Below, one piece after another: positions 1 to 64,000 of a stretch of DNA of 64,000 bases. Numbering within the stretch: position 1 is the stretch's first letter; the number at the start of each line of letters is the position of its first letter. The notes beneath the pieces were generated by a model. That model did no database searches and was not told the DNA's origin. It saw only the letters and a program-made list of their open reading frames with translations. The stretch spans positions 25,785 through 89,784 of the forward strand of contig JAFYAQ010000010.1 in NCBI GenBank assembly GCA_017540645.1. Direction: 5' to 3'. Both the position numbers and the translations under genes were made by a program. This stretch comes from Oscillospiraceae bacterium (GTDB taxonomy: Bacteria > Bacillota > Clostridia > Oscillospirales > Oscillospiraceae).

Positions 1-1
1 A

Positions 2-1564
2 TTGCCAGTTATGAAAAAACACGTGAGACGGCTCGTTTCCGCGCTGGCGGTCTATGTCGTTCTGCTGTTTCTGCTGCTCTCGGCGGAGTCGGCAGACCCG
101 TCGGCCACTATCCGCAGTTTCTGGGACGCCGTGTGGTTTTCCCTGATCACGATGACCACGGTGGGCTACGGCGATCTGGCGCCGGTCACCCTGTTCGGCC
201 GGGCGATCGGGCTGTTCTTCGCCCTGTGCAGCATCGGCCTGTTGGCGGCGCTGATCGGTGTCGGGGTCACCTTGCTGAGCGGAGAATTCCTGCCGCGGCT
301 GCGGCTGCGCCTTGGGAAAGCAAAGCGCTGGTATGCCTTTCAGGAGGAAAACGAGGATGCGGCGGCCCTGGCCCGGGCTCTGCGCGGCGAGGACGCGGAC
401 TGTCTGCTGATCTTCCCCGCCGGGGAAAAAAAGCTTGTAGAGGGCCCCGGGGTGGAGCGTCTTTCCTGGACGCCCACGGAGCTGGTCCGGCTTCGGGGCG
501 GGACAGCCGGTCTGTGGCTGTTCTTCCTGGGCCGGAAGTATTGGGAGAACATCAACGGGGCCCTGGCGGCCTGCCCGGCGGGCGCCGTCTGCGTGTGCAT
601 GGCGGAGTCTCCCGGAGATCGCTTCCCCGCCAACCTGGTGCAGTTCAGCCCTCTTGAAGCCATGAGCCGAAGCTACTGGAAAAACCATCCGCTCAAAGAG
701 CGGGAGAAGACCGTGCTGCTGTTGGGATGCGGCGCAGCCGGCGGCGCTCTCCTGGAGCGGGCGCTGATGACCAATGTGTTCCAGCGGGGGCGGAGCACCG
801 CCTACCATGTATTTGACGACACGGCGGATTTCGCCGCGCTGCACCCGGAAGTGGTGCGGGCGCTGTCCGGGGAACATCCGGGTGAGGACCGCCTGATCTT
901 TCATACGGAGAGCTGGGCGGAAGCCCGGAACCTCCTGCAGAAGGCAGACCGTATCATTTTGGCTTACGACGACGAGAAACGGAACTTTGAGATCCTGGAA
1001 AAGATCCGGACCTGGTTTGAGAATGAGCCGACGGTGCACGTTTATCTGTCCGGGCACGTGCCCGGGGTGGAGAGCTTCGGTGGCCGGGATGAGAGCATGC
1101 GGCCGGAGTTTGTGATGAAGGATGAGCTCAACCGCCGGGCACGCCTGATGAACGATATCTACAACGAGGACTCCGGCTCCCCCACCGCCTGGGAGGAACT
1201 GAGCGCTTTCCTGCGGCAGTCGAATATCGCGGCGGCAGACCATCTGATCGTCAAGGCCCGCTTTCTGCTCCGGGAGGAAGGTCTGACGGAGCTCAGTGCT
1301 TCGGACTGCCGGAGGGCCTATGCCCGGTATCGGGAGCTCTATCCGACCCAGGCCGATCTGCTGCAGGAGATGGAGCACAGGCGCTGGATGCGGTTTTATC
1401 AGATGTACAACTGGCAGTACGCTCCGGTCCGGGACAACGACCAGCGGCGGCATCCGATGCTGCGTCCCTATGAGGAGCTGAGTGAAGCGGACCGAAGGAA
1501 GGACGCCTATGCCTGGGAGATGCTGGGCCGGCTGGGCGAAGAGAGAAGCCGGGACCATTCTTGA
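2..1564 (+). CDS. Two-TM K+ channel (TVGYGD filter) fused to Rossmann/RCK-like region and a C-terminal RyR domain
   Basis: 520-aa ORF open to the window edge (TTG at 2, ATG at 11; true start uncertain). M1 helix LVSALAVYVVLLFLLL, pore helix plus selectivity filter TMTTVGYGD, M2 helix IGLFFALCSIGLLAALIGVGV. GxGxxG (LLLGCGAAGG) near aa 236. The C-terminus (LMNDIYNE..WEELSAFLRQSNIAAADHL and EHRRWMRFYQMYNWQYAP..RRHPMLRPYEELSEADRRKD) fits the RyR-repeat pattern of bacterial RyR-domain proteins. Confidence 0.8.
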   Translation: MPVMKKHVRRLVSALAVYVVLLFLLLSAESADPSATIRSFWDAVWFSLITMTTVGYGDLAPVTLFGRAIGLFFALCSIGLLAALIGVGVTLLSGEFLPRLRLRLGKAKRWYAFQEENEDAAALARALRGEDADCLLIFPAGEKKLVEGPGVERLSWTPTELVRLRGGTAGLWLFFLGRKYWENINGALAACPAGAVCVCMAESPGDRFPANLVQFSPLEAMSRSYWKNHPLKEREKTVLLLGCGAAGGALLERALMTNVFQRGRSTAYHVFDDTADFAALHPEVVRALSGEHPGEDRLIFHTESWAEARNLLQKADRIILAYDDEKRNFEILEKIRTWFENEPTVHVYLSGHVPGVESFGGRDESMRPEFVMKDELNRRARLMNDIYNEDSGSPTAWEELSAFLRQSNIAAADHLIVKARFLLREEGLTELSASDCRRAYARYRELYPTQADLLQEMEHRRWMRFYQMYNWQYAPVRDNDQRRHPMLRPYEELSEADRRKDAYAWEMLGRLGEERSRDHS

Positions 1565-1579
1565 AAGGAGCGTGAACCC

Positions 1580-4042
1580 ATGGAACGTTTATTGCAGAGG
1601 ATTGCTAGCTTGTTCTGCGCCTCCACCCTGATGCTGTCTATCAGCGGCAGGGCCTTTGCGCAGGATGACGAGCAGCCGTTGGATCCGCCGGCGGAGATCC
1701 GGGAGACCGCTTCGGGGGATGCTTTGGGTACGCCCGATGCATCGGAGGTCCCGGAGAAAACGGACAATACCGACGAAGCTTCCATGGCTTTGCTCGCCGC
1801 GCCACAAACCGATACGGGGCTGACAGATCCTGACGTGCAAACAGACGGCGAGCCGAAAAGCGGCGAGGCGGATCAGAGCGGCGAGACCCAGGCGACGCCG
1901 GAGATCACCGTTGCCGGGACCAGCTTCTCCCCCGATGAGAACTCGAGCGGAAGCGGCTGGAGCTACGAGGCGGACAGCCAGAGCATCGTGCTTGTCAACT
2001 ATGACGGCGCCCGGCAGAGCATTCTCTCCACGGCCAGCGACGTCACCATCAAGATGGCGGGCGTGAACCGCCTGGCCGAGCTCTCGGTCGACGGCAACAT
2101 CAATCTTGTCGGCACCGGTGTGCTGCTCGTCGACAAGATCGAGATGACGGAAAACATGGCCCTCAATCTCCAGTCCAACAAAGAGATCTACGGCGAGGAC
2201 GGGGGCAGCGTGGCGGTGTTCCTCCTGCAGGATGACAACAGCTACCTGCTCATCAACGGCAGCGTGGACGCGATCCTGGACGAAGCCTATACCCTTCCCC
2301 AGGACGTGACGCTGGTGGTGCCGGACGGCTCCCGGCTGGTGCTGCAGAGCCTTGCCGTCGGCTGTCTCCTCACAGAGAAAGAGGAGAAAGTGGTCCGTTA
2401 TTCCACGAATAATGAGGATGAGGTCATCGATCAGCTGCGCAGCTTCGTCGAAAGCGAAGACGGCGGCACTCTGGATGTAGGAAACATCGATTTCTATTCC
2501 ACCTCCGCCAAGCTCACGATCCCGCAGAAGACAAAGCTGGTGATCAGCGAGATGGCCTCTATCCTCATGAAAAGCGTTAGACCGCGAACCTTTTCCTTTA
2601 TCGCGCCGGTGCTCGATGTGCAGGGGACGCTGGAGCTGAACGGCTCCGTCACGGGAGAAAGCTGGTATCAAAGCTTTGTCGTCCTCAACAGCGATCTCAG
2701 CGGCGAGGGCACCATCAGCAAAGCAGAGGTAAGCGTGAATGTGCCCCAGGATGCTCTGACGGTGAACGACGTCAATCTCCGGCTCAACGCGGGAACATCG
2801 GCCGGCGCCGCGGCGGACGGGGAAGACCCGGACATAACTCCCGCGATCGGCACGCTGACCATGTCCGATACCAATGTGCTGTCATTCAACAACAGCGCCG
2901 TCGGGGAGCTCGTTCTGCAGGACGGCGCCTCGGTTGACCTCCGGCGCCATGAGGGTGCCGACGTCCTGGCTCTGGGACAGATCAGCGGCAGCGGGACGGT
3001 CGGTTACGACGACGGCTCCTTTGCTGTCGGTTCTGTCGGGGCCGGTATCGCCCAGGATTTCGGCACCACCGGGATAACGACGTGCGGAGACGTGACATAT
3101 ATCTCCGGTCCCGACGGAGCGGTCCCCATTCCCACGCAAACGCAGGGCGGAACAATCCCGGTCGTCAACGTTTCCTTCGTGCTTCAAAACGCCACGAGCT
3201 TGATGGGCGGCGGTGTGCACAGCATTGTCTCCGAAAGCGAGTCGCAGGATAGCGAAAGCATCACTCTCAGCGGCGATACCGTAAGCTTTGCCTCCCTGGT
3301 CCAGCAGCTGCTTCCGACCGGCAGCGCGACACAAACTGTGGAGGTCTATACGGTCGGCGTGGACGGGATACTGGCGACCATCAAGCTGAGTTCAAGGGAT
3401 GCGGACGACCAAACGGAGATCCCGGTCGCTTCGATCCGCCTGATCCGTACGGTGGAATCCACCACGGAAGATCTCGGTACCGGCGGCGGCGCCTCCACCT
3501 CTACCAACACGAGCTATACCGGCAGCGGTGTGCTCGGCGGTCCCGGCGCGGGTTCTGTTCCCGGCGGCACCCAGTTTCCGATCCTAAGAGGAGCCGGCAT
3601 CCACAGGACCCAGCCCAACGACGACGATCCATCCAATCACAGCGGCGGGCAGCAACTGGGGCAAACGAATACGGAGGCTGATCAGGGCCTGTCGGATGCG
3701 GATTTCTGGGTCGAGCCGGATGAGACGGGGACATGCTCCGTCCTCTGTGCCGTGGATGGGGAGGCGACCCTGAAGGCCCACGGCGGGGTGGCGTCGGTCA
3801 GCATGAGCTATACGCCGCCGGAGGGCAGCACGGCAAAGAGCTTCTATGTGGTTTTCCGGGACAGCAGCGGAACGCTCCGGGCCTTCCGGGCGAGCTACTC
3901 CCGGCTGAGATCCGAGCTGAGCTTTGAGGCAGAGTGTCTGGGCCGCTTTGTGGTCGTGGCCTTTGACTTTGACGGAGAGGTCTTCTCCGACGCTTTCTAT
4001 GAGGCGCTTGCGCAGCGGGAAGAGCTTTCGGCCCTCAGCTGA
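1580..4042 (+). CDS. Large secreted protein, no recognisable domain (orphan)
   Basis: 820-aa ORF with RBS AAAGGAG 10 nt upstream of the ATG. N-terminal signal-peptide-like segment (LFCASTLMLSISGRAFAQDD), then an acidic low-complexity region and long Gly/Ser/Thr/Val-rich repeats resembling beta-solenoid adhesins. No LPXTG motif or C-terminal TM helix seen. Confidence 0.7.
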   Translation: MERLLQRIASLFCASTLMLSISGRAFAQDDEQPLDPPAEIRETASGDALGTPDASEVPEKTDNTDEASMALLAAPQTDTGLTDPDVQTDGEPKSGEADQSGETQATPEITVAGTSFSPDENSSGSGWSYEADSQSIVLVNYDGARQSILSTASDVTIKMAGVNRLAELSVDGNINLVGTGVLLVDKIEMTENMALNLQSNKEIYGEDGGSVAVFLLQDDNSYLLINGSVDAILDEAYTLPQDVTLVVPDGSRLVLQSLAVGCLLTEKEEKVVRYSTNNEDEVIDQLRSFVESEDGGTLDVGNIDFYSTSAKLTIPQKTKLVISEMASILMKSVRPRTFSFIAPVLDVQGTLELNGSVTGESWYQSFVVLNSDLSGEGTISKAEVSVNVPQDALTVNDVNLRLNAGTSAGAAADGEDPDITPAIGTLTMSDTNVLSFNNSAVGELVLQDGASVDLRRHEGADVLALGQISGSGTVGYDDGSFAVGSVGAGIAQDFGTTGITTCGDVTYISGPDGAVPIPTQTQGGTIPVVNVSFVLQNATSLMGGGVHSIVSESESQDSESITLSGDTVSFASLVQQLLPTGSATQTVEVYTVGVDGILATIKLSSRDADDQTEIPVASIRLIRTVESTTEDLGTGGGASTSTNTSYTGSGVLGGPGAGSVPGGTQFPILRGAGIHRTQPNDDDPSNHSGGQQLGQTNTEADQGLSDADFWVEPDETGTCSVLCAVDGEATLKAHGGVASVSMSYTPPEGSTAKSFYVVFRDSSGTLRAFRASYSRLRSELSFEAECLGRFVVVAFDFDGEVFSDAFYEALAQREELSALS

Positions 4043-4081
4043 GCCATACAGAAAAAGCAAGATGAAAAGGGGGGTAAAGCC

Positions 4082-4927
4082 GTGGAACGCTTTGATATCT
4101 GCATTCTTTCCACCGGACCGGATGCGCCCTTCGCCCGAAAACTGGCAGAGAGCATCCGCCGCTACCGGCTCCCTTCGAACACGAAGCCGGCGGACCCCTC
4201 TCTTGACTACCGGCGGATCCTGCTCGACTGCCAGGACGAGCCCTTCGGCGAGGCGGTCCGCGTGCGGCTGGAAAACAGCCGGAATCTCGTGCTGCTCTGC
4301 TCGCCGAGAACGAAAAACGATCCGACGATCCACGCAAAGCTTGCCTCTTTCCGCGCCGGTCACGATCCGGAAAGGATCGTTCTCTGCATCGTGGAAGGCG
4401 AACCCGCGGATTCTTTTCCCGAGAGTTTCATTGAAAAGAAAACCGTGCAGCACATTCTGCCGGACATGAGCGTGGTCGAGCGGATCGAGACCATCGAGCC
4501 GGTCGCCGCCGACCTGCGCGGCGCCACCGAACGGATGCGCCGCACCGTGCTTCGCTACGAGACGGTGCGCATCACGGCTTCCGTCCTCGGCATGCACCCG
4601 GACGAGCTGGAGCAGCGTCACCGGAGCCGCCGGCGCCGGGCAGCCGCCGCGGCGCTGGCCGCGGTGGGCGTCGTATGCCTTGCCGCGGCGGGGATCTTCC
4701 TGCGCCTCGGTCTGATCGCAAGAGGCGAGGGAAGGATCGCCGAGGAACAGACGAAGCTGAGCCTCTCCATCGCTCACCGGACGATCGAAGAGCTGCCCGC
4801 CTCCTTTGCGGAGGATGAACAGGCTCTCGCCTATATCGACGAGGCGATCCAGAGCGCCCGCGAAGAGCTGGACGCGCTCGGCCTCGCAGACCGGATGGAC
4901 GAGGCGGAGACGGGAGGCGGCGCATGA
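4082..4927 (+). CDS. Membrane-anchored TIR-like protein (degenerate TIR, single TM, short coiled C-terminus)
   Basis: GTG start with AAGGGGGG 8 nt upstream. The N-terminus FDICILST..NLVLLCSPRTKNDPTIHAKLASF..RIVLCIVEG aligns block by block with the TIR of the next ORF, but lacks the Trp and Glu of the SxW..xE motif. Arg-rich stretch RHRSRRRR is followed by the TM helix AAAAALAAVGVVCLAAAGIFLRLGLI. Confidence 0.7.
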   Translation: MERFDICILSTGPDAPFARKLAESIRRYRLPSNTKPADPSLDYRRILLDCQDEPFGEAVRVRLENSRNLVLLCSPRTKNDPTIHAKLASFRAGHDPERIVLCIVEGEPADSFPESFIEKKTVQHILPDMSVVERIETIEPVAADLRGATERMRRTVLRYETVRITASVLGMHPDELEQRHRSRRRRAAAAALAAVGVVCLAAAGIFLRLGLIARGEGRIAEEQTKLSLSIAHRTIEELPASFAEDEQALAYIDEAIQSAREELDALGLADRMDEAETGGGA

Positions 4928-6981
4928 GCTTCCAATACGACTTCTTCCTCAGCTACCGCCACAAGCCTCTGGACGGGGAGATCACAAAAAAGGTCTTCAA
5001 TCTGGTGGAGAGCTATCACCTGCCCCGGGCCCTCCGGGCACAGGGCTGTGAGGACGTGCGCCGCGCCTTCCGGGATACGGAGGAGCTGCCCGTCAGCCGT
5101 ATCCTTACCGATACCATCGATCAGGCTCTCCGCTCCACCCGCTGCATGATCCTGATCTGTTCCGTCGACACGCCCAGTTCCGAATGGGTAGACCGTGAGG
5201 TCGCCACCTTCATTCGGCTCGGAAGGGCGGAGCACATCTATCCGCTGCTGATCTCGGGCGATCGTGAGCGTTCCTTCCCGGCCTCCCTGAAGCTGGTGCC
5301 CGACATCGAGAGCCGCATCATGGACATCCGGGTGCCGGACAACCCGGTCAAAAAGATGATGGCAAAGGCGGAGACGGAGCTTCTGCGCGCCATTGCGGAT
5401 GTTGCCGGCTGCACGGAAGCGGAGCTTTTGCGGGAACACAAGCTCCGGAAGAACCGCCGTTTTGCCTTCCGGGTCGCTGCGGGGGTCGGAGCCTTTGCGG
5501 CGGTGGCCGGGATCTCCCTGGGCCTGATGAATCTGGCACAGAGCTACCGCGACGCCGCACAGAAACGGGAAGCGGCTTCCATGCGCATCCTCAGTGAGCT
5601 GACCTATTCCCTGCCGGACCATTTGACCAATGTGCCGGGGGCTTACAGCCGCATCGCCGGGATCCTGGAGCGCAACACGGAGGACATCAACGCCATCATG
5701 CGCCTTTCTTCGGACCGGGACAGCGCAGAGCGGGAAGTCGCGGCCAACTATGAAAAGCTTGCCAACGCCAGCACGGTACTCGGCCGCTTCGACGCTGCCT
5801 TTGCCGCGCAGGAGAAGGCCATCCGGAGTATTGAAGAACTGCAGCTCCGAAATGTGGAAGGGAGCGAGGAGGCCCTCGCCTCGGCGTTTAACAATCTGGG
5901 CAATCTTTACATAAGCGCGGGGCGCTATGAGGATGCGGCGGAAGCCTATCGGCTCGCCATTGAGCGGCAGACGGCCTCCGGAGGAGACGAGCGGACCCTG
6001 GCCGAGTTTTATATGAACGCCGGCGCCAACGCCACCGAGCTGGGAAATATGGAGGAGGCCGAGCGCTGCTTTGACTCCTGCATCGCGCTGCTGACAAACA
6101 CGGGAGAGGATAAAGGCCTCGACATTGCGGCTCAGGTCCACCTGGACTACGGGGTCATGCTCCATCGGGAGGGAAAATACGCCGACGCGGAAGAGCATCT
6201 GCGCGAGGCCTGCCGTTCCTGTGAAAAACTGCTCGCGCAGGTCGATACCAGACAGTACAGGGCTTTATATGTGAAGGCAATGAGCATGCTGGCGGTCATC
6301 TTGACGGATGCGGGAAAGTTTGAAGAGGCAGATGAAAACTACTCCCTCGCCATCCAGAAGGCGGAGGAGCTGGCGCAGGATCAGGAAAATGCCGAATATC
6401 AGCGGAACCTGGCGCAGCTGTGCAACAATTTCGCGCTGAGTCTCAACATGCGCGGCGATTACCGGGGCGCCGACACGCTGTATGAGAGGGCTGCGGAGAT
6501 CAATCGTACGCTGGCGGAAAAAACCCTCGCCGCCTCCGACCGATCCGCAGCCGCCCTGTCCCTGCTGAATCTGGGGGAAAACGCCTTCAAGCTGGGAGAC
6601 TATTCGCGCTCACGATCCTGTTTTGAAGAGGGACTGCAAATCTATCAGGCGACGGCGGACAGTTTGGGCGAGTACGATCGGGCCCAGTATCTGGCGTGGC
6701 AGTGCTACTACCTTCTGATCCATCAGCGGGATCCTCTCGGGGCTTTTGACGTGGGCTATGCGGCCTATGAACTGCAGCCGAAAAACGCCCTTGTCATGCT
6801 GAACCTTGGCTACGCCTGTCTCTACTGCGGCTATGACGAGGATGCGGATGCGCTGATCGGCGCGGTCGCGTCCCTGGGCGAGGGACAGGTGGAAACGATC
6901 TGCCGCGATCTGGAGGCCCAGCAGGCGGCAGGACTGACATCCGATCATATCCCGGCCCTGCTGGAAATGCTCCGCGGCTGA
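4924..6981 (+). CDS. TIR domain - single TM - TPR repeat protein
   Basis: ATGA start/stop overlap with the upstream ORF, GGAGG RBS. Canonical TIR N-terminus YDFFLSYRHKPLDGE, CMILICSVDTPSSEWVDREVATF (SxW..xE motif, Glu92 = GAG 5197-5199) and IYPLLISGD. KLRKNRRFAFR then TM helix VAAGVGAFAAVAGISLGLM. About 430 aa of TPR-like repeats follow (ALASAFNNLGNLYISAGRYEDAAEAY, LAQLCNNFALSLNMRGDYRGADTLYERA and others). Confidence 0.85.
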   Translation: MSFQYDFFLSYRHKPLDGEITKKVFNLVESYHLPRALRAQGCEDVRRAFRDTEELPVSRILTDTIDQALRSTRCMILICSVDTPSSEWVDREVATFIRLGRAEHIYPLLISGDRERSFPASLKLVPDIESRIMDIRVPDNPVKKMMAKAETELLRAIADVAGCTEAELLREHKLRKNRRFAFRVAAGVGAFAAVAGISLGLMNLAQSYRDAAQKREAASMRILSELTYSLPDHLTNVPGAYSRIAGILERNTEDINAIMRLSSDRDSAEREVAANYEKLANASTVLGRFDAAFAAQEKAIRSIEELQLRNVEGSEEALASAFNNLGNLYISAGRYEDAAEAYRLAIERQTASGGDERTLAEFYMNAGANATELGNMEEAERCFDSCIALLTNTGEDKGLDIAAQVHLDYGVMLHREGKYADAEEHLREACRSCEKLLAQVDTRQYRALYVKAMSMLAVILTDAGKFEEADENYSLAIQKAEELAQDQENAEYQRNLAQLCNNFALSLNMRGDYRGADTLYERAAEINRTLAEKTLAASDRSAAALSLLNLGENAFKLGDYSRSRSCFEEGLQIYQATADSLGEYDRAQYLAWQCYYLLIHQRDPLGAFDVGYAAYELQPKNALVMLNLGYACLYCGYDEDADALIGAVASLGEGQVETICRDLEAQQAAGLTSDHIPALLEMLRG

Positions 6982-6993
6982 GAGACGACAAAA

Positions 6994-7026
6994 GGACGGG
7001 ACCGCGGAGTGCTCCGCGGTCCCGTT
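6994..7026 (+). terminator. GC-rich hairpin after the TIR-TPR gene
   Basis: ggacgggaccgcggag / ctccgcggtcccgt inverted repeat 13 nt after the stop. There is no strong U-tract. A second weaker hairpin with a T-run lies at about 7045-7080. Confidence 0.5.
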
Positions 7027-7115
7027 CGATCATCCAAAATCCGACTGTTTTCCATAAAGCGAAAACAGCCGGTTCTTTGATATTTATAAGGCGCCGGTCA
7101 GGTCGCGCCCGAGAA

Positions 7116-7940
7116 TCAGAGGAGTTTTTCCAGCGCCTCCACTACGTCCCGGAGGCATTCCCCGCAGCTCCCCAGGATCTGAACGCCGGGGGCATTGGCC
7201 ACCTCCGCCGCGGCTCCCCGGGGGGCGAAGGCGTGTCCGGCAGCCCGGAGCAGGGGCAGGTCATTCCAGCTGTCCCCCACGGCGGCCAGCCGGGGCCGCT
7301 CCACGCCCAGCATCCGGCAGAGCAGGGCCACCCCCTCCCCCTTGTCGCAGCCGGCCCGGACCACGTCCACCAGGGAGCCGGAGGGCACCGCCGTGCAGTC
7401 AAAGCCGCCCTCGTTGATCCAGGCTGCGGCGGCGTGGGCCAGGTCCGAGCGGCCCGAAAGGCTGCCGGGGAACACCAGCACGATCTTGTTCCAGTCCCCG
7501 GGGACGGATTCGACGGGCTGCTCCCGGATGAGCTCCCCCATCCGGCCCAGATGCTCCTCCACCGCCGCCGTCCGACGGACCACGAAGGCCCGGGAACCCC
7601 GGTGGATCTCCGCCCCGGCGTCGGGAAAGGCGGCCAGCACGGCCGGAAGCATCTGTCGGCTGCTCTCCGGCAGAAGGCTCTCCCGGAGAACGGTCCCGTC
7701 CCGGTCGGCGATCACCGCCCCGTTGCTGACGATCACCGGCGCGTTGTGGGGAAAAAACTCCCGGATGGAGAGATAGGAACAGAGATCCCGGCCCGTAGCG
7801 ATGGTAAATCGCCCGCCGCCGTCCATGAAGCGCTCCAGCGCCTCCCGGTCCGTCGGGGATATGGGCCCTGCTGAGCCCTCCGGCCGGAGGGTATCGTCGA
7901 AATCCGACACCAGGAGCCAGCCTGCAAATTTTCCCGTCAT
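7116..7940 (-). CDS. Cof-type HAD-IIB family hydrolase
   Basis: Start moved to MTGKFAGWLLVSDFDDTL (ATG at 7940, RBS GGAAAGGAG). HAD motif I DFDDT and C-terminal GDSWNDLPLL motif. Confidence 0.85.
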   Translation of the reverse strand: MTGKFAGWLLVSDFDDTLRPEGSAGPISPTDREALERFMDGGGRFTIATGRDLCSYLSIREFFPHNAPVIVSNGAVIADRDGTVLRESLLPESSRQMLPAVLAAFPDAGAEIHRGSRAFVVRRTAAVEEHLGRMGELIREQPVESVPGDWNKIVLVFPGSLSGRSDLAHAAAAWINEGGFDCTAVPSGSLVDVVRAGCDKGEGVALLCRMLGVERPRLAAVGDSWNDLPLLRAAGHAFAPRGAAAEVANAPGVQILGSCGECLRDVVEALEKLL

Positions 7941-8019
7941 TCCCCGCTCCTTTCCGGGCCGTGAACCAAAGCGTCCACGGCGGCGTCTAACCGATAGAAT
8001 ACGCATTTGGGAGGACCCC

Positions 8020-8793
8020 ATGAAGAAATCCGCTGTGATCGTCAACGATCTTTTCCTGGCAGGCGGCATCCTCTGCCTGCTGTTTTACTTTGCCTGCGGT
8101 CTTACGGTCCGCTTCGGCCAGTCGCTGCTGTTTCTCTGGCTGCTGCTGGGACTGGCGATGGTGGGCCGGTATTTTCTCTGGCGTTGGGCCTGGGCCAAGG
8201 GGCGGCCCGCCCCCTTCCCCCGCTGGCTGCTCATCCTCGAGCGGACGCTCATCTGCCTGGGTCTGGCGGTATTCCTCTACGGGGAGAGCTTCATCGTCTC
8301 CGCCGCCCTCCAGAGGGCCCCGGATGATCTGGACGCCCTGGTTGTCCTGGGGGCCCGGGTGAATGAGGACGGCCCCAGCGGCTCTCTCCGGGAGCGGATC
8401 GAAGCCGCCGAGGATTATCTCCGGCGCAACCCGGACACCCTGGCCGTGGCCTCCGGCGGTCAGGGGGAGGACGAGCCTATGAGCGAGGCCGCCTGCATCC
8501 GGGAGCGCCTGATCGCCGCGGGTATAGATCCCTCCCGCATTACCCTGGAGGATCGCTCCTCCAGCACGCTGGAAAATCTTTCCAACAGCTTCGCCCTCCT
8601 GCCGGAGGGGGTGCATACGGTGGGCATCGTCACCAACGATTTCCACGTCTTCCGGGCCCTGGCCCTGGGAAACAAGCTGGGGGGCTATGAGCTCAGCGGC
8701 GTCCCGGCCCGGTCCAGCGTCAGCGGCTTCATCCACTACGCCATGCGGGAGTTTTTCGCTTCCGCCGTGTTATTCCTGCAGGGTCATATCTGA
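8020..8793 (+). CDS. YdcF/ElyC/SanA (DUF218) family membrane protein
   Basis: Start at MKKSAVIV (ATG 8020). N-terminal TM helices, then the DUF218 pattern DALVVLGARVNEDGPSGSLRERI..ASGGQGEDEPMSEA..LEDRSSSTLENL. Confidence 0.8.
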   Translation: MKKSAVIVNDLFLAGGILCLLFYFACGLTVRFGQSLLFLWLLLGLAMVGRYFLWRWAWAKGRPAPFPRWLLILERTLICLGLAVFLYGESFIVSAALQRAPDDLDALVVLGARVNEDGPSGSLRERIEAAEDYLRRNPDTLAVASGGQGEDEPMSEAACIRERLIAAGIDPSRITLEDRSSSTLENLSNSFALLPEGVHTVGIVTNDFHVFRALALGNKLGGYELSGVPARSSVSGFIHYAMREFFASAVLFLQGHI

Positions 8794-9473
8794 AGCAGTC
8801 CCGGCAGTTCCCCGATGCTGCGGATCTCATAGTCCGCATGGGGCTGGGCGGGCCGGGGTTTTCCCTCCGGGTTATACCACACGGTGGGGATGCGGGCGTT
8901 GTTCCCGCCCCGGATATCGCTGGTCAGGGAATCCCCCACGATCAGCAGCTCCCCGGGAGACACATCCCCCAGGGCTTCCAACACCTTTTCAAAAAACCGG
9001 AGGGAGGGCTTCTCCGCCCCGATCTCCTCCGAGATGAACACTCCGTCCAGCAGATCGTCCAGCCCCGAGCGCCGCAGCTTGGGCCGCTGGACGTTCTTTG
9101 TTCCGTTGGTGACGGCGTACTGCCCCACCCGGCCCCGCAGGGCCTTCACGGTCTCCAGGGCCCCCGGCTCAAACGCGATGGTATCCGGCAGACGGTGCTC
9201 GTATTCCCGGGTAAACGCTTCGGCCAGACCGGGATCCAGACCGTAAAGTGTCAGAAACTCCCGATAGCGGCCCACCAGGATCTCCTCCCGGCTGTATTCG
9301 CCCCGCTCCAGCGCCTCCCACCACCGGAGGTTGATGGCGGAGTAATCCGCGATCATCCGGTCCGTGCACTCCCCCAGGCCGAAGAAGGCAAAGCAGGCGC
9401 GGATCGCGGCCCTCTCCGAGGCTTTGAAATTCAGCAAGGTCCCGTCCAGATCCCATAAGACAGCTTTTGTCAT
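8784..9473 (-). CDS. HAD-IA hydrolase, YjjG-like nucleotidase family
   Basis: MTKAVLWDLDGTLLNF (DxDGT motif I), VTNG, VGDSLTSDIRGG. Start at ATG 9473. Confidence 0.8.
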   Translation of the reverse strand: MTKAVLWDLDGTLLNFKASERAAIRACFAFFGLGECTDRMIADYSAINLRWWEALERGEYSREEILVGRYREFLTLYGLDPGLAEAFTREYEHRLPDTIAFEPGALETVKALRGRVGQYAVTNGTKNVQRPKLRRSGLDDLLDGVFISEEIGAEKPSLRFFEKVLEALGDVSPGELLIVGDSLTSDIRGGNNARIPTVWYNPEGKPRPAQPHADYEIRSIGELPGLLQI

Positions 9474-9675
9474 CGCTTCTCCCCGCAAAAAAGGAAACGG
9501 CCGGGGCCGCCATGCCCCGGCCGCTCATTTTGTAAAATAGTCTCACAGAGTTCGCCGCCGCAGCGGCAAAGGAGCTTCCATCGATTTTTCCCGGCGACAT
9601 GTGCGTCGGGAAAAACACTCTTCGGCCCGCAAACGTGCGAGCGCAGCGAGTGCGCTGCAGCGGGCCGCGGCCTTA

Positions 9676-9703
9676 TCAAAAAAGTGGCTGCGCCACTTTT
9701 TTG
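9676..9703 (-). terminator. Bidirectional intrinsic terminator after the glyoxalase gene
   Basis: caaaaaagtggc tgc gccacttttttg: a stem flanked by A-run and T-run, 10 nt beyond the stop at 9713. Confidence 0.75.
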
Positions 9704-9712
9704 AAATGCGTA

Positions 9713-10084
9713 TTAATCTCTGGTGGGCACGATCTCCAGCCAGTACCCGTCCGGATCCTGGATAAAGTAGATCCCCATGGTCGGATTCTCAAAGCAGATG
9801 CAGCCCATCTCCTCATGGAGGGCGTGGGCGGCGGCAAAATCATCGGTCCGGAACGCCAGGTGGAATTCCTCCTCGCCGATGTCGTAGGGCTGGGGATGGT
9901 CCCGAAGCCAGGTCAGCTCCAGCTCAAAGTCCGCCTGCTCGTTGGCCAGATACACGATGATATGCGCCCCCGCAGGATGGACCTTCCGCCGGACCTCCCG
10001 GAGCCCCAGGGCCTTTTCATAGAAGGCCAGGGACGCGTCCAGATCCCGCACGTTGTAGTTTTCGTGGATCATTTTGAATACCAT
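9713..10084 (-). CDS. VOC family protein / glyoxalase I-like
   Basis: 123 aa; HENYNVRDLDASLAFYEKALGL and GYWLEIV are typical of lactoylglutathione lyase-type VOC proteins. Confidence 0.85.
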   Translation of the reverse strand: MVFKMIHENYNVRDLDASLAFYEKALGLREVRRKVHPAGAHIIVYLANEQADFELELTWLRDHPQPYDIGEEEFHLAFRTDDFAAAHALHEEMGCICFENPTMGIYFIQDPDGYWLEIVPTRD

Positions 10085-10797
10085 GCTTTTCCCTCCTGCT
10101 CCAAGTCAAAAACCTGTCCCGGCCCGGTGATGGGCATGACCGCGTCCCGGTAGGGCGCGGACACGTTCATCTGCCGGAGCTTCTCAATGGTGTCATACCT
10201 CTCCCACAGGTGCATGGGGAAGGCCGCCTTCACCTGGGCCGAGCGCATCAGCGCGTCAAAGCCCATCCAGAAGTTGCCTCCCAGCCGGGGGTCCAGGGGC
10301 AGGAACGCCGCGTCCAGCTGCATCCCCTTGAGCTTCACGATCTGGGCGAAGAAGGCGTTCTTCATCTCCCGCTCCTCGGCGGCGGTGTCGTCCGGCCAGG
10401 CCCACCAGTGCAGGTCCCCGGCGTGATAGACGGTCCTGCCGGCATAGTTGACCACAAAGGCCACCCCCTGGTCCGTGGAACCCAGGGTGGTCACCGCCAT
10501 GGCCCCCTTCTTCCCCGCGGCAAGGGCCCGCCGCTGGTTGGGTCCCAGGCGCAGCGCCCGCTCCCCCGCCGGCGCGGGCGGGATATCGTCCGACAGGAGG
10601 AAGGTCCGCCCGGCGCGGCCCGACAGCTTTTCATAAATATCGGCGTCGTAGTGGTCGGTGTGGGCGTGGCTGATAAAGACAAAGAGCTTTTTGTCCTCCC
10701 CGATGGGGGGCAGCTCTCCCTCCGCCCAGTCGAAAAGGCAGGCGATATCCTCCCATTCCACCAGAAAACCGCTGTGTTTGATATAAGTAACGCGCAT
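10069..10797 (-). CDS. MBL-fold metallo-hydrolase
   Basis: 242 aa; the HxHxDH motif (ISHAHTDHY) and overall beta-lactamase-fold pattern. Confidence 0.8.
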   Translation of the reverse strand: MRVTYIKHSGFLVEWEDIACLFDWAEGELPPIGEDKKLFVFISHAHTDHYDADIYEKLSGRAGRTFLLSDDIPPAPAGERALRLGPNQRRALAAGKKGAMAVTTLGSTDQGVAFVVNYAGRTVYHAGDLHWWAWPDDTAAEEREMKNAFFAQIVKLKGMQLDAAFLPLDPRLGGNFWMGFDALMRSAQVKAAFPMHLWERYDTIEKLRQMNVSAPYRDAVMPITGPGQVFDLEQEGKAWYSK

Positions 10798-10930
10798 GAC
10801 CCAGACCCCCGAGCGCGTGGAAAAACCACATTATGTAAATCTATGGACAATCACAGTATAAGGTCTGAGCCGCTTCGACAGCAAGTTACAGTTTTGTCTT
10901 ATTTCTGGAAAATACAGGGAATTCCCGGGC

Positions 10931-10962
10931 AAAAAACTCCCCCCGCTCCGTAGCGGGGGAAG
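10931..10962 (-). terminator. Intrinsic terminator of the FAD-protein gene
   Basis: On the minus strand: cttcccccgct acgg agcggggggag followed by TTTTTT, 15 nt after the stop at 10977. Confidence 0.8.
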
Positions 10963-10976
10963 GTTCAACCTCTTGT

Positions 10977-12362
10977 TCAGTCCTCTTCGCAGCCGGCGAT
11001 GCGCCGGGCCACATACACGCCGCTGGCGGAGGCGTGGCTCAATGAGTGGGTAACGCCGCTGCCGTCCCCGATCACGTACAGGCCCCGGTAGCGGGTCTCC
11101 AGGTGAGAATCCAACTCCACCTCCATGTTGTAGAACTTGACCTCCACGCCGTAGAGCAGGGTGTCGTCGTTGGCGGTGCCCGGGGCGATCTTGTCCAGGG
11201 CGTAGATCATCTCGATGATGCCGTCCAGGATCCGCTTGGGCAGCACCAGGCTCAGATCGCCGGGAGTGGCCGCCAGGGTGGGGACCACGGTGCCCTCGTC
11301 GATGCGCTTCTGATTGCTGCGCCGGCCCCGCTCCAGATCGCCGAAGCGCTGGACGATGGCGCCGCCGCCCAGCATGTTGCTCAGACGCACGATGCTCTCG
11401 CCGTAGCCGTTGCTGTCCTTGAAGGGTTCGGAAAAGCGCTTGGACACCAGCAGGGCAAAGTTGGTATTCTCGGTCTTCAGCGCCTCGTCCTCAAAGCTGT
11501 GGCCGTTGACGGTGACGATGCCGTTGGTGTTCTCGTTGACCACGATGCCCCGGGGATTCATGCAGAAGGTGCGCACGTTGTCCTCGTATTTTTTGGTGCG
11601 GTAGACAATCTTGCTCTCATAGAGCTCGTCGGTGATGTGGGAGAAGATCACCGCCGGCAGCTCCACCCGGACCCCCAGATCCACCCGGTTGGACTTGGTG
11701 GGGATGTCCAGATGGGCGCAGATGCGCTCCATCCACTTGCTGCCGCTGCGACCCACGCTGACCACGCAGTCCCAGCACTGGGCGCTGCCCCCCTGCCAGG
11801 ATACGGTAAAGCCGCCGCCGGGCAGGGTGTCGATGCTCTCCACCTGGGTGTGGAAATAAAACTTCACATGCTCCCGCAGCCGGTCGTAGAGATTCTGCAG
11901 CACCACATAGTTGATGTCCGTGCCCAGGTGGCGCACGGAAGCCTCCAGCAGGGTGAGGGAATTCTGCATGCAGAGCTTTTTGAAGCGGGACCCGGCGGTG
12001 GAGTACAGGGTGGTGTTCTCCCCGCCGTTTGCCACGTTGATGCTGTCCACGTAGCGCATCAGCTCCATGGCCTTTTCCCGGCCGATGTATTCATAAAGAC
12101 TGCCGCCGAAATCGTTGGTCAGATTGTATTTCCCGTCGGAAAAGGCGCCGGCGCCCCCAAAGCCGCTCATGATGGCGCAGGTCTTGCACTTGATGCAGCT
12201 TTTCACCTTTTTCCCGTCGATGGGGCAGTGCCGCTCCTCCAGGGCGCTGCCGGTCTCGAACACGGCGATGCTCAGTTCCGGCTTTTTGTTCATCAGCTCC
12301 CAGGCCGTGAAGATGCCCCCCGGCCCCGCGCCGATGATGATAACGTCATATTGCTTTCCCAT
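10977..12362 (-). CDS. NAD(P)/FAD-dependent oxidoreductase (COG2509-like)
   Basis: 461 aa; N-terminal dinucleotide fold YDVIIIGAGPGG, a Cys-rich segment CPIDGKKVKSCIKCKTCA, C-terminal GDGSG. Confidence 0.8.
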   Translation of the reverse strand: MGKQYDVIIIGAGPGGIFTAWELMNKKPELSIAVFETGSALEERHCPIDGKKVKSCIKCKTCAIMSGFGGAGAFSDGKYNLTNDFGGSLYEYIGREKAMELMRYVDSINVANGGENTTLYSTAGSRFKKLCMQNSLTLLEASVRHLGTDINYVVLQNLYDRLREHVKFYFHTQVESIDTLPGGGFTVSWQGGSAQCWDCVVSVGRSGSKWMERICAHLDIPTKSNRVDLGVRVELPAVIFSHITDELYESKIVYRTKKYEDNVRTFCMNPRGIVVNENTNGIVTVNGHSFEDEALKTENTNFALLVSKRFSEPFKDSNGYGESIVRLSNMLGGGAIVQRFGDLERGRRSNQKRIDEGTVVPTLAATPGDLSLVLPKRILDGIIEMIYALDKIAPGTANDDTLLYGVEVKFYNMEVELDSHLETRYRGLYVIGDGSGVTHSLSHASASGVYVARRIAGCEED

Positions 12363-12523
12363 GGATAATGCCTCCGATCGGATGGATTGCTCGCAGATTA
12401 TCGTATCATATTTTCTCCCGCTTCACAAGGGGGCGCGGAGAAACAGGTGCCGGGGCCGGGAGTTCCCGTGGTTTTTTCCAAGTGCGGAGGGACATGGGAA
12501 CGATCCTTCGTTTGAATTACCCA

Positions 12524-12560
12524 TTGACAATCTCGCTTTAGCGTGATAGCGTAATAGCAT
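12524..12560 (+). promoter_or_regulatory. Putative sigma-A promoter overlapped by three 8-bp-phased TAGCRT repeats (candidate YerC/HisR-type operator)
   Basis: TTGACA (12524-12529), 17-nt spacer, TGaTAGCGT extended -10 (12544-12552). TAGCGT at 12539 and 12547, TAGCAT at 12555. Confidence 0.45.
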
Positions 12561-12581
12561 ACTACAAAATCGGAGGCTGCT

Positions 12582-12875
12582 ATGTCTGTTTTTGAAGAGG
12601 TGCCCACCCATCTGCTGCTCTCCGCCCTTGTGGCCATCGACAGCGAGGAGGAAGCCAAACGGTTTTTGGAGGACCTTTTGACCAGAAAGGAGATCCTCTC
12701 TGTCAGCCAGCGGCTGAATGTGGCCCGGATGCTTCTCCGGGGGGAGAAATACGCCGAGGTGGAGCAGGCCACGGGGGCCAGCTCCGCCACCATCGTCCGG
12801 GTGAATCAGTGCATCCGATACGGGAGCGGAGGCTATCAGGAGGTGCTGGGAAAGCTGGCGGAGGCGCAGCCATGA
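12582..12875 (+). CDS. yerC: YerC/YecD family TrpR-related regulator
   Basis: 97 aa; FLEDLLTRKEILSVSQRLNVARMLLRGEKYAEVEQATGASSATIVRVNQCIRYG is the YerC/YecD signature. The stop overlaps the hisZ start (ATGA at 12872-12875). Confidence 0.85.
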   Translation: MSVFEEVPTHLLLSALVAIDSEEEAKRFLEDLLTRKEILSVSQRLNVARMLLRGEKYAEVEQATGASSATIVRVNQCIRYGSGGYQEVLGKLAEAQP

Positions 12876-14407
12876 GCCGCTGTGACTTTCTCAGTCTGCC
12901 GGAGCGCATCGGACTGCGGCTCCGGGAGCATTACGATCTTCGGGGCTACCGGCCCTATAAAATGAGCAAATTTGAGCCCTACGACCTGTACGCCCAAAAC
13001 CGCAGTTTTGTCTCCGGCGGGAACATCCTGACCTTCACGGACACCAATGGGCGGCTCATGGCCCTCAAGCCGGATGTGACGCTCTCCATCATCAAGAACT
13101 ACCGGGGCGGCGAAGTAAAGGTCTGCTACCACGAGAGCGTGTTCCGGGATACCGGCAGTCTGGGGGAGTTTCGGGAGATCAGCCAGATCGGCGTGGAGCG
13201 GCTGGGCACCATCGACCGGGGCGCGGAGACGGAGATGCTCTCCCTGGCCCGGGAGAGTCTGGACCTGATCGGCGGGGACAGCATCCTGGCCGTGGCCTCC
13301 GCCACCTATGTGATCGGCCTGCTGTCCTTCACCGGGGCCGATTCGGCCACGGAGGAACTGCTGGTACGCTATCTGCGGGAGCGCAATGCCGCCGGGATGC
13401 AGAAGCTCTGCCGCGCCGCGGCGGTGCCGGAAGCGGCGGCGGAGGTCTGGACGGCGCTGGCCGACCTGTACGGCCCGGCGGAGCAGGTCCTGCCCCGCCT
13501 CGCGAAGCTGAGCCGGAACGCCGCCATGACCGACGCGGTGCAGGAGCTGGCCCGGGTTCTGGACGGGGCGGATTCGGTGCGCATCGACTTTTCCATCGTC
13601 ACGGATCTGAGCTACTATCACGGCATCGTGTTCAAGGGCTATCTGGCCGGGATCCACACGGCCGTCCTCTCCGGCGGGCGCTACGACCACCTGCTGCGAA
13701 AGTTCGGGAAACAGGCCGGGGCCATCGGCTTTGCGGTCTATCTGGACCGGCTGGACGAGATCCGTCCGGCGCCGGAGGATGGCTGCGTCCGGATCGCCCT
13801 GCCCAAGGGGCGGCTGGGCGAGGCTGTGTATGAGCGCTTTGCGCGCGCGGGCTATGCCTGCCCCGAGATCCGGGAGAAAAACCGGAAGCTGATCTTTGAA
13901 AACAGCGCCGCCGGCGTCAGCTTCTTCTGGGTCAAGCCCTCGGACGTGGCCAGCTATGTAGAGCGGGGCGCCGCGGATCTGGGCGTCTGCGGCAGCGATA
14001 TCCTGGCCGAATACGGCCCGGACGTCTTTGAGCTGGCGGACCTGGGTCTGGGCCGCTGCCGTATGTGCGTGGCGGCAAAGGAGGACTTCCGGGACGACCC
14101 CGCCCGCCCCCTGCGGGTGGCCACCAAATTCCCCAACACCGCCCGGGGCTATTACTCCAATCTCAGCCGGGAGATCGACATCATCCGCCTGACCGGCTCC
14201 ATTGAGCTCGCCCCCATCGTGGGGCTGTCGGACGTGATCGTGGACATCGTGGAGACCGGAAGCACCCTGCGGGCCAACGGTCTGCGGCCCTATGAGACCG
14301 TCTCGGAGATCAGCGCCCGTCTGGTGGCCAACAAGGCCGCCTATCAATTCAAGCATCCGCGCATCCGCGCCGTCGCGGAGGCCATCACGGGAGGAGGGAC
14401 CCTATGA
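12872..14407 (+). CDS. hisZG: HisZ (regulatory subunit) fused in frame to short-form HisG ATP phosphoribosyltransferase
   Basis: One uninterrupted ORF. The N-terminal ~305 aa are HisRS-like HisZ (LRGYRPYKMSKFEPYDLY..). The C-terminal ~206 aa are HisG (VRIALPKGRL..FWVKPSDVASYVERGAADLGVCGSDIL..DIVETGSTLRANGL). No stop codon or plausible start codon lies at the junction. Confidence 0.8.
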   Translation: MSRCDFLSLPERIGLRLREHYDLRGYRPYKMSKFEPYDLYAQNRSFVSGGNILTFTDTNGRLMALKPDVTLSIIKNYRGGEVKVCYHESVFRDTGSLGEFREISQIGVERLGTIDRGAETEMLSLARESLDLIGGDSILAVASATYVIGLLSFTGADSATEELLVRYLRERNAAGMQKLCRAAAVPEAAAEVWTALADLYGPAEQVLPRLAKLSRNAAMTDAVQELARVLDGADSVRIDFSIVTDLSYYHGIVFKGYLAGIHTAVLSGGRYDHLLRKFGKQAGAIGFAVYLDRLDEIRPAPEDGCVRIALPKGRLGEAVYERFARAGYACPEIREKNRKLIFENSAAGVSFFWVKPSDVASYVERGAADLGVCGSDILAEYGPDVFELADLGLGRCRMCVAAKEDFRDDPARPLRVATKFPNTARGYYSNLSREIDIIRLTGSIELAPIVGLSDVIVDIVETGSTLRANGLRPYETVSEISARLVANKAAYQFKHPRIRAVAEAITGGGTL

Positions 14408-15684
14408 TCCCCATTTATAACCTTGACCAGATCGCCCCGGAGGAAGTCCTCGCCCGGACGATCCCCCAGAGCACGGTGACGGAGTCCGTACGGGAGATCA
14501 TTGCCGCGGTCCGCCGGGAGGGAGACAAAGCGCTGCTGCGCTACAGCGAGACCTTCAACGGCGTAAAGCTCTCCTCCCTGGAGGTCAGTGAGGAGGAGTT
14601 TGCATTCGCCCTCCGCGCCGCCGGGCCCGAACTGAAGGGCGCGCTGGAGCGGGCGGCGATCAACATCCGGGATTTTCATTCCCGCCAAAAGCGCAGCGGC
14701 TTTGTCTGCACGGAGCGCCCCGGCATCGTGACCGGGCAGCGGGTCATTCCCCTCGAACGGGTGGGCATCTGCGTCCCCGGCGGGGCGGCGCCCCTTGCCA
14801 GTACGGTGCTGATGAATGCCATCCCCGCCGGCATCGCCGGCTGCCGGGAGATCGTCATGGTGACCCCCGCCGGGCCGGACGGGACCGTTGCCCCGGCGGT
14901 GCTGGCCGCCGCCTGGCTGGCCGGGGTGCACCGGGTGTTCAAGCTGGGCGGGGCCCAGGCCGTGGCCGCTCTGGCCTACGGCACGGAGAGCGTGCCCAAG
15001 GTAGACAAGATCGTGGGACCCGGCGGGGCCTATGTCTCCGAGGCCAAGCGGCAAGTCTTCGGCCAGGTGGACATCGACATGATCGCCGGCCCCAGCGAGA
15101 TTCTGATCATCGCCGACGGCAAGAGCGACCCGGTCTGCGCGGCGGCGGATCTGCTGAGCCAGGCCGAGCACGACGTTTTCGCCAGTCCCGTCCTGGTGAC
15201 CGACTCCCCCGCTCTGGCCGAGCAGGTTCAGCAGGAGATCGAAAAGCAGCTTGCCGCTCTTCCCCGTCGGGAGATCGCCCGCCGAAGCATCGACGAACAG
15301 GGCAAGATCGTCGTAACGCCGGATCTGGACAAGGCCGTGGAGGTGGCAAATGCCCTGGCCCCGGAGCATCTGGAGCTGTGCGTGGACGAGCCCTTTGCCC
15401 TTCTGGGGCAGGTCCGAAACGCGGGCAGCGTGTTCCTGGGCCGGAGCTGCCCGGAGGCCGTGGGAGACTATTATGCCGGGGCCAATCACACCCTGCCCAC
15501 CTCGGGCACGGCCCGCTTCGCCTCCCCTTTGTCGGTGGATGATTTCGTAAAGACCTCGCAGTTTATCTATTACAGCGCCCAGGCTCTGGCGGAGGCCGGG
15601 CCGGACATCGTGTGTCTGGCTCAGGCCGAGCGGCTTCAAGGCCACGCCAACAGCATCACGGTGCGGACGGAGGGCCGGACATGA
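14404..15684 (+). CDS. hisD: Histidinol dehydrogenase
   Basis: 426 aa; motifs SQAEHD, APEHLEL, GDYYAGANHTLPT. ATGA overlap with hisZG. Confidence 0.95.
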   Translation: MIPIYNLDQIAPEEVLARTIPQSTVTESVREIIAAVRREGDKALLRYSETFNGVKLSSLEVSEEEFAFALRAAGPELKGALERAAINIRDFHSRQKRSGFVCTERPGIVTGQRVIPLERVGICVPGGAAPLASTVLMNAIPAGIAGCREIVMVTPAGPDGTVAPAVLAAAWLAGVHRVFKLGGAQAVAALAYGTESVPKVDKIVGPGGAYVSEAKRQVFGQVDIDMIAGPSEILIIADGKSDPVCAAADLLSQAEHDVFASPVLVTDSPALAEQVQQEIEKQLAALPRREIARRSIDEQGKIVVTPDLDKAVEVANALAPEHLELCVDEPFALLGQVRNAGSVFLGRSCPEAVGDYYAGANHTLPTSGTARFASPLSVDDFVKTSQFIYYSAQALAEAGPDIVCLAQAERLQGHANSITVRTEGRT

Positions 15685-16745
15685 GTCAGTTTTTCAGTGA
15701 AAAATTCCGTACCCTGGAGGCCTATGTCCCCGGGGAACAGCCCCAGGACCGGAGCTATGTAAAGCTCAACACCAACGAATCCCCCTATTCCCCCTCCCCT
15801 GCCGTGCGGGAGGCGGCGGCCCGGGAGGCACAGCAGCTGCAGCTCTACTCCGACCCGGAGGTCAAGCCCCTGCGAGCCGCCCTGGCCCGGGTCTACGATG
15901 TAAAGCCGGAGAACATCTGCTGCGGCAACGGCTCCGACGAGCTGCTGAACTTCATCTTCCTGGCCTACGGGGATCGGGACCACGGCTTCATCTTCCCGGA
16001 CCTGACCTACGGCTTTTACCCGGTGTTCTGCCGCCTGAACGCCGTTCCCTACGAGGAAAAGCCCCTGCGCCCGGACTTCACCGTGGACCTTTCGGATTAT
16101 CTGCATGATCCCCGGCATGTGGTGATCGCCAACCCCAACGCCCCCACCGGCATCGCCCTGGGGCTTGCCGACATCGAGACTCTGGCGGCCTCCGACCCGG
16201 ACCGCCTGGTGGTGATCGACGAGGCCTATGTGGACTTTGGGGCGGAGAGCGCCGTGGCGCTGACAAAGAAATACCCCAATCTCCTGGTGGTGTCCACCTT
16301 CTCCAAATCCCGCTCCCTGGCGGGCGGCCGTCTGGGCTTCGTGATCGCCGACGCCGCCCTGATCCGGGATCTGGAGACCATCCGCTACAGCACCAACCCC
16401 TATAACGTCAACCGCATGAGCATGGCGGCGGGAGTGGCGGCCCTGAGCGAGCAGGAATACTACACGGCCAACTGCCAAAAGGTGGCCCGGACCCGGGAGG
16501 ACGCGGCGGCGAAACTGGAGGCTCTGGGCTTCACGGTGCTGCCCTCCAAGTCCAATTTCCTCTTCGCCAGGCCCCCCCGCATCTCCGGCGGGGAGCTGTA
16601 TCTCTCATTGAAGGCCCGGGGAGTGCTGGTGCGGCATTTTTCCAAGCCGCGGATCGCGGACTGGGTCCGGATCACCGTGGGCTCACCGGAACAGATGGAC
16701 ATATTACTGCGGGAAACGGAGGCGATTTTGCGTGAGAACGTCTGA
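15681..16745 (+). CDS. hisC: Histidinol-phosphate aminotransferase
   Basis: Start at MSQFFSEKF (ATG 15681, overlapping the hisD stop). LNTNESPY, IDEAYVDF, STFSKSRSLAGGRLGF (PLP lysine motif). Confidence 0.95.
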   Translation: MSQFFSEKFRTLEAYVPGEQPQDRSYVKLNTNESPYSPSPAVREAAAREAQQLQLYSDPEVKPLRAALARVYDVKPENICCGNGSDELLNFIFLAYGDRDHGFIFPDLTYGFYPVFCRLNAVPYEEKPLRPDFTVDLSDYLHDPRHVVIANPNAPTGIALGLADIETLAASDPDRLVVIDEAYVDFGAESAVALTKKYPNLLVVSTFSKSRSLAGGRLGFVIADAALIRDLETIRYSTNPYNVNRMSMAAGVAALSEQEYYTANCQKVARTREDAAAKLEALGFTVLPSKSNFLFARPPRISGGELYLSLKARGVLVRHFSKPRIADWVRITVGSPEQMDILLRETEAILRENV

Positions 16746-17319
16746 AATCAAAAGAAAGACCGCCGAGACGGATATTGACCTTTTTCTGAATCTGGACGGC
16801 AGCGGCATGGCCGAGATCGACAGCGGCTGCGGTTTCCTGGACCACATGCTGACCCTGCTGGCCCGCCACGGCCGCTTTGACCTGCGGGTGCGCTGCGTGG
16901 GCGACACCCGGGTGGACGATCACCACACGGTGGAGGACGTGGGCATCGCCCTGGGGACAGCCCTGCGCACGGCCCTGGGGGAGAAACGGGGCATCGAGCG
17001 CTACGGCAGTGTGCTGCTGCCCATGGACGAGGCCCTGGTCGCCTGCGCGCTGGACCTGTCCGGCCGCTGTCTGCTCCGCTACCGTCTGGAGCCTCCCACC
17101 CAGAAGGTGGGCAGCTTTGACACGGAGCTGATCGAAGAATTCTTCTGGGGCTTTGCCCGGGCCGGGGAGCTGACGCTGCACCTTCGGCAGCTGGACGGGA
17201 GCAACTCCCACCACATCCTGGAGGCGGGCTTCAAGGCCCTGGGCCGGGCCCTGCGCCAGGCCGTCCGGATCGATCCGAGTCTGGAGGGAGAGATCCCCTC
17301 CACCAAGGGCATGCTATGA
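16732..17319 (+). CDS. hisB: Imidazoleglycerol-phosphate dehydratase
   Basis: GTG start; RKTAETDI, GFLDHML, DDHHTVEDVGIALG, NSHHILEAGFKALGRAL. Confidence 0.95.
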   Translation: MRTSEIKRKTAETDIDLFLNLDGSGMAEIDSGCGFLDHMLTLLARHGRFDLRVRCVGDTRVDDHHTVEDVGIALGTALRTALGEKRGIERYGSVLLPMDEALVACALDLSGRCLLRYRLEPPTQKVGSFDTELIEEFFWGFARAGELTLHLRQLDGSNSHHILEAGFKALGRALRQAVRIDPSLEGEIPSTKGML

Positions 17320-17933
17320 TCGCCATCGTGGATTACGGAGTGGGGAATCTCTTCTCCCTGAAAAGCTCCTTCGCGGCGGTGGGGGCCCGGACCCTGGTCA
17401 CCGGGGATGCGGCTCTGCTGCGCCAGGCGGACAAGCTGGTCCTGCCGGGGGTGGGGGCCTTCGGAGACGCAGCCCGGAAGCTCCGCCAGAGCGGTCTTGA
17501 CACCCTTTTGCAGGAGGAAGCCGCCCGGGGCAAGCCTCTGCTGGGCATCTGTCTGGGGATGCAGCTTTTGTTCACCTCCAGTCTGGAATACGGGGAACAC
17601 CCCGGTCTGGACCTGATCCCCGGTACGGTCCGCCCCATCGCAGAGGTCATCCCCGAGGGGCTCAAGATCCCCCATATCGGCTGGAACGCCCTGGAGCTCA
17701 CCGGCGCCGAGGACCCGATCCTGCACCGGGTAAAACCGGGGGACTGCGTCTATTTCGTCCATTCCTTTTATGCCCGGACCGAAGATCGCTATATCTCCGC
17801 CGTCACCGAATACGGTGCGAAGCTGACGGCCTGCGTCCGTCGGGACCGGGTCTGGGGCTGCCAGTTCCACCCGGAGAAAAGCGGACGGGTGGGGCTGCGC
17901 ATCCTGCGGGAATTCACATGCTTGGAGGCTTGA
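17316..17933 (+). CDS. hisH: Imidazole glycerol phosphate synthase, glutaminase subunit
   Basis: IAIVDYGVGNLFS, GICLGMQLLF, QFHPEKS. Confidence 0.95.
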   Translation: MIAIVDYGVGNLFSLKSSFAAVGARTLVTGDAALLRQADKLVLPGVGAFGDAARKLRQSGLDTLLQEEAARGKPLLGICLGMQLLFTSSLEYGEHPGLDLIPGTVRPIAEVIPEGLKIPHIGWNALELTGAEDPILHRVKPGDCVYFVHSFYARTEDRYISAVTEYGAKLTACVRRDRVWGCQFHPEKSGRVGLRILREFTCLEA

Positions 17934-17934
17934 C

Positions 17935-18648
17935 ATGATCGTATTACCCGCCATCGACCTGGTGGGCGGCAAGGCCGTGCGCCTTTTCCAGGGAGACTAC
18001 GAAAAAATGACGGTCTACAACGAAAACCCGGCGGACGCGGCCCGGAGCTTTCAGGAGGCAGGGGCCGCCTGGCTCCACGTGGTGGATCTGGAAGGAGCCC
18101 GGGACGGCGGAACGCCCAATCTCCCCTCCGTGGCGCGCATCCTGCGGGAGACAGAGCTTCAGGTGGAGCTGGGCGGCGGCATTCGGGACATGGAGACCGT
18201 GGAGCGGTATCTGGGGCTGGGGGTGCGCCGGGTGATCCTGGGCACCGCGGCGGTCCGGGACCGGGCTTTTCTGGAAGCGGCTCTCGGGCGCTTCGGCAGC
18301 CGGGTGGCCGTGGGCGTGGACCTGCGTGATGGCTTTGTAGCCATCCGCGGCTGGCGGGAGGTCACCGACCTGCCGGCCCGGGACTTCTGCGCAGAGCTGG
18401 CGGCCATGGGCCTGCAGACTCTGATCTGTACGGATATCTCCCGGGACGGCGCCATGCGCGGCACCAACCGGCAGCTCTACCGGGAATTGAACGCCGCCCT
18501 GGGGCTGGATCTGATCGCCTCGGGAGGCGTCTCCACCCCGGAGGACCTGCGGGAACTGAAGGAAAGCGGCGTATATGGCGCCATCATCGGGAAGGCCCTG
18601 TACACCGGAGCTCTGACCCTGCCGGCGGCCTTGGAGGCGGCGCGATGA
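17935..18648 (+). CDS. hisA: ProFAR isomerase
   Basis: VLPAIDLVGGKAVRL, HVVDLEGA, GGGIRD, IASGGVS. Confidence 0.95.
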   Translation: MIVLPAIDLVGGKAVRLFQGDYEKMTVYNENPADAARSFQEAGAAWLHVVDLEGARDGGTPNLPSVARILRETELQVELGGGIRDMETVERYLGLGVRRVILGTAAVRDRAFLEAALGRFGSRVAVGVDLRDGFVAIRGWREVTDLPARDFCAELAAMGLQTLICTDISRDGAMRGTNRQLYRELNAALGLDLIASGGVSTPEDLRELKESGVYGAIIGKALYTGALTLPAALEAAR

Positions 18649-19409
18649 TCACCAAACGCATCATCCCCTGCCTGGACGTGCGGAACGGTCGGGTGGTCAA
18701 GGGCGTGAATTTTCAGGGGCTCAACGATGTGAACGACCCGGTGGCCCTGGCGGAGTTTTACACGGAAAACGGCGCGGACGAGCTGGTTTTCTACGATATC
18801 ACCGCCTCCGCGGAGGGCCGGGCCCTGTTTACCGATATCCTGACGCGAACGGCGGAGCGGGTCTTCATCCCTCTGACCGTGGGGGGCGGCATCAACTCCA
18901 TAGAGGATTTTGACCGGGTGTTGAAGTGCGGCGCGGACAAGGTCAGCGTCAATTCCGGCGCCATCCGGCGCCCGGAGCTGATCCGGGAGGCGGCGGAGAA
19001 ATACGGCGATCAGTGCGTGGTGCTGTCCGCGGATATCCAGCGGGTGGACGGGGAATTTCGCGTCTTCGCCCGGGGCGGCCGGGACGACACCGGCATCGAG
19101 GCCATCGGCTGGCTGCAGCGGGGCGTGGCCCTGGGGGCCGGGGAGATCGTGGTGAACTCCATCGACACCGACGGGGTAAAGGGAGGCTTTGACCTGGAGC
19201 TGCTCGAGCGGGTCTGCGAGGCCGTGACCGTGCCGGTGATCGCCTCCGGCGGCGCGGGCTGCGCCGAAGATTTCGTCACCCTGTTTGAGACGCTCCCCGG
19301 CGTGGACGCGGGACTGGCCGCCTCCATCTTTCATTTCGGAGAAGTAAAGATCCCGGCACTGAAGCAGCTTCTGCGGCAGCGCGGGATCCAAGTGAGGATA
19401 GAACAATGA
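18645..19409 (+). CDS. hisF: Imidazole glycerol phosphate synthase, cyclase subunit
   Basis: [46 protein letters not shown]. Confidence 0.95.
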
Positions 19410-20065
19410 TCGATCTGGATACGCTGAAATTTGATGAAAACGGTCTGATCCCCGCCATTGTGGTGGATGCAGACACGAAGGCCGTGCTGACCCTGGCCTA
19501 CATGAACCGGGAGAGCCTGGCCATCACCCTGGAAAAGGGTCTGACCTGCTTTTACAGCCGCTCCCGGCAGCAGCTCTGGCTCAAGGGGGAGACCAGCGGC
19601 AACTACCAGCATGTGGTCTCCATCACCGCCGACTGCGACCGGGACGCCCTGACCGTACTGGTAAATAAGGACGGCCCCGCCTGCCACACCGGGGCGGAGA
19701 GCTGCTTTTTCAACGAACTCTATCGTTCCGAGACGGAGCAGGCCTTCTCCTATCCGGCCCTGATGGAACTGATCCGGGGCCGGAAAACGGCGCCTCAGGA
19801 GGGCTCCTACACCAGCTACCTCTTCTCCAAGGGGATAGACAAGATCCTCAAGAAGGTGGGCGAGGAGAGCACCGAGGTGATCATCGCCGCCAAGGCCGGA
19901 GACCGGGCCGAGACGGTCTACGAGGTAGCGGACCTGGTCTATCACGTGATGGTCATGATGATCGAGATGGGCATCGACCTGAACGACATCACCGCGGAAC
20001 TGAAGCGCCGCCATGTGATCGACCGCAAGGTGAAACAGGAGAAAATGACCGGCGATGGGCAGTAA
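19406..20065 (+). CDS. hisIE: Bifunctional phosphoribosyl-AMP cyclohydrolase / phosphoribosyl-ATP pyrophosphatase
   Basis: [21 protein letters not shown] (HisI), then [25 protein letters not shown] (HisE). Confidence 0.95.
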
Positions 20066-20855
20066 CTTTCATACCCACAGCGTCTTCTGTGACGGGAAGG
20101 ACGCGCCGGAGGCCCTGTGCGAGCGGGCGCTGGAGCTGGGGTTTGAGGCCCTGGGCTTTTCCGGGCACAGTCCCCTTTCCTTCGACCCCTGCGGCATGCG
20201 CGACCCTCTGGCCTACCGGGCGGAGATCTCCCGGTTAAAAGAGGTCTATCGGGGGCGGCTGGACATCTTCTGCGGGATCGAGCAGGATTATTTCTCCGGC
20301 TATCGCGCCCCCGGCTGGGACTACGCCATCGGCTCGGTCCACTATGTGAATCACAAGGGGCAGTATCTCCCGGTGGACTGGAGCGCGGAGGAGACGGAGC
20401 GGATCGTCCGCCAGGACTATGAGGGGGACGCCATGGCCTTTTGCGAGGACTATTACGCTCTGGTGGGCCGGGTCGCCGAAGTCACGGGCTGCGACATCAT
20501 CGGCCACCTGGACCTGATCCGCAAATTCGACGAGGCCGGGACCATGTTCCCGGAGGGCGCGCCCCGCTACCGGGCGGCGGTCCTCTCTGCTCTGGACCGG
20601 CTCCGGGCCGGGGAGCGGGTCTTTGAGATCAACACCGGTGCCATGGCCCGGGGCTACCGGACCACGCCCTACCCCTCGGATTGGATCCTCCGGGAGCTGC
20701 ATGACCGGGGAGCGCGGATCATGCTGGGCAGCGACTGCCACGACCGGCGTTTTCTGGACGGCGGCTTTGACGCTGCCCGGGCCGCCGCCCTGAGGGCGGG
20801 CTTTCGGACGGCGGTGATCTGGAGCCGGGATGGCTTTGCGGAGCGGCCTCTTTAA
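20055..20855 (+). CDS. hisK: Histidinol-phosphatase, PHP (HisJ/HisK) family
   Basis: N-terminal [34 protein letters not shown]: the PHP-domain metal ligands. Confidence 0.9.
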
Positions 20856-20868
20856 TAGAATAAGCATA

Positions 20869-20918
20869 CAGCGCCCCGTGTCGGCCGTATAGTCTGCCGA
20901 CACGGGGCGCTGTTTTTT
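20869..20918 (+). terminator. Intrinsic terminator of the his operon (probably bidirectional)
   Basis: 17-bp stem cagcgccccgtgtcggc / gccgacacggggcgctg followed by TTTTTT. Confidence 0.9.
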
Positions 20919-20963
20919 ATTATACGCGAAGAAGACAAGGTCTGCTTTTCATGGAAAACGCGT

Positions 20964-22877
20964 TTACATCTCCAGCTCCTTCATCCGCCGCCACAGAGTG
21001 GAACGGCCGATGCCCAGCATCCGGGCGGCTTGGGTCTTGTTGCCGCCGCAGGCCTGGATGGCAGCCAAGATCTCCTCCGCGTCGAGGGGCTCCGCCGGGG
21101 AGGTCTCCTCCCCATTGGGCTCGACGCCCCCGGTCCCGGCGTCGGGGCTAAGCGACTCCAGGATGATCTGCCGGTAATGAAGGTTGGTGCGGCTGAGCAC
21201 GGAGAACCGCTCGGCGATATTCCTGAGTTCCCGGGTGTTGCCCGGCCAGCTGTACTTCCGGAGCTCCGGCAGGCCGGACAGGTCCCGCAGGGTGTTGTCG
21301 TCGATATGGGGGCAGAGACGGCGGAGATAATGGAGAAAGATCACGGGAACATCCTCCGGCCGCTGGGAGAGCGGCGGGATCTTCAGCGAGAGGATGTTCA
21401 GCCGGTAATAGAGGTCCTTCCGGAACTCCCCCCTCTGCACCAGCTGCCAGAGGTCCTGGTTGGTGGCGGAGAGGATCCGGATGTCGATGGGGCGGATCTT
21501 TTCGCTGCCCACCCGCATCACCTCCCGCTGCTCGATCACCCGCAGCAGATGGGCCTGGGTCTCCGGGGAGATCTCGGCGATCTCATCCAGGAACACGGTG
21601 CCGGAATCCGCCAGCTCGAAAACGCCCCGCTTGCCGCCCCGGCGGGCGCCGGTAAAGGCTCCCTCCTCGTAGCCGAAGAGTTCGCTCTCCAGCAGCTGTT
21701 GGGTCATGGCCGCGCAGTTGACGGCCACGAAAGGCTTTCCGCTCCGGGCGCTGGCGTTGTGGATGCTCTGGGCAAACAGCTCCTTGCCGGTGCCCGAGTC
21801 ACCGACGATCAGCAGCGTGGCGTCGCTTCTGGCGTATTCCCGGGCCGCGTCCACCGCCTTTCGCATCGCAGCGCTGTCGCCGATGATATCCTCAAAGCGG
21901 TGCTTCGCCACCAGGCCGCGGGCGTACAGCTTGTGGCGGATCTGGGCCTCGGCCTGTTCCACCTCATACACGTTCCGGAAGGTGGCCAGCGCTCCGATCA
22001 CTTTCCCGTCGGCCACCATGGGGACCCGGTTCGTGAGCACTTTTGTGTTCCTTTCGTCCTGGATCTGGTCCAGCTCCTTGATCCCGGTCTGCCGGACAAT
22101 ATTCAGCCGGGTATTGGTCAGCACGTCGTAAACCTTTTTTCCCACGGTATCTGCGCTCCGAATGCCGAAGATCTTTTCGGCGCTGGGATTGCACAGAGTG
22201 ATCACATCGTCCTGATTGGTGGCGATCACGCCCTCGCTGATGAAATTGAGCACGCTGGAGAGCTGCCGGGACTGCATGGCCTCCTGGTAGCGGGACTCCA
22301 CCAGATCGGCGGCGGTACGGATCGCCTCGGTGAGACCGGCCTCCGTGACGATATAGTGGCCGTAAAGCCCGTACTCCGCCGCCACCTGCAGCGCCAGACT
22401 GCCGCCGATCACATCCCGGATGCCCTGATCCGCCAGATCCCGGATGATGTCCTCCAGCTGCCGCCGGGTGGAATAGGTACAGATGGTAACGGACAGATTC
22501 GTCAGGTCCTTCAGCATGTGAAGGGCATGGGTCAGCTCCGGATCCGAGGTCTCAAAAAATATACAGCCCACCCGGTCGGTATGCAGGCTCGCGTCCCGCA
22601 GCACGCCGATGATATCGTAGCCGTTGGGGCGGATCTGAACGATGGGAATGGAAGTGATGACATGCTCCAGCGTGGCCGCGTTCCCCCCGGAGGCCACAAA
22701 GGCGTCCACCCGGCCCTCCGCTTCCAGCCGTTTGGCCTCGGCGGACAAATCGTTGAGGACCAGATTCGCATGGATCAGCTCCACATTCGCCGGGATCAAT
22801 TCCGGACTCAGGCTGTTCACCATCTTTTCCAGAATTCCATAGGTAGCCACACAGATCCGGATTTTCAAGTGTACCAT
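20964..22877 (-). CDS. Sigma-54-dependent transcriptional activator, PrpR family
   Basis: 637 aa; PrpR_N-like N-terminus, central PAS-like region, AAA+ sigma-54 interaction module (GDSGTGKELFAQSIH, ESELFGYEEGAFTGA, GTVFLDEI), C-terminal Fis-type HTH (AARMLGIGRSTLWRRMK). Confidence 0.9.
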   Translation of the reverse strand: MVHLKIRICVATYGILEKMVNSLSPELIPANVELIHANLVLNDLSAEAKRLEAEGRVDAFVASGGNAATLEHVITSIPIVQIRPNGYDIIGVLRDASLHTDRVGCIFFETSDPELTHALHMLKDLTNLSVTICTYSTRRQLEDIIRDLADQGIRDVIGGSLALQVAAEYGLYGHYIVTEAGLTEAIRTAADLVESRYQEAMQSRQLSSVLNFISEGVIATNQDDVITLCNPSAEKIFGIRSADTVGKKVYDVLTNTRLNIVRQTGIKELDQIQDERNTKVLTNRVPMVADGKVIGALATFRNVYEVEQAEAQIRHKLYARGLVAKHRFEDIIGDSAAMRKAVDAAREYARSDATLLIVGDSGTGKELFAQSIHNASARSGKPFVAVNCAAMTQQLLESELFGYEEGAFTGARRGGKRGVFELADSGTVFLDEIAEISPETQAHLLRVIEQREVMRVGSEKIRPIDIRILSATNQDLWQLVQRGEFRKDLYYRLNILSLKIPPLSQRPEDVPVIFLHYLRRLCPHIDDNTLRDLSGLPELRKYSWPGNTRELRNIAERFSVLSRTNLHYRQIILESLSPDAGTGGVEPNGEETSPAEPLDAEEILAAIQACGGNKTQAARMLGIGRSTLWRRMKELEM

Positions 22878-22886
22878 CTCCTCGGG

Positions 22887-22923
22887 TGTTTCACCGTTTC
22901 ATTGAAACGTTTCGTATGAAACA
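22887..22923. promoter_or_regulatory. Cluster of GTTTC/GAAAC inverted repeats (candidate activator UAS)
   Basis: TGTTTCA 22887, CGTTTCA 22895, TGAAACG 22903, CGTTTCG 22908, TGAAACA 22917. The centre is ~147 bp upstream of the -24 element and 10 nt from the activator ATG. Confidence 0.55.
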
Positions 22924-23050
22924 GTGTACCGGAAAACGTTGGAATTTGCAAGAGGGTTCCGGGAAAAAGGACGAACCCCTGCTGAAAAATAGCACAAAAA
23001 GGAAAAAGGGGTTTTAGTCGATTGATCTAAAAATCTTTTTTTATGAATGT

Positions 23051-23066
23051 TGGCACGGTTTTTGCG
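23051..23066 (+). promoter_or_regulatory. Sigma-54 (-24/-12) promoter
   Basis: TGGCAC ggttt TTGCG, an exact TGGCAC-N5-TTGC match to consensus, 48 nt upstream of the ATG at 23114. Confidence 0.8.
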
Positions 23067-23113
23067 TAAAAAGGGAATTGAAAAGAGTTCATACCATACA
23101 GGGAAGTGAAGCT

Positions 23114-24376
23114 ATGACTATTACGGAAAAAATACTGGCTGCTCACAGCGGCAGGGATCACGTGGTCCCGGGAGAGCTGGTAACGGCCCGGCTGGACGGC
23201 GTGCTGGCCAACGACGTCACCACCCACATCGCCGTGAAGGAATTTCGGGCCATGGGCTTTGACAAAGTGTTCGACAAGGAACGGGTGTATCTGGTGAACG
23301 ACCACTTTGCCCCCAACGCCAACATCAATGCAGCCACGGCAAGCAAGGTAGCCCGGGATTTCGCCTGTGAGTGCTCCGTCCGGCATTTTTACGACGTGGG
23401 CCGGATGGGCATTGAGCACGCCCTGCTGCCGGAGCAGGGCCTGGTGCTCCCCGGAGAGGCCGTTGTCGGCGGCGACTCCCATACCTGCACCTACGGCGCC
23501 CTGGGCGCTTTCAGCACCGGCATGGGCAGCACCGATATCGCCGTGGCCATGGGCACAGGAGAGCTGTGGTTCAAGGTGCCCAAAACCAGGAAGTTCATTT
23601 TCAACGGCTCCTGTCCCCGGTATGTAACGGGAAAGGATCTGATGCTCTACACGCTGGGGAAGATCAGCGTGTCCGGAGCGCTGTATATGTCCATGGAGTT
23701 CGCGGGACAGGCGATCTCGGAGATGGACATGGACGGCCGCTTCACCATGTGCAACATGGCCATCGAGGCCGGGGCAAAGAACGGTATCATCGAACCGGAC
23801 GAGATGACCCTGGCCTATGTCCGGGAGCACAACCGGCTGAACCGCCCCTTCACGCTGTATAGAAGTGACCCCGACGCGGTCTATGAGCGGGTGGACGAGT
23901 GGGATGTGTCCTCTCTGGAGCCGGTGGTGGCCTGTCCCCATCTGCCGGACAACACCCGCTTTGTCTCCGAGGTGGGGGATGTTCCGGTCCACCAGGTGGT
24001 GATCGGTTCCTGTACAAACGGCCGCATCAGCGATCTGCGGGCGGCGGCGGAGATCCTCAAGGGGCAGCAGGTGGACCGAAACGTACGCTGTATCATCATA
24101 CCCGCCACCGGAGAGATCTACCGGCAGGCCATGCACGAGGGTCTGATGGATATTTTCCTGGACGCCGGCGCGGCCATCTCCACCCCCACCTGCGGACCCT
24201 GCTTCGGCGGGCACATGGGGATCCTGGCCAACGGCGAAACCGCAGTTTCCACCACCAACCGCAATTTTGTAGGCCGGATGGGCCATCCCGGCTCCTCCGT
24301 GTATCTGGCAAGTCCGTATGTGGCTGCCGCGGCGGCGGTGGCCGGCAGAATCATCCATCCCGGGGAGGTGAAGTAA
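23114..24376 (+). CDS. Aconitase-family hydro-lyase large subunit (LeuC / homoaconitase-like)
   Basis: Start at MTITEKILAAHSG. GGDSHTCTYGALGAF, GSCTNGR, TCGPCFGG (Fe-S ligands). Confidence 0.85.
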   Translation: MTITEKILAAHSGRDHVVPGELVTARLDGVLANDVTTHIAVKEFRAMGFDKVFDKERVYLVNDHFAPNANINAATASKVARDFACECSVRHFYDVGRMGIEHALLPEQGLVLPGEAVVGGDSHTCTYGALGAFSTGMGSTDIAVAMGTGELWFKVPKTRKFIFNGSCPRYVTGKDLMLYTLGKISVSGALYMSMEFAGQAISEMDMDGRFTMCNMAIEAGAKNGIIEPDEMTLAYVREHNRLNRPFTLYRSDPDAVYERVDEWDVSSLEPVVACPHLPDNTRFVSEVGDVPVHQVVIGSCTNGRISDLRAAAEILKGQQVDRNVRCIIIPATGEIYRQAMHEGLMDIFLDAGAAISTPTCGPCFGGHMGILANGETAVSTTNRNFVGRMGHPGSSVYLASPYVAAAAAVAGRIIHPGEVK

Positions 24377-24862
24377 ATGGGGATCGTTCATAAATATGGC
24401 GACAATGTGGACACCGATGTGATCGTTCCCGGCAAGTATCTCTCGCTCAATGACCCCAAGGCCCTGGCGAACATCTGCATGGAGGGCATCGACCCCGAAT
24501 TCCCCCGCCGGGTGAAGGAGGGGGACGTGATGGTCGGCGGCGCGAACTTCGGCTGCGGCAGCTCCCGGGAGCACGCCCCCATCGGCATCAAAGCCGCGGG
24601 GATCTCCTGTATCATCGCCGAGAGCTTTGCCCGGATCTTTTACCGCAACTCCATCAACCTGGGACTGCCGGTGCTGGAGGCGCCGGAGGCGGCCCGGGAA
24701 ATCTCTGCCGGGGATGAGGTGACCGTGGACATGGCCGCCGGCATCATCCGGAACCGGACCACCGGCCGGGAATATGCCTTTGTTCCCTTTCCCCCGTCCA
24801 TCATGCAGATCATTCTGGCTGGCGGAATAAAGGCCAAGCTGCTTTCCGATGCAAAGAAATAA
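24377..24862 (+). CDS. Aconitase-family hydro-lyase small subunit (LeuD type 2-like)
   Basis: 161 aa; YGDNVDTDVIVPGKYL, GANFGCGSSREHAP. Confidence 0.85.
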   Translation: MGIVHKYGDNVDTDVIVPGKYLSLNDPKALANICMEGIDPEFPRRVKEGDVMVGGANFGCGSSREHAPIGIKAAGISCIIAESFARIFYRNSINLGLPVLEAPEAAREISAGDEVTVDMAAGIIRNRTTGREYAFVPFPPSIMQIILAGGIKAKLLSDAKK

Positions 24863-24880
24863 ACATAGAGGAGGAATACT

Positions 24881-25744
24881 ATGAGCAAGGCAAAGTTACT
24901 GCGTGACATGCTTAACTCAGGCGAGCTGATCATGGCTCCGGGTGCGTACGATGTCTGGAGCGCGAAGATGGTGGAGGAGGCCGGATTCAAGGCGGTCTAC
25001 ATGACCGGCTACGGCGTATCCGCCAGCGTTCTGGGCAAACCGGACATCGGCCTGATGACCTTCTCCGAGGTCAGCACCATGGCCCGGAACATGGCCGCGG
25101 CCATCCAGGTTCCCCTGATCGCCGACTGCGACACCGGCTTCGGCAACGCTCTGAACGTCATGCGCTGCGTCCAGGAGTTCGAGTCGGCGGGCGTGGCAGC
25201 CATCCAGCTGGAGGACCAGGTGATGCCCAAGCGCTGCGGTCACATGGAGGGCAAGATGCTCATTCCCATGGAGGACATGGTGGCCAAGATCCGCGCGGCG
25301 GTGGCGGCCCGGAAGGACCCGGATTTCGTTATCATCGCCCGAACCGATGCCCGGGCTGTCTACGGCTTTGAGGAGGCGGTGGCCCGGTCCAAAGCCTACG
25401 TGGAGGCCGGCGCGGACGTGATCTTCTTCGAGGCGCCTCAGTCCGTAGAGGAAGTGAAGACCGTAGCCGCCACGCTGAATATCCCGCTGCTGTCCAACAT
25501 GGTGGAAAAGGGCAAGACGCCCCTCTTCTCCACGGAGGAACTCAAGGAGATGGGCTACAACATCGTGATCTATCCGGTGACGGCGTTGTACGCGGCCACC
25601 AAGCACGTGATGGAAACCCTGAAGGTGCTCCTGGAGACCGGCAAGATCTCCGAGACGGTGCCCTATACCTGTGATTTTCCCACCTTCAACAAAATGATCA
25701 ATCTCGCGGAGCTGCGCGCTCTGGAAAAATCCTTCTCGGAGTAA
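24881..25744 (+). CDS. Isocitrate lyase / PEP mutase family lyase (methylisocitrate-lyase-like)
   Basis: 287 aa; PGAYDVWSAK, DCDTGFGN, QLEDQVMPKRCGHMEGK (the K-R-C-G-H active-site loop), IIARTDA. Confidence 0.85.
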   Translation: MSKAKLLRDMLNSGELIMAPGAYDVWSAKMVEEAGFKAVYMTGYGVSASVLGKPDIGLMTFSEVSTMARNMAAAIQVPLIADCDTGFGNALNVMRCVQEFESAGVAAIQLEDQVMPKRCGHMEGKMLIPMEDMVAKIRAAVAARKDPDFVIIARTDARAVYGFEEAVARSKAYVEAGADVIFFEAPQSVEEVKTVAATLNIPLLSNMVEKGKTPLFSTEELKEMGYNIVIYPVTALYAATKHVMETLKVLLETGKISETVPYTCDFPTFNKMINLAELRALEKSFSE

Positions 25745-25758
25745 GAAAGGAGACGAAC

Positions 25759-26955
25759 ATGAAGATTCAGGATCTGCGGGAGCAGGAGAGCTTTCGGTGT
25801 ACGTACATGCGGGGCGGCACGAGCAAAGCAGTCTTTTTCAAGAAGAGCGACCTCCCCACCGATGAAAAGCTCCGGGATGAGATCATCATGGCCGTGTTCG
25901 GCACCGACGTGCGGCAGATCGACGGTCTTGGCGGCGCCGATATCACCACCAGCAAGGTGGCCATCATCGGGCCTCCCACCCGTCCGGACGCGGACGTGGA
26001 CTACAACTTCGGCCAGGTGCAGATGGGCCAGCACAAGATCGTCTGGACCAGCAACTGCGGCAACATCTCCTCCGCCGTGGCCCCCTTTGCCATCGACGAG
26101 GGCATGGTGAAAAACATCACCGAACCCATCACCGAGGTCCGCATCCACAATACCAACACACAGAAGGTCCTCATTTCCCGGGTCCATGTCAAGGACGGGC
26201 GGATGCAGTATTGCGGCGATTTCCATCTGGACGGCGTCCCCGGCACCGCGTCCAAGATCGAGCTGGACTACAAGCTCACCTACGGCGCCACCACCGGCAA
26301 GCTCCTGCCCACCGGGAATGTGGTGGATGAACTGGATGTGCCGGACTTTGGAAAGATCCAGGTGTCTCTGGTGGATATCGCCAATCCGGTCTGCTTTATC
26401 ACGGCGGAGTCCGTGGGCCTTCGGGGGGACGAATCCAAGCCCGAGCTGGCCGCGCTGAAGGACAAGCTGGAGCTGATGGAGCGGATCCGGGCGCAGGCGG
26501 CGGTGAAAATGGGCTATGTGGACCGGGCGGAGGACGCCCTGGAAAAAGCCACCACCCGTCCCATGCTCTCTATCGTTTCCCCCGCCCGGGACTACGCCGA
26601 TTATGCCTCCGGCAAACCGATCCTGGCAAAGGATCTGGACTTCCTGGCCCGGGTCCTCTGGAACCAGGAGCCGGTGGATACCTACACCGGCACCGGCACG
26701 ATCTGCACCTGCGTAGCCGCCCGGATCGAGGGCACTCTGGTCAACCAGGTATGCGGGCCCGAGCCGGAGAAGACCGGGCTTGTGCGCTTCGGCCACGGCC
26801 GGGGCATAAACAGCGTAGCCGTCACGGTCTCCCGCGACGCCGACGGCGGCTTTGTGGTGGACAAGGCAGTGTTCAACCGCACGGCCCGCCGCATCCTGGA
26901 CGGCATCGTGTATGTGAAGAAGGAAGTCATCAACGCCGCTATGGGCGAAGAATAA
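25759..26955 (+). CDS. PrpF family isomerase (2-methylaconitate/aconitate cis-trans isomerase-like)
   Basis: 398 aa; CTYMRGGTSKAVFF, TSKVAIIGP, NCGNISSAV, GTGTICT. Confidence 0.8.
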   Translation: MKIQDLREQESFRCTYMRGGTSKAVFFKKSDLPTDEKLRDEIIMAVFGTDVRQIDGLGGADITTSKVAIIGPPTRPDADVDYNFGQVQMGQHKIVWTSNCGNISSAVAPFAIDEGMVKNITEPITEVRIHNTNTQKVLISRVHVKDGRMQYCGDFHLDGVPGTASKIELDYKLTYGATTGKLLPTGNVVDELDVPDFGKIQVSLVDIANPVCFITAESVGLRGDESKPELAALKDKLELMERIRAQAAVKMGYVDRAEDALEKATTRPMLSIVSPARDYADYASGKPILAKDLDFLARVLWNQEPVDTYTGTGTICTCVAARIEGTLVNQVCGPEPEKTGLVRFGHGRGINSVAVTVSRDADGGFVVDKAVFNRTARRILDGIVYVKKEVINAAMGEE

Positions 26956-26988
26956 GAAATCCGAAATGATGGAGAGAGGAGAAGGCTG

Positions 26989-27876
26989 ATGTTAGCGGAA
27001 TTTGTATTCACTCCGACGGAATCCAAGCACCTGATCGCAAAAGCCGTGGCCCGGCTGCCTCAGGTCCAGAACGCGTTGAAAAACGGCATCGTGGCCATGC
27101 ATCCCAGCACCTCCACCTATTACCTCATGAAAGAGCTGATCGGGGAGTATCCGGATGTGGACAAGGTCTGGGTCACCGGCATGATCGTACCCAAGGCGCA
27201 GTGCGTGGAGGCCCACACCCAGCTGAAAAAATCGGAAAAGACCACCGGCCTGAACAAAGCTCTGGCCAACGCCGGCACCTACCCCCACACCTACGTCATC
27301 GTCAAGGGCCAACGCACCTACGGCTGGGTACTCAACGACCTGACGGAAAAAATGGGCAAAGGGGACATCTATGTCAAAGGCGTCAACGGCTATGATGCCG
27401 AGGGCCGCGTGGCCGTCCAGATCGGCAGCGTGGACGAGTACGGCACCATCGGGCGTATGGTCGCGGCGCGGAAGGTAAACGGCTTCGAGATCATCACCCC
27501 CGTGGGCCTGGAAAAGCTGGTGCCCGGCTCCCTGACCGAAGCGGCCAGGCGGATCAACCGGGGCATCGACTATTCCATGGGCGTCAAGTCCAGACTCTTC
27601 CCCTTCGAAGCCAACGCCATCACCGAAGTTCAAGCCCTGGAGTTTCTCTCCGGCGGCAAGGCCGTGCCGTTCTCCGCAGGCGGCGTCGGAGGTGCGGAAG
27701 GCGCGATCTCCATCGCGGTAGAGGGTACGGAGGAACAGGTCAGCGCGGCCATCGCCGTGGCCGAGTCGGTGAAGGGCTCCCAGCTCCCGCCCATCCATTC
27801 TCCCCAGTGCCTGGACTGCAGCATGCCCAGCTGCTATCTGTGCGGTGTAAAGAAGCCCTGGGTAAAAGATGAGTAA
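26989..27876 (+). CDS. Hypothetical protein with C-terminal Cys cluster (orphan inside the sigma-54 operon)
   Basis: 295-aa ORF in operon spacing with an AGGAGAAGG RBS. I could assign no family. C-terminus CLDCSMPSCYLCG. Confidence 0.6.
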   Translation: MLAEFVFTPTESKHLIAKAVARLPQVQNALKNGIVAMHPSTSTYYLMKELIGEYPDVDKVWVTGMIVPKAQCVEAHTQLKKSEKTTGLNKALANAGTYPHTYVIVKGQRTYGWVLNDLTEKMGKGDIYVKGVNGYDAEGRVAVQIGSVDEYGTIGRMVAARKVNGFEIITPVGLEKLVPGSLTEAARRINRGIDYSMGVKSRLFPFEANAITEVQALEFLSGGKAVPFSAGGVGGAEGAISIAVEGTEEQVSAAIAVAESVKGSQLPPIHSPQCLDCSMPSCYLCGVKKPWVKDE

Positions 27877-27912
27877 AAAAACCATTATAAATTTATTAAG
27901 GAGGTACTAATA

Positions 27913-29301
27913 ATGGGTGAAACTCGCGAATTGGCAAAGTTCGTATCCGAGCTGAAGTATGAGGACATCCCGGAAGAGGTAGTCCTCAAGGCAAAAACCA
28001 CCATGGCCGACTCCCTGGCCGGAGGCATTGCCGGCTTTGTGATCGCCAAGAAGGAATGCAAGTGGATCAAGGATACCGTGGATCAGTTCGGCGGCAAGCC
28101 CGAGACCACCCTGTGGATCGACGGCAGCAAGACCTCCGCTCTGATGGGCGCCCTGTGCAACGGCACCATGATGCACACCGTGGACTACGACGACACCTAT
28201 TACCGTGCCGTGGCCCACATCGGCTCCGCGGTGTTCGCCACCGCCATGTCCCTGGGCGAGGCCCACGACGCCACCGGTAAGGACCTGATCACCTCCTATG
28301 TGGCCGGTTTCGAGGCCGGTGCCCGCGGCGGCAACAGCGTCAACTACCAGACCCACACCCACAGCACCTATTTCCACACCACCGCTCCCACCTGCACCAT
28401 TGCCGCCGGCGCTACCGCCGCCAGGATGATGAACTTCGACGAGGATCAGACCGAGCGCTGCCTGGGTCTGGCCATCGACCAGGCTCAAGGCTTCCGGGCC
28501 TGCCTGGGCCAGGGAGACTTCACCAAGAGCCTCCACTGCGGCTGGCCTGCCATGCGTGGCGTTATGGCCTCCACCCTGGTGGGGAACGGCTCCACTGCTC
28601 CCCGTGGCCTGCTGGAAGATCCTCAGGGCTTCTGCAACGCCATGTCTCAGGATCCCAGACTGGATGAGATCACCCGTGGCCTGGGCACCATCTGGGAGCT
28701 GATGGGCGACTCCATCAAGATGTACCCCTCCATCGGCTGCGGCCACACCGCCGTGGAGACGCTGGCCACCATTTTCCGGGAGCAGAATCTGAAGCTGGAC
28801 GATGTGGAGTCTGTGCACATCCGCATCACCTATCTGGGGCCCGGCCAGGGCGCTCACAAGGAGTTCCACACCCCCATGCAGGCCCGTCTCTCCATGGCCT
28901 ATGCCTGCGCCACGGAGGCTCTCACCGGACATATCCTCCTCACCGACTACACCGATTCCGCCATCGACTTTGAGCGCGGCAAGCCCAGAAATCCCGAAGT
29001 CGAAAAACTGATGGAGATGATCGTTCTGGAGCAGGATCGGAGCCTCAACGAGCAGTATCCCGACGGCTCCGCCGCCGAGGCCACGGTCGTCACCAAGGAC
29101 GGTCGGACCTTCCAGTCCTTCCAGATCTATCCCCGGGGCTGCTCACCCCAGCGTCCCGCCACGGCGGAGGAGCTCTACAACAAGTTCATCGACGTCATCA
29201 CTCTGGTCTGGACCAAGGAAAAGGCCGAAAAAGTGTACGACATGTTCCTGAACCTGGAGGATTACACAGTCCGGGATCTCGTAGCGGCCATCATTGCCTG
29301 A
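27913..29301 (+). CDS. MmgE/PrpD family dehydratase
   Basis: 462 aa; N-terminal LAKFVSELKYEDIPEEV. The overall PrpD pattern includes DYDDTY, GFEAG and HCGWPA. Confidence 0.85.
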   Translation: MGETRELAKFVSELKYEDIPEEVVLKAKTTMADSLAGGIAGFVIAKKECKWIKDTVDQFGGKPETTLWIDGSKTSALMGALCNGTMMHTVDYDDTYYRAVAHIGSAVFATAMSLGEAHDATGKDLITSYVAGFEAGARGGNSVNYQTHTHSTYFHTTAPTCTIAAGATAARMMNFDEDQTERCLGLAIDQAQGFRACLGQGDFTKSLHCGWPAMRGVMASTLVGNGSTAPRGLLEDPQGFCNAMSQDPRLDEITRGLGTIWELMGDSIKMYPSIGCGHTAVETLATIFREQNLKLDDVESVHIRITYLGPGQGAHKEFHTPMQARLSMAYACATEALTGHILLTDYTDSAIDFERGKPRNPEVEKLMEMIVLEQDRSLNEQYPDGSAAEATVVTKDGRTFQSFQIYPRGCSPQRPATAEELYNKFIDVITLVWTKEKAEKVYDMFLNLEDYTVRDLVAAIIA

Positions 29302-29339
29302 GTATTGCACGGGAAATAAAATATTAGGAGGATATAAAA

Positions 29340-30644
29340 ATGCCAGCAGGTGTTGTTTGGTTTTTGATTCTGCTTGTGGTGTCCATTGCGATCGGCGCCG
29401 CGTTCAAGAAAAACATCGGTATCTTCGCTGTTCTCTCCGCTTTCCTGATTGCGGGCTTTATTGAGCCCTCCATCGGCGTCAGCGCCGTGTTCAGTGCCTG
29501 GCCCTCCAAACTGTTTGTCACGCTGCTGTTCGTCATGTTCTGGTTCGGCTTCGCCGTCACCAACGGAACGCTGAGCAAAATGGCCGACAATGTGGTGTGG
29601 GCGTTCCGGGGCGCACCCTGGGCCATTCCCTTTGTACTCTTTCTCCTGATCCTGCTCCTGTCCGCCGGCGGCATGGCGACCTACGCCTGCTTTGCCTTCA
29701 TGGGCCCCATCGTGGTGGAGATCGCCAAGAAGCTGAAGATGCATCGGATCATGGTGGCCTGCATCGTCATCGGCGGCTCGGTGATCGGCGGCATGACCCC
29801 CATCAGCCAGCTGGGACTGACGCATCTGAACACCATCACAAACGTAGGATACACCGCCGAGGAGGCCCGGCATATTCTCTGGGTCATGTTTGCCAACAAC
29901 TTCATCGGCGAGTTCCTGATGTTCCTGATCTGCTACTTCGTGTTCAAGACCTACAAGGTCAAGCTGGATCCGACCTTTGAAAAGCCCTCTCCCCTGGACG
30001 AGACACAGCGGAAGACCCTGTGGGTGTTCGGCAGCGGCATTGGCATCATCGTGCTGTTCTCCCTGCTGTATACCTTCTTCCCCAAGGTCGCTCTGATCAA
30101 GACCCTCTACAAGGGCTTTGACATCACTCTCGTAGCGCTTGTCGGTATCATCCTGTGCAACTTCCTGAAGATCGGCGAGCATAAGAAGGCCCTGTCCATT
30201 GTCCCGCTGGATTCTCTGATCCTGGTCTGCGGCATCAGCGTACTGGTCAGCATCGGCACCAAGGCCGGCGCGGTGGACGCCCTCTCTGCCTGGGCCGGCT
30301 CCAGCATCAACGGCACGGTGGCTCCGTACTTCATGGTCGTCATCAGCGCCATCTACAGTCTGTTCGCCGCGGCTGTTGGCGTAGTCGTCCCCACCATGGC
30401 CACGCTGATCCCCGGCCTGGTGGCCGCCAACGCCGCCTTCACTCCGGCGTACCTCTTCTCCCTGTCCAACACCCCCGCCATCCTCACCGGATACAGCCCC
30501 TTCTCCAGCGGCGGCTCCATCACCATGAGCGGCGTATTCGATCAGAAGGAGCGGGACGAACTGTTCAAATGGCTGCTGGTCTTCCCCGCCATGTCCACCG
30601 TGGTCTCCCTGATCCTCACTGCGCTCGGTCTGGTCATCAAATAA
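29340..30644 (+). CDS. Polytopic anion permease (ion-transporter superfamily, CitMHS/ArsB-NhaD-like)
   Basis: 434 aa, ~12 hydrophobic segments. Clear paralogue of the ORF at 62674-63966 (shared NGTL(S/K)K(M/L)A, LSAGG/GLGAGG and central EKPSPLDE/AKPEPLDE blocks). Confidence 0.7.
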   Translation: MPAGVVWFLILLVVSIAIGAAFKKNIGIFAVLSAFLIAGFIEPSIGVSAVFSAWPSKLFVTLLFVMFWFGFAVTNGTLSKMADNVVWAFRGAPWAIPFVLFLLILLLSAGGMATYACFAFMGPIVVEIAKKLKMHRIMVACIVIGGSVIGGMTPISQLGLTHLNTITNVGYTAEEARHILWVMFANNFIGEFLMFLICYFVFKTYKVKLDPTFEKPSPLDETQRKTLWVFGSGIGIIVLFSLLYTFFPKVALIKTLYKGFDITLVALVGIILCNFLKIGEHKKALSIVPLDSLILVCGISVLVSIGTKAGAVDALSAWAGSSINGTVAPYFMVVISAIYSLFAAAVGVVVPTMATLIPGLVAANAAFTPAYLFSLSNTPAILTGYSPFSSGGSITMSGVFDQKERDELFKWLLVFPAMSTVVSLILTALGLVIK

Positions 30645-30702
30645 ACGTTTCCCCTCCCTTTCTGCTCCCGCGTTTCCCAAAAGGGGCGGCGGCCGGCTCG
30701 GT

Positions 30703-30743
30703 CCGCCGCCCTGAGGGATGGCTTTGCGGAGCGGCCTCTGTGA
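30703..30743 (+). pseudogene. Remnant copy of the hisK 3' end
   Basis: ccgccgccctgaggg + atggctttgcggagcggcctct reproduces 20782-20796 and 20830-20851. It reads ..[12 protein letters not shown]-stop, against ..[23 protein letters not shown]-stop in the intact gene. Confidence 0.7.
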
Positions 30744-30756
30744 TACAACGCAAATC

Positions 30757-30810
30757 ATCGCCCCCTGTCCGGCAGACCAAGCTGCCGGACAGGGGGCGAT
30801 GTTATTTTTT
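30757..30810 (+). terminator. Intrinsic terminator, homologous in layout to the his terminator
   Basis: 19-bp stem atcgccccctgtccggcag / ctgccggacagggggcgat followed by gTTaTTTTTT. Confidence 0.85.
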
Positions 30811-30825
30811 CTGCGAAGCTCTTTC

Positions 30826-31554
30826 TCAGGCAAGAGAGTTATATGCTCCCTCGTCCACCGCTTCGCACCACTCGGTTTTCGTGTCCGTGCCGGGGATCTC
30901 CTGGGCGATGTGCTGGAACCAGGAATCCCGGGCGGCGCCGTGCCAGTGCTTCACGTTGGCGGGGATATTCACCACATCCCCCGGATGCAGCTCCCGCGGC
31001 TCTTTCCCCCACTCCTGATACCAGCCGCGTCCGTGGACGCAGATCAGCAGCTGTCCGCCGCCAGCGGCGGCGTGGTGGATATGCCAGTTGTTGCGGCATC
31101 CCGGCTCAAAGGTCACGTTGAAACTGGGGACCTGCTCCATGGTCAGGGGCTTGAGATAGCTCTGCCCCACGAAATACCGGGCAAAGCCGGTATTCGGCTC
31201 CCCGATGGGCAGCGTCAGCGCCGGGCGGGAGTCGTCTTCCTCGCCGTAGACCTCCGCGATCAGGGGGAAGGTGCTCCAGGCCTTGGGCCAGCCGCAGTAA
31301 AAGGCCAGCTGGGTCACCAGCTCCACGGCCTCGCTCTTTGTTACGCCATGCTCCTTGCCCATGGCCAGGTGGGCCTTGAGCTGGGGGTAAAGTCCCGCGG
31401 AGAACAGCGCCGCGATGGTGATCATGCTTCTGTCCCGGGGAGAGAGCTCGCTCTCCCGGGACCAGATCTGGCCGAACAGCACATCGTCGTTCAGCTCCGC
31501 GAATTTCGGGGCCAGCGCGCCCAGATGGTCGCGCCCGGCTGTCTGTTTTTTCAT
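30826..31554 (-). CDS. Carboxymuconolactone decarboxylase-family domain fused to a cupin domain
   Basis: The N-terminus LFGQIWSRESELSPRDRSMITIAAL is CMD-like. The C-terminus NNWHIHHAAAGGGQLLICVHGRGWYQEWG..GDVVNIPANVKHWHGA has the cupin motifs. Confidence 0.8.
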   Translation of the reverse strand: MKKQTAGRDHLGALAPKFAELNDDVLFGQIWSRESELSPRDRSMITIAALFSAGLYPQLKAHLAMGKEHGVTKSEAVELVTQLAFYCGWPKAWSTFPLIAEVYGEEDDSRPALTLPIGEPNTGFARYFVGQSYLKPLTMEQVPSFNVTFEPGCRNNWHIHHAAAGGGQLLICVHGRGWYQEWGKEPRELHPGDVVNIPANVKHWHGAARDSWFQHIAQEIPGTDTKTEWCEAVDEGAYNSLA

Positions 31555-31566
31555 CGTCGCCGCTCC

Positions 31567-32148
31567 TTATCCCCGCGCCGCCTTCATGATCTCCTTGCCG
31601 GCGTTCCAGGCCTTGCCCACCTTTTCCGTCGCCACATAGTAGCCAGGCTGGAACTGGTCGAAGATCAGGGCGTTCAGCTTCATGGGATTGACCTTCCCGT
31701 TTTCATCCAGCACGCTCTCCTCGGCGCTGACATTGACGATCCGCCCCACCACCGCATGGAGATTCTCCGTCTCGGTGATCTCCGCCAGCTCGCATTCCAT
31801 GGCCAGGGGGAACTCCGTGATGATGGGCGCGTTGACATGCTTGCTCTTTTCCTCATGGTAGCCGGATCTTAAAAATTTGTCGGGCATCCGGTTGCCGGTG
31901 GCGATGCCGTAATAATCCGCCACGTCCATGTGGTCTCTGTCCGCAATGCTGACCGTAAAAGCCCCGGTCTGGCGGATGGCCTTGGTGGTGGCATGCTCCT
32001 CGTCGATGAAGAGGGCGATCTTGTCCATGTCGCTGATCATGCCCCAGGCCGCGTTCATCACCTGCACGGTCCCGGCCGCGTCATAGGCCGCGACCATCAG
32101 CACCGGCATGGGGAAGACCGCCGGCACTTTCCCCAGATCTTTTCTCAT
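31567..32148 (-). CDS. Flavin reductase-like FMN-binding protein
   Basis: Start at MRKDLGK (ATG 32148, GGAGG 11 nt upstream). PVLMVAAYD..NAAWGMI pattern of the flavin reductase split-barrel family. Confidence 0.75.
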   Translation of the reverse strand: MRKDLGKVPAVFPMPVLMVAAYDAAGTVQVMNAAWGMISDMDKIALFIDEEHATTKAIRQTGAFTVSIADRDHMDVADYYGIATGNRMPDKFLRSGYHEEKSKHVNAPIITEFPLAMECELAEITETENLHAVVGRIVNVSAEESVLDENGKVNPMKLNALIFDQFQPGYYVATEKVGKAWNAGKEIMKAARG

Positions 32149-32292
32149 ATTCGTCGTACCTCCCAATACTAAATCGTGGTTTTTCCTGTCTCTTTACAGG
32201 CTATGCACTCACGACTTTATTTTACACTGTTTTTCTGAATTGTCCAATGTTTCATGCAAAGCTTCCATTCCGGCCGTATGCGGAGGCGCTTC

Positions 32293-32601
32293 TCACAGCA
32301 AACGGATCAGGAGCATGTAAAGGGCCGTCCCGGTGAGGATGCTCCAAACGGAATTGCGCTTCCAGCACTGGACGCCCACCACCCCCGCCGCGGCCAGCAG
32401 CTCCGGCAGTCCAAAGGGCGCGGCAGTGATCGCCACATCCTTGAGACAGTAGATCACCAGCATGCCGATGATGGCCGCGGGGAGCACCCGGCCCAGATAA
32501 CGGACATAGGGCGGGGTCTTTTCCCGGAACACCAGGAAGGGGAGGAAGCGCAGGGCCATGGTGACCAGCGCCATCACCGCCACAAGAAGGGCCGCTCTCA
32601 T
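32293..32601 (-). CDS. azlD: Branched-chain amino acid exporter small subunit AzlD
   Basis: Start at MRAALLVAV (ATG 32601), overlapping the azlC stop. ~102 aa, 3-4 TM helices, LRFLPFLVF motif. Confidence 0.8.
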   Translation of the reverse strand: MRAALLVAVMALVTMALRFLPFLVFREKTPPYVRYLGRVLPAAIIGMLVIYCLKDVAITAAPFGLPELLAAAGVVGVQCWKRNSVWSILTGTALYMLLIRLL

Positions 32602-33290
32602 TGTGCCGCCTCCTCTCTGCCGCGCAGAAGGGTCAGTGCCAGCGTGATCAGCCCCATAGCCGGGATCAGGAAGCGCTCCCGCCCGAAGATCAGCAGGCAC
32701 AGCAGCGTGCCCAGCAGGCCGACCAGCGCCGGAAGGTGGTCACGCGTCTCTAGCCACTGCTCCGTAAAGGACGCCACGAACAGGGCCGTCATGGAAAACT
32801 CGATCCCCGCGGTGGAAAAGGGCAGCACCGAAGCCAGGAGGCTCCCCAAGACACTCCCCCCGACCCAATAGCAATGATTGAACAGGGAGAGCATAAAGCG
32901 GTATCGGTCGGCATTCTCCTCGTCCGGCGTCTTTCCGTCACAGACCAGGGAATAGGTCTCGTCCGTCAGGGCAAAGATCATATAGGGCTTATACTTTCCC
33001 GCGTTTTTGTACCGTTCGATCATGGAGATGCTGTAAAAAAGATGCCGGGCGTTCACCATGAAGGTCGTCAGGATCGTGGCAAGGACGCCGGCCCCGCCGG
33101 TGATCAGGCTCACGCCCACATACTGCATGGCTCCGGCGTAAATAAAGGCGCTCATGGCAAAGGCCCACACGACCCCATAGCCCGCGTTTCGCAGCAGGAT
33201 GCCAAAGCCGGCCCCCAGGACCACATAGCCGGCCATCACCGGAAGGGACCGATAAAACGCCTGCCGGACGATTTTTCTGTTCATTCGCAT
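32598..33290 (-). CDS. azlC: AzlC family branched-chain amino acid exporter
   Basis: 230 aa polytopic protein; FIYAGAMQYV and NARHLFYS motifs. Confidence 0.85.
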   Translation of the reverse strand: MRMNRKIVRQAFYRSLPVMAGYVVLGAGFGILLRNAGYGVVWAFAMSAFIYAGAMQYVGVSLITGGAGVLATILTTFMVNARHLFYSISMIERYKNAGKYKPYMIFALTDETYSLVCDGKTPDEENADRYRFMLSLFNHCYWVGGSVLGSLLASVLPFSTAGIEFSMTALFVASFTEQWLETRDHLPALVGLLGTLLCLLIFGRERFLIPAMGLITLALTLLRGREEAAQ

Positions 33291-33440
33291 ATCCCCTTTT
33301 CTCGCGCGCCAAACGGTTTACCCAAACATAATGCCCTAACTTTGCCTGGCGGTCAAGCAAAAACCGGCCGTCTCCGGCAATCCGGGCAAAAAACGCCCCG
33401 CGCCGGATCCGCGGTCCGGGCGGGGACGTCTTGGGGGCGA

Positions 33441-34364
33441 TCATTTGTTTTTCGGCGGGGCGATCCCCTTTGTCTGGATAAACTGATAAAAGGCATGGAT
33501 GTGCGGAGGTACCGTGCGCTGCTTTCGTATCACCATCTGCGTGTCCCGGATCAGCGGGTTTTCCAGCGGGATCGTCACCAGCTCGTCGGACTCCTCGATC
33601 ACCAGCTTGGAGAGAATGGCGATCCCCACATTTTGCGACACCATGTGCAGCACCGAGCGTACATTGGTGCAGTAGGTGGCGATACTGACATGGACGCCAT
33701 AGGCCTCCAATGTGCTGCGGATGGCCGTATGGTACACGTCCATGGTTTTATCGGTGGTGATCAGGCGCTGGCCCTCCAGATCCGCATAGGTCAAAAGCTT
33801 TTTGCCCGCCAGGGGGTGGGATCGGTTCACAAAGACAAAGTACGGGTCAATGGAAAAAGAACAGGAGATGTAGCGCGGGTCTCCGGAAAAGTTTTTGTGC
33901 TCCCCGTTTTGCAGGTACATGCTGGACACGAAGACCACGTCCAGTTCCCTCTGCTCCAGACGCTGCAGGAGGGGCGTGGTGGTGGATTCCTCCATGGTCA
34001 CGTTCATGGCCGGATACTGCTTCATGAATTCCGCCAGCAGGGGGACCAGCCGGTTGTTCATGCCAAAATAAATGCTGCCTACCCGGAGGTCTCTCTGGTT
34101 GGCGGTCCGGTGGTACTCCGCCGACTGGTACAGGCCGTCCGCGTCTTCCAGGATCTTGGCGGCATAGTACATCACATCCTCGCCGGCGGGCGTCAGGCGT
34201 ACACGCCGGGTGGTGCGCTCAAAGATCTCCACTCCCAGCTCCTCCTCCAGCTTCCGCACGCTTTTGGACACGGAAGACTGGGAGCGGTGCAGACGCTCCG
34301 CCGCGTCCAGATAGGTCTTTTCCTGAATGATCGCCAGCACGCAGCGCAGCTGATCCAGATCCAT
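33441..34364 (-). CDS. LysR family transcriptional regulator
   Basis: MDLDQLRCVLAIIQEKTYLDAAERLHRSQSSVSKSVRKLEEELGVEIFER: wHTH followed by a LysR substrate-binding domain. Confidence 0.9.
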   Translation of the reverse strand: MDLDQLRCVLAIIQEKTYLDAAERLHRSQSSVSKSVRKLEEELGVEIFERTTRRVRLTPAGEDVMYYAAKILEDADGLYQSAEYHRTANQRDLRVGSIYFGMNNRLVPLLAEFMKQYPAMNVTMEESTTTPLLQRLEQRELDVVFVSSMYLQNGEHKNFSGDPRYISCSFSIDPYFVFVNRSHPLAGKKLLTYADLEGQRLITTDKTMDVYHTAIRSTLEAYGVHVSIATYCTNVRSVLHMVSQNVGIAILSKLVIEESDELVTIPLENPLIRDTQMVIRKQRTVPPHIHAFYQFIQTKGIAPPKNK

Positions 34365-34452
34365 GATCCGTCCCCCTTTCCATAGGCAAAAACGCCCGCC
34401 GCAGACAGCCTCCCCGGAACGGATCCGGAGATGCTGTCTGCGCGGTTTTTGT

Positions 34453-35730
34453 TTACATAACGCGGCTCCCGATGGTCTTGCCGTCGATTTTGTTGAGCGG
34501 CACGCCGGTCTTCACCGATTCCGCCGCTGCGACCCCGGCCGCCTCGCCCAGGCGCATGCAGGTGATCATCACCCGGATGCTGGCGTGAGCCTCGTACTCG
34601 GTGGAGATACAGCGCCCTGCCAGGATCAGGTTTTCGACCTCCGGGGTCACCATGGCCCGGTAGGGGATGGTGAACACGCCGGTTTTGGGTTTTTTGATGG
34701 TGCTGCCGATGCCGTCGGTATCGTGGACGTCGATGGGATAGGAGCTTTTCGCCACGGCGTCGTCAAAGACCCGGCCCTCCAGCACATCCTGGTTTTTCAG
34801 CACGTAGCAGCCCTGGATGCGCCGGGAATCCCGCAGGCCGGTAAAGCTGCCGGTGGCCGACAGCGTGGCCCCGGCAAAGCCGGGCACATGGCCGATAAAA
34901 TAATCGCTGATGCTCTTCACCTGCTCCCGGGCCTCCATCTCCGCCCGGGTCCAGTCCCTGGTGTCCAGGGGGTTGACCTTCACGCGGGTCATGTTCACAT
35001 ACCGGAGGCCGTTGGGCAGCGGGCGGGCCAGCAGGTTGTTGACCTTCAGCACCCCGGCCTTCACGCCCTCCATGGCGATGGCGGTCTTCTCCGTCTGGGG
35101 GAGGCCGTCATAGCGCTCGGCGTCCACGCCGGCGGCATAGAACATCAGACTGCCCGGCTGCAGAACGCCGTTTTCATCGCCCACCACGGAGCGGCAGCCC
35201 GCGTCCGCGGCCACGGAGCCGTGGAAGGAGGCGTCGACCACCGTTTTGGCCCGGACGCGCTGGATGCCCTCCTCGTTATGGAAGACCACCGTGCGGATCC
35301 GGCCGTTCTCCGTCTCCGTGCCGATCACCCGGGTGTGCAGCAGCACCTCCGCCCCGGAGGCCGTCACCAGCCGGTGGATCACCCGGATCAGGGCCTCGTA
35401 CTCATAGGGGATCACCTGCATTTCCAGATCCTTCCGGCCGCTGATCCAGATGGTCTGCACGCCGGGGGTGGCGCCCTCGGCCTCCAGGCCCTCCAGCACG
35501 TCCCGGATCACGCCCTTTTTGGGGGCGAAGCCCTCGCCCTCGGCAAAGCCCATGAACATGCCGATCTGCGCGCCGGTGGCCGTTCCGCCCAGGAAGGCCT
35601 TTTCCTCCAGGATCAGAGTCTTCGCCCCGTTCTTGGCGGCGGTGAGGCCGGCGGCAAAGCCCGCCGTGCCTCCGCCGACGACAACGGTATCGTATTCTCC
35701 CACCAGGGGGAACGCTTCGAATTTGCTCAT
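34453..35730 (-). CDS. FAD-dependent oxidoreductase (FAD_oxidored-type)
   Basis: 425 aa; YDTVVVGGGTAGFAAGLTAAKNGAKTLILEEKAFLGG dinucleotide fold. Confidence 0.8.
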   Translation of the reverse strand: MSKFEAFPLVGEYDTVVVGGGTAGFAAGLTAAKNGAKTLILEEKAFLGGTATGAQIGMFMGFAEGEGFAPKKGVIRDVLEGLEAEGATPGVQTIWISGRKDLEMQVIPYEYEALIRVIHRLVTASGAEVLLHTRVIGTETENGRIRTVVFHNEEGIQRVRAKTVVDASFHGSVAADAGCRSVVGDENGVLQPGSLMFYAAGVDAERYDGLPQTEKTAIAMEGVKAGVLKVNNLLARPLPNGLRYVNMTRVKVNPLDTRDWTRAEMEAREQVKSISDYFIGHVPGFAGATLSATGSFTGLRDSRRIQGCYVLKNQDVLEGRVFDDAVAKSSYPIDVHDTDGIGSTIKKPKTGVFTIPYRAMVTPEVENLILAGRCISTEYEAHASIRVMITCMRLGEAAGVAAAESVKTGVPLNKIDGKTIGSRVM

Positions 35731-35757
35731 TTTGGCACCTTTCCTGTCAAATCCGGA

Positions 35758-37203
35758 TCACATGATGGCCGCGCCGATGGGGTAGCCCACCACCGCGAAC
35801 AGGATCGCCGCCGCCACGGACCAGAGCAGGCCGTATTTGAGCATGGTGTCGGTCTTCAGCCAGCCGGTGCCGGCGGCGATGGCCGCGTGGGCGGTGCTGG
35901 GGGGCGTGGCGCAGGCCACACAGGCGCCCGCGCCGATGACGCAGGTCAGAGCCGCGGGGTTCACCCCGGCGATGGCCCCGCCGTACACCAGGGGCAGGGA
36001 GATGCTGTACATCAGCGTGACGGTCACGGTGTTGGAGGCAAAGTTGGTGATGATGACGGTGAACAGAGAGATGAAGAGAACGAACACAATGGGGTTCATG
36101 CTGCCGATCACCGGGGAGAGGGCACTGCTGATCCGCTCGGTGATGCCGGCGTCCTTGTTGGTCAGCGCGCTGCCCAGGATGCTGGTAGCCGCCACCATGA
36201 ACACCGCTCCCCAGGGCACACCCTTGGCCAGGGATTCGCCCCAGTTCATGAGAGGCTTGCCGCCGTCCTCAATGATGCAGAGCAGGATGCAGCCGATGAT
36301 AGCCGGGGTGGGGGTGCCCAGCGTGCTGATGGCCGAAGCCACACCGGGGAGGATGCCCTTGATAATGCCGGGCAGCAGCCACATGGCCACCACCGCCACG
36401 AACACGCCCAGGGTCCACTTTTCCTTGCGGCTCATGGGCTCCCTATTGGCGTTCAGGATGGAGCTGTCCAGATTCTTCAGCCGGTCCATGTCCAGACGAC
36501 AGACGAACTTGGTCAGCAGCAGGGCCACGAAGAAGATCACAAGGCAGGAGATCACGCCGAAGATGGTGTAGGAGACAAAGTTGATGGGAGCGCCCATGTC
36601 ATTCTCGTACAGGCTCAGGGCCATGGTGGTGACCGTGTGGGCGATGGGGGTGGCGGCGGTGGACAGGGAGGCGAAGAACAGGATGCCCAGCACCACGATC
36701 TGGGGGAAGCGGTCGCCCTTTTCATATTTCAGCTCGGCGAAGATCTGCTCGGCGATGGGCAGGCACACGATAAAGGCGGGAATGGGGCTCATGAAGGAGC
36801 CGATAAACAGGGGCGCGAAGAACAGCAGGCCCAGCAGCAGCCAGGGGTTCTTCTTGGCGAAGGGCCGGGTCACGATCCACAGCGCCACGCGCCGCAGGAA
36901 GCCGGTCTGCCGCAGCACATAGGTCAGCATGGAGGAGAACAGCACGAAGGAGGTGATCCAGCCGCCCATGGAACCGTTGAGGGCGCTGGAGTAGGTGTAC
37001 AGCGGAGTCAGGATCAGGGCTACGATGCACAGCAGGCTGGGCCAGGTGACGGAGACGAACATCCACAGCAGGATGGTGCCCACAAAGATGCAGGCGATCT
37101 GCATTCCCAGCTGGCTCAGTCCGAAGATCGGCGGGAGAAAGCCTCCGCACAGCATCAGCAGCACGCCGATAATGGTGAATACCCATTTTTTTGTGTCTTT
37201 CAT
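35758..37203 (-). CDS. SLC13/DASS family anion permease
   Basis: 481 aa polytopic protein; N-terminus KKWVFTIIGVLLML and general DASS topology. Confidence 0.75.
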   Translation of the reverse strand: MKDTKKWVFTIIGVLLMLCGGFLPPIFGLSQLGMQIACIFVGTILLWMFVSVTWPSLLCIVALILTPLYTYSSALNGSMGGWITSFVLFSSMLTYVLRQTGFLRRVALWIVTRPFAKKNPWLLLGLLFFAPLFIGSFMSPIPAFIVCLPIAEQIFAELKYEKGDRFPQIVVLGILFFASLSTAATPIAHTVTTMALSLYENDMGAPINFVSYTIFGVISCLVIFFVALLLTKFVCRLDMDRLKNLDSSILNANREPMSRKEKWTLGVFVAVVAMWLLPGIIKGILPGVASAISTLGTPTPAIIGCILLCIIEDGGKPLMNWGESLAKGVPWGAVFMVAATSILGSALTNKDAGITERISSALSPVIGSMNPIVFVLFISLFTVIITNFASNTVTVTLMYSISLPLVYGGAIAGVNPAALTCVIGAGACVACATPPSTAHAAIAAGTGWLKTDTMLKYGLLWSVAAAILFAVVGYPIGAAIM

Positions 37204-37271
37204 GATGGACCGCTCCTTTTTCTTTTGATGGTGCCATCATAGATTAGAAAGGAAAAAACAGCAATTCAAAG

Positions 37272-37310
37272 CCGCCTCTATTTATTCCGCGCGGGAATAA
37301 ATAGAGGCGG
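37272..37310 (-). terminator. 17-bp perfect hairpin between the Dabb and DASS genes
   Basis: ccgcctctatttattcc gcgcg ggaataaatagaggcgg. No adjacent U-tract on the minus strand, so terminator function is uncertain. Confidence 0.45.
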
Positions 37311-37322
37311 GGCGATCCCCTG

Positions 37323-37607
37323 TCAATCGTCGCAATCAAAAATGGCCTTTTGGGCGATGCGATCCCCGTATTCCGCTTTCCAGCGCAGATGGGGAGCCGA
37401 AGCGTCGTAGACCGGAAGGGCTTCCTTTTCCATATCCATACAGATCATCATGTCATAACGATTCGGTCTCTCGGAATTGGAAAGGCGGATATCCACGCTG
37501 TGTACCCCGGGGATAGCGAGAGTTTCTTCAAAAATGCTGCGAACGGGGGCTTCCAGCGCGCGGAAGTCTGTCCCCTCGGTGAACTTCACGATGATGTGGT
37601 GTTTCAT
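37323..37607 (-). CDS. Dabb (stress-responsive A/B barrel) family protein
   Basis: 94 aa; MKHHIIVKF..VHSVDI..YDMMICMDMEKEALPVYDASAPH. Confidence 0.8.
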   Translation of the reverse strand: MKHHIIVKFTEGTDFRALEAPVRSIFEETLAIPGVHSVDIRLSNSERPNRYDMMICMDMEKEALPVYDASAPHLRWKAEYGDRIAQKAIFDCDD

Positions 37608-37639
37608 TTTTCTGCTCCTTTCTTGTATATCCCCGGCGT

Positions 37640-38878
37640 TTATTCCCTGCGCAGCAGCGCCACGGCCACGTCGTTCACATTGGTGCCGGTGGGGCCGGTG
37701 ACCACCAGGCCGTGGACCGCCTGGAGTGCATGGTAGGCGTCGTTGTTCTGGAGGGTCTCGAACACGCTGAAGCCCCGGTCGGAGAGTTCCTTCAGCGTCT
37801 CATGGTCCACATAGCCCCCCGCGGCGTCCGTGGGGCCGTCCGTCCCGTCGCTGCCCACGGAAAACAGGGCCGCGCCGTTCACTCCCGCGATGCCGGGGGC
37901 CGCAGCCAGAGCCAGTTCCTGGTTCCGTCCGCCCAGGCCCTTGCCCCTCAGGTGCACCACCGTCTCGCCTCCCGCGATGAAGGCCAGGGATTTCCCGCTC
38001 TTCTCGTGGCTTTTCAAAATGCTGGCCAGAAAGCTCCCCGCCTCCCGGGCCTCGCAGCAGAGCCGGTCCGTGAGGATCACCGGCTCATAGCCCAGCCGCC
38101 CGGCGGCCTTTCCCGCCGCCGCGCACAGCTCCCGCACCGAGCCGTTGACGTGGGTCTCCACGTTCGAAAGCTCCTTGGGGGTCTCCTGTTCCAGCAGGGC
38201 CGCGGCCTCGGCGCTGAGCCGGAGCGCGTATTTTTCGGCGATGGCGCGGGCCTCCTGGCAGGTGCTTTTGTCCGGGCAGGCCGGGCCGCTGGCGATCATG
38301 TCCAGGGGGTCGCCCAGGATATCGCTGAGGACGATGCTCAGCACCTTTGCCGGGGCGCAGGCCAGAGCGAAGCGGCCGCCCTTCACGGCGGAGAGCCGCT
38401 TGCGGATGGTGTTCATCTCCGTGATATCCGCCCCGCTGGCCAAAAGCTGCCGGGTGATATCCTGCAGCTCCTCCCCGGGGATCAGGGGCTTTTCAAACAG
38501 GGCGCTGCCCCCGCCGGAGAGCAGGAAGATCACCGTATCCTCCGCGCTCAGACCGCTCACCAGCTCCAGAGCCTTCTCCGTGGCGGAAAAACCGTTTTCA
38601 TCCGGGACGGGGTGCCCCGCCTCAAAGCAGGCAAGACCGGGGATCTCCCCCTGCACATGCCCGTATTTCGTGATCACCACGCCGCCGTCCGCCCGGCCCA
38701 GGGTGATCATCGCCGCCTTGGCCATCGCCCAGGCCGCCTTGCCCGCGGCGACGATCAAGGTGCGGCCCTCCCCGGGTTGGTAGTCCTTCAGCGTACGGCG
38801 TACAGCCTCGATGGGCTGCACCTCCCGGATGCAGTAGGAAATGATCTTCTCCGCGTCCAGCCGCAGATTCACATCCAT
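37640..38878 (-). CDS. Glycerate 2-kinase (DUF4147/MOFRL family)
   Basis: 412 aa; IVAAGKAAWAMA, LLSGGGSALFE, IAGGETVVHLRGKGLGGRNQELALAAA, GSDGTDGPTDAAGG. Confidence 0.85.
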   Translation of the reverse strand: MDVNLRLDAEKIISYCIREVQPIEAVRRTLKDYQPGEGRTLIVAAGKAAWAMAKAAMITLGRADGGVVITKYGHVQGEIPGLACFEAGHPVPDENGFSATEKALELVSGLSAEDTVIFLLSGGGSALFEKPLIPGEELQDITRQLLASGADITEMNTIRKRLSAVKGGRFALACAPAKVLSIVLSDILGDPLDMIASGPACPDKSTCQEARAIAEKYALRLSAEAAALLEQETPKELSNVETHVNGSVRELCAAAGKAAGRLGYEPVILTDRLCCEAREAGSFLASILKSHEKSGKSLAFIAGGETVVHLRGKGLGGRNQELALAAAPGIAGVNGAALFSVGSDGTDGPTDAAGGYVDHETLKELSDRGFSVFETLQNNDAYHALQAVHGLVVTGPTGTNVNDVAVALLRRE

Positions 38879-38927
38879 AGGGACATCTCCTTTGCAAAAA
38901 GGGCCGGAGCAGCTCCGGCCCTTTCCA

Positions 38928-39869
38928 TTATTTTACCATGCAGGGTTTTTTGTTGTCAAAGGTCCATCCGGTAATCCGGTCTGTTCCCTCTCGGCGGCCG
39001 ATCTGGATATCGGCCAGATACTCATAATACCGGGCGATGGCGCTGTGGTCCTTGTTCCCGTCCTCATGGGCGTGCAGCCACTCCAGGATCTCCTGCACGC
39101 TGGCGGTCATGGGCACGGGGGCGCCGACGGAGTGGGCGCAGTCCAGGACGTTGTTCAGGTCCTTGATGTGCAGATCGACCTTGAAGCCGGGCCTGTCGTT
39201 GCCGGCGATCATCATGGGGCCCTTGGCGTCCAGCACGGCGGAGCCGGCCAGGCCGCCCCGGATGGCCTGGCAGACCATGTTGGGATCCATCCCCGCCTTT
39301 TGGGCCAGGGTCATGGCCTCGGCCACGGCCCGGATGTTGCAGGCCACGATGATCTGGTTGGCGAGCTTGGTGGTGTTGCCCGCGCCCACGTCGCCGCAGC
39401 GGACCACGGAGGAGCCCATCAGAGAGAGGACAGGCTTGAACCTGTCAAAGACCTCCTGTTTCCCGCCCACCATGAAGGACAAGGTTCCGTCGATGGCCTT
39501 AGGCTCGCCGCCGGAGACCGGGGCGTCCAGCATCTCGATGCCGCGCTCTTGAAGGGCGGCGGCAATCTCCCGGCTGGCCACGGGGTTGATGGAACTCATG
39601 TCGATGAAAGTGCTGCCCGGCCGCATATGAGCGGCCACGCCGTCGGGCCCCAGCATGACCTCCTTCACCTGGGGGCCGTTGGGGAGCATGGTCAGCACCA
39701 GGTCGCAGCGTTCGCCGATCTCGGCGAGGGAGGCCAGGGCGGCGCCGCTGTCCCGGAGTTCCCCGGCGGCCTTGCTGGCGCTGCTGACGGTCAGATCGCA
39801 GCCCGCCTTGAGAAGGTTTTTCGCCATGGGTCTGCCCATGATGCCCAGCCCGATAAATCCGATTTTCAT
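38928..39869 (-). CDS. garR: 2-hydroxy-3-oxopropionate (tartronate semialdehyde) reductase-like, HIBADH family
   Basis: Start at [19 protein letters not shown] (ATG 39869, GGAG 9 nt upstream). [18 protein letters not shown]. The substrate assignment is family-level only. Confidence 0.8.
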
Positions 39870-39953
39870 ATTGGTCATCTCCTTTTCCTGCTTCTCCCCT
39901 TTTGCTGCTATGGACGCAGCCATCATTTTCAGTCCCCGTAAACCTCGATCTGG

Positions 39954-40076
39954 CAGAAGCGCGGGATTTACCAGGCTCCCCGCGTAAATGACCAGATCCG
40001 CCTGGCGCAGCAGCCGCGCCCCCCGGAGGGTGATGAGATCCGGCGCCCCGGGCCCCGCGCCGACAAAGTGCAGCAT
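39954..40076 (-). pseudogene. cbiF: 5' stub (about 41 codons) of precorrin-4 C11-methyltransferase cbiF/cobM
   Basis: [41 protein letters not shown] is the conserved N-terminus of tetrapyrrole methylases of CbiF/CobM type. Similarity then stops, and the frame runs on without a stop into the garR-like gene. Confidence 0.7.
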
Positions 40077-40119
40077 GACTTTCCTCCCCGACAAAAAAGA
40101 CGTACCCGGATCCCAGGCA

Positions 40120-40295
40120 CGTCAAAAGCAGACGCGGTTTCCCGCGTCTGTGAACGTGCTTCCGGTTCCGGCAGAAGCGCTGTCCCTCCCCCATGTATCT
40201 GACTGATCCCCTTTTCGGGGCTTCACAGTGACCGACTCGCCGGGAATTGCACCCGATTCCATGCTCCGCGCAAAGCGGACGGAGAGAGACATCCT
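40120..40295 (-). promoter_or_regulatory. Cobalamin riboswitch-like leader with intrinsic terminator
   Basis: Minus strand: GGAATCGGGTGCAATTCCCGGCGAGTCGGTCACTGTGAAG (core GGTG..AA..CC..ACTGT), B12-box-like AGTCAGATAC, then cagacgcgg gaaa ccgcgtctg + CTTTTG. It lies directly upstream of the cbiF stub. Confidence 0.6.
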
Positions 40296-40334
40296 TTTAT
40301 TTTTTTGCTATTGTAGCACAAGTAAACCCCTTTG

Positions 40335-41231
40335 TCATTCCTTTTCTTTCGCCGCTATTGTTTCTTTTGATTTGGAAATCGCAAGGATCATTATGGCCGC
40401 AAGGATCGCCGCGATACCAAATACCGCATGGATCGATAGTTGTTCGTTCAAGAGGCTTGCCCCAACGATAACGCTTGTGATAGGTTCCAGTGTACTGGCA
40501 ACAGCGGATGATTGCGCGTCTGTGTACTGCGTCCCAATGGCAAAGAACGCAGAGCCAAAAACGGCAATGACAAAATCGGAGAGCAACAGGACCAACCATC
40601 CGATGCCTGTCACCGATGTAGAAAAGCCGCGAGTGAATACGCCGTATACGGTGATCATAAAAAAGCTGCCTATACCAACGAAAAAAATAACCTGTCCGGA
40701 GTCGAGAGGAGAGAAGTCAGTTTTATTCAATATAACGATATAGCATCCCCATGTAATACTGGATAAAAATGCTATCAGCAGACCGACTAAGCTTATTTTT
40801 TGAGCCGGAGCCTCCAACATAAGAAAAATGCCGACTGTGCATAAAGCAACGCACAGCGCTTTTACTTTTGACAATCTCTCATGAAATACGACCATACAAA
40901 TAAGTACGACTACGATGGGATACATGAAATGGATCGTTGTCGAGATCCCTGTCGGTAAATACTTATAGGAGGAAAATAAAAGCATTGGCGTGGCCGTTCC
41001 GACCGATGTCAACGCAAGCAGTTTTTTCCAATGATACTTATAGCCCCTCCAATGCTTATCTGCCTTCAGTGCGGCGGGAATAAACGTCAACGATAATATG
41101 GCATACCTGAATAAGACGACAAGAGACGCTGTAACTCCCTGAGAATAGCAAAATGTAACGGCGCTCGGCATCAAGCCGAAAACCACTCCGGAGATCATCA
41201 CCATATACAGGCCTTTTTTGGATCTGCTCAT
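40335..41231 (-). CDS. DMT/EamA family transporter
   Basis: 298 aa, ten hydrophobic segments arranged as two EamA-like halves. Lower G+C than its surroundings. Confidence 0.8.
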   Translation of the reverse strand: MSRSKKGLYMVMISGVVFGLMPSAVTFCYSQGVTASLVVLFRYAILSLTFIPAALKADKHWRGYKYHWKKLLALTSVGTATPMLLFSSYKYLPTGISTTIHFMYPIVVVLICMVVFHERLSKVKALCVALCTVGIFLMLEAPAQKISLVGLLIAFLSSITWGCYIVILNKTDFSPLDSGQVIFFVGIGSFFMITVYGVFTRGFSTSVTGIGWLVLLLSDFVIAVFGSAFFAIGTQYTDAQSSAVASTLEPITSVIVGASLLNEQLSIHAVFGIAAILAAIMILAISKSKETIAAKEKE

Positions 41232-41469
41232 TCTGCGTTCCCCCCCCTTACCAGTAATAATTATTCATATAAATTACAAAGTGAGCCAACGGTTTTCCGT
41301 AAAGCATTAATAAATGTCGCTCCACAGCTTTCAACACAAAATGGCCCTGCAGAATAATTGCGGGGCCATTTGCACAGGGGTGGGAAAGGATCATTAACGG
41401 TGCCGCATTCCATAGGAGTGATCCATTGGGTCATACAAAATGGTCCTCTCAATCGCCAATACTTTCCAT

Positions 41470-42867
41470 TCACTTCTTTCTGGATCTAAACCAATAGAAC
41501 AGAGCCCCCATCAGCAGCCATATCACCAACATAATATATGATGGGGCCGTAAGGCATCCCGGCATTCCGGGAACCAACAGCATCATCAAAAAGAACACCG
41601 AGAATATCCCCCCAAGAACGGAGGTAAAGGCAAATCCTATGTGAGTCCTTATTTCGTGGTCCTTCTTCATCGTGAGGAACGCGCACAGGTTTGTATATCC
41701 ATATCCGACCGCAGCGCCAATGGCAGACATATCGACGAACCAGCCAAGGGCCGTTCTGCCAAACCATGGACCTACAGCAGAAAACAGAAAACAAAAAATG
41801 ATCGCATTTGCCGGCGTTTTGTATCTGTGATGGAGCTTGCCAAACCAGGCGGGGATCGTTCCTTCCCCCGCCATGAAAAACAGCAATCTGCTTGTTGCCG
41901 TCAAAAAGCCGAGCATGCCCGTTAGTATCGCGCAGGAAATCGCAACGCCGAGGACGACCAGCCCGGGTTTGCCCATCAAAGCCTCTACGGCAGCGCCGAC
42001 TGCCCAGTCGTGTTGATTTATGAAAGCCGTCCAATCCGGTGAAACAGACGCTGTCACAAGTGTGTTGCAGGAGTAAACCGCACACCCGAACAAAACAGCG
42101 ACTACCATAATGCCGATGACTTTTTTTGTTGAGAAGTTGAACTCCTCAACCTCTTGGGGTATTGTTCCAAACCCCACATAAGCCCAAGGAGTAACGGCAA
42201 TCACAGCAATGATCCCGCGAGCAACTTCTTTGAGGTCTGGATCCGCGGCGGTTCCCCAAAACGGTTTCAGATGCTCCCACGAAGTGATGGGGCTGAACAA
42301 TGCAGAAATAACAATGATCAGGAAAGAAGTTGCAAGCGCTACCGCCATGATCGTGTCCACAAAGCCGGCTTTTTGTGCGCCTATGATGCTGAGAAACGAC
42401 AAAATGCCAAGAGCTGCAATCCCCAGCAAAACCTCGCCCAAATAAATATCATATCCAGCTACCGAGTACATTTTCCCAAATTGAAAAACGCCAAAAAACA
42501 GCTTTCGACTCATAAGGCCCAATGCGGTAGAGTTCATCGGAGCATTGGTAAGGAAAGCCAGGGCAAGCAGCCACGCACACCAAAAAGCGTTTTTGGGACC
42601 TAACAGCAGTCTTGTATAAGTAAATTCACCTCCGCCCTGCGGATACTTTTTTACCATGTAGCTGTAGCTGAATGAAATGACGATCATAATGATCGCACCG
42701 ATCGCCATGGCAACGACCGTGCCCAACGTACCGGCTGTTGGCAGAAATGTGGTGCCCGGCATCATAAAAGCGCCCCACCCGATGATGCATCCAAACGCTA
42801 AAGACCACACGCTCAGAGGATTCAGACTTTTTTCAAAGCCGGAGTCATTTTTTATTTCTTCACTCAT
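41470..42867 (-). CDS. APC family amino acid permease
   Basis: 465 aa; SLAFGCIIGWGAFMMPG and a 12-TM layout. Confidence 0.8.
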   Translation of the reverse strand: MSEEIKNDSGFEKSLNPLSVWSLAFGCIIGWGAFMMPGTTFLPTAGTLGTVVAMAIGAIIMIVISFSYSYMVKKYPQGGGEFTYTRLLLGPKNAFWCAWLLALAFLTNAPMNSTALGLMSRKLFFGVFQFGKMYSVAGYDIYLGEVLLGIAALGILSFLSIIGAQKAGFVDTIMAVALATSFLIIVISALFSPITSWEHLKPFWGTAADPDLKEVARGIIAVIAVTPWAYVGFGTIPQEVEEFNFSTKKVIGIMVVAVLFGCAVYSCNTLVTASVSPDWTAFINQHDWAVGAAVEALMGKPGLVVLGVAISCAILTGMLGFLTATSRLLFFMAGEGTIPAWFGKLHHRYKTPANAIIFCFLFSAVGPWFGRTALGWFVDMSAIGAAVGYGYTNLCAFLTMKKDHEIRTHIGFAFTSVLGGIFSVFFLMMLLVPGMPGCLTAPSYIMLVIWLLMGALFYWFRSRKK

Positions 42868-43034
42868 GCATAATCTCCTATATAGCTCTATGATACGGAG
42901 CCTTGCGTTTTTATGGTTCCTTCGCCCTGAAAATATCGACTCATTTTAAAAACGCAAAAACTGGCCCGATCGGATCCTTTTTTGAACAAGCGGCGGCACA
43001 ACAAGATGTTGGCCGCCGCCTAACGGGTATGTAA

Positions 43035-44159
43035 TCAGTACCAATAGGGAGAATCCCAGAGTTTCAAATGTGTGCCGAGACCAAGTTTCATAGCCCTGTC
43101 ATAGCAGTCATACGACCAGGCGATATCTTCTGTGGGCATTCCTCCCGTCATAAGGCAAATTCGTTCTTCTTTGCTCTTTCTTCCGATGATCTTCCCGCAA
43201 GCACAGTCGCCAAGGCTGGGGATCTCCGCCGCCGGCGGCAGCTTGCCTTCGTCAATGAGCTTATAGATGCCGCCGCCCATCATGCCCTTATAGGCTTCTT
43301 CGATAGAGCAATTCGACCTTCTGGCATCATCCATATAAGCAACGTGCATTTTGGGATTATCGAAGAACGTAGAGCTGTTGACGTGATATGACTCATCGAT
43401 TCTTCCGGAGCCGGTAAAGATGATAAGCGAACCAGGCTTGAGCCATTCATCCCTGATTTCAACCGGTTTGAGCCGCGATGTAGCGGAAGAAATGATATCA
43501 GCACAAGAAATGGCGTCTGCCATCGTTTCACAGACCACATAGTCAAGGCCGTATGTTTCTTTTGCCCAACAGCCGAGTTTTTCGCCGGCTTCGGGATTGA
43601 GGTCAAAAATGCGGATGCACCTGGCGTTCTTTGCGGTGGCCATCATTCCCTGAAGGCAGGCTTTTTGGATAGGCCCGGCCCCGATAAGTCCGATGATCTC
43701 CGCATCGGGATTTGCCAAATACTTTACGCCAACGCCGGGAATGGCGCCGGTCCTGACGGCGCTGACAATGTTTGCCGAGCAGAGGGCGATCGGCTCACAA
43801 GTGTCAACATCGTTGAGCATGATCATCAGAATGCTGCGAGGAAGACCCCGGGCGGGGTTTGCCACATTGGACCCGTACCATTTTTCTCCGGCGACTTTGA
43901 ATCTGCCGCCGAGATAACCGACCATTGCCATAAAACGTCTGTCCGGTCCGGCTGCAGGCATCCCCTCAAACTCCGGGTGTTCCGGGAAATAAACCTTTAT
44001 GCCATGTTCGTTACCGTTGGGGCCTCCCATCAGGTAATCCCCCTGGCCGAGCAGCTTGAACATCTCATCCATCACTTCAACGCATCTCTCTGAATCCAGT
44101 GCGCCCGCTTGGATCATGTCCTGCTCGCTCAAATAGATAAAGTCAGTACGTTTTCCCAT
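43035..44159 (-). CDS. Ornithine cyclodeaminase / mu-crystallin family protein
   Basis: 374 aa; IGLIGAGPIQKACLQGM Rossmann motif and the OCD-family N-terminal pattern. Confidence 0.7.
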   Translation of the reverse strand: MGKRTDFIYLSEQDMIQAGALDSERCVEVMDEMFKLLGQGDYLMGGPNGNEHGIKVYFPEHPEFEGMPAAGPDRRFMAMVGYLGGRFKVAGEKWYGSNVANPARGLPRSILMIMLNDVDTCEPIALCSANIVSAVRTGAIPGVGVKYLANPDAEIIGLIGAGPIQKACLQGMMATAKNARCIRIFDLNPEAGEKLGCWAKETYGLDYVVCETMADAISCADIISSATSRLKPVEIRDEWLKPGSLIIFTGSGRIDESYHVNSSTFFDNPKMHVAYMDDARRSNCSIEEAYKGMMGGGIYKLIDEGKLPPAAEIPSLGDCACGKIIGRKSKEERICLMTGGMPTEDIAWSYDCYDRAMKLGLGTHLKLWDSPYWY

Positions 44160-44178
44160 TTTGTTCTCCTTTATGGTA

Positions 44179-45549
44179 TCACTTCTGTTTGATGGAATAC
44201 CATGTTCTGGTCAGAACAGGCAAAAGCGCAGCCACAACAGCGCCTACCGTGAAGAGGATCGTCATTCTTGTGATGCCGTATTGCGCAACCCAGATCGGGG
44301 CCATGGAAGTGATAACACCGCCGCCGGTCGCCCACGAAGAAAACGGCGCTCTGGCAGCATACATATCCAACGCATCAGACTTAGCCTCGGGATCGCATAC
44401 CTTCAGCAGCAGGATACCCGTTGCCGCTACGCCAGTGTAGGTACCGTACATCATCATTGCATTTTCAAACCAGGTATCGCCGAAGGCTCCGCGCGCATAC
44501 ACGAGAGCAAAGAACAGCATAAAGGCAAAGAGAGCGACACTGGTGATCAAAATCGGGAGCGCATAGTCGATCACGACGGAAACGTTAAGGGACGCGACGG
44601 CACCAGCGATCAAAAATTCAAGAGAAATACCCTGAATTCTGCTCATTACCCGCATATCCACTGCGTCGCCCCACTTGGTCTTGTTGAGAACAAGCTGAAG
44701 CAAGCCGCCCGCAAACATTGCCGTCACGAACCATGAAAGCGAGAAATTCAGATAAATCTTGAGCGCCCTGTTCATCAGATAACCCAGGAAGATCGCCACT
44801 CCAAGCAGCATGGCATGGAACGCGTAGTTATCAATGACCTGACCGGAAATCGAAAGAGTTGTGTCTACCGGTCGGTTTTCCGTGTACAATTCCTCTTCCT
44901 TGTTCTCAATTCCCACGGTCGTCCCGTTTGCCTTAAGGAATCTCGTCCATCCCTTGCGAACACCGATATTGATCAGGGTCACGCCGCCGAAAATACCGGC
45001 GACCAAGCCAACGGTCGCATTCGTCACGGCAATAGACTGGCCTTCAGCCCATCCGACCTCTTCAAACACAGCCAGCATACCAGAGGCAGTGCCATGGCCG
45101 CCGGCCCAGCCTTCCTCAAAGGTCGTGGCGAACAAGGGGTTGACCTTGAGCAGAGGAATAAACACAACAGCCGCGAGGATCAGGGGGATCGCGTATTGTG
45201 CGAAACAGCCGAGGTAAGCATAGCAGGTTGCGTTGAAGGTTTTTCTTGCAAACTGCTTCGCACTCCTTTTCTTTTTGCCCATCAACATGGGCGCAAATAC
45301 GATCACGATCAGCCGGCCGGAGAGGTTCGACCACGCAGATGTGATGTGCGCAGGAATAATGCCGAGGAAATACTTTCCGCAAAGCAAGCCGATAAAACCA
45401 GCAACAAGGGATGCCGGAATGTAATACTTTTTTAGAAACGGAACTTTTAAACGAAGGATCGTACCAATGACAAGTAGGATACTGAGCATCGCCAGATAAA
45501 ACAGCAACGCATCTTGGGTACCGCTGGATACTTCCGTTGTTGGTATCAT
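44179..45549 (-). CDS. GltS-type sodium/glutamate symporter family protein
   Basis: 456 aa; LLVIGTILRLKVPFLKKYYIPASLVAGFIGLL is the typical GltS N-terminus. Confidence 0.7.
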   Translation of the reverse strand: MIPTTEVSSGTQDALLFYLAMLSILLVIGTILRLKVPFLKKYYIPASLVAGFIGLLCGKYFLGIIPAHITSAWSNLSGRLIVIVFAPMLMGKKKRSAKQFARKTFNATCYAYLGCFAQYAIPLILAAVVFIPLLKVNPLFATTFEEGWAGGHGTASGMLAVFEEVGWAEGQSIAVTNATVGLVAGIFGGVTLINIGVRKGWTRFLKANGTTVGIENKEEELYTENRPVDTTLSISGQVIDNYAFHAMLLGVAIFLGYLMNRALKIYLNFSLSWFVTAMFAGGLLQLVLNKTKWGDAVDMRVMSRIQGISLEFLIAGAVASLNVSVVIDYALPILITSVALFAFMLFFALVYARGAFGDTWFENAMMMYGTYTGVAATGILLLKVCDPEAKSDALDMYAARAPFSSWATGGGVITSMAPIWVAQYGITRMTILFTVGAVVAALLPVLTRTWYSIKQK

Positions 45550-45767
45550 GATTTTTTCCCCTTTCTAAAATAGTCACAAGGCCCTTGTGTAGTACAAAAT
45601 AACACATTTATAGGTTCCTGTCAAGCTTTCCTCTATGTATTTTATTACAAAATAATTTATATTTAAGGGAAGCTCTGTTTTTTGCTTGTTTTCGGTTCCC
45701 CTTGCATTTTGTTGTGTCACGTTGTAAAATATTTTAGATAATTACTAAATATATCTTACAATTACTG

Positions 45768-46622
45768 ATGGTGCTTCCTATGACTATTCACCAGATAATA
45801 AAAGAAAAATTTCCCGATTTAACAAAGTCCGAGAGAAAAGTGGCTTCATTTTGTCTTGGCCATTTTGTTGATTTTTCTGTTTTGACACTTATTGAGCTGT
45901 CAAATTTGATTGGAACCAGTACGACCACTGTTATTCGGTTTTGCAATCATCTGGGGTTTGATAGTTTTAAAAACTTCCAGACTTGCCTTAAGAATGAAAT
46001 AAATATAATGCCCACTTTGAGCGAGCGCTTTCAACTCTCACTCAAAGTGGACGCCGACTCTGTTTTTACCAATACGATCAGTCACAGTGTCGAGTGTATT
46101 GAATCCACTTTCTCTTCCATAGACTTTGAGAAGATCGATCAGGTCGTTGATGAGATCAACCATGCAAGGCGCGTATTTCTTTTCGGTATGAAAGAATCAC
46201 AAGCCCTTGTTCATTACGCATACACCCGTCTATATGATATTCGCGGCGATGTATTTTTATTGGACTCTATTTACAGCGGCGACGCGGAGATCGCACTTGA
46301 TATTAATTCAAGTGATATTTGTATTGTTTTTCTTTTTCATCGATACACATATACTTCTGTAAAAACTCTTCCTTTCTTAAAGTCGCGAAATGCTAAGGTT
46401 GTTCTTATTACGAATTCTCCTTCGGAATCTATTGAACAATATGGAGATAGTGTCATTTGCTGTGATGTGAGCGGTATCGGAATAAAGAACTGTTATGCTG
46501 CTCCGATCTGTCTTTGCGACTGTATTGGGAACAAGCTGGCCTCCTTAAATCCGGAAAAGGTGCAAAACCGTACAAATGAGCTTGAATTATTATATAAGAA
46601 CTATTCTTTTTTAGGCAGTTAA
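45768..46622 (+). CDS. MurR/RpiR family transcriptional regulator
   Basis: HTH_6 N-terminus (LTKSERKVASFCL..LIELSNLIGTSTTTVIRFCNHLGF) followed by a SIS domain. The start could be ATG 45768 or 45780. Confidence 0.85.
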   Translation: MVLPMTIHQIIKEKFPDLTKSERKVASFCLGHFVDFSVLTLIELSNLIGTSTTTVIRFCNHLGFDSFKNFQTCLKNEINIMPTLSERFQLSLKVDADSVFTNTISHSVECIESTFSSIDFEKIDQVVDEINHARRVFLFGMKESQALVHYAYTRLYDIRGDVFLLDSIYSGDAEIALDINSSDICIVFLFHRYTYTSVKTLPFLKSRNAKVVLITNSPSESIEQYGDSVICCDVSGIGIKNCYAAPICLCDCIGNKLASLNPEKVQNRTNELELLYKNYSFLGS

Positions 46623-46834
46623 CGATATCTTAGTTAAAAGGATAATTGCTGACCATTAAGAATCATTCTTCTTCCGTGTAAAAACCACCTATATGCATCT
46701 GTCCCAGAGAAAGGCCTCCCTCTCCCCCCGCCGCGCAGTTCTTGGATTACGTCCTTGACAGCCGCTGGCACGGAAATATCTTCCCCTGCGATACTATGCC
46801 GCAACCCTGGTATGGCTTTCTTGTCTTTATAAAG

Positions 46835-46881
46835 GCCCAGGCGCCATGTCCGCTCAACGGGAGCGGACATGGCGCCTGGGC
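46835..46881 (-). terminator. 21-bp perfect hairpin downstream of tRNA-Arg
   Basis: gcccaggcgccatgtccgctc aacgg gagcggacatggcgcctgggc; followed on the minus strand by cTTTaTaaag. Confidence 0.5.
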
Positions 46882-46939
46882 TACTGCTCGGTGCATACGG
46901 CCAAAAAGGGAGAGCCGCCTGATGGCGGCCCTCTATTAT

Positions 46940-47016
46940 TGGCACCCACGGGAGGATTCGAACCTCTGGCCTGCCGCTTAGGAGGCGGCCGCTCTATCCT
47001 GCTGAGCTACGTGGGC
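46940..47016 (-). tRNA. tRNA-Arg (anticodon CCT), CCA encoded
   Basis: The minus strand GCCCACGTAGCTCAGCAGGATAGAGCGGCCGCCTCCTAAGCGGCAGGCCAGAGGTTCGAATCCTCCCGTGGGTGCCA folds as a cloverleaf. Anticodon stem GCCGC/GCGGC, loop CTCCTAA, T-loop TTCGAAT. Confidence 0.9.
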
Positions 47017-47026
47017 CTGTGGCTGT

Positions 47027-47797
47027 TTACTTTTTCCGGTTCTTTTCCCAGAGAACAGCTAGCCCCTTCAGCAGCAGATCCGGCTCATAGCGGATCTCCC
47101 GGCGGCAGCAGGCCACCACCCGTCCGGCCAGACCGCCGGTGGCGATCACCGTGGCGGGAGCGCCCAGCTCCTCCTCCATCCGGTCGATCATGCCGTCCAG
47201 CATGGCCGCGGAGCCGAAGATCGCCCCGGACTGCATGCAGGCCACCGTATTGGTGCCGATGCACTTTGCGGGGGCGTCCAGAGACACATTGGGGAGCTGC
47301 GAGGTCCCGGAGGAGAGCGCGTTCATAGAAAGACGCAGTCCCGGGAGAATGGCTCCGCCCACGAAATGCCCGTCCTTATCCACGGCGGTGACGGTGGTGG
47401 CGGTGCCCATGTCGATGACGATCAGCGGCGGCGCGCTCAGGGCCAGAGCGGCCACCGCGCCCACCACCAGATCGGCTCCCACCTGTCCGGGATCGTCGAT
47501 CCGGATGTCCAGACCGGTTTTCAGCCCCCGGCCCACCACCAGCGGCTGCTTGCCGGTGAGCATCTCCGCCGCCCGGCTGAGAGTGGTGTTCAGAGGCCAT
47601 ACCACGCTGGAGAGGATGGCCCCCTCCAGGGCGGACACATCCACGCCGCGGAGACCCAGGATCTCCCCGATCAGCATGGCGTATTCATCCTCAGTGCGCT
47701 CCGGGTCGGTGGAGATCCGGGCCGTGGTCCGGATCTCCCCGTTTTCGATGCAGCCGAGGACGATATTGGAGTTGCCTACGTCGATGGCAAGGATCAT
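47027..47797 (-). CDS. coaX: Type III pantothenate kinase
   Basis: MILAIDVGNSNIVLG, VIDMGTATT, IGTNTV, ATGGLA. Confidence 0.9.
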   Translation of the reverse strand: MILAIDVGNSNIVLGCIENGEIRTTARISTDPERTEDEYAMLIGEILGLRGVDVSALEGAILSSVVWPLNTTLSRAAEMLTGKQPLVVGRGLKTGLDIRIDDPGQVGADLVVGAVAALALSAPPLIVIDMGTATTVTAVDKDGHFVGGAILPGLRLSMNALSSGTSQLPNVSLDAPAKCIGTNTVACMQSGAIFGSAAMLDGMIDRMEEELGAPATVIATGGLAGRVVACCRREIRYEPDLLLKGLAVLWEKNRKK

Positions 47798-48378
47798 GCC
47801 TGTCTCCTCTGTCCGATACGGATCAGCCGCAGGATCACCGGGCTGAGAACGATGTTGATAAGCATCTCGATCAGGAAGTTGATGCCTACAAAACCCAGGA
47901 CCATGTAGGTACCCGCGTTCTCAAAGCCCGCGGCGGCGCCCCATTCCCGGATCGTGGGCAAGAAAAATACAAGGCAGCCCAACAGGAAAACTCCTGTGTT
48001 CATGACCGGCGCCGCGACAGCGGAGGCCACAACGCCCAGCATGGGACGCTTGGAAAGTGCCTTGTACACCAGGCCGGACACAAAACCGGCGAAGGTACCC
48101 TTCAGCAAAACCGTGATGACCGTGCCAAGGATATTGACGGCCCAGAAAGGCGCCGCATCGCCGCTGATAAGCACGATCACTCCGAACACAAAGCCCAGCC
48201 AGGCGCCGGCTTCCACGCCGTAGAGAGCGGCGCCCACCACGATGGGGATCAGTGCCAGGGTAAAGGTGAAAATGCCCACGTGACCGACGGCGGCGGAGAC
48301 CCATTCCAGCACAACGACGATGGCGGTAAAGATCGCCATACCTACCAGCTTGTGGACGTCGAACGGTTTTTTATTCAT
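47794..48378 (-). CDS. ECF transporter S component (pantothenate-type suggested by coaX linkage)
   Basis: Start at MNKKPFDVHKL (ATG 48378, GGAGG RBS). ~194 aa with 5-6 TM helices, overlapping the coaX start. Confidence 0.75.
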   Translation of the reverse strand: MNKKPFDVHKLVGMAIFTAIVVVLEWVSAAVGHVGIFTFTLALIPIVVGAALYGVEAGAWLGFVFGVIVLISGDAAPFWAVNILGTVITVLLKGTFAGFVSGLVYKALSKRPMLGVVASAVAAPVMNTGVFLLGCLVFFLPTIREWGAAAGFENAGTYMVLGFVGINFLIEMLINIVLSPVILRLIRIGQRRQA

Positions 48379-48439
48379 TTTTCTACCTCCTGCTGTTGCT
48401 CCGGTCAAGCCGGATGCAGCGCAAAAAATTACGGTGGAT

Positions 48440-48468
48440 ATTATAGCGCGGTTTTCCCCGCCCGTCAA
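48440..48468 (-). promoter_or_regulatory. Sigma-A promoter for the ECF-S/coaX genes
   Basis: Minus strand: TTGACG, 17 nt, TATAAT. Confidence 0.7.
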
Positions 48469-48526
48469 GAATAGGTTTGGATCCGAAGGGCCGCTCCTGC
48501 CGGAGCGGCCCGATTTATATTGTATC

Positions 48527-48973
48527 TTACATAAGTCCCGCGGCTTCGGAGAGGGCGGTGAAGAGGCTCTCTATCTCCGTGCCGGTCCAGTCTCTGCGGT
48601 GGCCCGGCTCGTTCATCAGCCCCAGATCTGCCCCGGAGCAGAGCTTTTCCGCCGCCCAGCGGAGCCGGGACAGCCGCGGCTCCAGGACCGCCGGGTCCAT
48701 GCCCTCCGCCGCCCGGCGGGCGGTCTCCGGGTCCTGGCCGCCGTCGACCCAGGCGCTCAGCAGCTTTTCCGCCCAGCGGATGGCTCCCACGGTGCCCGCC
48801 GCGGCGGGGTCGTACTCGGCGGCGATCCGCTCCAGCACCTGCCGCAGCTCGACTTCTTCTTCCGCCGGCTGGGTCACGGGCGGTACCGGTTCCGGGAAGT
48901 CCGTCTCCGGGATCTCCCCCAGGGCGGCGGTCAGCATCTGTGTTGCCAGCAGCAGCAAAATCAGTCTGCGCAT
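48527..48973 (-). CDS. Small secreted hypothetical protein
   Basis: 148 aa; signal-peptide-like MRRLILLLLATQMLTAALG. Sits 4 nt downstream of the ABC permease gene. Confidence 0.6.
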   Translation of the reverse strand: MRRLILLLLATQMLTAALGEIPETDFPEPVPPVTQPAEEEVELRQVLERIAAEYDPAAAGTVGAIRWAEKLLSAWVDGGQDPETARRAAEGMDPAVLEPRLSRLRWAAEKLCSGADLGLMNEPGHRRDWTGTEIESLFTALSEAAGLM

Positions 48974-48977
48974 CGCC

Positions 48978-50912
48978 TCACCACTCCGATTCTTCCGGCG
49001 TCAGGGTGCCGGTAAAATTGCCCCGGTCGTCCAGCTCCACGCCGTGCCTCTGCAGCCAGGCGATGGTCCGGTGGGCGTCCGCCGTCACCCGGCCATACCA
49101 GTACCAATACTGATCCGGGTTGTCCATCCCCAGGTTGATGGTCACGGTGCTCGCCGCGGGCAGGTCCTGCTGGTACTGGGGCCGCAGCCGCAGATAGCCC
49201 AGAGAGCTGTCCTTGAAGTCCGGGAAAATGGCCTGGGTGCACAGCTCATAGACCTCGCTCCGGTCCAGGAACAGAAGGTCATCGTACAGATAGTATCCCC
49301 ACTCGTCCAGGGCTCCGGCTCCCACATTGCCCCAGCCGGTGGTCTCCGGCCGGAGGAGGAAGCCCTCCGCGGGCAGACAGCGCTGCTCCACCGCCTCGTT
49401 GGTGTTCACCAGTGTCTCCAGCTGCGCCAGAGCCGGGTTCTTTTCGCCGCCGGTATAGCTGGTGTCCCCGTTGGAGGCCCAGGCCATCTCCCCGGAGGGG
49501 GCCGCGTACTCCCGGGTCAGAAGGATCCCCCCATCCTTATCGAAATATTGGATGATCAGGGTGCCGCCGGGGTTGTAGCCGTAAGCGTAGCCCATGCCGC
49601 CGGAGGCGTAGCGGGGATCGTCGCTGCGCTGGAACAGGGCCTTGTTCTCCACCACGGTCCGGTGCAGCTCCCGGACTTTGGCGATGTTTTCGGGGTCTTT
49701 ATAGGCCGTGTTGTTCACGCCCACCTCGTAGCAGCTGACGCTGACAGAGCCGATCTTCTCCTCGGCCGGGATGCTCCGCTCCACGCCGAAGAGATCCAGC
49801 TTGCAGCCCAGCACCGCCAGCAGTGCCAGCGCCGCCCAGACGCCGTAGCCCGGCCAGTGCCGGTCAAACACCCGCAGCGACTTCTGCAGCAGCATCTGTG
49901 CGCCGAACCAGCCCACGAAGCCGCCCAGCAGCAGCATAAAGAACAGCAGCAGCACCTTGGGCCCGGAGCCGTTCCCGGCGTAATAGCCGGTGTAGCCGAA
50001 CACAGTGCGCAGCAGCAGCATGCCTCCCGCGCAGCCCGCTGCCAGCGCCGCCCCGGCCCGGAACGCGGGCCGCAGCAGGCGCACCGCGATCACGTCGCCC
50101 GCCGCCTCGGCGGGACGGTTCCGGAGCAGGACCAGCGCCAGGGCGATAAAGACCACTCCCGCCGCCAGATATCCCAGCACGGTCCACCGGCCGGCGAATT
50201 CAATGGTATAGCGCAGCGGCGAACCGGTGAAAGCGTCGAATTCCGCCACTTCGGTCCACAGCAGGTTATAGCTGAAGCGCTTCAGATAGTACAGCGGGGA
50301 GAGGACCGTCAGCTTCCACTGCTGGTTCCCCAGGCCGAAGATCAGATACTGGGCCATGGTCCGCACGCTGGCCTCCAGGGCCACGGCGGCATACAGTCCC
50401 AGGGCGTACAGCGCCGGGACGGCCAGACTGTGGCCGGTGAGGACCGCGCAGAGAGAGGCAAAGCCGAAATAGGCCCCGGTCAGCGCCGCCGTGATCCAAA
50501 ACCAGCGGCCCATGACGGGGAAGAGCTGCCCCGGCGTGCCGGCGAACAGGGGCGTCAGCAGGGCGCACAGGCCCTCGGCGCCCAGCAGCAGCACGAGTGC
50601 CGCCGCGCCCTGGGACAGGAAGAGGGCGCTGCGCTTCACCGGCAGGGCGGCCATGAATGCCGCGTCCCGGACGGCGTGAAGGTATCGGTAGGCCAGCATG
50701 GCCGCCGCGCAGGCGAACACCGCCGGGAGCGGCGATTGCAGAGCCAGCTGCAGGATGGCATAGGCTCGGTCGTACGCCGCGGGCGACGCGTTTTGCAGCG
50801 ATGCCATGCACTGATACAGCAGGGCCGCGGCCATGGCCAGGGCCATGGGCCACCAGCGGCGCAATGCCCTGCCAAACAGGGCCGTATCAAAGAAGGATGT
50901 CCTGGACGCCAT
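48978..50912 (-). CDS. ABC-2-type transporter permease with a large C-terminal extracytoplasmic domain
   Basis: Start at MASRTSFFD (ATG 50912, GGAGG 8 nt upstream). ~10 TM segments, then a ~250-aa soluble tail. Confidence 0.75.
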   Translation of the reverse strand: MASRTSFFDTALFGRALRRWWPMALAMAAALLYQCMASLQNASPAAYDRAYAILQLALQSPLPAVFACAAAMLAYRYLHAVRDAAFMAALPVKRSALFLSQGAAALVLLLGAEGLCALLTPLFAGTPGQLFPVMGRWFWITAALTGAYFGFASLCAVLTGHSLAVPALYALGLYAAVALEASVRTMAQYLIFGLGNQQWKLTVLSPLYYLKRFSYNLLWTEVAEFDAFTGSPLRYTIEFAGRWTVLGYLAAGVVFIALALVLLRNRPAEAAGDVIAVRLLRPAFRAGAALAAGCAGGMLLLRTVFGYTGYYAGNGSGPKVLLLFFMLLLGGFVGWFGAQMLLQKSLRVFDRHWPGYGVWAALALLAVLGCKLDLFGVERSIPAEEKIGSVSVSCYEVGVNNTAYKDPENIAKVRELHRTVVENKALFQRSDDPRYASGGMGYAYGYNPGGTLIIQYFDKDGGILLTREYAAPSGEMAWASNGDTSYTGGEKNPALAQLETLVNTNEAVEQRCLPAEGFLLRPETTGWGNVGAGALDEWGYYLYDDLLFLDRSEVYELCTQAIFPDFKDSSLGYLRLRPQYQQDLPAASTVTINLGMDNPDQYWYWYGRVTADAHRTIAWLQRHGVELDDRGNFTGTLTPEESEW

Positions 50913-51780
50913 GGTCCTCACCTCCCAGTTCATAGATAAAGATCTCCTCCAGCGTCAGGGGCTGGGCGTCCAGAAATTGGGGCTCCGCCTCCCGCAGTCT
51001 GGCGCGCAGCTCCTCTTCCCGGCCCCGGAGGATCAGGGTGATCAGCTTTCCCGTCCGGCTCTGGGACAGGATGTCCAGCCCCTGGGGCAGGGTCGCCCCC
51101 TCCGGAAGCGCCAGGACGAACTTGGACGTATTCTCCTGCAGCTCCGCCACGGGGGACTGGAGCAGGACCTTTCCCTTCTGCAGGATGGCCACATGGTCGC
51201 ACACGTCCTCCAGCTCCCGCAGGTTGTGGCTGGAAATCAGCACCGTCATCTCCCGGTCCGCCACCTCCGAGAGGATCAGCTTCCAGACCTGACGGCGCAT
51301 CAGGGGGTCCAGGCCGTCCACCGGCTCGTCCAGGATCAGCACCTCCGGCCGGGCGGACAGGGCCAGCCAGAAGGCCGACTGCTTTTTCCGGCCCCGGCTG
51401 AGCCGCCGGATGGGCTGGGCCTCGTTCAGGGAAAAGACGTTCCACAGGGCCTCGTAGCGCTTCTCGTCAAAGCCGGGGTAGATCCGGCGGTAAAACTCCA
51501 TCATGTCCCGGGTGGAGGCCCCGGCAAAGCACCAGGGCTCGTCCGGGATGCAGAAAAAGCGGCTCTTCACTCCGGGCTCGTCCCAGACCGGCTCCCCGCC
51601 GATATGTACCTGGCCCGCCTCCGGCTTCAGCATGCCGGTGATGCAGCGGATGGCGGTGGTCTTTCCCGCTCCGTTGGGCCCGATCAGGCCGAAAACGGCG
51701 CCCCGGGGCACGCGGATGCTCACATCATCCAGCGCCGCAAAGTCCCCAAAGCGTTTGGTGACGCTTTTCAGTTCGATCAT
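50887..51780 (-). CDS. ABC transporter ATP-binding protein
   Basis: Walker A GPNGAGKTT, signature LSRGRKKQ, Walker B LILDEP. Confidence 0.9.
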   Translation of the reverse strand: MIELKSVTKRFGDFAALDDVSIRVPRGAVFGLIGPNGAGKTTAIRCITGMLKPEAGQVHIGGEPVWDEPGVKSRFFCIPDEPWCFAGASTRDMMEFYRRIYPGFDEKRYEALWNVFSLNEAQPIRRLSRGRKKQSAFWLALSARPEVLILDEPVDGLDPLMRRQVWKLILSEVADREMTVLISSHNLRELEDVCDHVAILQKGKVLLQSPVAELQENTSKFVLALPEGATLPQGLDILSQSRTGKLITLILRGREEELRARLREAEPQFLDAQPLTLEEIFIYELGGEDHGVQDILL

Positions 51781-52142
51781 GTTCCCTCACTCTCCTTCTC
51801 TATAGCGGCGGCGATCTCCTCATCGCTCAGCCCCAGCCAGCGCAGCTCCCGGCAGGTCTCCCGCAGCGTCCGCAGGAGCTCCCGCTTTCGCTCCGCGTTC
51901 TCCTCCCGGCGCTCGGCGGCAAAGCTGCCCTTGCCGGGCACGGAGACGATATAGTCCTCCGCCTCCAGCTCCCGGTAGGCCCGCTGGATGGTATTGGGGT
52001 TGATGGTCAGCGCGGTGGCCAGCTCCCGCACCGACGGCAGCTTTTCTCCCGGGGGCAGGGCCCCGGATACCACCAGCCGCCGCAGGCTGTCTTTCACCTG
52101 CTCATAGATGGGCCGGGGGTCTCGATAGTCTATATGGATCAT
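51777..52142 (-). CDS. GntR family (YtrA-like) transcriptional regulator
   Basis: Start at MIHIDYRDPRPIYEQVKDSL (ATG 52142). LPSVRELATALTINPNTIQRAYRELE wHTH; 121 aa. Confidence 0.85.
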   Translation of the reverse strand: MIHIDYRDPRPIYEQVKDSLRRLVVSGALPPGEKLPSVRELATALTINPNTIQRAYRELEAEDYIVSVPGKGSFAAERREENAERKRELLRTLRETCRELRWLGLSDEEIAAAIEKESEGT

Positions 52143-52170
52143 AGGCTCCAACTCCTGTGGAATCATCCGT

Positions 52171-52203
52171 GTTAACTGTACTAATATTAGTAACACAGTT
52201 AAT
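52171..52203. promoter_or_regulatory. Palindromic operator-like site upstream of the GntR gene
   Basis: GTTAACTGTACTAATATTAGTAACACAGTTAAT; the core TACTAATATTAGTA (52179-52192) is a perfect 14-bp palindrome, 29 nt (52171) to 61 nt (52203) upstream of the ATG. Confidence 0.5.
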
Positions 52204-52530
52204 ACAATCTGTCAAGCACAACTTTACAAAATAATGGAAAAACCGCTGTCGGCGGTCCCCGTTTGAGTCTCGGCGCGGGCTGTCTTAGCTGTTTTGCATA
52301 TTCTGGCTGCAAATTTTTGTGAATAATGCCCATATTTCAAGGTCAAAGGAGGGCCAGTATCCCCCGGTTCTCTCTTTTTTGGGGCGGTTCTCACCCGTTT
52401 TTCTCTCCTTCGCATTATGGAAATTGACGAGACCCCAAGGCCGAAAATTTGACAAATCCGCCCAACGGTGGTAAAACACCCGCAATCTCCGGGACGGACA
52501 GGTTCCCGAACGGAAAGGAGGTTTATCCTT

Positions 52531-54003
52531 ATGTATAATAATGAAACGATGATGCAGTATTTTGAATGGTACCTGCCCAACGACGGCTTCTGGTGGAAGC
52601 GCTGCGCCGCAAAGGCGGAGCATCTCGCCCGTCTGGGCATCAGCGCGGTCTGGCTTCCCCCCGCCTACAAGGGCACCTCCCAGGAGGACGTGGGATACGG
52701 CGTATATGATATGTATGATCTGGGAGAATTTGACCAGAAGGGCACGATCCGCACAAAGTACGGCACCAAAGAGGAATATATCGCGGCGATCCGCGCCTTT
52801 CATGAGGCGGGCATCCGCGTCTTCGCAGACATCGTGCTCAACCACCGGATGGGCGGCGACGAGCTGGAGGAGGTCAAGGCCGTGGGCGACTCCCCCGAGG
52901 ACCGCCTGCAGCAGGTGGACGGCAAGCAGACCGTGCGCGTCTGGTCCAAGTTCACCTTTCCCGGCCGGGGCGGCAAATACAGCCGCTTCACCTGGGACCA
53001 CCGGCACTTTACCGGTACGGACTGGGACGAGGACTCCCGGCGCACGGACCGGATCTACCGCTTCACCGGCAAGCACTGGGCGCCGGAAACGGACCCGGAG
53101 CGGGGCAATTTTGACTATCTGATGGGCATGAACGTGGATATGTCCAACCGAAGCGTGAAGCGGGAGACGGAAAAATGGCTGCGCTGGTATCTGGCCCAGA
53201 CCGGCGTGGACGGTCTACGGCTGGACGCGGTGAAGCACATCAGCTTTCCCTTTTACCGGGAGCTGCTGAAGCGTCTTCGCGCGGACGGCTACCCCGATCT
53301 CCCCGCGGTGGGAGAGTACTGGAGCGGCGATCCGGAGCGGCTGCTGCATTATCTGGACGCGGTGGACAACGAGATGTCCCTCTTCGACGTGGCGCTGCAT
53401 TACAATTTCTATCACGCCTCCCAGGCGGGAGCGGACTACGACCTGAGCGGCATCCTCTCCCATACGCTGGTGTCCGAGCGTCCCGACAAGGCGGTCACCT
53501 TTGTGGACAACCACGACACCCAGTACGGGCAGAGCCTGGAGTCCTTTGTGGCGGACTGGTTCAAGCCCCTGGCTTACGCCCTTATCCTCCTGCGGCAGGA
53601 GGGCGTTCCCTGTGTGTTCTATTCCGATTATTACGGCAACCCGGCAAAAAACCGCCCGCTGGTGCCGAATTTGGGAAAAATGATCCGGCTTCGCCGCGCC
53701 TATGCCTACGGCGATCAGAAGGATTTCTTTGACGATCCCCACTGCATCGGCTGGGTGCGCCGGGGCGACCGGGAGCACCCCGACTCCGGTCTGGCCGTCC
53801 TGCTCTCCAATGCGGGGGCCGGCGTCAAGCGCATGCGGATGGGCCTCCGCTTTGCCGGAGAGCGGTTTTATGACGCTCTCGGGGTCTTTCCGGAGCCGGT
53901 GCTGATCGACGCCGACGGCTGGGGAGAGTTCCGCTGCGCCGAAAACAGCGTCTCCCTCTGGGTCCGGGCCAACGCCTTTGAGGACCTGATCGTAAACGAG
54001 TGA
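52531..54003 (+). CDS. Cytoplasmic alpha-amylase (GH13)
   Basis: Start at MYNNETMMQYFEWY (RBS GGAAAGGAGG); no signal peptide. DIVLNHR, GLRLDAVKHI, VGEYW, FVDNHD conserved regions. Confidence 0.9.
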   Translation: MYNNETMMQYFEWYLPNDGFWWKRCAAKAEHLARLGISAVWLPPAYKGTSQEDVGYGVYDMYDLGEFDQKGTIRTKYGTKEEYIAAIRAFHEAGIRVFADIVLNHRMGGDELEEVKAVGDSPEDRLQQVDGKQTVRVWSKFTFPGRGGKYSRFTWDHRHFTGTDWDEDSRRTDRIYRFTGKHWAPETDPERGNFDYLMGMNVDMSNRSVKRETEKWLRWYLAQTGVDGLRLDAVKHISFPFYRELLKRLRADGYPDLPAVGEYWSGDPERLLHYLDAVDNEMSLFDVALHYNFYHASQAGADYDLSGILSHTLVSERPDKAVTFVDNHDTQYGQSLESFVADWFKPLAYALILLRQEGVPCVFYSDYYGNPAKNRPLVPNLGKMIRLRRAYAYGDQKDFFDDPHCIGWVRRGDREHPDSGLAVLLSNAGAGVKRMRMGLRFAGERFYDALGVFPEPVLIDADGWGEFRCAENSVSLWVRANAFEDLIVNE

Positions 54004-54010
54004 TTTCAAG

Positions 54011-55369
54011 GTGAAAAGCATGAACCAATCGATACCAAACTACCACTGGCAATTCCCCGGTCAGCGCATCGTCAAAACCAGCGCCGCGGTGACCCTTTGC
54101 CTGCTCTTCTATACGCTGATCGGCTATCCGGCGGGGAGCATCCCCGCCGAGGCGGCCATCACCGCCATCATCTGTATACAGCCCTACGCCCATGACACCC
54201 GGGAGAGCGGGCTCAGCCGGCTGTGGGGAACGCTGATCGGCGCGGTCTGGGGCTTTTTGTTCCTGCTGGGCATGAGCCTCTCCCCCTCCCTGGGGACCCG
54301 GAGCTTCCTTCTCTATCCTCTGATGGGTCTGGGCACCCTGGCTGCCCTGCACAGCGCCGTGCTGCTGCGCCGGCCGGATGTCTCCGGTCTGGCGGCCATC
54401 GTTTTCATCTGCGTGGTGATCGCCTATCCCGAGATCGGAGATCCGCTGCGGCAGGCCTTCCTCCGCATCCTGGACGTGCTGCTGGGGACCGCCGTGGCCA
54501 TCGGGATCAACAGCATCCATCTGCCCCGGGTCAAGCGGGAGAACAAAGTGTTCTTTCTCCCCATGCATCTTCTGACCGACGACCGCTTTTCCCAGCTGGA
54601 CGCACCGGTGCTGTTCCGGCTGCAGAGCCTTCTGCGGGACGGGGCCAGGATCTGCCTGATGTCGGAGCACGCCCCGGCCTTCCAGGCCTCCCAGCTGGGG
54701 GCGGTGAAAGGCAGCGTGCCCATGATCGTCATGGACGGCGCGGCCATTTACGATCCCAACGAAAACGAATACGTGGCGACGACGAAGCTGCATCCCGCCT
54801 CCTGCCGCTGGCTGATGAAGCGGCTGGAGGACCAGAGCTACTTCATTTACACGATCCACCGGGACCGGAACTGCATCTATCACCACGGAGAGCTGACGGA
54901 GCTGGAGAACGCAGTCTACCGCCGTCTGAAGCGCTCCCCTTACCGCTATTATCTGGACGACGACCGTTTCTCGGCCTCGGACGTGGTGTACATCAAGCTG
55001 GTCACCGGCTGGGAGCAGGCAGACCGGCTGCAGCGGGAGCTGGCGCCGATGCTGGAAAAAATGAAGCTGCGCTCCGTCCTCCGGCCCCAGGCCGATCCGG
55101 CGGAGGGCTGCGCCCTGTACTTCTACGCCGCCCACGCGGATATGGAGCACGCCCAGGCCCACCTGATGCAGCTTTTGCGGCAGAAGGATCCGGGGCTGGA
55201 GCCGTGCGACATGACCGGGGACCGGGAATACCGCAGCCAGGCGGACGCCGTCCGTCTGCTGCAGGAGCTGGGGCGGGAGTACGAGCCCCTGGCCTTCCCG
55301 GAGCTGTGGAAAAACCGGCCCCTGCACAGGGCCGGGCATCCGGCGAGGCTGTCCCACGACAGAGCATAA
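54011..55369 (+). CDS. FUSC-like membrane domain fused to a Cof/HAD-like soluble domain
   Basis: N-terminal ~165 aa with 4-5 TM helices (RIVKTSAAVTLCLLFY..LWGTLIGAVWGFLFLLG). The C-terminal part contains a Cof-like PMIVMDGAAIYD block, but I see no DxD nucleophile motif. Confidence 0.6.
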   Translation: MKSMNQSIPNYHWQFPGQRIVKTSAAVTLCLLFYTLIGYPAGSIPAEAAITAIICIQPYAHDTRESGLSRLWGTLIGAVWGFLFLLGMSLSPSLGTRSFLLYPLMGLGTLAALHSAVLLRRPDVSGLAAIVFICVVIAYPEIGDPLRQAFLRILDVLLGTAVAIGINSIHLPRVKRENKVFFLPMHLLTDDRFSQLDAPVLFRLQSLLRDGARICLMSEHAPAFQASQLGAVKGSVPMIVMDGAAIYDPNENEYVATTKLHPASCRWLMKRLEDQSYFIYTIHRDRNCIYHHGELTELENAVYRRLKRSPYRYYLDDDRFSASDVVYIKLVTGWEQADRLQRELAPMLEKMKLRSVLRPQADPAEGCALYFYAAHADMEHAQAHLMQLLRQKDPGLEPCDMTGDREYRSQADAVRLLQELGREYEPLAFPELWKNRPLHRAGHPARLSHDRA

Positions 55370-55446
55370 CAGTGAATAAAGCATCCGCCCTCCCCTGCCG
55401 CTGACGGCAGGGGAGGGCGGATGCTTTATGTGATTTTTCGGCCCGC

Positions 55447-55698
55447 TTATTCCCGGGCCTTGACCTGTTCCAGGGCCCGGGCCAGCTGGTCCGGGCAGGA
55501 GGTGGGCCTGAAGCCGCAGCGGATGCCCTTCAGCCGGGCAATGACCTCATCCACGTCCATGCCCTCGGCCAGAGCCGCCACACCCTGGGTATTGCCGTTG
55601 CAGCCATCCACGAAATGGATGTTGTGGACCTTCCCGTCCACCACGTCGAAATGGATCTCCCGTGAGCAGGTGCCCCGGGTCTTATAAGAATAGTCCAT
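55447..55698 (-). CDS. TSCPD domain protein (TIGR03905-like)
   Basis: 83 aa; TRGTCSREIHFDV.DGKV..I.F..GCNGNTQG...L..G..V.EVI..L.GI.CG..PTSCPDQLA. Confidence 0.85.
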   Translation of the reverse strand: MDYSYKTRGTCSREIHFDVVDGKVHNIHFVDGCNGNTQGVAALAEGMDVDEVIARLKGIRCGFRPTSCPDQLARALEQVKARE

Positions 55699-55722
55699 GT
55701 GTTCTCCTTCCTATATAAAACC

Positions 55723-55753
55723 GTTTTTGAGGCAGCTTTGCCGCCTCAAAAAC
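55723..55753 (-). terminator. Intrinsic terminator after the DUF4956 gene
   Basis: gtttttgaggc / gcctcaaaaac stem; on the minus strand it is followed by ggTTTTaTaTa. Confidence 0.7.
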
Positions 55754-55833
55754 ACCCAAGGCGAGCCAAGCGAGCCCTCGCGCCGACCAAAGCGGCCTAT
55801 AGCCGCTGCGGCAAAGCTGCGCTTTGCCATGGA

Positions 55834-56505
55834 TCAGAGCAGGGTACTGCCGTTGTAGCCGATGATGTTCACGTCCGACACGCCCTCCACGTTCAGCAGG
55901 GACTCCAGGGCGTTCATCTGCTTTTCATTGAGCTTGGCCTCGATCACAAGCTCGGTCTCGTCCACGTTGCTGGAGCGGCTCTTGAGCTTGAAGCGGCCCA
56001 GGGAGTTGACCCGGGAGCGCACCGCGTTGGCCGCCTTTTCCTCATAGCGGATGACCGCCAGATAGGAGTTGCCGTGGAGCCGTCCGGTGAAGAGCTGCAC
56101 CAGCATGAACAGCACGCCCAGCAGCAGGGTGGCCAGGATGGCCACGGTCACATAGCCCGCGCCGGTGATGATGCCCGCCACGATGCTCCAGAACATGAAC
56201 ACCGTATCCATGGGGTCCTTAATGGCCGTGCGGAAACGCACGATGCTCAGAGCGCCCACCATGCCCAGGGACAGCACCACATTGGAGCGCACCGTCAAAA
56301 TGGCAAGACTGGTGACCATGGAGAGCATCACCAGCGACAGGGCAAAGCTCCGGGAGAAGCTGACGCCCGTGAAGGTCAGGCGGTAGACCACCAGCACGAA
56401 CACGCCCAGCAGGAAGCTCAGGGCCAGGGTGGTGACCAGGCTGCCCACGGAGATGGCGGTGAATTCCTCGGTGAATTTGTTTTTGATCAGATCAGCAATA
56501 CTCAT
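55834..56505 (-). CDS. DUF4956 domain membrane protein
   Basis: 223 aa; LSLGMVGALSIVRFRTAIKDPMDTVFMFW is the DUF4956 core. Confidence 0.8.
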   Translation of the reverse strand: MSIADLIKNKFTEEFTAISVGSLVTTLALSFLLGVFVLVVYRLTFTGVSFSRSFALSLVMLSMVTSLAILTVRSNVVLSLGMVGALSIVRFRTAIKDPMDTVFMFWSIVAGIITGAGYVTVAILATLLLGVLFMLVQLFTGRLHGNSYLAVIRYEEKAANAVRSRVNSLGRFKLKSRSSNVDETELVIEAKLNEKQMNALESLLNVEGVSDVNIIGYNGSTLL

Positions 56506-56518
56506 TTTTTATCCCTCA

Positions 56519-57199
56519 CTATTCCAAAATGCTCAGGCATTGGGTGTACTTGGATACGGCGCAGCGCTGCTTGGTGACGCCCATCAGCAGCTCCCGCACC
56601 GGGGCGGGGAGAAAGGCGTCGTACTTTACCTCCAGCACCGCCTGTCCCGGCTCCAGCACCGGGACGGTCAGAAGGCGCTTGTCAAAGGCGTCGGTGGCAA
56701 AGGGGGCGGTGCGGACATTCATGTCGATGGTCACCCGGACGTTCCCCACGTCGTAGGTGTAGGCCCAGCGGTCGTAGTCCACGATCACCACCGGCTTCCA
56801 GACCCCCTGGCGGAGCCGTCCCAGCTCCCCGGCCAGCCCCGGGAGCTTGGGCAGGGCCCGGTGCCCGTCCAGAAACGCCTGGGCCCCCCGGCGGGAGAGC
56901 CGGACGGATTCCTTGCCGGTCATGTCCCCGTTTTTCATCTTCTTTTCCAGGAAGATGACCTTGTCGCTCATGTTGTAAAAGCGGATGCGGTATTTGGTCC
57001 GCTCCTTTACGCCGTCCAGCTTTTCCCGGTAGGCGGTGTAGTCCGGATCGTCAAAATACACGCTGCGGATAAAGTAGCTTCCGTCCGCCCGGGCGTGGGA
57101 GTCGGGTTTCAGCAGGGCCGGCAGACGCCGCTTCAGCAGCTCTGCCTCCAGGAGATTGATGATGAATTTCACCTCATGGCGATTGACCGTTCTGTCCAT
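56519..57199 (-). CDS. VTC-domain (polyphosphate polymerase-like) protein
   Basis: Start at MDRTVNRHEVKFII (ATG 57199). YFIRSVYFDDPDY..RTKYRIRFY pattern of bacterial VTC/CYTH-like domains. Confidence 0.8.
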   Translation of the reverse strand: MDRTVNRHEVKFIINLLEAELLKRRLPALLKPDSHARADGSYFIRSVYFDDPDYTAYREKLDGVKERTKYRIRFYNMSDKVIFLEKKMKNGDMTGKESVRLSRRGAQAFLDGHRALPKLPGLAGELGRLRQGVWKPVVIVDYDRWAYTYDVGNVRVTIDMNVRTAPFATDAFDKRLLTVPVLEPGQAVLEVKYDAFLPAPVRELLMGVTKQRCAVSKYTQCLSILE

Positions 57200-57210
57200 G
57201 CTCTCCCCCC

Positions 57211-58653
57211 TCACTGTCCCGGCGTGGGCGCGGTCTCGGTCCACGCGCCGTCCACCATGGCCCAGGAGGCGTCGTCCGCCACCAGGGGCACGGTCACCTG
57301 GTGGGCCAGGATGCCCACCGGGGTCATCAGCGTGACGGTCTCCTGGGCGGAGACGGCGAAGTCCGTATGGAGCTCTCCCTCCGTCCGGTCCTTGCCGGAG
57401 GCGAAGATCACCAGGCGCTCTCCGGGAGCGAGGCTCACCGCCGGGATGCGCCAGCGGGCCAGGTCCTCCGGATCGTCGGAGAGATACCAGCCCTCCAGGG
57501 AGACGCTCTCCTCCCCTTCGTTCATCAGCTCGATCCAATCGCGGAACTCCCCGTCGGCATCCCGGAGGCCGCTCAGATTCCGGGGATTGACCTCGGTGAT
57601 GCGGATCTTCACATCGGCGTAGCCGGTGGAGGCAAGCCACGCGGCATAGCCCGTCTCCGTGTTCTCATACCCCGGCGTGGGGGTGTTGGTCACGGTCCAG
57701 GTCCCGTCGATCCGGGCGTAGGAATTATCGTCCATCAGATAGGGCAGGCTCACCCGGTCCAGCACGTTTCCGTTCCTGTCCGTGAGCAGCACGCTCTCCC
57801 CGCCCTGTTTGCTGAGCCGGAAGGGGGCGTGGTCCGCGCCTTTCGTCTCATCGCCGGAGCACCACACCAGAAGCCGCCCTCCGGGCGCCAGCACGCTGCC
57901 CTCCGGGAAGGTATATCGTCCCTCGCCCTCCCGGTCCGTCAGGTGCATGCCCGAGAGGTCCGCGCTCTCGGCGCCGCTGTTCTCGATCTCCACCCAGTCG
58001 CAGGGCAGACCGTCCGGCCCGCATATCAGCTTTTCGGCGGACATAAGCTCGCTGAGCCGCACTTCCCCGGAGCCCAGCCCCGCGGCGGCCAGATACGCCT
58101 GATAGCCCGCCTCCGTATTCTCATAGCCCGGCGTGGGGGTGTTGGTCACGGTCAGGCCCCCGTCCGCCGTGCGGATGACGGCCATGTTCCGGGGGGAGCG
58201 CAGGGTCTCGATCTGATCCAGAACGGTGTTGGCGCTGTTCATCAGCAGCAGCGTCTCCCCGCCCTGGGCCTTCAGGGAGAAGGGAGCATAGAAGGCCCCG
58301 CTCCCCTCCGGATCGCACCAGACCACGATATGCCCGCCCGCCGGCAGCACCGTGCCCACGGGAAAGGCGTACTTTGCCTTGGTCATATCGTCCGTCAGCC
58401 GGTAGCCGGAGAGGTTGAAGGGCGCGTCCGCGCTGTTTTCGATCTCCACCCAGTCGCTACAGCGGCCGTCCGGGCCGGGGTAAGCGGTGTTTTTGGCCAT
58501 GTACTCGCTGATGCGCAGGGGCGTCTGCCCCCCGTCCGCCCGGTCCGCGGCGGGAGCGCCGCCGCCGAACAGCAGCGCGATGCCCAGCGTCAGAGCCAGC
58601 GCCGCGATGCTCACCAGCAGGACCAGTATGTACTTTTTCCTGGATATGGGCAT
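57211..58653 (-). CDS. Membrane-anchored protein with three lamin-tail-domain (LTD) repeats
   Basis: N-terminal anchor KKYILVLLVSIAALALTLGIALLF, then three ~140-aa LTD units (..DWVEIENS.., ..DWVEIENS.., ..DWIELMNE..) joined by near-identical TVTNTPTPGYENTE(A/T)GY linkers. Confidence 0.8.
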   Translation of the reverse strand: MPISRKKYILVLLVSIAALALTLGIALLFGGGAPAADRADGGQTPLRISEYMAKNTAYPGPDGRCSDWVEIENSADAPFNLSGYRLTDDMTKAKYAFPVGTVLPAGGHIVVWCDPEGSGAFYAPFSLKAQGGETLLLMNSANTVLDQIETLRSPRNMAVIRTADGGLTVTNTPTPGYENTEAGYQAYLAAAGLGSGEVRLSELMSAEKLICGPDGLPCDWVEIENSGAESADLSGMHLTDREGEGRYTFPEGSVLAPGGRLLVWCSGDETKGADHAPFRLSKQGGESVLLTDRNGNVLDRVSLPYLMDDNSYARIDGTWTVTNTPTPGYENTETGYAAWLASTGYADVKIRITEVNPRNLSGLRDADGEFRDWIELMNEGEESVSLEGWYLSDDPEDLARWRIPAVSLAPGERLVIFASGKDRTEGELHTDFAVSAQETVTLMTPVGILAHQVTVPLVADDASWAMVDGAWTETAPTPGQ

Positions 58654-58779
58654 GGCTCAACCTCGATCATTCAATGTCAGAAAGATATTTTACAACATTA
58701 TCCGCCGGTATTCAAGTTATTTTCACAGCAACCGTCCCCGGCGGCAGATCTTGTCCGCGGGGTGCTCGCGGGACAGGGG

Positions 58780-59067
58780 TGCATCCCCTGTCCCAGAACC
58801 GTTGATCAAAGATCCGTTCTCGTTTTGGAGTATCTGAAAGGGAAGAGCAGCATCATGATCTTCGAGAGGCACGCGAATCTGAAGTATCGGTATGGGAATC
58901 GGAAGTTCTGGTGTACGGGATACTACGTGAGTACAGTAGGCCGAAACGAAAAACAGATCCAGGAGTATATCAAGAACCAAATGCAAGAAGACTACCTGGA
59001 AGATCAAATGAGTATCAAGGAATACGTTGACCCGTTTACGGGTCAGCCAGTAGAAAAGGGCAAATAA
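58780..59067 (+). mobile_element. tnpA: IS200/IS605-family tnpA remnant (C-terminal half only)
   Basis: ..LEYLKGKSSIMIFERHANLKYRYGNRKFWCTGYYVSTVGRNEKQIQEYIKNQMQEDY.. matches the C-terminal ~85 aa of Y1 (HUH) transposases. The N-terminal HUH half is absent. Hairpins at 59072-59092 and 59174-59196 follow. Confidence 0.75.
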
Positions 59068-59270
59068 ACGACAGCCCCTCTGTGAGGGGCTGCCGGAAAA
59101 TGAATTGCGGTCGGCAACTTTTTCAAGGGCCTTCAGGCCCAGGCCAGTATTATGGCCTTATAGGCCTAGTGCAAACCACGGGCTTTGCCCGTGGTTATGA
59201 TTGAGTTCGCCCGGCGAGCACGCTCAAAAAGAGAGTCCATATAGCTTGAACAATGGGAATGAGGATGGGG

Positions 59271-59317
59271 AGTCTCATTTCGCGTCTCTCCGTGAGACAT
59301 TGAGACAGAAACGAGAC
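59271..59317. promoter_or_regulatory. Cluster of GTCTC/GAGAC inverted repeats (candidate UAS of the second PrpR paralogue)
   Basis: AGTCTCA 59271, CGTCTCT 59283, TGAGACA 59293, TGAGACA 59301, CGAGACA 59312. The centre is ~142 bp upstream of the -24 element. Confidence 0.5.
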
Positions 59318-59435
59318 AAAAAGGAACGGGCGAGAGGCATAAGAGAGTCCTGAAGGGAGCCACGCTGCTGCAACAATCGGCGTAAAACCACAAATAATAC
59401 AGATTTTTAAAAATCTTTTTAAAAAAGCAATGAGT

Positions 59436-59451
59436 TGGCACGAAACTTGCA
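59436..59451 (+). promoter_or_regulatory. Sigma-54 (-24/-12) promoter
   Basis: TGGCAC gaaac TTGCA, a perfect consensus, 55 nt upstream of the MFS gene ATG. Confidence 0.8.
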
Positions 59452-59505
59452 TATTGTTTAATTGGAAGCTTCCAAGCAATAAAAAACGAATAGGGAGGAA
59501 TCATC

Positions 59506-60705
59506 ATGAACGAAACGAAAAAGAAAAAGTCATTCTTTGAAATCGCGAACAAGAACTTTATCATGCTCTTTATCGCGTACACCGTCATCTGCGTGACCCA
59601 CTCCATGACCAACTCCGCCACCGGCGCCGGCTGGCGTTTGGCTGGCATGGATTTGACCACCATCGGGCTGATTGCCAGCGCAATGAGCTGGGCCGCCTTC
59701 ATTATCCGCCCCATCTCTGCGCCCATCGCCGACCGTCTCAATAAAAAGACCATTTATATCTTCGCAGTTGCCGCCCTTGTTGTCGCTGTATTTATGTACT
59801 CACTCAGCATGAACAACCCCGCTTTCGCCGCCCCCGCCAAAATCATCCACGGCATCGCATGGACCTTCATCTCCACGATCACCGCGGTTGTCGTCAGCGA
59901 GTATGTTCCTCGGGAGGATCTTGGTACTGCCATGGGCTTCTTCATGATCTCTCAGATGCTGGCTTCCGCCATTTCCCAGCCCATCGCTTTCGCTCTGGCC
60001 GCCCGTATGGGCTACGCCTCCATGCTGCTGGTGTTCACCGGCATTGCCTTCCTCGGCCTGATCCTGATCTGCTTTACCGCTCCTACCAAGGCCCCCCAGC
60101 GCGTAGAGGGCAAGTCCGTCTTCAGCGGCATCACTCTGAAAAACCTGTTTGCCGTGGAGGCCGTCCCCGCCATGCTGATCAACACCGCCTTCCAGGGCAC
60201 CCGCACCGGCATCACCGTGTTCATGGCCGCGTTCGCTTTGGAGGAGTTGGGCATAGCCAACATCGGCGTGTTCGCCACGGCCGCCTCTCTGGTGGGATGG
60301 GTCTCCCGTCCGGCTCTGGGCGTCCTGCTGGATAAGAAAGGTCCCATCGCCACCCTGATCCCCGCCGCCGCCTGCTTCTCTCTGAGTCTGCTGTGCCTGG
60401 CTCTGGCGCAGAACATCGGCTGGTTCATCCTCGCCGGCGTGCTCTGCGGCATCGGCCAGAACGGCATCTCCCCCGTGCTGATGGCCATCTCCATGCGTAC
60501 CGTCCCTGAGGAGCGCAAGGCCGCCGCCAACTCCACCAACTATCTGGGAATGGATATCGGCTCCGCCATTGCCAGCACGGTGGGCGGTTTTCTGAGCGCC
60601 ACCTTCGGCTACCGCGTCGGCTTCGGCGTGTTCATTGTCCCCGTAGTGCTGGTCACCATTCTCGCGGTCATCATCCTGCGCAAGCCCGCCAAAACGGAAG
60701 CTTGA
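59506..60705 (+). CDS. MFS transporter
   Basis: 399 aa, 12 TM layout, RBS GGAGGA. Confidence 0.85.
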   Translation: MNETKKKKSFFEIANKNFIMLFIAYTVICVTHSMTNSATGAGWRLAGMDLTTIGLIASAMSWAAFIIRPISAPIADRLNKKTIYIFAVAALVVAVFMYSLSMNNPAFAAPAKIIHGIAWTFISTITAVVVSEYVPREDLGTAMGFFMISQMLASAISQPIAFALAARMGYASMLLVFTGIAFLGLILICFTAPTKAPQRVEGKSVFSGITLKNLFAVEAVPAMLINTAFQGTRTGITVFMAAFALEELGIANIGVFATAASLVGWVSRPALGVLLDKKGPIATLIPAAACFSLSLLCLALAQNIGWFILAGVLCGIGQNGISPVLMAISMRTVPEERKAAANSTNYLGMDIGSAIASTVGGFLSATFGYRVGFGVFIVPVVLVTILAVIILRKPAKTEA

Positions 60706-60806
60706 ACCCGGTTTTCAATTCAAGAAAAAGCTGATATACTGTTTCCTGTCTGAGACATCAACAGCATCGTTAGGCCGAGCCGTTAACGGACAGATGGGAG
60801 CGAAAA

Positions 60807-62672
60807 ATGGATCATAAACACATCGTCATCATTACCTCCGAGCCAGCCGCCGCAGAAACCGCCAAGAGCGTCATGCGGGAGTTCTCTGTAGATTACCCGG
60901 TGGTTCTCGCCGAGCTTGAGGAGCTGCGGGAGGTGTCCCGGCGGCTGGTGGATGAGGGAGTCCGGGTGATTATTGCCTTCGGCCTGTTTGCAAAGGTCAT
61001 TCGCCAAAGCGTGGATATCCCGGTCATCATGGTGGATCTACTGCCCGAGGACGTGCTGGACGGACTGCTCCGCGCGTCAAGAATCGGAAACCGCATCGCC
61101 ATTTTCGGATTTAAAAAGGTTCTCCGAGATGTACTTACGATCCGCGAACTGCTGCGTATTGAGCTGATCGACATACCGACCGTGATGCCGGATCAGCTGC
61201 CCGAGAAATTCCGCAGCTTGACGGATGTGGATGTGGTCGTAGGAGGATACTACCAGGCAAAGATAGCCAGCCAGTACCATCTGCCTTATGTACTTGTAGA
61301 GCCTCGCGCCTCGGAGATTGCAAAGGCCATCTCCATGGCGCAGGCACACATGGAGCGAACAAAGGAAAACGGCTCGGTGGGCAGCGAGGTGGTTCCCAAT
61401 TCTTCCATTTACGCCTTTCTTACTCTTGACAGGCAGGGCAATATCATCCTGCTGAATCGGCTAGCCTCAGAATATCTGAATATCAGCCACCTGACGCAGG
61501 TTTCCTTTTCCATGGAGAGCGTGTGCCCTCAATTCACAAGGGTGTCGGACGTACTCTCCAACGGTCAGGCATATCTGAATCAGGTCGCCCGGATCGGGGA
61601 CAAGGTGTTCCTATACCATGCGGAACCGATTTTCAACGGAGAGAAGCTGGAGGGCGTTTCCGTCACCTTCCAGGACGCGGAAACGGTGCGGGGCGCCGAG
61701 ATCAGCATTCGCCGCAATCTGGCCGCCTCTACCAATCAGACGAGGTATTCGCTGGATCAGATCATCGGCCGGAGCGCGAGCATGTCCCGGGCGCTCAAAA
61801 TGGCGACGCGCTTTGCCCGGGCGGAAGAGACCGTACTGATCCTCGGCGAGACCGGCGTCGGCAAGGAGTTGTTTGCCCAAGGCATCCACAGCTCCAGCAG
61901 CCGCGCCAACGGCCCCTTTGTGGCGATCAACTGCGCCTCGCTGCCCGAGAGCATTCTGGAAAGCGAGCTGTTCGGCTATGTCCGCGGCGCCTTTACCGGT
62001 GCGAACCGGGAGGGAAAGCGCGGCCTGTTTGAGAATGCCCACACCGGAACGATCTTTCTGGATGAGATCGGCGAGCTCTCCCCCGCTCTCCAGGGAAAGT
62101 TGCTGCGCGTTTTGCAGGAGAGGAACATCCGACGGATCGGCGGAGAAAACCTCATCCCCGTGGATATCCGCGTGATTGCCGCAACCAACTGCGATCTGGT
62201 GTCCATGGTGCGGGAGGGGAGCTTCCGGGGCGACCTATATTTCCGACTCAATGTACTGTGCCTGCACATCCCGCCGTTGCGGGAGCGGCGCGAAGATATC
62301 GTCCTTTTGGCCGAGTACTTTCTTGCCGAGGCCGCCCTCCACAAGCATCGCTCTTTCTCCTTTACCGAGGAAGCGCGAAGAGCCATGCGGGAGTATGACT
62401 GGCCGGGCAATGTGCGGGAGCTGCAGAACATGGTGCAGCGCGTCGCCGTAATCACCGACACGCCCCAGATCGAGGAATGGCTGATCCGAAATTATATGGA
62501 AGAAAACAGCGGCCTGTCGGCGCCCAGAGAATCAAAAGCCACCGAGCCGCCAAAACGGTACACGCTTGAGGAAGCATTGGAGAGAGCCGGAGGCAACAAG
62601 CAGAAGGCCGCTGAGCTGTTGGGCGTGAGCCGCGCAACCTTTTATCGTATGCTGAAGCGAAAGGAGCCATGA
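60807..62672 (+). CDS. Sigma-54-dependent transcriptional activator, PrpR family (paralogue of 20964-22877)
   Basis: 621 aa; PrpR_N-like N-terminus, GETGVGKELFAQGIH, ESELFGYVRGAFTGA, GTIFLDEI, C-terminal HTH AAELLGVSRATFYRMLK. Confidence 0.9.
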   Translation: MDHKHIVIITSEPAAAETAKSVMREFSVDYPVVLAELEELREVSRRLVDEGVRVIIAFGLFAKVIRQSVDIPVIMVDLLPEDVLDGLLRASRIGNRIAIFGFKKVLRDVLTIRELLRIELIDIPTVMPDQLPEKFRSLTDVDVVVGGYYQAKIASQYHLPYVLVEPRASEIAKAISMAQAHMERTKENGSVGSEVVPNSSIYAFLTLDRQGNIILLNRLASEYLNISHLTQVSFSMESVCPQFTRVSDVLSNGQAYLNQVARIGDKVFLYHAEPIFNGEKLEGVSVTFQDAETVRGAEISIRRNLAASTNQTRYSLDQIIGRSASMSRALKMATRFARAEETVLILGETGVGKELFAQGIHSSSSRANGPFVAINCASLPESILESELFGYVRGAFTGANREGKRGLFENAHTGTIFLDEIGELSPALQGKLLRVLQERNIRRIGGENLIPVDIRVIAATNCDLVSMVREGSFRGDLYFRLNVLCLHIPPLRERREDIVLLAEYFLAEAALHKHRSFSFTEEARRAMREYDWPGNVRELQNMVQRVAVITDTPQIEEWLIRNYMEENSGLSAPRESKATEPPKRYTLEEALERAGGNKQKAAELLGVSRATFYRMLKRKEP

Positions 62673-62673
62673 T

Positions 62674-63966
62674 ATGGCAAACAGCATTTTGTTTTTCGGC
62701 TGTATCCTTTTGGTGCTATTCCTGGGTGTCAAGCTGAAAATCAACATTGGATTTATCGCCCTTGCCTTCGCTTTCCTGATTGGGACGACGGCGGGAGGCA
62801 TGTCCGCAGGGGCGGTCGTCAACCTTTTCCCGGTCACCCTGTTTTTCAATTTCTTTATCGCAACATTTCTTTTCGCCTTCGCCTCCCAGAACGGCACCCT
62901 GAAAAAGCTGGCCGAGCATTTGATCTATGCTTGCCGGAACGCCGGCTGGCTGCTGGGAATCCTCTTTTTCCTGGTAACGGCGCTGGTGGCCGGCCTGGGC
63001 GCCGGAGGCGCAGCTCCATTTTTCATGTCGGCAATCTGCTTCAGCCTGGCCATCCAGGCGGGAATCTCCCCGCTGCTGGTTCCCATCGCCATGTGGACCG
63101 GCCCGATGGTAGGTGCCAGCTTTGCATGGACCTCCGGTTACGCCACAAATGTGGGTCAGCTGGAGATCTACTATGACACGGCCACCGCATCGGGCTATGT
63201 GGTAAGCTTCTTTGCTTTCCGCGCGGTGTATTACACCATTTTGTATCTGGTGATGTTCGTTATCCTCAAGGGCTACCGGGTGAACAAAACCAACATCAGC
63301 ATGGCAAAGCCCGAGCCGCTGGACGAGGCGCAGAAAAAGACGCTCGCCATCATTCTCGGTATTATTGTCATGATCGTGATACCGGCCTTTGTACAGTTGA
63401 TTGCACCGAACCCCATTACCAAGTGGCTGACGGCAAAATGCAGTTTCCAGTTTCTAGCCTCCATCGGCATCGTTCTGAACATCCTTTGGAAGACCGCCCC
63501 CTACGATCAGGTGATAAAGAAGCACGTTCCATGGGACACGCTGCTGATGCTGTCTCTGACGGGTATGTACATGGCTTTGGCAAAAAACCTTGGGATCATT
63601 GATTATATGTCGGAGACGCTGCAAAACTCCGTCCCCGCCGTCATGATCATTCCGGGCATCGTGCTGATTATGAGCGTACTCAGCTTCTTTGTGTCCGGTG
63701 GTGTGATCATTCCGATGATGCTGCCGCTGCTGTCGGTGCTCTCGGCGGCCTCCGGCGCGTCCACCGGAGCCATTTACGCCGCGACCCAGATGGGTCTCAC
63801 GTCCAGCAGCATCAGCCCCTTCTCCCAGGGCGGCGCGGCTGCGCTGACCGGCTGTACGGACGAGGCTATCCGCAAAAAGCTGGTAAAACAGCAAACTATC
63901 CTCTCGGGCGTGTTTTCCGCCGTGTTGCTGGTGGTCTCCGCCCTGGGCGCTTTCTCCATATTGTAG
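62674..63966 (+). CDS. Polytopic anion permease, paralogue of 29340-30644
   Basis: 430 aa. The ATG lies 1 nt after the activator stop, with AAGGAG 7 nt upstream. Shares sequence blocks with the operon permease. Confidence 0.7.
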   Translation: MANSILFFGCILLVLFLGVKLKINIGFIALAFAFLIGTTAGGMSAGAVVNLFPVTLFFNFFIATFLFAFASQNGTLKKLAEHLIYACRNAGWLLGILFFLVTALVAGLGAGGAAPFFMSAICFSLAIQAGISPLLVPIAMWTGPMVGASFAWTSGYATNVGQLEIYYDTATASGYVVSFFAFRAVYYTILYLVMFVILKGYRVNKTNISMAKPEPLDEAQKKTLAIILGIIVMIVIPAFVQLIAPNPITKWLTAKCSFQFLASIGIVLNILWKTAPYDQVIKKHVPWDTLLMLSLTGMYMALAKNLGIIDYMSETLQNSVPAVMIIPGIVLIMSVLSFFVSGGVIIPMMLPLLSVLSAASGASTGAIYAATQMGLTSSSISPFSQGGAAALTGCTDEAIRKKLVKQQTILSGVFSAVLLVVSALGAFSIL

Positions 63967-63981
63967 AAAGGAGAGGCTGTT

Positions 63982-64000
63982 ATGCAATATGTGCCATATG
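63982..64000 (+). CDS. 5' end of an unidentified CDS running off the window
   Basis: ATG preceded by AAAGGAGAGG at 6-nt spacing; only 6 codons are visible. Confidence 0.35.

Follow-up and report, generated by a model that had tools for sequence, protein, structure and literature searches.

The operon described here, which originates from gut Clostridia, consists of five genes (P624, a K+ channel, ORF2, ORF3 and ORF4), and we regard it, with modest confidence, as encoding a transmembrane TIR signalling system with K+ flux as its output. In the proposed pathway, a surface cue would be sensed by the TPR ectodomain of ORF4, probably assisted by ORF2 and by the tail of ORF3, and would lead to the clustering of the TIR domains. 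The TIR domain of ORF4, through E92, would then turn NAD+ into an ADP-ribose-derived messenger, in the simplest case a cyclic ADP-ribose (cADPR) isomer, which would bind to RyR pockets in both the channel and P624; these pockets may pair, mimicking the two-fold Repeat12 domain. Ligand binding would shift the RCK gating ring so that the TVGYGD pore opens (or closes), and K+ efflux together with an altered membrane potential could result in growth stop or in signal relay. With regard to the biological role, both anti-phage or abortive defence and envelope or environmental signalling are plausible, the latter being somewhat the likelier.

Locus organization, the K+ channel and its partner P624

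The window analyzed (the whole 64,000-nucleotide stretch of DNA from an Oscillospiraceae bacterium) harbors the four plus-strand ORFs of interest, at positions 11-1564, 1580-4042, 4082-4927 and 4924-6981, and the spacing given for them in an earlier reading made from the sequence alone (hereafter, the sequence-only reading), i.e., gaps of 15 and 39 nt and a single ATGA overlap, was reproduced in full. Chance ORFs were excluded because all four genes are conserved in other contigs. That reading, however, had described a four-gene module, while in two contigs 98% identical to the window (L001/L002), from which the full P624 was read, this gene precedes the channel; the module therefore comprises five genes and is cut by the window edge. 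The window retains the 3' end of P624 (1-14, plus strand), whose stop codon (12-14) forms an ATGA overlap with the channel start, and the promoter region is located upstream of P624, beyond the window. For the channel, a TTG start at position 2 was rejected in favor of the ATG at position 11, since 28 out of 28 orthologs begin with MKK or MKR and have a length of approximately 512 aa. Each ORF had also been credited with its own ribosome-binding site, and plus-strand Shine-Dalgarno sequences do precede ORF2 (AAGGAG, 1565-1570), ORF3 (GGGGGG) and ORF4 (GGGAGG), whereas that of the channel falls outside the window.

The hairpin formerly considered to close the module is a real structure (GC-rich, 13–15 bp, 6996-7025; −32 kcal/mol, z −5.9), situated between convergent genes, with a U-tract on the minus strand and a 5' A-tract on the plus strand. 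As the terminator of the module, however, the orientation of its U-run suits the opposite strand better, which makes it a terminator of the HAD-hydrolase gene (8069-7116, minus strand, convergent with the module) at least as much as of the module itself. Judging by its sequence, it probably terminates transcription in both directions. On the minus strand, another hairpin is present at 7041-7072.

The channel (11-1564, plus strand; 517 aa) consists of a pore with two TM segments, a pair of RCK-like Rossmann domains and, at the C-terminus, a single RyR repeat, and its description as a channel with a RyR repeat was upheld by Pfam (Ion_trans_2, 9e-15; RyR, 32.2 bits versus a cut-off of 27.4). At least 120 orthologs, of about 512 aa each, were found. 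The selectivity filter TTVGYGD (residues 49-55; 155-175, plus strand) is invariant in alignment A1, and among 54 related channels the sequence is TTVGYGD in 51 and STVGYGD in three. The AF2 model of the channel (mean pLDDT 85.9) gave GsuK (E 7e-6), the TrkA ring (6e-4), Slo1 and MthK as best Foldseek matches, and tandem RCK-like alpha/beta domains were assigned from AF2 secondary structure and Foldseek to residues ~107-225 and ~234-356 (329-1078, plus strand). The modelled protein resembles GsuK, being a K+ channel with tandem RCK domains, a predicted gating ring and a terminal RyR repeat. Opening of a K+-selective pore leads to K+ efflux and hyperpolarization; the sequence-only reading had predicted membrane depolarization, and the effect would instead be the opposite.

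P624 (624 aa) combines four TM helices with a tandem of RCK-like domains and one RyR-like repeat. The alignment of channel and P624 profiles with hhalign (probability 97.9, E 3.9e-13) is consistent with P624 being a paralog of the entire cytoplasmic module of the channel, to which it is predicted to be translationally coupled.

The RCK domains are central to an alternative that we consider rather improbable, namely that the TIR is a plain NADase, that the RCK part of the channel senses the falling NAD+/NADH or ATP, and that the RyR repeat is structural. NAD+ depletion is common among bacterial TIRs. The closest structures to the RCK region, a GsuK crystal structure containing NAD and a TrkA ring bound to ATP-gamma-S, agree with this alternative, as does the conservation of GxGxxG in RCK2 of both the channel (GCGAAG, residues 239-244) and P624. 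However, RCK1 is devoid of GxGxxG, the acidic residue following beta2 of RCK2 varies in alignment A1, and a membrane-tethered, receptor-like TIR would be oddly suited to emptying a cell-wide pool. Furthermore, the most conserved cytoplasmic residues of the channel are not in the RCK domains but in the RyR pocket, and they include the exact and whole cADPR-contact set.

The RyR repeat and its predicted ligand pocket

The RyR (Repeat12-type) domain of the channel (1148-1561, plus strand) belongs to PF02026 and matched RyR1 chains when compared by phmmer with the RyR1-3 entries of the PDB (best E 3e-15). Its predicted pocket is composed of H456 (1376-1378), W459 (1385-1387), H481 (1451-1453) and K497-D498 (1499-1504), all on the plus strand. 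A tblastn search with the channel repeat found the phage proteins RyDEP (E 2e-5) and RyR Tad (3e-5). In alignment A5, residues H75/W78/H100/D117 of RyDEP fall on H456/W459/H481/D498 of the channel, and H129/W132/H154/K170-D171 of RyR Tad likewise match the channel pocket positions. According to 2026 preprints (PMC13232231; 10.64898/2026.06.04.730250), phage RyR-domain proteins bind 2'cADPR and 3'cADPR through these residues.

The channel pocket is invariant in alignment A1, with HWHKD present in 45 of 54 channels, and the equivalent positions in P624 are H524/W527/H574/K601/D604, the HWH[KQR]D pocket being found in approximately 74 of 80 P624 proteins. As far as can be judged from these alignments, the RyR pockets of both proteins retain the set of residues through which RyDEP and RyR Tad bind 2'cADPR, 3'cADPR and cADPR. 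It is the conservation in the channel tail of exactly the pocket by which phage RyR-domain proteins bind cADPR signals, together with the linked membrane-anchored TIRs, that makes the locus look like a new bacterial TIR-to-ion-channel pathway.

Given that H75 and D117 of RyDEP also constitute its catalytic dyad, the channel domain could break down the signal instead of sensing it. The repeats of the channel and P624 would then act as RyDEP-like glycosidases, serving as an off-switch or for self-protection rather than as receptors, and the dyad is indeed conserved as H456/D498 in the channel and as H524/D604 in P624. We regard this as very improbable: six of the eight phage homologs tested bound signals, but cleavage was observed for DyoEdafos RyDEP alone despite the conservation of the residues in others, and the fusion of the repeat to the end of the channel RCK gating ring favors allosteric control.

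Membrane-anchored TIR proteins and their linkage to the channel pair

ORF4 (4924-6981, plus strand) had been described as a canonical TIR with one TM helix and TPRs, and the three elements were confirmed: a TIR domain at residues 1-177 (Pfam TIR_2, ThsB_TIR) with catalytic E92 (5197-5199), a single TM segment at residues 184-202 (5473-5529) and a TPR array at residues ~265-650 (Pfam TPR_12). E92 lies within the motif SSEWVDRE and is invariant in alignment A4, and the corresponding Glu is invariant across all long TIRs. Searched against the PDB, the ORF4 TIR profile matched the NADase or cADPR-forming TIRs AbTIR, TcpB, SARM1, ROQ1 and Cat1. ORF3 (4082-4927, plus strand) comprises a TIR-like domain, one TM segment (residues ~189-207, 4646-4702) and a 65-aa outside tail; its designation as a degenerate TIR with a single TM fits the weak Pfam TIR_2 match (E 0.056). 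Its similarity to an ORF4 ortholog (tblastn, E 1e-6), as well as the presence of K, R, F or C in the catalytic Glu column of every short paralog, mark ORF3 by sequence as a truncated ORF4 paralog with a predicted catalytically dead TIR lacking the Glu.

The sequence-only reading had missed that these proteins are predicted to be arranged like receptors, with a TIR facing the cytoplasm and repeats facing outwards. Every complete membrane-anchored TIR protein adjacent to a channel/P624 pair has its single TM immediately after the TIR, the basic flank is on the TIR side in 32 of 33 cases, in line with the positive-inside rule, and the N-flank of the ORF3 TM reads RHRSRRRR. The C-terminal domains vary (TPR, Sel1, BspA-LRR/DUF285, LRR_4 and BamB-like propeller). 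ORF4-type proteins are thus predicted to be single-pass membrane proteins with a cytoplasmic TIR, whose catalytic residue is intact, and a variable repeat domain outside; the placement of the TPR array outside the cell is predicted from hydropathy and charge bias only.

ORF2 (1580-4042, plus strand; 820 aa, beta-rich) proved to be a secreted orphan as previously proposed, with a signal peptide at residues 1-27 (cleavage AFA|Q) and no match in Pfam, NCBIfam or PADLOC. Disordered linkers span residues 28-103 and 632-707, and the AF2 model reached an overall pLDDT of 69.8, with 85–95 in the core; Foldseek searches of this fold against PDB and BFVD returned no match at E<=1e-3. Only 11 homologs were found at E<=1e-5. 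This fast-evolving and often duplicated family occurs with an ORF4-like (TPR-type) TIR pair, or where the contig stops before such a pair.

The linkage of these genes was surveyed in 86 related P624 loci, numerous contigs of which are short. The channel adjoins P624 in 53 of the 86 loci. A TIR gene was located near the channel/P624 pair in all seven loci whose two flanks each extend over 5 kb or more, in nine of 11 when the threshold is 3 kb, and in 23 of the 53 overall. Across loci of 33–98% identity, TIR genes are found repeatedly by the pair, on either strand, in varied order and with five or more types of ectodomain: all five genes are kept, in permuted order, at 60% identity, and channel, P624 and TIR persist in other orders and orientations in distant loci (33–40%). 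With the same TIR HMM, neither 1.21 Mb of DNA surrounding unrelated K+ channels nor 0.24 Mb surrounding solo genes gave a hit, which amounts to 1.45 Mb of control DNA altogether. Within the module, conservation is highest in the TIR domain (83% identity versus 60% for the channel).

The co-occurrence of channel and TIR genes is therefore frequent but not obligatory. Several pairs are without a TIR in the available sequence (L130, L131, L134, L137, L110 and L104), and solo genes with an intact pocket occur both for the channel (Lachnospiraceae, L007) and for P624, no neighboring TIR being seen beside any of the Lachnospiraceae solo channels. These cases suit a second alternative, which we hold to be quite unlikely, in which there is no small-molecule coupling and an adenine-nucleotide-gated housekeeping K+ system has the TIR proteins, as surface or scaffold proteins, in its neighborhood for reasons of no relation to it, or else interacts with them solely by protein contact. 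As solo channels and solo P624 keep the pocket, the latter may read a housekeeping adenine nucleotide; the gene neighborhoods are of housekeeping type, and one preprint (10.64898/2026.06.04.730250) cites RyR1 Repeat12 as an ATP/ADP and drug site. On the other hand, the recurrence of varied TIR genes by the pair, set against their absence from the control DNA, the degree of conservation of the TIR and its invariant catalytic Glu argue against a lack of coupling. The proposal of the sequence-only reading, that TIR output could be read by the RCK/RyR tail of the channel, has become considerably stronger through the kept pocket and the recurrence of TIRs by the pair, and is tempered by a linkage that is not obligatory.

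Comparison with known systems

The system is distinct from Thoeris I-XI, type X included. Its composition had been noted as unlike that of known Thoeris, CBASS and Pycsar, and this also holds for the newer type X 'ion channel' Thoeris. In common with Thoeris I-XI, a catalytic-Glu TIR adjoins a protein bearing a putative domain for TIR-made ADPR derivatives, and the predicted order runs from TIR to nucleotide signal to effector. However, in place of a soluble ThsB, the TIR here is anchored by a single TM segment, bears a C-terminal array of 480 aa and is accompanied by a TIR-like protein predicted to be catalytically dead; the presumed effector is a tandem-RCK channel selective for K+, together with a membrane protein paralogous to it; signal sensing would fall to a RyR repeat rather than to SLOG, Macro, SLATT, DUF2270 or DUF6650; and a five-gene operon contrasts with a compact two-gene one. 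Type X Thoeris, formed by ThsB and the ThsK 'ion channel' (Bacillus sp. BH32 and Vibrio sp. JCM 19052), is similar in that a TIR gene adjoins an Ion_trans_2-like pore gene. The candidate Vibrio effector differs in its size (208 aa), its weak Ion_trans_2 match (E 1e-3, 'TLTYGG') and its lack of RCK or RyR, and it is flanked by two short soluble ThsB proteins, with a TIR architecture unlike that of ORF4.

These likenesses bear on a further alternative, an abortive-infection variant of Thoeris, in which the TIR would sense a phage component and produce a cADPR isomer, the channel would be a suicide effector disrupting ion homeostasis and the ectodomain would do no more than anchor or localize the sensor, e.g., at adsorption sites. 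We consider it unlikely. The logic of a TIR with an effector carrying a (here putative) signal-binding domain is the same, phage RyR-domain sponges and glycosidases target exactly such signals, the fast evolution and duplication of ORF2 fit an arms race, and type X shows that an ion-channel effector is able to defend. Nevertheless, no defence island surrounds the module, the flanks of which consist of housekeeping genes (window, L001/L002 and L005); mobile-element genes do not flank the module, as already noted in the sequence-only reading; and PADLOC returned no system-level match. Moreover, inheritance appears vertical within Oscillospiraceae, no RyR or RCK effector is found among the 29 Thoeris configurations in the accessible part of a published survey, and a K+-selective pore would be a mild effector.

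RyDEP (DyoEdafos gp78) and RyR Tad (vB_PatP_CB1 gp68) share PF02026 and an identical H-x-x-W...H...K-D spacing with the channel repeat. They are, however, small, soluble, dimeric phage sponges or glycosidases that defeat Thoeris, whereas the repeat described here is the C-terminal module of the gating apparatus of a host channel, near a presumed ligand-making TIR. GsuK, MthK, YugO and the TrkA/KtrA rings, which include the best structural matches, share the tandem Rossmann-type RCK domains and, in the case of the channels, the 2-TM TVGYGD pore; compared with these RCK-gated K+ channels, our system has an extra C-terminal RyR repeat, linked TIR genes and a paralogous partner that looks obligate and whose 4-TM domain is not a channel.

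More tentatively, Clostridia may possess a Toll-like outside-in pathway in which receptor-like TIR-TM-repeat proteins detect a cue from outside or from the envelope, or phage adsorption, and produce a cyclic ADPR-type messenger that, through Repeat12, gates a K+ channel directly. If this were true, the Repeat12 fold would be, on ion channels, a cADPR receptor module of ancestral origin, and the long-disputed proposal that cADPR acts directly on ryanodine receptors would have a precedent in prokaryotes as well as a tractable model. Toll-like receptors similarly join an ectodomain of repeats, through one TM, to a TIR in the cytoplasm, but the order is inverted here, with an N-terminal TIR in a type II protein as opposed to the N-terminal LRR of a type I protein, and the ectodomains (TPR, Sel1, propeller and BspA-LRR) are mostly non-LRR and show no homology to TLR LRRs. 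As in cADPR-ryanodine receptor signalling, an NAD+-derived cyclic nucleotide and a Repeat12 ion channel would be part of one putative pathway, although the pore here selects for K+ and has no relationship to that of RyR. The resemblance to both receptors, as far as such a comparison goes, is one of functional and modular analogy, not of orthology.

Gene content and boundaries of the module

The four ORFs, carried on the plus strand of an Oscillospiraceae MAG, comprise ORF1 (11-1564), the channel gene, with matches to Pfam Ion_trans_2 (9e-15) and RyR (32.2 bits; cut-off 27.4) and a 2-TM pore; ORF2 (1580-4042), with a signal peptide and no Pfam match; ORF3 (4082-4927), with a weak TIR_2 match (E 0.056) and one TM segment; and ORF4 (4924-6981), with matches to TIR_2, ThsB_TIR and a TPR array, and likewise one TM segment. 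The tight packing described in the sequence-only reading, with gaps of 15 nt and 39 nt and one ATGA overlap, was borne out, and Shine-Dalgarno motifs were found 5' of ORF2, ORF3 and ORF4. However, the module as then delimited was incomplete, its first gene being cut off by the window edge. Two contigs 98% identical to the window (ERZ28653687 scaffold_6634 and GCA_017526605.1 JAFXRD010000013) carry a gene for a 624-aa protein, P624, whose 3' end (...CQL-TGA) overlaps the channel ATG, and bases 1-14 of the window are the 3' end of this gene. Located 5' of P624 are a TGnTATAAT-type element and a hairpin resembling the terminator of the gene before it, and the transcription unit most likely consists of five genes, namely P624 and the four ORFs of the window. 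The module had also been given a start at position 2; the TTG located there was discarded as a window-edge artefact. The channel begins at the ATG at 11 (MKKH...), the start also found in 28/28 aligned orthologs.

With regard to the 3' boundary, the strong hairpin taken to close the module is indeed present (6996-7025; -32 kcal/mol, z -5.9), but the U-run belongs to the minus strand. Another terminator-like hairpin of that strand is located at 7041-7072, and both lie within a 134-nt convergent intergenic region, 3' of a HAD-hydrolase gene (8069-7116, minus strand). Because of the orientation of the U-run and the presence of the second hairpin, the pair probably serves mainly to terminate the HAD-hydrolase gene, and it may act in both directions.

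The genes neighbouring the module are housekeeping genes, and the defence-island setting about which the earlier reading had asked was therefore rejected. A defence role is thus possible, yet the context does not point to it. The low-GC island at 40-47 kb is metabolic: the stretch 40200-47016 (GC 0.47-0.50 compared to ~0.62) carries genes for an EamA transporter, an amino-acid permease, an ornithine cyclodeaminase, a Glt symporter and an RpiR regulator. With a tRNA-Arg(CCT) gene at its end (46940-47016, minus strand), it looks like a tRNA-adjacent metabolic island rather than a defence or phage island.

The channel, P624 and their predicted RyR pockets

An AF2 model of the channel built from a 28-sequence MSA (pLDDT 85.9, pTM 0.79) showed a 2-TM pore and two alpha/beta domains, at residues 107-225 and 234-356, as well as a C-terminal domain made up of helices. 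In Foldseek searches, this model was nearest to GsuK, a tandem-RCK K+ channel for which an NAD-bound entry also exists, with further matches to the TrkA gating ring, Slo1, CASTOR and MthK. The selectivity filter TTVGYGD was invariant in the ortholog alignment. P624, for its part, starts with four hydrophobic helices and an invariant Y-G-x-G-Y loop, and does not have the K+ filter; this N-terminal 4-TM domain resembles no Pfam family and may be a degenerate pore, form a second ion path or act solely as an anchor. Within its residues 1-130 (8130-8520 in L002, one of the 98%-identical contigs), Y48-G49-x-G51-Y52, R72-M73-F74-x-G76, W99 and H102 were invariant. Profile-profile comparison revealed that both proteins are homologous over the entire cytoplasmic module (channel 84-497 and P624 112-590; probability 97.9%, E 3.9e-13), which is rare, with 165 matches at E<=1e-30 among 1.84 billion representatives.

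The C-terminal 140 residues of the channel matched animal RyR repeats with E down to 3e-15, as well as a RyR-like protein of B. thetaiotaomicron and, at E 1e-7, PDB entry 35tm_A, a 139-aa RyR-domain protein that is probably RyDEP, the phage protein DyoEdafos gp78. According to two 2026 preprints (PMC13232231 and 10.64898/2026.06.04.730250), phage RyR-domain proteins bind cADPR isomers. In particular, six of eight RyDEP homologs tested bound 2'/3'cADPR-type signals, two sponge-type homologs did so with nanomolar affinity, and RyDEP employs residues H75, W78, H100 and D117 (PMC13232231). RyR Tad (vB_PatP_CB1 gp68) binds 2'cADPR, cADPR and, with a Kd of 43 nM, 3'cADPR through H129/W132, K147/H154 and K170/D171 (10.64898/2026.06.04.730250). 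The channel RyR segment matched both phage genes directly by tblastn (E 2e-5 for RyDEP and 3e-5 for RyR Tad). The four RyDEP residues aligned with channel H456, W459, H481 and D498, and channel K497 was placed opposite K116 of RyDEP and K170 of RyR Tad.

These predicted pocket residues were invariant in the ortholog alignment, and HWHKD was present in 45/54 related channels. The six Lachnospiraceae channels have HWHER in the same columns, which looks like a one-residue shift of an R-D pair. The corresponding predicted pocket of P624 (H524/W527/H574/[KQR]601/D604) was kept in ~74/80 members. As a side observation, RyR-repeat-matching ORFs in records MK511039-MK511051 (Pseudomonas phages vB_Pae_*) are annotated as 'alanyl-tRNA synthetase'; they are probably RyR-domain (Tad/RyDEP-like) genes that have been mislabelled.

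The TIR proteins, ORF2 and their linkage to the channel-P624 pair

ORF4 retains the catalytic glutamate (E92, motif SSEWVDRE), and F8, S10, Y11, D17, D51 and E92 were invariant in a 12-TIR profile that matched NADase/cADPR-forming TIRs of bacterial, plant and animal origin (7uxr, AtTIR, Cat1, TcpB, tir-1/SARM1, ROQ1, AbTIR). ORF3 is a shortened ORF4 paralog (tblastn E 1e-6 across the TIR, the TM and the first helices) in which the catalytic glutamate is replaced by K, or by R, F or C in orthologs, and from which the Trp and the FxSYRH strand are also missing; such short paralogs were seen only alongside ORF4-like long TIRs. In all complete membrane-anchored TIR proteins next to the pair, one hydrophobic segment comes right after the TIR (~residues 175-215), and in 32/33 the TIR-side flank of this segment was more basic. 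On this basis, the TIR is predicted to be cytoplasmic and the C-terminal region to lie outside the cell. The outside domain varies between loci: TPR (this window and L161), Sel1 (L014, L163), BspA-type LRR plus DUF285 (L015), LRR_4 (L016), BamB/PQQ-like beta-propellers (L117, L121, L145, L152, L159) and, in L151, a domain of no assigned type.

A 60%-identical ortholog carries the same five genes in the order ORF2-ORF3-ORF4-P624-channel. Compared to it, conservation was highest in the TIR domain (83%) and lowest in ORF2 (27%, against 60-83% for the rest of the operon), which diverges far faster. ORF2-like secreted proteins occurred in loci with ORF4-like TIRs, or on contigs too short for the TIR genes to be checked. 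Their genes are often tandem-duplicated or flank the TIR pair, with copies at L095:3888-9008, L098:13332-18452, L102:1110-6966, L116:1-2986, and L126:3251-5920 and 8800-11313. Duplication together with the faster divergence suggests diversifying selection on this putative extracellular component. An MSA-based AF2 model showed a confidently modelled, beta-rich ORF2 core, for which Foldseek against PDB and BFVD gave no match to a solved or viral structure at E<=1e-3; resemblances to beta-helix adhesins and to a superantigen-like beta-grasp were faint, none at this threshold, and no fold was assigned.

The proposed co-occurrence of RyR-channel and TIR genes was monitored in related loci. A scan of genome contigs with the channel alignment was flooded by unrelated K+ channels through the back-translated TVGYGD pattern, only L007-L015 being true relatives, and the 70 unrelated loci then served as a control; a scan of metagenomes with the P624 profile yielded 80 more loci. 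In the resulting HMM census, the channel adjoined P624 in 53/86 non-redundant loci, mostly with a 4-nt overlap and with the order reversed in some. Of the 53 pairs, 23 had a TIR ORF within the sequence available; among those whose two flanks both reached 5 kb or more the count was 7/7, and for 3 kb or more it was 9/11. The same TIR HMM gave no match in 1.21 Mb around the 70 unrelated K+ channel loci, nor in 0.24 Mb surrounding channels and P624 genes that occur singly. The linkage was not universal: six long-flank pairs (L130, L131, L134, L137, L110, L104), the solo channels (L007-L013, including Lachnospiraceae) and nine solo P624 genes (L111, L112, L115, L122-L125, L129, L139) had no TIR. 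The solo genes lie among housekeeping genes, and their HWH(K/Q)D pockets are intact; since the pocket is kept, it may also read a ligand without an adjacent TIR source.

L119 and L121, in which P624 has a TIR neighbour and no channel, combine these parts in another way. There, soluble proteins of 771-778 aa adjoin P624 (L119:6026-8341, L121:15038-17374), followed by ORFs of 682 aa and 399+ aa; each of the 771-778-aa proteins has an N-terminal 'FSCHPDD' TIR-like region, TIR_2 (residues 184-287) and TPR/Sel1 repeats, and L121 additionally encodes a TIR-TM-propeller protein.

Proposed signalling and relation to known systems

The earlier proposal that TIR output is read by the cytoplasmic RCK/RyR part of the channel is supported, at the sequence level, by the comparison of genomes and by homology, down to single residues, with experimentally characterised cADPR-binding RyR domains. 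Starting from the domain identities, topology signals, conserved residues and gene linkage described here, we infer a pathway in which the ectodomain, here TPR together with ORF2 and the ORF3 tail, would sense a signal at the surface, and the TIR domains would cluster and become active. An ADPR-derived messenger would then be made and bind the channel and P624 in their RyR pockets, whereupon the RCK ring would move and K+ conductance change. Given a K+-selective pore, opening should lead to K+ efflux and hyperpolarisation, and not to the membrane depolarisation originally suggested. Furthermore, the channel and P624 have one RyR repeat each, whereas RyDEP and RyR Tad are dimers and the animal repeats are paired, which makes a channel-P624 repeat heterodimer an attractive hypothesis.

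The module would represent TIR-based nucleotide signalling in which the effector, the sensor domain and the receptor-like architecture of the TIRs are new. If so, a ligand-gated K+-selective channel would constitute a new effector class for bacterial TIR signalling, and the RyR repeat, so far linked to cADPR isomers only via phage counter-defence proteins, a new host-side sensor domain. These would also be the first receptor-built bacterial TIRs, with the TIR inside, one TM and a swappable TPR, Sel1, LRR or propeller domain outside. The presence of RyR-domain sponges in phages of many hosts would be accounted for, and their fold may have been taken over from receptors with which hosts read these signals. 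The old question of cyclic ADP-ribose binding and gating via an ion-channel Repeat12 becomes testable on a purifiable 517-aa bacterial protein. Should the role not be defence, TIR/NAD+-derived messengers would be general bacterial second messengers tied to membrane potential.

PADLOC and NCBIfam, run on all five proteins, returned no system or family match beyond weak TIR and TPR, and our search of the accessible literature found nothing on RyR-domain K+ channels tied to TIR or on bacterial TIR-TM-ectodomain receptors. A 2025 survey (10.64898/2025.12.03.692087) of 29 configurations of Thoeris, the TIR-based anti-phage system, includes an 'ion channel' type X, for which no signal is known; in the supplementary files available, none of the effector categories found was RyR, TrkA or potassium. 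The type X candidate effector of Vibrio sp. JCM 19052 has 208 aa and a marginal Ion_trans_2 match, without RCK or RyR, and an assignment of the module to type X was therefore rejected. In that locus (L087:2740-4468), ThsB genes of 163 and 155 aa lie either side of the effector gene, and the topoisomerase, Toprim and NikA-like genes beside it suggest a mobile element. The original statement that the composition is unlike Thoeris thus holds for type X as well, by comparison with the Vibrio locus. The present module shares its logic with Thoeris and differs in its parts: in the Vibrio type X locus, two short soluble ThsB proteins flank the candidate effector, whereas the TIRs described here are membrane-anchored.

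Follow-up and report, generated by a model that had tools for sequence, protein, structure and literature searches.

A predicted membrane-anchored TIR protein pair, with one intact and one lost catalytic signature, encoded in an operon with a K+ channel gene

In the current view, bacterial TIR proteins are either soluble enzymes that act against phages or virulence factors that are secreted. The window, by which we mean the whole 64,000-nucleotide stretch of DNA that was analysed, comes from the genome of a rumen Oscillospiraceae and holds two overlapping TIR genes, ORF1 and ORF2. The first-pass annotation had described their products as tandem TIR paralogues in an inverted Toll-like-receptor (TLR) topology, of which one has kept and the other has lost the catalytic signature. 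The locus thereby raises the question whether two such proteins could together form a receptor, and what that receptor would act upon. A recent E. coli survey noted that bacterial TIR systems seem to lack the hallmarks of TLRs, namely membrane anchoring, repeat ectodomains and heterodimerisation (PMC11350192). On paper, the TIR-helix-repeat family that includes ORF1 and ORF2 has all of these.

The two genes and the signals around them are the following.
4066..4074, plus strand: ribosome-binding site of ORF1, AAGGGGGG-like, from direct reading of the sequence, 8 nt before the GTG at 4082
4082..4927, plus strand: ORF1, 281 aa, GTG start, a predicted single-pass membrane protein and catalytically dead TIR paralogue
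4924..4927, plus strand: ATGA start/stop overlap of ORF1 and ORF2, from direct reading of the sequence
4924..6981, plus strand: ORF2, 685 aa, ATG start, with TIR domain, membrane helix and TPR region
The reported ATGA overlap is borne out at 4924-4927, and the tight coupling of the genes is general, with -14 to +2 nt between stop and start in 68/68 species loci and, where inspected, GGAGG ahead of the ORF2 start. ORF1 and ORF2 are adjacent in 69/69 species genomes and the pair is never separated. Across these 69 species, which form one clade, the pair module shows 45-78% identity and its neighbours are housekeeping genes. The module is inherited vertically and is neither patchy nor located within defence islands. 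In the orthologue alignments the mean column identity of the ORF1 family is 64%, equal to that of the ORF2 family, a value that points to purifying selection on ORF1. Synteny inside one bacterial family might stem from shared ancestry alone.

The similarity that had been noticed block by block between the two proteins is far above chance (BLASTP E 2e-8, 24% identity over 179 aa). Comparison of the two family alignments with hhalign gives a probability of 99.3% and E 4.5e-20 over 248 aligned columns, in which K86 and T82 of ORF1 face E92 and W88 of ORF2. The homology spans the TIR domain, the linker, the membrane helix and about 50 residues past the helix, and the hhalign coverage reaches ORF1 residue 263. 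While paralogy is thus confirmed, a recent tandem duplication was rejected, because ORF1 is closer to distant TIR-helix-propeller relatives (BLASTP E 4e-26 with the TIR-helix-propeller protein P0300) than to ORF2 (E 2e-8). ORF1 is rather an old, divergent and truncated relative inside the TIR-helix-repeat family.

The N-terminal domains contain the following features.
4924..5343, plus strand: TIR domain of ORF2, aa 1-140, with YDFFLSYRH, FRDTEEL and S86-x-W88-x-D-R-E92 intact, assigned by Pfam
5197..5199, plus strand: GAG codon of Glu92, the presumed catalytic glutamate
4082..4522, plus strand: TIR-like domain of ORF1, aa 1-147, from AlphaFold2 and Foldseek, with an extra beta-hairpin at aa 118-138
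4325..4339, plus strand: Thr82 (ACG 4325-4327) to Lys86 (AAG 4337-4339) of ORF1, which replace the Trp and the catalytic Glu
ORF2 passes the Pfam cutoffs for TIR_2 (PF13676, 29.1 bits versus 28) and ThsB_TIR (PF08937, 26.9 versus 21.2), and its orthologues and distant relatives score higher on TIR models, up to E 1e-13. The codons assigned to Ser86 (TCC 5179-5181), Trp88 (TGG 5185-5187) and Glu92 (GAG 5197-5199) are correct, and the signature is indeed kept: S86, W88, D90, R91 and E92 are invariant in 65/65 orthologues, and Ser, Trp and Glu are retained in 141-144 of the 146 closest family representatives. The motif aligns with SKQWPARE of Brucella TcpB/BtpA (W..RE motif). The sequence hallmark of catalytic TIR NADases and cyclases, a third-helix Glu in the Ser-x-Trp context that bacterial enzymes typically show, is present in ORF2 and absent from ORF1. 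Because its TIR domain retains the NADase glutamate, ORF2 is probably an enzyme rather than an adaptor platform.

The codons of Thr82 and Lys86 in ORF1 had also been read correctly. A survey of homologues for the Trp and Glu substitutions finds Arg in 35 and Lys in 31 of the 66 ORF1 sequences at the E92 column, with variable residues at the W88 column; the catalytic signature is absent throughout the ORF1 family (n=66). ORF1 scores below the Pfam cutoffs (TIR_2 14.4 bits, E 0.056; ThsB_TIR 13.1 bits), and a precomputed TIR_2 match is present in 1 of the 120 ORF1 orthologues listed. The AlphaFold2 model of its TIR-like domain (mean pLDDT 82) has strands that alternate with helices, and the majority of its top Foldseek matches in the PDB are TIR domains (BCAP, RUN1, RPS4, MAL, SPARTA), with a probability of ~1.0 and a target-normalised TM-score of ~0.4-0.55; a few flavodoxin-like domains are among them. 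That both N-termini have TIR folds is therefore supported by Pfam TIR_2 for ORF2 and by hhalign and Foldseek for ORF1, which is homologous to bona fide TIR domains and shares their flavodoxin-like five-strand fold. ORF1 retains 14 of the 33 family-invariant positions, and those lost are the SYRH, E29, FRDxEEL and SxW..E motifs. With the scaffold motifs kept and every pocket motif lost, ORF1 looks as would be expected for a pseudoenzyme partner.

The predicted inverted-TLR architecture is not special to this locus. In profile comparisons, TIR-helix-repeat proteins make up a large, apparently uncharacterised bacterial family found across phyla. The family was defined by an N-terminal TIR domain with SYRH, FRDxEEL, SxWxxxE and GEPxxSFP, to which are joined, in this order, a helical linker, a basic segment, a single membrane helix and a TPR or beta-propeller domain. 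ORF2 falls within this definition and matches profile positions 1-225, as do hundreds of representatives, of which 745 are found at E<=1e-30. The C-terminal domains in the family are TPR, WD40/PQQ-like or PD40. A membrane helix is present in 133/141 representatives, and its basic side is N-terminal in 129 of these 133. ORF1 is a member by homology, without pocket motifs or repeat domain. The FxsC TIR-like/TPR model (NCBIfam NF040588) gives 17.8 bits, below its cutoff of 130. One distant family member is flanked by the genes for Rho, RF-1 and ThrRS.

The locus was originally described as two genes. The pair itself stands, but the operon also encodes a secreted protein and a K+ channel.
11..1564, plus strand: K+ channel (Pfam Ion_trans_2 E 9e-15, RyR E 1.3e-7)
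1580..4042, plus strand: secreted 820-aa protein with a Sec signal peptide, domainless by database searches
6996..7025, no strand assigned: 13-bp GC-rich palindromic hairpin, 15 nt past the ORF2 stop
The channel has a two-helix pore with a TTVGYGD filter, a cytoplasmic region of ~350 aa with a GxGxxG-like segment, and a C-terminal RyR repeat. In a PDB profile search it matches KvAP (5e-20) and RyR1 repeats (1e-15 to 8e-17). It is probably the first operon gene visible in the window, and its usual upstream partner, chanA, would be expected before base 1. The gaps between the genes are 15 and 39 nt, in keeping with a single operon; no convincing terminator was found in it before 6996, and the hairpin at 6996..7025 is probably the operon end, common to the converging HAD hydrolase gene. 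Among the 35 species loci with at least 9 kb of upstream sequence, 21 (~60%) have the K+ channel within 10 kb of the TIR pair. Searches of Pfam, NCBIfam, PADLOC and the PDB gave no match for the secreted protein. It is found in synteny at most loci, evolves fast (27-32% identity versus 50-72% for ORF1 and ORF2) and varies in copy number among loci; its C-terminal domain of ~100 aa is moderately conserved. In several loci the protein is relocated, or absent between the channel and ORF1.

The explanation that we lean towards, giving it as a whole slightly better than even chances, is that of a co-translated membrane TIR pair which forms a heteromeric receptor with an active ORF2 and a pseudoenzyme ORF1. 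It seems unlikely that the locus instead encodes a Thoeris-type anti-phage abortive infection system, in which the membrane TIR pair would detect phage at the cell surface. In such a scenario the variable secreted protein could be, for example, a guarded phage receptor, and a nucleotide signal would open the K+ channel, with collapse of the membrane potential. ORF2 does pass the ThsB_TIR cutoff and has weak matches to the TIR models of PADLOC, the fast evolution and variable copy number of the neighbouring secreted protein resemble an arms race, and membrane-spanning effectors occur in newly described Thoeris types (bioRxiv 10.64898/2025.12.03.692087). However, the vertical conservation (45-78% identity in 69 species), the housekeeping neighbours and the position outside defence islands argue against defence, as does the distant family member that lies among the Rho, RF-1 and ThrRS genes. 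PADLOC has no matches for the channel and chanA, and just a ThsB match for ORF1; the ThsB matches are marginal (E 0.018 for ORF1 and ~0.009 for one relative). Known Thoeris effector domains were not found nearby.

Thoeris systems lie in defence islands with a ThsA-type effector adjacent, whereas ORF1 and ORF2 have neither; assignment to a Thoeris system was rejected since neither the window nor any of the 69 species loci has a ThsA-type effector (SIR2/SLOG, Macro or similar) close to the pair. The Ser-x-Trp...Glu helix motif is common to ORF2, ThsB, AbTir and BtpA/TcpB. The latter three are soluble, in contrast to ORF1 and ORF2 with their predicted membrane anchors and outside domain, a dead paralogue and vertical inheritance.

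We also consider it improbable that ORF1 and ORF2 work independently of, or against, each other with no signalling, either with ORF1 as a decoy or antitoxin-like inhibitor that silences a potentially toxic ORF2 NADase, or with both TIR domains as non-catalytic scaffolds. In the scaffold variant the TPR array would dock, or help to assemble, the co-encoded secreted surface protein, which is syntenic with the pair and whose only conserved part, the C-terminal domain, could fit the TPR groove. Numerous TIR domains are purely scaffolds (PMC7075850), and in BcTir/BcTpr, a two-gene operon of Bacillus cereus, an inactive TIR with a natural Glu-to-Lys replacement has been reported to bind the active partner (bioRxiv 10.1101/2023.05.26.542521). 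A pure scaffold is nevertheless hard to reconcile with the absolute conservation of S86, W88, D90, R91 and E92 in ORF2 and with a motif that is kept family-wide. The secreted protein, moreover, is absent or moved in several loci, whereas the TIR pair always stays together.

The BcTir/BcTpr pair also invites a structural comparison. BcTpr has a catalytic Glu and a C-terminal TPR region, and its catalytic domain is MilB/CMP-hydrolase-like (bioRxiv 10.1101/2023.05.26.542521); the architecture of a TIR protein with a CMP-hydrolase-TPR protein was named type VIII Thoeris by a later preprint (bioRxiv 10.64898/2025.12.03.692087). ORF1 and ORF2 resemble it in the two-gene operon, the Glu-to-Lys TIR and the partner with catalytic Glu and TPR. 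As described, BcTir and BcTpr are without a membrane helix (bioRxiv 10.1101/2023.05.26.542521), whereas ORF1 and ORF2 each have a predicted one, and no sequence relationship is detectable past the TIR and TPR folds. Membership in this group was rejected because the ORF2 N-terminus is a TIR domain by Pfam and PDB alignment and both proteins have the helix.

For the favoured heteromeric receptor the arrangement in the membrane is central, and the segments concerned are listed here.
4646..4708, plus strand: membrane helix of ORF1, aa 189-209, after RHRSRRRR, Kyte-Doolittle 2.5 (peak 189-207)
5473..5535, plus strand: membrane helix of ORF2, aa 184-204, after KLRKNRRFAFR, Kyte-Doolittle 2.0 (peak 184-202)
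4709..4924, plus strand: predicted extracytoplasmic helical stalk of ORF1, aa 210-281, homologous to the post-helix segment of ORF2
5536..5703, plus strand: juxtamembrane stalk of ORF2, aa 205-260, with conservation on a par with the TIR core
5704..6978, plus strand: TPR solenoid of ORF2, aa 261-685, from Pfam and AlphaFold2, predicted outside the cytoplasmic membrane
Both proteins have the Arg/Lys run followed by one hydrophobic helix that had been read from the sequence. Topology was predicted solely from Kyte-Doolittle hydrophobicity and charge counts. The helix segment lies above the classical 1.6 threshold in 131/131 orthologues and is the sole such peak in ORF1 and the strongest in ORF2; its hydrophobic character is better conserved than its sequence. 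An excess of Lys and Arg N-terminal of the helix is found in 66/66 ORF1 and 65/65 ORF2 sequences (together 131/131); one flank has ~6 of these residues and the opposite one 2-3, a pattern known from signal-anchor sequences. From the single hydrophobic helix and the flanking charge bias it is predicted, in agreement with the first reading, that the TIR domains are inside and the TPR region outside, i.e. that the N-termini are cytoplasmic and the C-terminal parts external. The ORF2 helix is Ala/Gly-rich and moderately hydrophobic (2.0, with a simple biological-scale sum of +1.4 kcal/mol), and in the AlphaFold2 model it is helical, of low confidence, and packs against nothing. TPR_12/TPR_10-type repeats are better known from cytoplasmic proteins, which counts against an outside placement of the ORF2 array. 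That the segment does not cross the membrane or is a peripheral anchor, with TIR and TPR both cytoplasmic as in soluble TIR-TPR defence proteins, is nonetheless very unlikely, since against the marginal hydrophobicity and low model confidence of the ORF2 segment and the common occurrence of cytosolic TIR-TPR proteins stand the conserved hydrophobic peak, the signal-anchor-like flanks and the same charge pattern in 129/133 distant relatives.

AlphaFold2 predicts residues 173-241 of ORF1 as one long helix. The mean majority-residue frequency in ORF2 is 0.83 for the stalk versus 0.63 for the TPR array. In Pfam, TPR_12 (E 4e-24) and TPR_10 (E 3e-22) match the C-terminal region of ORF2, which upholds its description as TPR; the AlphaFold2 model of residues 240-685 is a solenoid of helices only, its pLDDT exceeding 90 at most positions from about residue 290 onward, and Foldseek matches it to the LGN/Pins and OGT TPR superhelices.

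Beside the gene structure, paralogy, residue conservation, fold and synteny shown here, we infer a mechanism that comprises a heteromer, catalysis, a ligand and channel coupling. ORF1 and ORF2 would be co-translated single-pass membrane proteins with cytoplasmic N-termini. ORF2 keeps the family's invariant, presumed NAD-cleaving pocket, including Glu92, and would display a TPR solenoid of ~440 residues on the outer face. ORF1 retains the fold, scaffold motifs, helix and stalk but none of the pocket motifs, and would be a pseudoenzyme. The two chains may join via their homologous helices and stalks to form the receptor. A ligand, for which the co-encoded fast-evolving secreted protein is a possibility, would bind the TPR array and so alter the packing of the cytoplasmic TIR domains. 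Because TIR NADase sites require TIR-TIR assembly, this change could switch ORF2 activity, while ORF1 would restrain the assembly or serve as its template. Local consumption of NAD+ or an ADP-ribose-derived nucleotide would be the output, for which the K+ channel pair of the same operon, with its putative cytoplasmic Rossmann-like and RyR-repeat domains, is the best candidate as target.

Parts of this mechanism have parallels elsewhere. The TIR NADase SARM1 requires TIR-TIR assembly for its activity, which other parts of the complex restrain; unlike ORF1/ORF2 it forms a homo-octamer, contains ARM and SAM domains and lacks an ectodomain. In plants, RPS4 and RRS1 are encoded by adjacent genes, as ORF1 and ORF2 are, and form a TIR heteromer in which one chain is competent to signal and the other regulates; the Foldseek matches of ORF1 include RPS4 as well as the RPS4/RRS1 TIR heterodimer. 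RPS4 and RRS1 are cytoplasmic NLRs with NB-ARC and LRR, whereas ORF1 and ORF2 have no NTPase domain and are predicted to be membrane-bound. TLRs and IL-1Rs signal via pairs of chains, which in the IL-1R family are heterodimers that include an accessory chain (PMC7075850). The likeness of ORF1/ORF2 to TLRs and IL-1R/IL-1RAcP includes this pairing, proposed here as a counterpart of receptor and accessory chain. In ORF2, however, the order is reversed, with the TIR domain N-terminal and predicted inside and the repeats C-terminal and outside, and the predicted ectodomain consists of TPR repeats instead of LRR or Ig. Apart from the TIR fold, nothing points to common descent. Membership in the Toll-like/IL-1 receptor family, with its type I chains, was rejected on the reversed order and the TPR ectodomain, and the likeness is one of logic.

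ORF1/ORF2 could serve as a bacterial parallel, open to experiment, to a Toll-like receptor and an accessory chain. The locus is unusually clean for experiments, as it combines an invariant catalytic chain with an obligatorily co-encoded dead chain and also supplies a candidate ligand gene and a candidate ion-channel output. If the proposal is true, TIR enzymes would act as transmembrane receptors in bacteria, NAD-derived signalling would be tied to K+ flux, and a function would be provided for thousands of proteins labelled just 'TPR repeat protein' or 'TIR domain-containing protein'.

A complete outside-in chain is more speculative, and we consider it doubtful. Here the extracytoplasmic TPR receptor, which its dead TIR partner and perhaps the variable secreted ligand would tune, would turn on a membrane-tethered TIR cyclase, and an NAD+-derived product or a local fall in NAD+ would gate the K+ channel pair via its Rossmann-like and RyR-repeat cytoplasmic domains. 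If true, this would be a bacterial counterpart of Toll-like sensing combined with cyclic-ADP-ribose ion-channel control, and its role would lie in normal physiology or in sensing between cells, not in phage defence. For the channel coupling that already belongs to the favoured explanation, the near-threshold NAD_binding_7 match of chanA (E 0.0011) speaks in favour; against it count the Rossmann assignment of the cytoplasmic channel parts, which is below the Pfam cutoff, and the presence of the channel near the pair in no more than ~60% of loci with enough flank. The K+ channel was also not found near the distant TIR-family members examined, and at locus L092 a channel occurs without any TIR gene. 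In favour, a related channel adjoins TIR genes in three distinct arrangements, namely in the main clade, in a second module at locus L020, where it accompanies a propeller-type TIR, and at locus L094, where the channel is just 34% identical. The occurrence of channels beside TIR genes in three independent arrangements suggests that they are a possible downstream target.

ORF1 and ORF2 overlap on the same strand, and AAGGGGGG can be read 8 nt before the GTG start of ORF1. The codons that the first-pass annotation had assigned to the glutamate and tryptophan of ORF2, and to the residues that replace them in ORF1, were all correct against the sequence.

Features of the TIR gene pair
4082-4927, + strand, ORF1, GTG start, 281 aa
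4325-4327, + strand, ACG, Thr82 of ORF1
4337-4339, + strand, AAG, Lys86 of ORF1
4924-4927, + strand, ATGA common to ORF1 and ORF2
4924-6981, + strand, ORF2, ATG start, 685 aa
5185-5187, + strand, TGG, Trp88 of ORF2
5197-5199, + strand, GAG, Glu92 of ORF2

In Pfam, ORF2 scores slightly over the cutoff for TIR_2 (29.1 bits, cutoff 28), passes that of ThsB_TIR (26.9 bits, cutoff 21.2) and has strong TPR_12 and TPR_10 matches at about residues 270-600; the TIR matches of ORF1 are sub-threshold only (E 0.056). Sequence comparison nevertheless identifies the two as paralogues, and the similarity extends beyond the TIR domain. BLASTP aligned 179 residues (E 2e-8), and hhalign of the family alignments, which hold 66 ORF1 and 65 ORF2 orthologues, gave a probability of 99.3% (E 4.5e-20) over 248 columns that run through the TIR core, the helical linker and the hydrophobic helix and then for about 50 more residues. 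The AlphaFold2 model of ORF1 (mean pLDDT 82) has the strand-helix alternation of a TIR domain, with an extra hairpin at residues 118-138 and a single long helix at 173-241. Foldseek against the PDB ranked mostly TIR domains highest (BCAP, RUN1, RPS4, MAL, SPARTA, BtTir, AbTir), with modest E-values of about 1e-3 to 1e-2 and target-length TM-scores (TMt) of about 0.4-0.55; a few flavodoxin-like domains were among these matches. With such a model and mostly TIR matches, the possibility that ORF1 does not have a TIR fold falls away, and its reading as a TIR protein stands.

The catalytic positions S86, W88, D90, R91 and E92 are unchanged in all 65 sequences of the ORF2 family, whose profile places SsEWidRE opposite SKQWPARE of Brucella TcpB/BtpA (E 0.005). 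The glutamate of this motif is required for NAD+ hydrolysis in BtpA, SARM1, plant TIR proteins and AbTir, and the tryptophan matters in making cyclic ADP-ribose isomers. The earlier observation that ORF1 lacks both residues was confirmed as Thr82 and Lys86 and extends to its whole family: the column under E92 contains Arg (35) or Lys (31) in all 66 sequences, never an acidic residue, and that under W88 varies among Val, Ala, Gly and Thr. Measured against 33 positions that are near-invariant among distant family members, ORF1 retains 14; core residues and the GEPxxSFP motif are kept, and the first-strand SYRH, E29, the FRDxEEL loop and the SxW...E helix are missing. ORF1 is conserved as much as ORF2, with a mean column identity of 64% in both alignments. 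ORF1 looks like a pseudoenzyme partner, because the pocket is gone while the scaffold is retained under purifying selection. A recent tandem duplication does not explain the pair, since ORF1 is nearer to P0300, a distant TIR-helix-propeller relative (E 4e-26), than to ORF2 (E 2e-8). Given this, and the linker motifs EPVAADLR and LGxxPDxLEQR of propeller-type relatives that it retains, ORF1 is an old, divergent member of the TIR-helix-repeat family.

In ORF1 as in ORF2, a single hydrophobic peak exceeds the classical Kyte-Doolittle threshold of 1.6, and the ORF2 peak lies in a helix rich in Ala and Gly and of moderate hydrophobicity.

Hydrophobic peaks
ORF1, residues 189-207, single peak above 1.6, Kyte-Doolittle 2.5
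ORF2, residues 184-202, single peak above 1.6, Kyte-Doolittle 2.0

The orthologues carry about six Lys+Arg in the 15 residues before the helix and 2.4-3.3 in the 15 after it, and the more basic side is N-terminal in 66 of 66 ORF1 and 65 of 65 ORF2 sequences. Neither ORF1 nor ORF2 has a signal peptide, and NAD+, the TIR substrate, is cytoplasmic. Because of this charge bias, the absence of a signal peptide and the location of NAD+, a topology with a cytoplasmic TIR domain and an extracytoplasmic TPR array is predicted. Of the topology proposed in the first-pass annotation, the single helix and its basic N-terminal flank thus hold for all 131 orthologues, and the orientation stays a prediction from hydrophobicity and charge. 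In the AlphaFold2 model of ORF2 the TIR domain (1-165) is followed by a low-confidence helix without packing contact (181-236) and a TPR solenoid (240-685), which is confident from about residue 290 and similar to the LGN/Pins and OGT superhelices. We consider it likely that ORF1 and ORF2 are a membrane-anchored pair of one live and one dead TIR protein.

A locus scan with one genome per species gave 69 loci, all in metagenome-assembled genomes from the gut of ruminants or horses, labelled Oscillospiraceae, Ruminococcaceae or Candidatus Limivicinus and in some cases Mogibacterium, Solobacterium or other names. ORF1 is followed by ORF2 in all 69, and the distance from the ORF1 stop to the ORF2 start is -14 to +2 nt in 68 of 68, with 25 ATGA overlaps and 31 gaps of 2 nt (TGAnnATG); in those loci that were inspected, GGAGG stands 5' of the start codon of ORF2. 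Coupling that is so tight and so conserved argues for co-translation in a fixed proportion, as for subunits of a complex, and we lean towards a heteromer of the two proteins. Within ORF2, conservation is highest in the TIR core and in the stalk that follows the helix (0.83) and lowest in the TPR array (0.63).

Several metagenome contigs (L002 1215-3161, L004 6843-8925, L006 6001-8071) have a split ORF2 orthologue, with the TIR and helix on one part (about 300 aa) and the TPRs on another (about 320 aa). The genes 3' of the split in L004 lie 13 bp later than in L003 and L005, two loci with an identical ORF1, and a 13-bp insertion may have caused this split. Frameshift error, pseudogene formation or a natural split could each account for these orthologues.

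The architecture is found far beyond these loci. A profile of ORF2 residues 1-225, searched against 1.84 billion representative proteins, gave 12,811 matches at E<=1e-3, of which 745 reached E<=1e-30, and the best 150 of the 12,811 mostly aligned through linker and helix. The C-termini among these best matches are TPR arrays, WD40, PQQ-like or PD40 beta-propellers, repeat arrays without a Pfam family, or nothing recognisable. Among them, a hydrophobic peak is present in 133 of the 141 long-enough relatives, the basic side is N-terminal in 129 of these 133 and no second peak occurs in 122; S, W and E are kept in 141-144 of 146 relatives. The family is represented in Firmicutes, Fibrobacterota, Proteobacteria, Verrucomicrobiota and Methylomirabilota. 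Judged from this spread and from the helix and charge pattern, TIR inside, one helix and repeats outside would be a widespread bacterial design. No paper on bacterial TIR-helix-repeat receptors or on the Oscillospiraceae pair was found in the full texts searched, and relevant papers beyond these may exist; the family is large and apparently unstudied, and the ORF1/ORF2 locus offers a ready-made set of experiments. A pairing beyond the clade was looked for and rejected: 11 loci from Proteobacteria, Verrucomicrobiota and other phyla and one propeller-type Firmicute locus carry a single TIR gene surrounded by housekeeping genes and have neither a dead partner nor a channel. The dead-partner arrangement is a trait specific to the ORF1/ORF2 clade. 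The distant single-gene TIR-helix relatives at loci L076-L086 belong to Sphingomonadales, Chthoniobacterales, Methylomirabilia and Betaproteobacteria, two-membrane bacteria, where a periplasmic C-terminal domain would be expected.

Two further genes of the operon lie 5' of the TIR pair in the window, on its strand; the intergenic gaps measure 15 and 39 nt.

Neighbours of the TIR pair
11-1564, + strand, K+ channel gene, TTVGYGD filter, C-terminal RyR repeat
1580-4042, + strand, secreted protein, signal peptide, 820 aa, no known domain
6996-7025, strong hairpin after ORF2, 13-bp GC-rich perfect palindrome
7045-7068, second hairpin, between the ORF2 stop and the HAD hydrolase gene
7116-8069, - strand, HAD hydrolase gene, converging on ORF2
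L007 (another locus) 2048-3973, chanA, membrane protein, gene stop overlapping the start of the channel gene; counterparts at about 30 loci

The two hairpins are probably a two-way terminator. The secreted protein has no match in Pfam, NCBIfam, PADLOC or PDB sequences. It is syntenic at 27-32% identity where ORF1 and ORF2 show 50-72%, and it evolves much faster than the TIR pair; apart from the signal peptide, only some 100 residues that form a C-terminal domain are conserved, and in some genomes its gene is tandemly multiplied (triplicated) or moved 3' of ORF2.

The channel pore matches Ion_trans_2 in Pfam (E 9e-15) and KvAP in a PDB profile search (5e-20), and its RyR repeat is detected by Pfam (E 1.3e-7) and against the RyR1 repeats (1e-15 to 8e-17). 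The region of about 350 residues between filter and RyR repeat has a GxGxxG-like segment and no domain above threshold. An RCK/KTN domain was not found above threshold by Pfam, also with eight homologues, or by PDB profile search; sub-threshold matches to TrkA_N (E 0.92) and NAD_binding_7 (0.28) in the channel, and to NAD_binding_7 (0.0011) in chanA, make a nucleotide-binding domain of this type a lead. Of the 35 loci with 9 kb or more of sequence upstream, 21 have the channel no more than 10 kb from the TIR pair; in five loci it lies directly or almost directly 5' of ORF1. The usual gene before it is its paralogue chanA, with overlapping start and stop, which encodes about 630 aa with 4-5 helices. 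The Rossmann-like segments and RyR-like end of chanA form a cytoplasmic part as in the channel, and a recognisable K+ pore is absent; chanA and channel look like a second pair of paralogues, one live and one altered, within the operon. In the source genome chanA would be expected just before base 1 of the window.

Related channels adjoin TIR-helix genes in three independent arrangements, namely the main clade and loci L020 and L094. The genome of L020 has a second module (17219-20844), where a K+/RyR channel paralogue stands directly before a TIR-helix-beta-propeller gene and a dead partner between the two is absent, and in L094 the order is chanA, a channel only 34% identical, and a TIR-helix gene. 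A channel-centred metagenome scan gave five full-length relatives, the other 75 matches being generic K+ pores; a TIR gene lies directly 3' of the channel in one of the five (L094) and is absent in another (L092), a distant channel. Coupling of the TIR pair to the K+ channel is a tentative proposal, possible but rather doubtful.

For the pair, the gene structure, paralogy, fold, residue conservation, coupling and synteny are established and the topology is predicted; the steps from there on are inferred. As the most likely mechanism we propose that ORF1 and ORF2 would join through their homologous helices and stalks to a heteromeric membrane receptor. The TPR solenoid would bind something extracytoplasmic, for which the variable secreted protein is the obvious candidate, and binding would alter the packing of the cytoplasmic TIR domains. 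In SARM1, plant TIR proteins and AbTir the NADase site is completed by a neighbouring TIR domain, and because of this the dead ORF1 TIR could either block or template the ORF2 site. The K+ channel pair could then respond, through its cytoplasmic Rossmann/RyR domains, to the product or to a local fall in NAD+.

Vertical inheritance and housekeeping neighbours point to a role in ordinary physiology or environmental sensing. A surface-surveillance role against phages may also be considered, but in both respects the TIR pair is unlike a mobile defence system, and the operon genes gave no convincing match to PADLOC defence models (none for channel and chanA, only ThsB at E 0.018 for ORF1). Thoeris or defence-island membership was rejected, as PADLOC and the neighbourhoods gave generic TIR matches only and no known effector nearby, and membership of the FxsC family fell on a score far under the cutoff.

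The pair is similar in logic to Toll-like and IL-1 receptors with their accessory chains. However, the predicted chain orientation is reversed, the ectodomain is a TPR array and the TIR is probably an enzyme; ORF1/ORF2 is not a member of that receptor family. Thoeris ThsB and BtpA have the catalytic motif in common with ORF2, but the ORF1/ORF2 locus is without their genomic context and its products are predicted to be membrane-bound. A striking parallel is BcTir/BcTpr, where a natural Glu-to-Lys TIR protein binds an active TPR-bearing partner (bioRxiv 10.1101/2023.05.26.542521); unlike ORF1/ORF2, these proteins are soluble and the active domain is MilB-like.

Elsewhere in the window, a low-GC stretch at about 40200-47000 (47-50%, against about 62% in the rest) adjoins tRNA-Arg(CCT) at 46940-47016. 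It carries genes for an EamA transporter, an amino-acid permease, ornithine cyclodeaminase, a glutamate symporter-like protein and an RpiR regulator, and looks like an acquired metabolic island.

What the first reader, a model, noticed from the sequence alone, without database searches (positions are those of the whole stretch)
20964..30644. Sigma-54/PrpR-controlled methylcitrate-cycle-like operon without synthase or CoA ligase but with a dedicated permease
Seen: the operon order is LeuC-like, LeuD-like, ICL/PEP-mutase lyase (KRCGH loop), PrpF, orphan, MmgE/PrpD, anion permease. It is driven by a consensus -24/-12 promoter and a divergent PrpR-type activator. Established: the 2-methylcitrate cycle uses PrpC (synthase), PrpD (dehydratase), AcnD+PrpF or AcnB (isomerise and rehydrate) and PrpB (lyase). 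PrpF-type enzymes also act as aconitate isomerases. Inference: the set has dehydratase, isomerase, hydratase and C-C lyase steps but no PrpC or PrpE, and it has an uptake system. It therefore looks built to catabolise an imported hydroxy- or unsaturated tri/dicarboxylate (for example methylcitrate, trans- or cis-aconitate-type, citramalate- or homocitrate-like acids) rather than propionyl-CoA. Using a LeuCD-type two-subunit aconitase-family enzyme in place of AcnB/AcnD is also atypical. The substrate cannot be deduced from sequence alone.
Basis: partly seen in the sequence, partly recalled or inferred. Interest (0 to 1): 0.65.

Follow-up and report, generated by a model that had tools for sequence, protein, structure and literature searches.

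The report
Branched dicarboxylate breakdown operon, gut anaerobe
An uncultured gut Oscillospiraceae bacterium carries a sigma-54-controlled seven-gene operon that most likely imports an itaconate-like branched organic acid and splits it, without coenzyme A, into pyruvate plus a short fatty acid; its nearest characterised relative is the last part of nicotinate fermentation rather than the methylcitrate cycle, and two of its proteins have no assigned function.

Summary
A divergent PrpR-family sigma-54 activator, a -24/-12 promoter and seven co-directional genes lie at 20964-30644, and no prpC or prpE is in the window.

The "methylcitrate-like" label is only partly right.
- The PrpF-family protein matches Eubacterium barkeri 3-methylitaconate isomerase (Mii) best: 351 bits, against 237 for PrpF.
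- LeuCD and the lyase are 56/57% and 49% identical to E. barkeri DmdAB and Dml. That set is the lower branch of nicotinate fermentation.
- The lyase carries Val/Tyr/Phe, as Dml does, where PrpB has Thr212/Arg241/Arg270.
- The MmgE/PrpD protein is 22% identical to E. coli PrpD.

The operon is not the nicotinate pathway either. It has no B12 mutase. Its isomerase and lyase fall in a separate clade, and the isomerase has lost His300, which is otherwise nearly invariant.

That clade travels with MmgE/PrpD genes, an uptake system and a 295-residue protein family that has no Pfam model and no solved relative.

Best reading (0.55): CoA-independent catabolism of an imported itaconate-family C5/C6 dicarboxylate to pyruvate plus acetate or propionate. 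The exact substrate and the roles of MmgE/PrpD and the orphan are unresolved.

It is a new variant of a known kind. Interest is 0.6.

The parts
20964..22877 (-). PrpR-family sigma-54 enhancer-binding activator: PrpR_N sensor, PAS, AAA+ with GAFTGA, Fis-type HTH. The gene call on identical contigs starts at 22868 (634 aa).
   Evidence: Pfam and NCBIfam: TIGR02329 scores 414 bits, below the 499 cut-off. Motifs. It is 41% identical to E. coli PrpR over AAA+/HTH and 30% over the N-terminal domain.
22892..22926 (.). Probable activator binding sites (UAS): CACCGTTTCATTGAAACGTTTCGTATGAAACAGTG, with GTTTCA/TGAAAC half-sites, about 125-160 nt upstream of the -24/-12 element.
   Evidence: Inverted repeat I2. 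The same half-sites occur in L171 and L172 and in the E. coli prpR-prpB spacer. Binding itself is inferred.
23051..23066 (+). Sigma-54 (-24/-12) promoter TGGCAC-N5-TTGC.
   Evidence: It is conserved at the equivalent position in L171 and L172.
23114..24376 (+). Large subunit of a LeuC/DmdA-type [4Fe-4S] hydro-lyase (alkylmaleate hydratase).
   Evidence: Aconitase Pfam hit and TIGR02083 at 650 bits. It is 56% identical to E. barkeri DmdA. The three cluster cysteines C300/C360/C363 are invariant in 53/53 aligned sequences.
24377..24862 (+). Small subunit (LeuD/DmdB type). Its specificity loop reads KYLSL, where E. barkeri DmdB reads RFLNT.
   Evidence: It is 57% identical to E. barkeri DmdB.
24881..25744 (+). 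PEP-mutase/isocitrate-lyase-superfamily C-C lyase, Dml-like, with the KRCGH loop and the Mg ligands.
   Evidence: It is 48.6% identical (292 bits) to E. barkeri Dml against 40.6% (199 bits) to E. coli PrpB. Its separate clade is shown.
25759..26955 (+). PrpF-family (diaminopimelate-epimerase fold) double-bond isomerase, Mii-like. It retains Ser, Lys and Cys but has Val306 at the position of Mii His300 and Lys227 at the position of Mii Pro221.
   Evidence: 3g7k 351 bits, 49% identity.
26989..27876 (+). Conserved protein of unknown function (new family). It is an alpha/beta protein with four invariant cysteines: C72 and C274-x2-C277-x4-C282.
   Evidence: No Pfam, NCBIfam or PDB sequence match. 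622 homologues and 1086 clusters at 50% identity. AF2 pLDDT 88. Only a weak fold match to eIF2B/ribose-bisphosphate isomerases, TM 0.35. Neighbourhoods.
27913..29301 (+). MmgE/PrpD-superfamily enzyme of an uncharacterised, rare subfamily.
   Evidence: Superfamily residues are kept. It is 22% identical to E. coli PrpD. Few homologues exceed 30% identity.
29340..30644 (+). Ion-transporter-superfamily di/tricarboxylate permease (MatC_N + CitMHS).
   Evidence: The same type is found in L171. It is replaced by TRAP or MFS systems in L172, L173, L046 and L032.
30756..30801 (.). Bidirectional intrinsic terminator: a 20-bp stem with 15 G-C pairs, followed by T runs.

Best explanation
This is a sigma-54-dependent, CoA-independent catabolic operon of a gut Oscillospiraceae bacterium for an imported branched C5/C6 dicarboxylate of the itaconate family. 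That family includes itaconate, citraconate, mesaconate, citramalate, and 3-methylitaconate/dimethylmaleate-type acids.

Proposed course:
1. The PrpR-family activator senses the acid or an early intermediate through its PrpR_N/PAS part. It binds the GTTTCA/TGAAAC repeats and opens the -24/-12 promoter.
2. The MatC/CitMHS permease takes the acid up.
3. The MmgE/PrpD enzyme, probably together with the 295-residue orphan, converts what is imported (a stereoisomer, a hydroxy acid or a related form) into a 2-methylenesuccinate-type acid. MmgE/PrpD chemistry deprotonates C2 of a 1,4-dicarboxylate, which can lead to epimerisation, dehydration or decarboxylation.
4. The PrpF/Mii-type isomerase shifts the double bond to give an alkylmaleate (citraconate or dimethylmaleate type).
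5. The LeuCD/DmdAB-type Fe-S hydratase adds water to give a (2R)-2-methylmalate-type acid.
6. The Dml-like lyase cleaves this to pyruvate plus a monocarboxylate (acetate or propionate).

What is shown: the gene set, the family and clade placement, the promoter, and the conservation of the operon in other lineages.

What is inferred: every catalytic step, the order of steps 3-6, and the substrate.
For: Core enzymes:
- The PrpF-like protein's best solved relative is E. barkeri Mii (350.7 bits, 49% identity). PrpF scores 236.7 bits.
- Against the E. barkeri nic locus L034, identities are DmdA 56%, DmdB 57%, Dml 48.6% and Mii 47.5%.
- Isomerase, lyase and LeuCD co-occur in most of the 80 loci fetched with Mii.

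Lyase active site:
- The Mg ligands and KRCGH are kept.
- PrpB Thr212/Arg241/Arg270 are Val/Tyr/Phe, exactly as in the 28 B12-linked Dml sequences. This fits a leaving acid without a second carboxylate.

Distinct operon type:
- The window's isomerase and lyase group with L171, L172, L173 and L150, which carry the orphan and/or MmgE/PrpD genes. They lie apart from the 30 mutase-linked loci.
- L171, L172 and L173 repeat much of the gene set in changed order. L171 and L172 keep the PrpR-type activator; L173 shows no activator and no LeuCD in the stretch recovered, and L171 ends before any MmgE/PrpD gene. The transporter type differs: CitMHS, TRAP or MFS.
- L046 and L032 have PrpR + MmgE/PrpD + TRAP + isomerase + lyase + LeuCD. 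In L032 a pyruvate:ferredoxin oxidoreductase subunit follows.

Link of the orphan to C5-dicarboxylate metabolism:
- In 40 environmental loci its commonest neighbours are MmgE/PrpD (10 loci, 6 adjacent), family III CoA-transferase (8), acyl-CoA dehydrogenase (7) and HpcH/HpaI lyase (6).
- Those are the families of the itaconate/methylsuccinate cluster described in PMC12290011.

Regulation.

Ecology: the host is a gut bacterium. PMC12290011, citing Little et al., says itaconate and methylsuccinate are abundant in human faeces.
Against: - No enzyme was assayed.
- The isomerase clade has lost His300 (His in 80 of 82 other sequences) and gained Lys/Arg at position 221. Its substrate may therefore differ from both itaconate and methylitaconate.
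- The lyase differs from B12-linked Dml at 14 positions that are conserved in Dml.
- LeuC passes NCBI's equivalog cut-off for biosynthetic LeuC, so sequence cannot separate DmdA from LeuC.
- The role and place in the pathway of MmgE/PrpD and the orphan are guesses. The MmgE/PrpD proteins next to orphans are very diverse, and only about a quarter of environmental orphan loci show one nearby.
- A 49%-identical PrpF-like gene in an Acidaminococcus contig sits beside an aconitase-like gene. Tricarboxylates are therefore not excluded.
- My reading of Arg241/Arg270 as carboxylate ligands of PrpB, and of His300 as an active-site residue, rests on memory of the structural papers (Liu et al. 2005; Velarde et al. 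2009), not on a tool.
Confidence: 0.55

Rival explanations
1. A tricarboxylate enters by decarboxylation. The permease imports cis- or trans-aconitate (or 2-methyl-cis-aconitate or 2-methylcitrate). The MmgE/PrpD enzyme acts like cis-aconitate decarboxylase and releases CO2 to give itaconate or 3-methylitaconate. The same isomerase-hydratase-lyase core then yields pyruvate plus acetate or propionate.
For: - Solved relatives of the MmgE/PrpD protein include cis-aconitate decarboxylases (E about 3e-15).
- The superfamily residues Asp93, Thr97, His103, His159, Lys207 and Lys272 (CAD numbering) are kept.
- To my knowledge, decarboxylation is the only known MmgE/PrpD reaction that makes a methylenesuccinate, which is what a Mii-type isomerase uses.
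- CitMHS carriers often move tricarboxylates.
- In this operon type MmgE/PrpD takes the place that the B12 mutase holds in nicotinate clusters, as feeder of the isomerase.
Against: - CAD His277 is Ile in the window protein.
- Identity to CAD is low, and the best PDB matches are a B. subtilis homologue of unknown function and IDS epimerase (PMC12290011).
- The closest non-trivial homologues (38%) sit beside enoate-reductase-like and ETF genes, not beside aconitate genes.
- The orphan is left without a role.
Confidence: 0.15
2. This is the lower branch of genuine nicotinate fermentation. Methylitaconate is made inside the cell from nicotinate by enzymes encoded elsewhere, including 2-methyleneglutarate mutase. 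The operon turns it into propionate and pyruvate.
For: Four of the seven proteins are homologous to E. barkeri Mii, Dml and DmdAB. LeuC groups with E. barkeri and Moorella DmdA.
Against: - No mutase, MutL-type reactivase, nicotinate dehydrogenase or enamidase is in the window.
- In the 30 mutase-linked loci the mutase gene lies within the fetched stretch around Mii; in E. barkeri and the other loci inspected it sits immediately beside it.
- The window's isomerase and lyase fall outside the mutase-linked clade, and the isomerase lacks His300.
- A dedicated permease plus MmgE/PrpD and the orphan are present instead.
Confidence: 0.08
3. One reading: a methylcitrate-cycle-like route that handles a tricarboxylate throughout. 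For example, imported 2-methylcitrate, aconitate or homocitrate goes through dehydratase, isomerase, hydratase and lyase to give succinate plus pyruvate or glyoxylate.
For: The same four enzyme superfamilies serve the 2-methylcitrate cycle. The regulator has a PrpR_N domain and PrpR-like DNA half-sites. A tricarboxylate-type carrier is present.
Against: - All prp equivalog models fail their cut-offs: PrpB 325.5 against 354.4, PrpF 294.4 against 440.6, PrpD 40.3 against 575 (PRK09425) and 29.9 against 458 (TIGR02330), PrpR 414.1 against 499.2.
- The lyase has Val/Tyr/Phe where PrpB has Thr212/Arg241/Arg270.
- The isomerase is closer to Mii than to PrpF.
- The MmgE/PrpD protein is 22% identical to E. 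coli PrpD, at 30 bits.
Confidence: 0.07
4. A biosynthetic LeuCD (leucine synthesis, or isoleucine by the citramalate route) that merely sits next to unrelated genes.
For: LeuC passes the TIGR02083 equivalog cut-off (649.8 against 610.65). LeuD comes close (227.7 against 245.85).
Against: - No leuA/cimA or leuB is in the window.
- The genes are packed tightly (0-38 nt gaps) behind one sigma-54 promoter, together with a lyase, an isomerase and a permease.
- The gene set is conserved in L171 and L172.
Confidence: 0.02

Closest known systems
Dimethylmalate (lower) branch of nicotinate fermentation in Eubacterium barkeri: Mii (3-methylitaconate isomerase, PDB 3g7k), DmdAB (dimethylmaleate hydratase), Dml (2,3-dimethylmalate lyase)
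   Same: The same four protein families lie next to each other. Identities are 47.5-57%. Mii is the best solved relative of the isomerase. The lyase shares the Dml-type Val/Tyr/Phe pocket. The chemistry is CoA-free and ends in pyruvate plus a monocarboxylate.
   Different: There is no 2-methyleneglutarate mutase or MutL reactivase, and no upstream nicotinate genes. The isomerase and lyase lie in a separate clade. His300 is replaced by Val and Pro221 by Lys in the isomerase. KRCGH replaces KKCGH, and 14 Dml-conserved positions are changed in the lyase. The operon adds MmgE/PrpD, the orphan, a permease and a sigma-54 activator.
2-methylcitrate cycle (prpBCDE with PrpR; AcnD/PrpF variant)
   Same: The enzyme superfamilies are the same: lyase, MmgE/PrpD, PrpF and aconitase family. 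The activator is a PrpR_N-type sigma-54 activator with GTTTCA/TGAAAC half-sites and a divergent layout like E. coli prpR-prpB.
   Different: There is no PrpC or PrpE. Every equivalog model is below its cut-off. The lyase lacks PrpB's Thr212/Arg241/Arg270. The hydratase is LeuCD-type rather than AcnB/AcnD. The MmgE/PrpD protein is 22% identical to PrpD.
Itaconate/methylsuccinate degradation cluster of Pseudomonas and Cupriavidus: Ict, Ich, Ccl, Mcd, and the MmgE/PrpD-family methylsuccinate isomerase Msi (PMC12290011)
   Same: It handles branched C5 dicarboxylates and contains an MmgE/PrpD enzyme. Environmental homologues of the orphan sit among family III CoA-transferase, HpcH/HpaI lyase, acyl-CoA dehydrogenase and MmgE/PrpD genes.
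   Different: The window operon has no CoA-transferase, no hydratase of the MaoC type and no CoA-ester lyase, so it works on free acids. Its MmgE/PrpD protein has His, not Tyr, at the position of the second catalytic base of IDS epimerase and Msi.
Itaconate biosynthesis enzymes: cis-aconitate decarboxylase (CAD/IRG1, MmgE/PrpD family) and Ustilago maydis aconitate isomerase Adi1 (PrpF family, related to Mii; PMC4720413)
   Same: An MmgE/PrpD enzyme is paired with a Mii-like PrpF-family isomerase acting on methylenesuccinate or aconitate-type acids.
   Different: The direction is catabolic. CAD His277 is not kept. A hydratase and a lyase follow.
LeuCD isopropylmalate/citraconate hydro-lyase (leucine synthesis and the citramalate pathway)
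   Same: The sequence passes or nearly passes the LeuC/LeuD equivalog models, and the Fe-S ligands are kept. By established knowledge, LeuCD hydrates citraconate.
   Different: The context is catabolic, and the specificity loop of the small subunit reads KYLSL.

Membership tests
2-methylcitrate cycle operon | 2-methylcitrate synthase PrpC and propionyl-CoA synthetase PrpE | tested here: not met
   No citrate-synthase or AMP-binding gene was found in the 64-kb window or on the flanks seen. The rest of the genome was not available.
2-methylcitrate cycle operon | PrpB 2-methylisocitrate lyase (equivalog score; residues for the succinate carboxylate) | tested here: not met
   TIGR02317 scores 325.5, below the 354.4 cut-off. 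Identity to E. coli PrpB is 40.6%, against 48.6% to Dml. Thr212/Arg241/Arg270 are replaced by Val/Tyr/Phe. The role of these residues is recalled from the literature.
2-methylcitrate cycle operon | PrpD 2-methylcitrate dehydratase | tested here: not met
   PRK09425 scores 40.3 against 575, and TIGR02330 scores 29.9 against 458. E. coli PrpD is not among PDB hits at E up to 10. Identity to E. coli PrpD is 22%, at 30 bits.
2-methylcitrate cycle operon | PrpF 2-methylaconitate isomerase together with AcnD | tested here: not met
   TIGR02334 scores 294.4 against 440.55. PrpF scores 237 bits against 351 for Mii. There is no AcnD: TIGR02333 reaches only 55 bits on LeuC.
2-methylcitrate cycle operon | PrpR activator (PrpR_N sensor, sigma-54 AAA+, HTH) with a divergent -24/-12 promoter | tested here: inconclusive
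   The domains and layout are present, as are GAFTGA and shared half-sites. TIGR02329 scores 414.1, below the 499.2 cut-off, an extra PAS domain is present, and the N-terminal domain is 30% identical. It is a family member but not an equivalog.
Nicotinate fermentation, dimethylmalate branch (E. barkeri type) | Mii-type isomerase with active-site Ser17, Lys62, Cys96 and His300 | tested here: not met
   Ser, Lys and Cys are kept. His300 is Val in the window and Val/Thr in its clade, while it is His in 30/30 mutase-linked sequences. The residue list is recalled from Velarde et al. 2009.
Nicotinate fermentation, dimethylmalate branch (E. barkeri type) | Adjacent 2-methyleneglutarate mutase and MutL-type reactivase | tested here: not met
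   Both are absent from the window. The mutase is present in the 30 loci that form the Mii clade.
Nicotinate fermentation, dimethylmalate branch (E. barkeri type) | DmdAB-type hydratase and Dml-type lyase next to the isomerase | tested here: met
   Identities are 56%, 57% and 48.6%. The lyase sits in a sister clade rather than inside the Dml clade.
Sigma-54-dependent promoter with bacterial enhancer-binding protein | GG at -24 and GC at -12 with the correct spacing; activator with GAFTGA; upstream repeats | tested here: met
   TGGCAC-N5-TTGC at 23051-23066, conserved in L171 and L172. GAFTGA at residue 406. Repeats. Transcription start and dependence on sigma-54 were not measured.
MmgE/PrpD superfamily | Both Pfam domains, and the residues that hold the 1,4-dicarboxylate plus the catalytic His (H85, D88, H99, H150, K198, K266 in IDS-epimerase numbering; PMC12290011) | tested here: met
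   Pfam. All six residues are kept.
cis-aconitate decarboxylase (CAD/IRG1) subfamily | Clade membership and the CAD-specific His277 | tested here: not met
   Scores are 57-60 bits. His277 is Ile. The residue list is recalled from Chen et al. 2019.
Methylsuccinate isomerase / IDS epimerase subfamily | Second catalytic base Tyr145/Tyr148; neighbouring methylsuccinyl-CoA dehydrogenase | tested here: not met
   His stands at the Tyr position. There is no acyl-CoA dehydrogenase in the operon.
Itaconate degradation (Ict-Ich-Ccl) | [quoted passage not shown] | tested here: not met
   None is in the operon or the window.
LeuCD 3-isopropylmalate dehydratase (biosynthetic) | Equivalog score; context with leuA and leuB | tested here: inconclusive
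   LeuC scores 649.8, above the 610.65 cut-off. LeuD scores 227.7, below 245.85. No leuA or leuB is in the window, and the context is catabolic.

The most novel reading that the evidence does not exclude
The operon encodes the first CoA-independent fermentative route for itaconate, or one of its C5 isomers or derivatives, in strict gut anaerobes. The route would run from itaconate-type acid to citraconate, then (R)-citramalate, then pyruvate plus acetate. A previously unrecognised enzyme family, the 295-residue four-cysteine orphan, would work with an MmgE/PrpD enzyme to channel further isomers or derivatives into the route. PMC12290011 states that bacteria able to ferment itaconate are not yet known.
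Probability: 0.25. Interest if true: 0.8.

Novelty: new variant of a known kind. Interest (0 to 1): 0.6.

Why it matters
- Itaconate and its relatives are immune and fungal metabolites that reach the gut. The known bacterial fates are CoA-dependent degradation in aerobes and reduction to methylsuccinate in anaerobes (PMC12290011). A CoA-free isomerase-hydratase-lyase route in abundant gut Clostridia would add a new sink for these compounds and a new source of pyruvate, acetate and propionate.
- The operon gives a testable context for two blind spots. One is the large, mostly uncharacterised MmgE/PrpD superfamily. The other is a roughly 1,000-cluster protein family with no Pfam model and no structure.
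- Annotation pipelines will call these genes leuC, leuD, prpB, prpF and prpD. That labelling would wrongly suggest leucine synthesis and propionate catabolism.

Tried and rejected
- Orphan protein. Pfam and NCBIfam scans of the window protein, a Pfam scan of 29 family members, and a profile search of PDB sequences gave nothing. Foldseek against the PDB gave only weak matches (TM up to 0.35) to eIF2B and ribose-1,5-bisphosphate isomerase-like proteins. I take this as a hint of a NagB/RpiA-like fold, not as an assignment. A profile search of 1.8 billion representatives showed the size of the family and one fusion to an AroM domain, but no link to a known function.
- Host species. The genome-contig scan did not return the window's own species (best hit 51%). 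The rest of the genome could therefore not be checked for prpC/prpE, the B12 mutase or ict/ich/ccl.
- Expression. Gut metatranscriptome contigs cover the operon only thinly, at depth about 2-4, like the neighbouring his genes. This is compatible with low expression but says nothing about induction or the 5' end.
- Literature. The Alhapel et al. 2006 paper on the E. barkeri cluster is not held. The gene roles of that locus rest on my knowledge plus the PDB name of 3g7k and PMC4720413. Searches for a described operon of this composition found none.
- LeuD specificity loop. I tried to separate DmdB from LeuD with it. The window has KYLSL against RFLNT in E. barkeri, but without verified biosynthetic LeuD sequences this does not discriminate. 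The LeuCD of L089 is not next to leuA/leuB and could not serve as a reference.
- MmgE/PrpD tree. It is star-like, so no subfamily could be assigned.

Full report
OBSERVATION

- A PrpR_N + PAS + sigma-54 AAA+ + HTH_8 activator lies on the minus strand at 20964-22877.
- On the plus strand follow a LeuC-like gene, a LeuD-like gene, a PEP-mutase/ICL-family lyase, a PrpF-family protein, a 295-residue protein with no family hit, an MmgE/PrpD protein and a MatC_N/CitMHS permease.

The LeuC-like gene starts at the ATG at 23114, not at the upstream TTG. The family models align from residue 13, and gene calls on identical metagenome contigs give 420 residues. Gaps between the seven genes are 0-38 nt.

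The spacer holds TGGCACGGTTTTTGCG at 23051-23066, 48 nt before the ATG. Further upstream lie inverted repeats built from GTTTCA/TGAAAC.

The promoter pattern is not significant on counting alone: 5 matches against 2.1 expected at one mismatch. But equivalent operons from other organisms have TGGCAT-N5-TTGC and TGGCAC-N5-TTGC at the same position, with similar half-sites upstream. The E. coli prpR-prpB spacer shows the same half-sites and a -24/-12 element.

The activator has Walker A and GAFTGA. A 20-bp hairpin with a T run at 30756-30801 closes the operon. The next genes are convergent, so the 384-codon ORF at 30718-31872 is not a gene.

Upstream lies a histidine biosynthesis operon. I saw no citrate-synthase-type or acyl-CoA-synthetase-type gene anywhere in the window.

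The host is an uncultured gut Oscillospiraceae bacterium. Its histidinol dehydrogenase is 98% identical to that of a MAG so named, and the operon is found intact in many gut metagenomes.

WHAT THE FOUR CORE ENZYMES ARE CLOSEST TO

- Isomerase. The best solved relative of the PrpF-family protein is 3-methylitaconate isomerase (Mii) of Eubacterium barkeri (3g7k): 350.7 bits and 49% identity. Shewanella PrpF reaches 236.7 bits.
- E. barkeri locus. A scan of one genome per species with a window+Mii alignment fetched 80 loci, among them the E. barkeri locus L034. There the window proteins match Mii (47.5%), the lyase next to it (48.6%) and a LeuCD pair (56% and 57%).
- That locus also holds a 614-residue gene before Mii, which by position and by my knowledge of the locus is 2-methyleneglutarate mutase, and a MutL-type gene after it. 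By established knowledge (Alhapel et al. 2006; UniProt names DmdA, DmdB, Dml, Mii), this is the lower branch of nicotinate fermentation. It runs 3-methylitaconate, dimethylmaleate, (2R,3S)-dimethylmalate, then propionate plus pyruvate.
- PMC4720413 confirms the Mii reaction and its side activity on itaconate.
- prp models. NCBI's equivalog models for PrpB, PrpF, PrpD and PrpR all score below their cut-offs. The lyase is 40.6% identical to E. coli PrpB, and the MmgE/PrpD protein is 22% identical to E. coli PrpD.
- Lyase active site. In an alignment with E. coli PrpB, the lyase keeps the Mg ligands and the K-R-C-G-H loop. It has Val, Tyr and Phe at PrpB positions 212, 241 and 270, as do all B12-linked Dml sequences. 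From memory of the PrpB product complex, these residues hold the far carboxylate of succinate. If that is right, the acid released here has no second carboxylate.

The homologous series is the dicarboxylate one, not the tricarboxylate one.

IT IS NOT SIMPLY THE NICOTINATE PATHWAY

Thirty of the 80 loci carry the mutase.
- In neighbour-joining trees, those loci form one clade for the isomerase and one for the lyase.
- The window's isomerase groups with L171, L172, L173 and L150. Its lyase groups with L171, L172, L173, L046 and L032.
- All of these lack the mutase and carry MmgE/PrpD genes and/or the orphan.

Only two positions that are conserved in at least 85% of the other 82 isomerases are changed throughout this clade. 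Mii His300 becomes Val or Thr (His in 80 of 82 others), and Pro221 becomes Lys or Arg. From memory of Velarde et al. 2009, His300 is one of four active-site residues shared by Mii and PrpF.

The lyase differs from the mutase-linked Dml at 14 Dml-conserved positions. Several lie near the active-site loops, and the motif is KRCGH instead of KKCGH.

LeuC does not separate. It groups with E. barkeri and Moorella DmdA, and it also passes NCBI's cut-off for biosynthetic LeuC. Its three Fe-S cysteines are invariant.

The operon type recurs with shuffled order and different uptake systems.
- L171: PrpR, CitMHS permease, LeuCD, lyase, isomerase, orphan, then the contig ends.
- L172: PrpR, isomerase, TRAP system, MmgE/PrpD, orphan, LeuCD, lyase, second MmgE/PrpD.
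- L173: MmgE/PrpD, lyase, two MFS carriers, isomerase, MmgE/PrpD, orphan, MmgE/PrpD.
- L046 and L032: PrpR, MmgE/PrpD, TRAP, isomerase, lyase and LeuCD without the orphan. L032 continues into a pyruvate:ferredoxin oxidoreductase subunit.
- Proteobacterial loci (L061, L078 and others): MmgE/PrpD with isomerase, lyase and LeuCD, but no orphan.

In this operon type an uptake system plus MmgE/PrpD (and the orphan) stand where the mutase stands in nicotinate clusters, as supplier of the isomerase's substrate. That last step is inference.

THE TWO UNASSIGNED PROTEINS

MmgE/PrpD protein:
- It keeps all residues that hold the 1,4-dicarboxylate and the catalytic histidine in this superfamily. The residue list comes from PMC12290011.
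- At the position of the second base of the epimerases (Tyr145 in IDS epimerase) it has His. At the position of CAD His277 it has Ile.
- Its best solved relatives, at about 85 bits, are a B. subtilis homologue of unknown function and IDS epimerase. E. coli PrpD does not appear even at E = 10.
- It belongs to a rare branch. Beyond near-identical gut sequences, only about six proteins exceed 30% identity.
- The two 38% homologues I looked up lie by FixC/ETF genes. One of them also lies by an Old-Yellow-Enzyme-type reductase, another MmgE/PrpD gene and a TRAP binding protein.
- Known reactions of the superfamily are dehydration, decarboxylation and epimerisation of substituted succinates (PMC12290011). 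Sequence does not tell which applies here.

Orphan:
- It has 622 homologues by word-seeded search and 1086 clusters at 50% identity by full HMM search. Nearly all are 250-310 residues long.
- Invariant residues include Glu11, Lys13, His38, Asp126, Tyr128, Lys130, Asn133, Asp136, Glu175, Lys176 and four cysteines: C72 and C274-x2-C277-x4-C282.
- The AlphaFold model is confident (pLDDT 88, pTM 0.89) except around the cysteines.
- Foldseek finds only weak similarity (TM up to 0.35) to eIF2B subunits and ribose-1,5-bisphosphate/methylthioribose-phosphate isomerases.
- In 40 environmental loci with enough flank, its commonest neighbours are MmgE/PrpD (10 loci, 6 directly adjacent), family III CoA-transferase (8), acyl-CoA dehydrogenase (7), HpcH/HpaI lyase (6) and glycyl-radical enzymes (3).
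- In a Dehalococcoidia contig it lies among an HMGL-like gene, a CoA-transferase, Fe-S fumarase subunits and a citramalyl-CoA-lyase-type gene.
- These are the families of the itaconate/methylsuccinate cluster (PMC12290011), so the family is tied to branched C5-dicarboxylate metabolism.
- One divergent member is fused to an AroM domain and sits beside an Asp/Glu-racemase-family gene. By my knowledge of the Pfam clan, AroM belongs to the Asp/Glu-racemase superfamily.
- All holders that carry a name come from anaerobic lineages. That, and the cysteine motif, suggest a metal or Fe-S site. This is speculation.

MECHANISM PROPOSED

The activator senses an acid and switches on the -24/-12 promoter. 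The permease imports a branched C5/C6 dicarboxylate. MmgE/PrpD, perhaps with the orphan, converts the imported form into a 2-methylenesuccinate-type acid. The isomerase makes the alkylmaleate. LeuCD hydrates it. The lyase releases pyruvate plus acetate or propionate.

Shown: the anatomy, the homologies, the clade structure and the conserved context. Inferred: every reaction and the substrate. I put 0.55 on this general reading.

Within it, C5 acids (itaconate and its isomers) seem somewhat more likely than methylitaconate. The clade is distinct from true Mii, the orphan's other contexts are C5-dicarboxylate clusters, and PMC12290011 reports itaconate in faeces. I cannot separate the two.

Rivals:
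- entry of a tricarboxylate by CAD-like decarboxylation (0.15);
- true nicotinate fermentation with the upper genes elsewhere (0.08);
- biosynthetic LeuCD (0.02).

EXPRESSION

Four gut metatranscriptomes hold thin, patchy contigs across the operon, at depth similar to the neighbouring his genes. This is compatible with low transcription in vivo and is not informative about induction.

NOVELTY

I found no paper describing an operon of this composition. PMC12290011 states that itaconate-fermenting bacteria are unknown.

The core chemistry is known, so this is a new variant of a known kind. What is new is the feeder pair, the altered isomerase and lyase, the uptake system and the sigma-54 control. 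The orphan family is new as a functional unit.

Noticed in passing
window 59436-63966 (continues beyond the window; L179): There is a second sigma-54 locus. A perfect TGGCACGAAACTTGCA lies at 59436-59451, followed by an MFS carrier (59506-60705). Next come a second PrpR_N-type activator (60807-62672, 33% identical to the first) and a second MatC/CitMHS permease (62674-63966, 28% identical). On a matching contig these are followed by a beta-lactamase-family esterase and an alpha/beta hydrolase.
   Followed up: partly
L003 5207-7110 (equivalent to window 20964-22868): In one metagenome variant of the same operon, the PrpR-family activator is called as two ORFs (362 + 272 residues). This is either a frameshifted regulator in part of the population or an assembly error.
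   Followed up: no
window 1-6981: A run of large genes lies upstream of the his operon. It holds an ion-channel-domain protein, two to three proteins of 280-820 residues with no Pfam hit, and a 685-residue TIR + TPR protein (4924-6981). It looks like a possible defence island.
   Followed up: no
window 40000-47000: A low-GC stretch (47-50% against about 62% elsewhere) carries an EamA exporter, an amino-acid permease, an ornithine-cyclodeaminase-family gene, a glutamate symporter and an RpiR-type regulator. It looks horizontally acquired.
   Followed up: no
window 33441-40094 (minus strand): Another organic-acid locus lies convergent to the operon. It holds a LysR regulator, an FAD_oxidored-family protein (34453-35730), a DASS/CitMHS carrier (35758-37203), a glycerate-kinase-type gene (DUF4147/MOFRL) and a 2-hydroxyacid/3-hydroxyisobutyrate-type dehydrogenase.
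   Followed up: no
L177 7001-8515 (marine metagenome contig): A divergent member of the orphan family is fused to an AroM domain. It sits in a cluster with an Asp/Glu-racemase-family gene, an S-Me-THD (DUF917) gene, DUF1177, an OPT transporter and a PucR regulator.
   Followed up: partly
L067, L075, L087, L089 (about 10001-12500 in each): A minimal pair of a PrpF-family isomerase directly followed by a MatC/CitMHS permease recurs in Lachnospiraceae and Oscillospiraceae genomes. In L089 a divergent LysR gene accompanies it. It may be a separate small uptake-isomerisation module.
   Followed up: no
L043 186-4819 (Acidaminococcus MAG): A PrpF-family gene 49% identical to the window's lies next to an aconitase-like gene and a CitMHS-type permease. 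Acidaminococcus is known to ferment trans-aconitate, so this may be its aconitate isomerase. It warns that about 49% identity to Mii does not fix the substrate.
   Followed up: no
L140 3081-10007: In one environmental contig the orphan and an MmgE/PrpD gene lie next to several other genes. These are a methylmalonyl-CoA-mutase-type gene with a separate B12-binding subunit, a carboxyltransferase, a CoA-transferase and a radical-SAM gene. A Mii-like isomerase and a lyase lie upstream.
   Followed up: no
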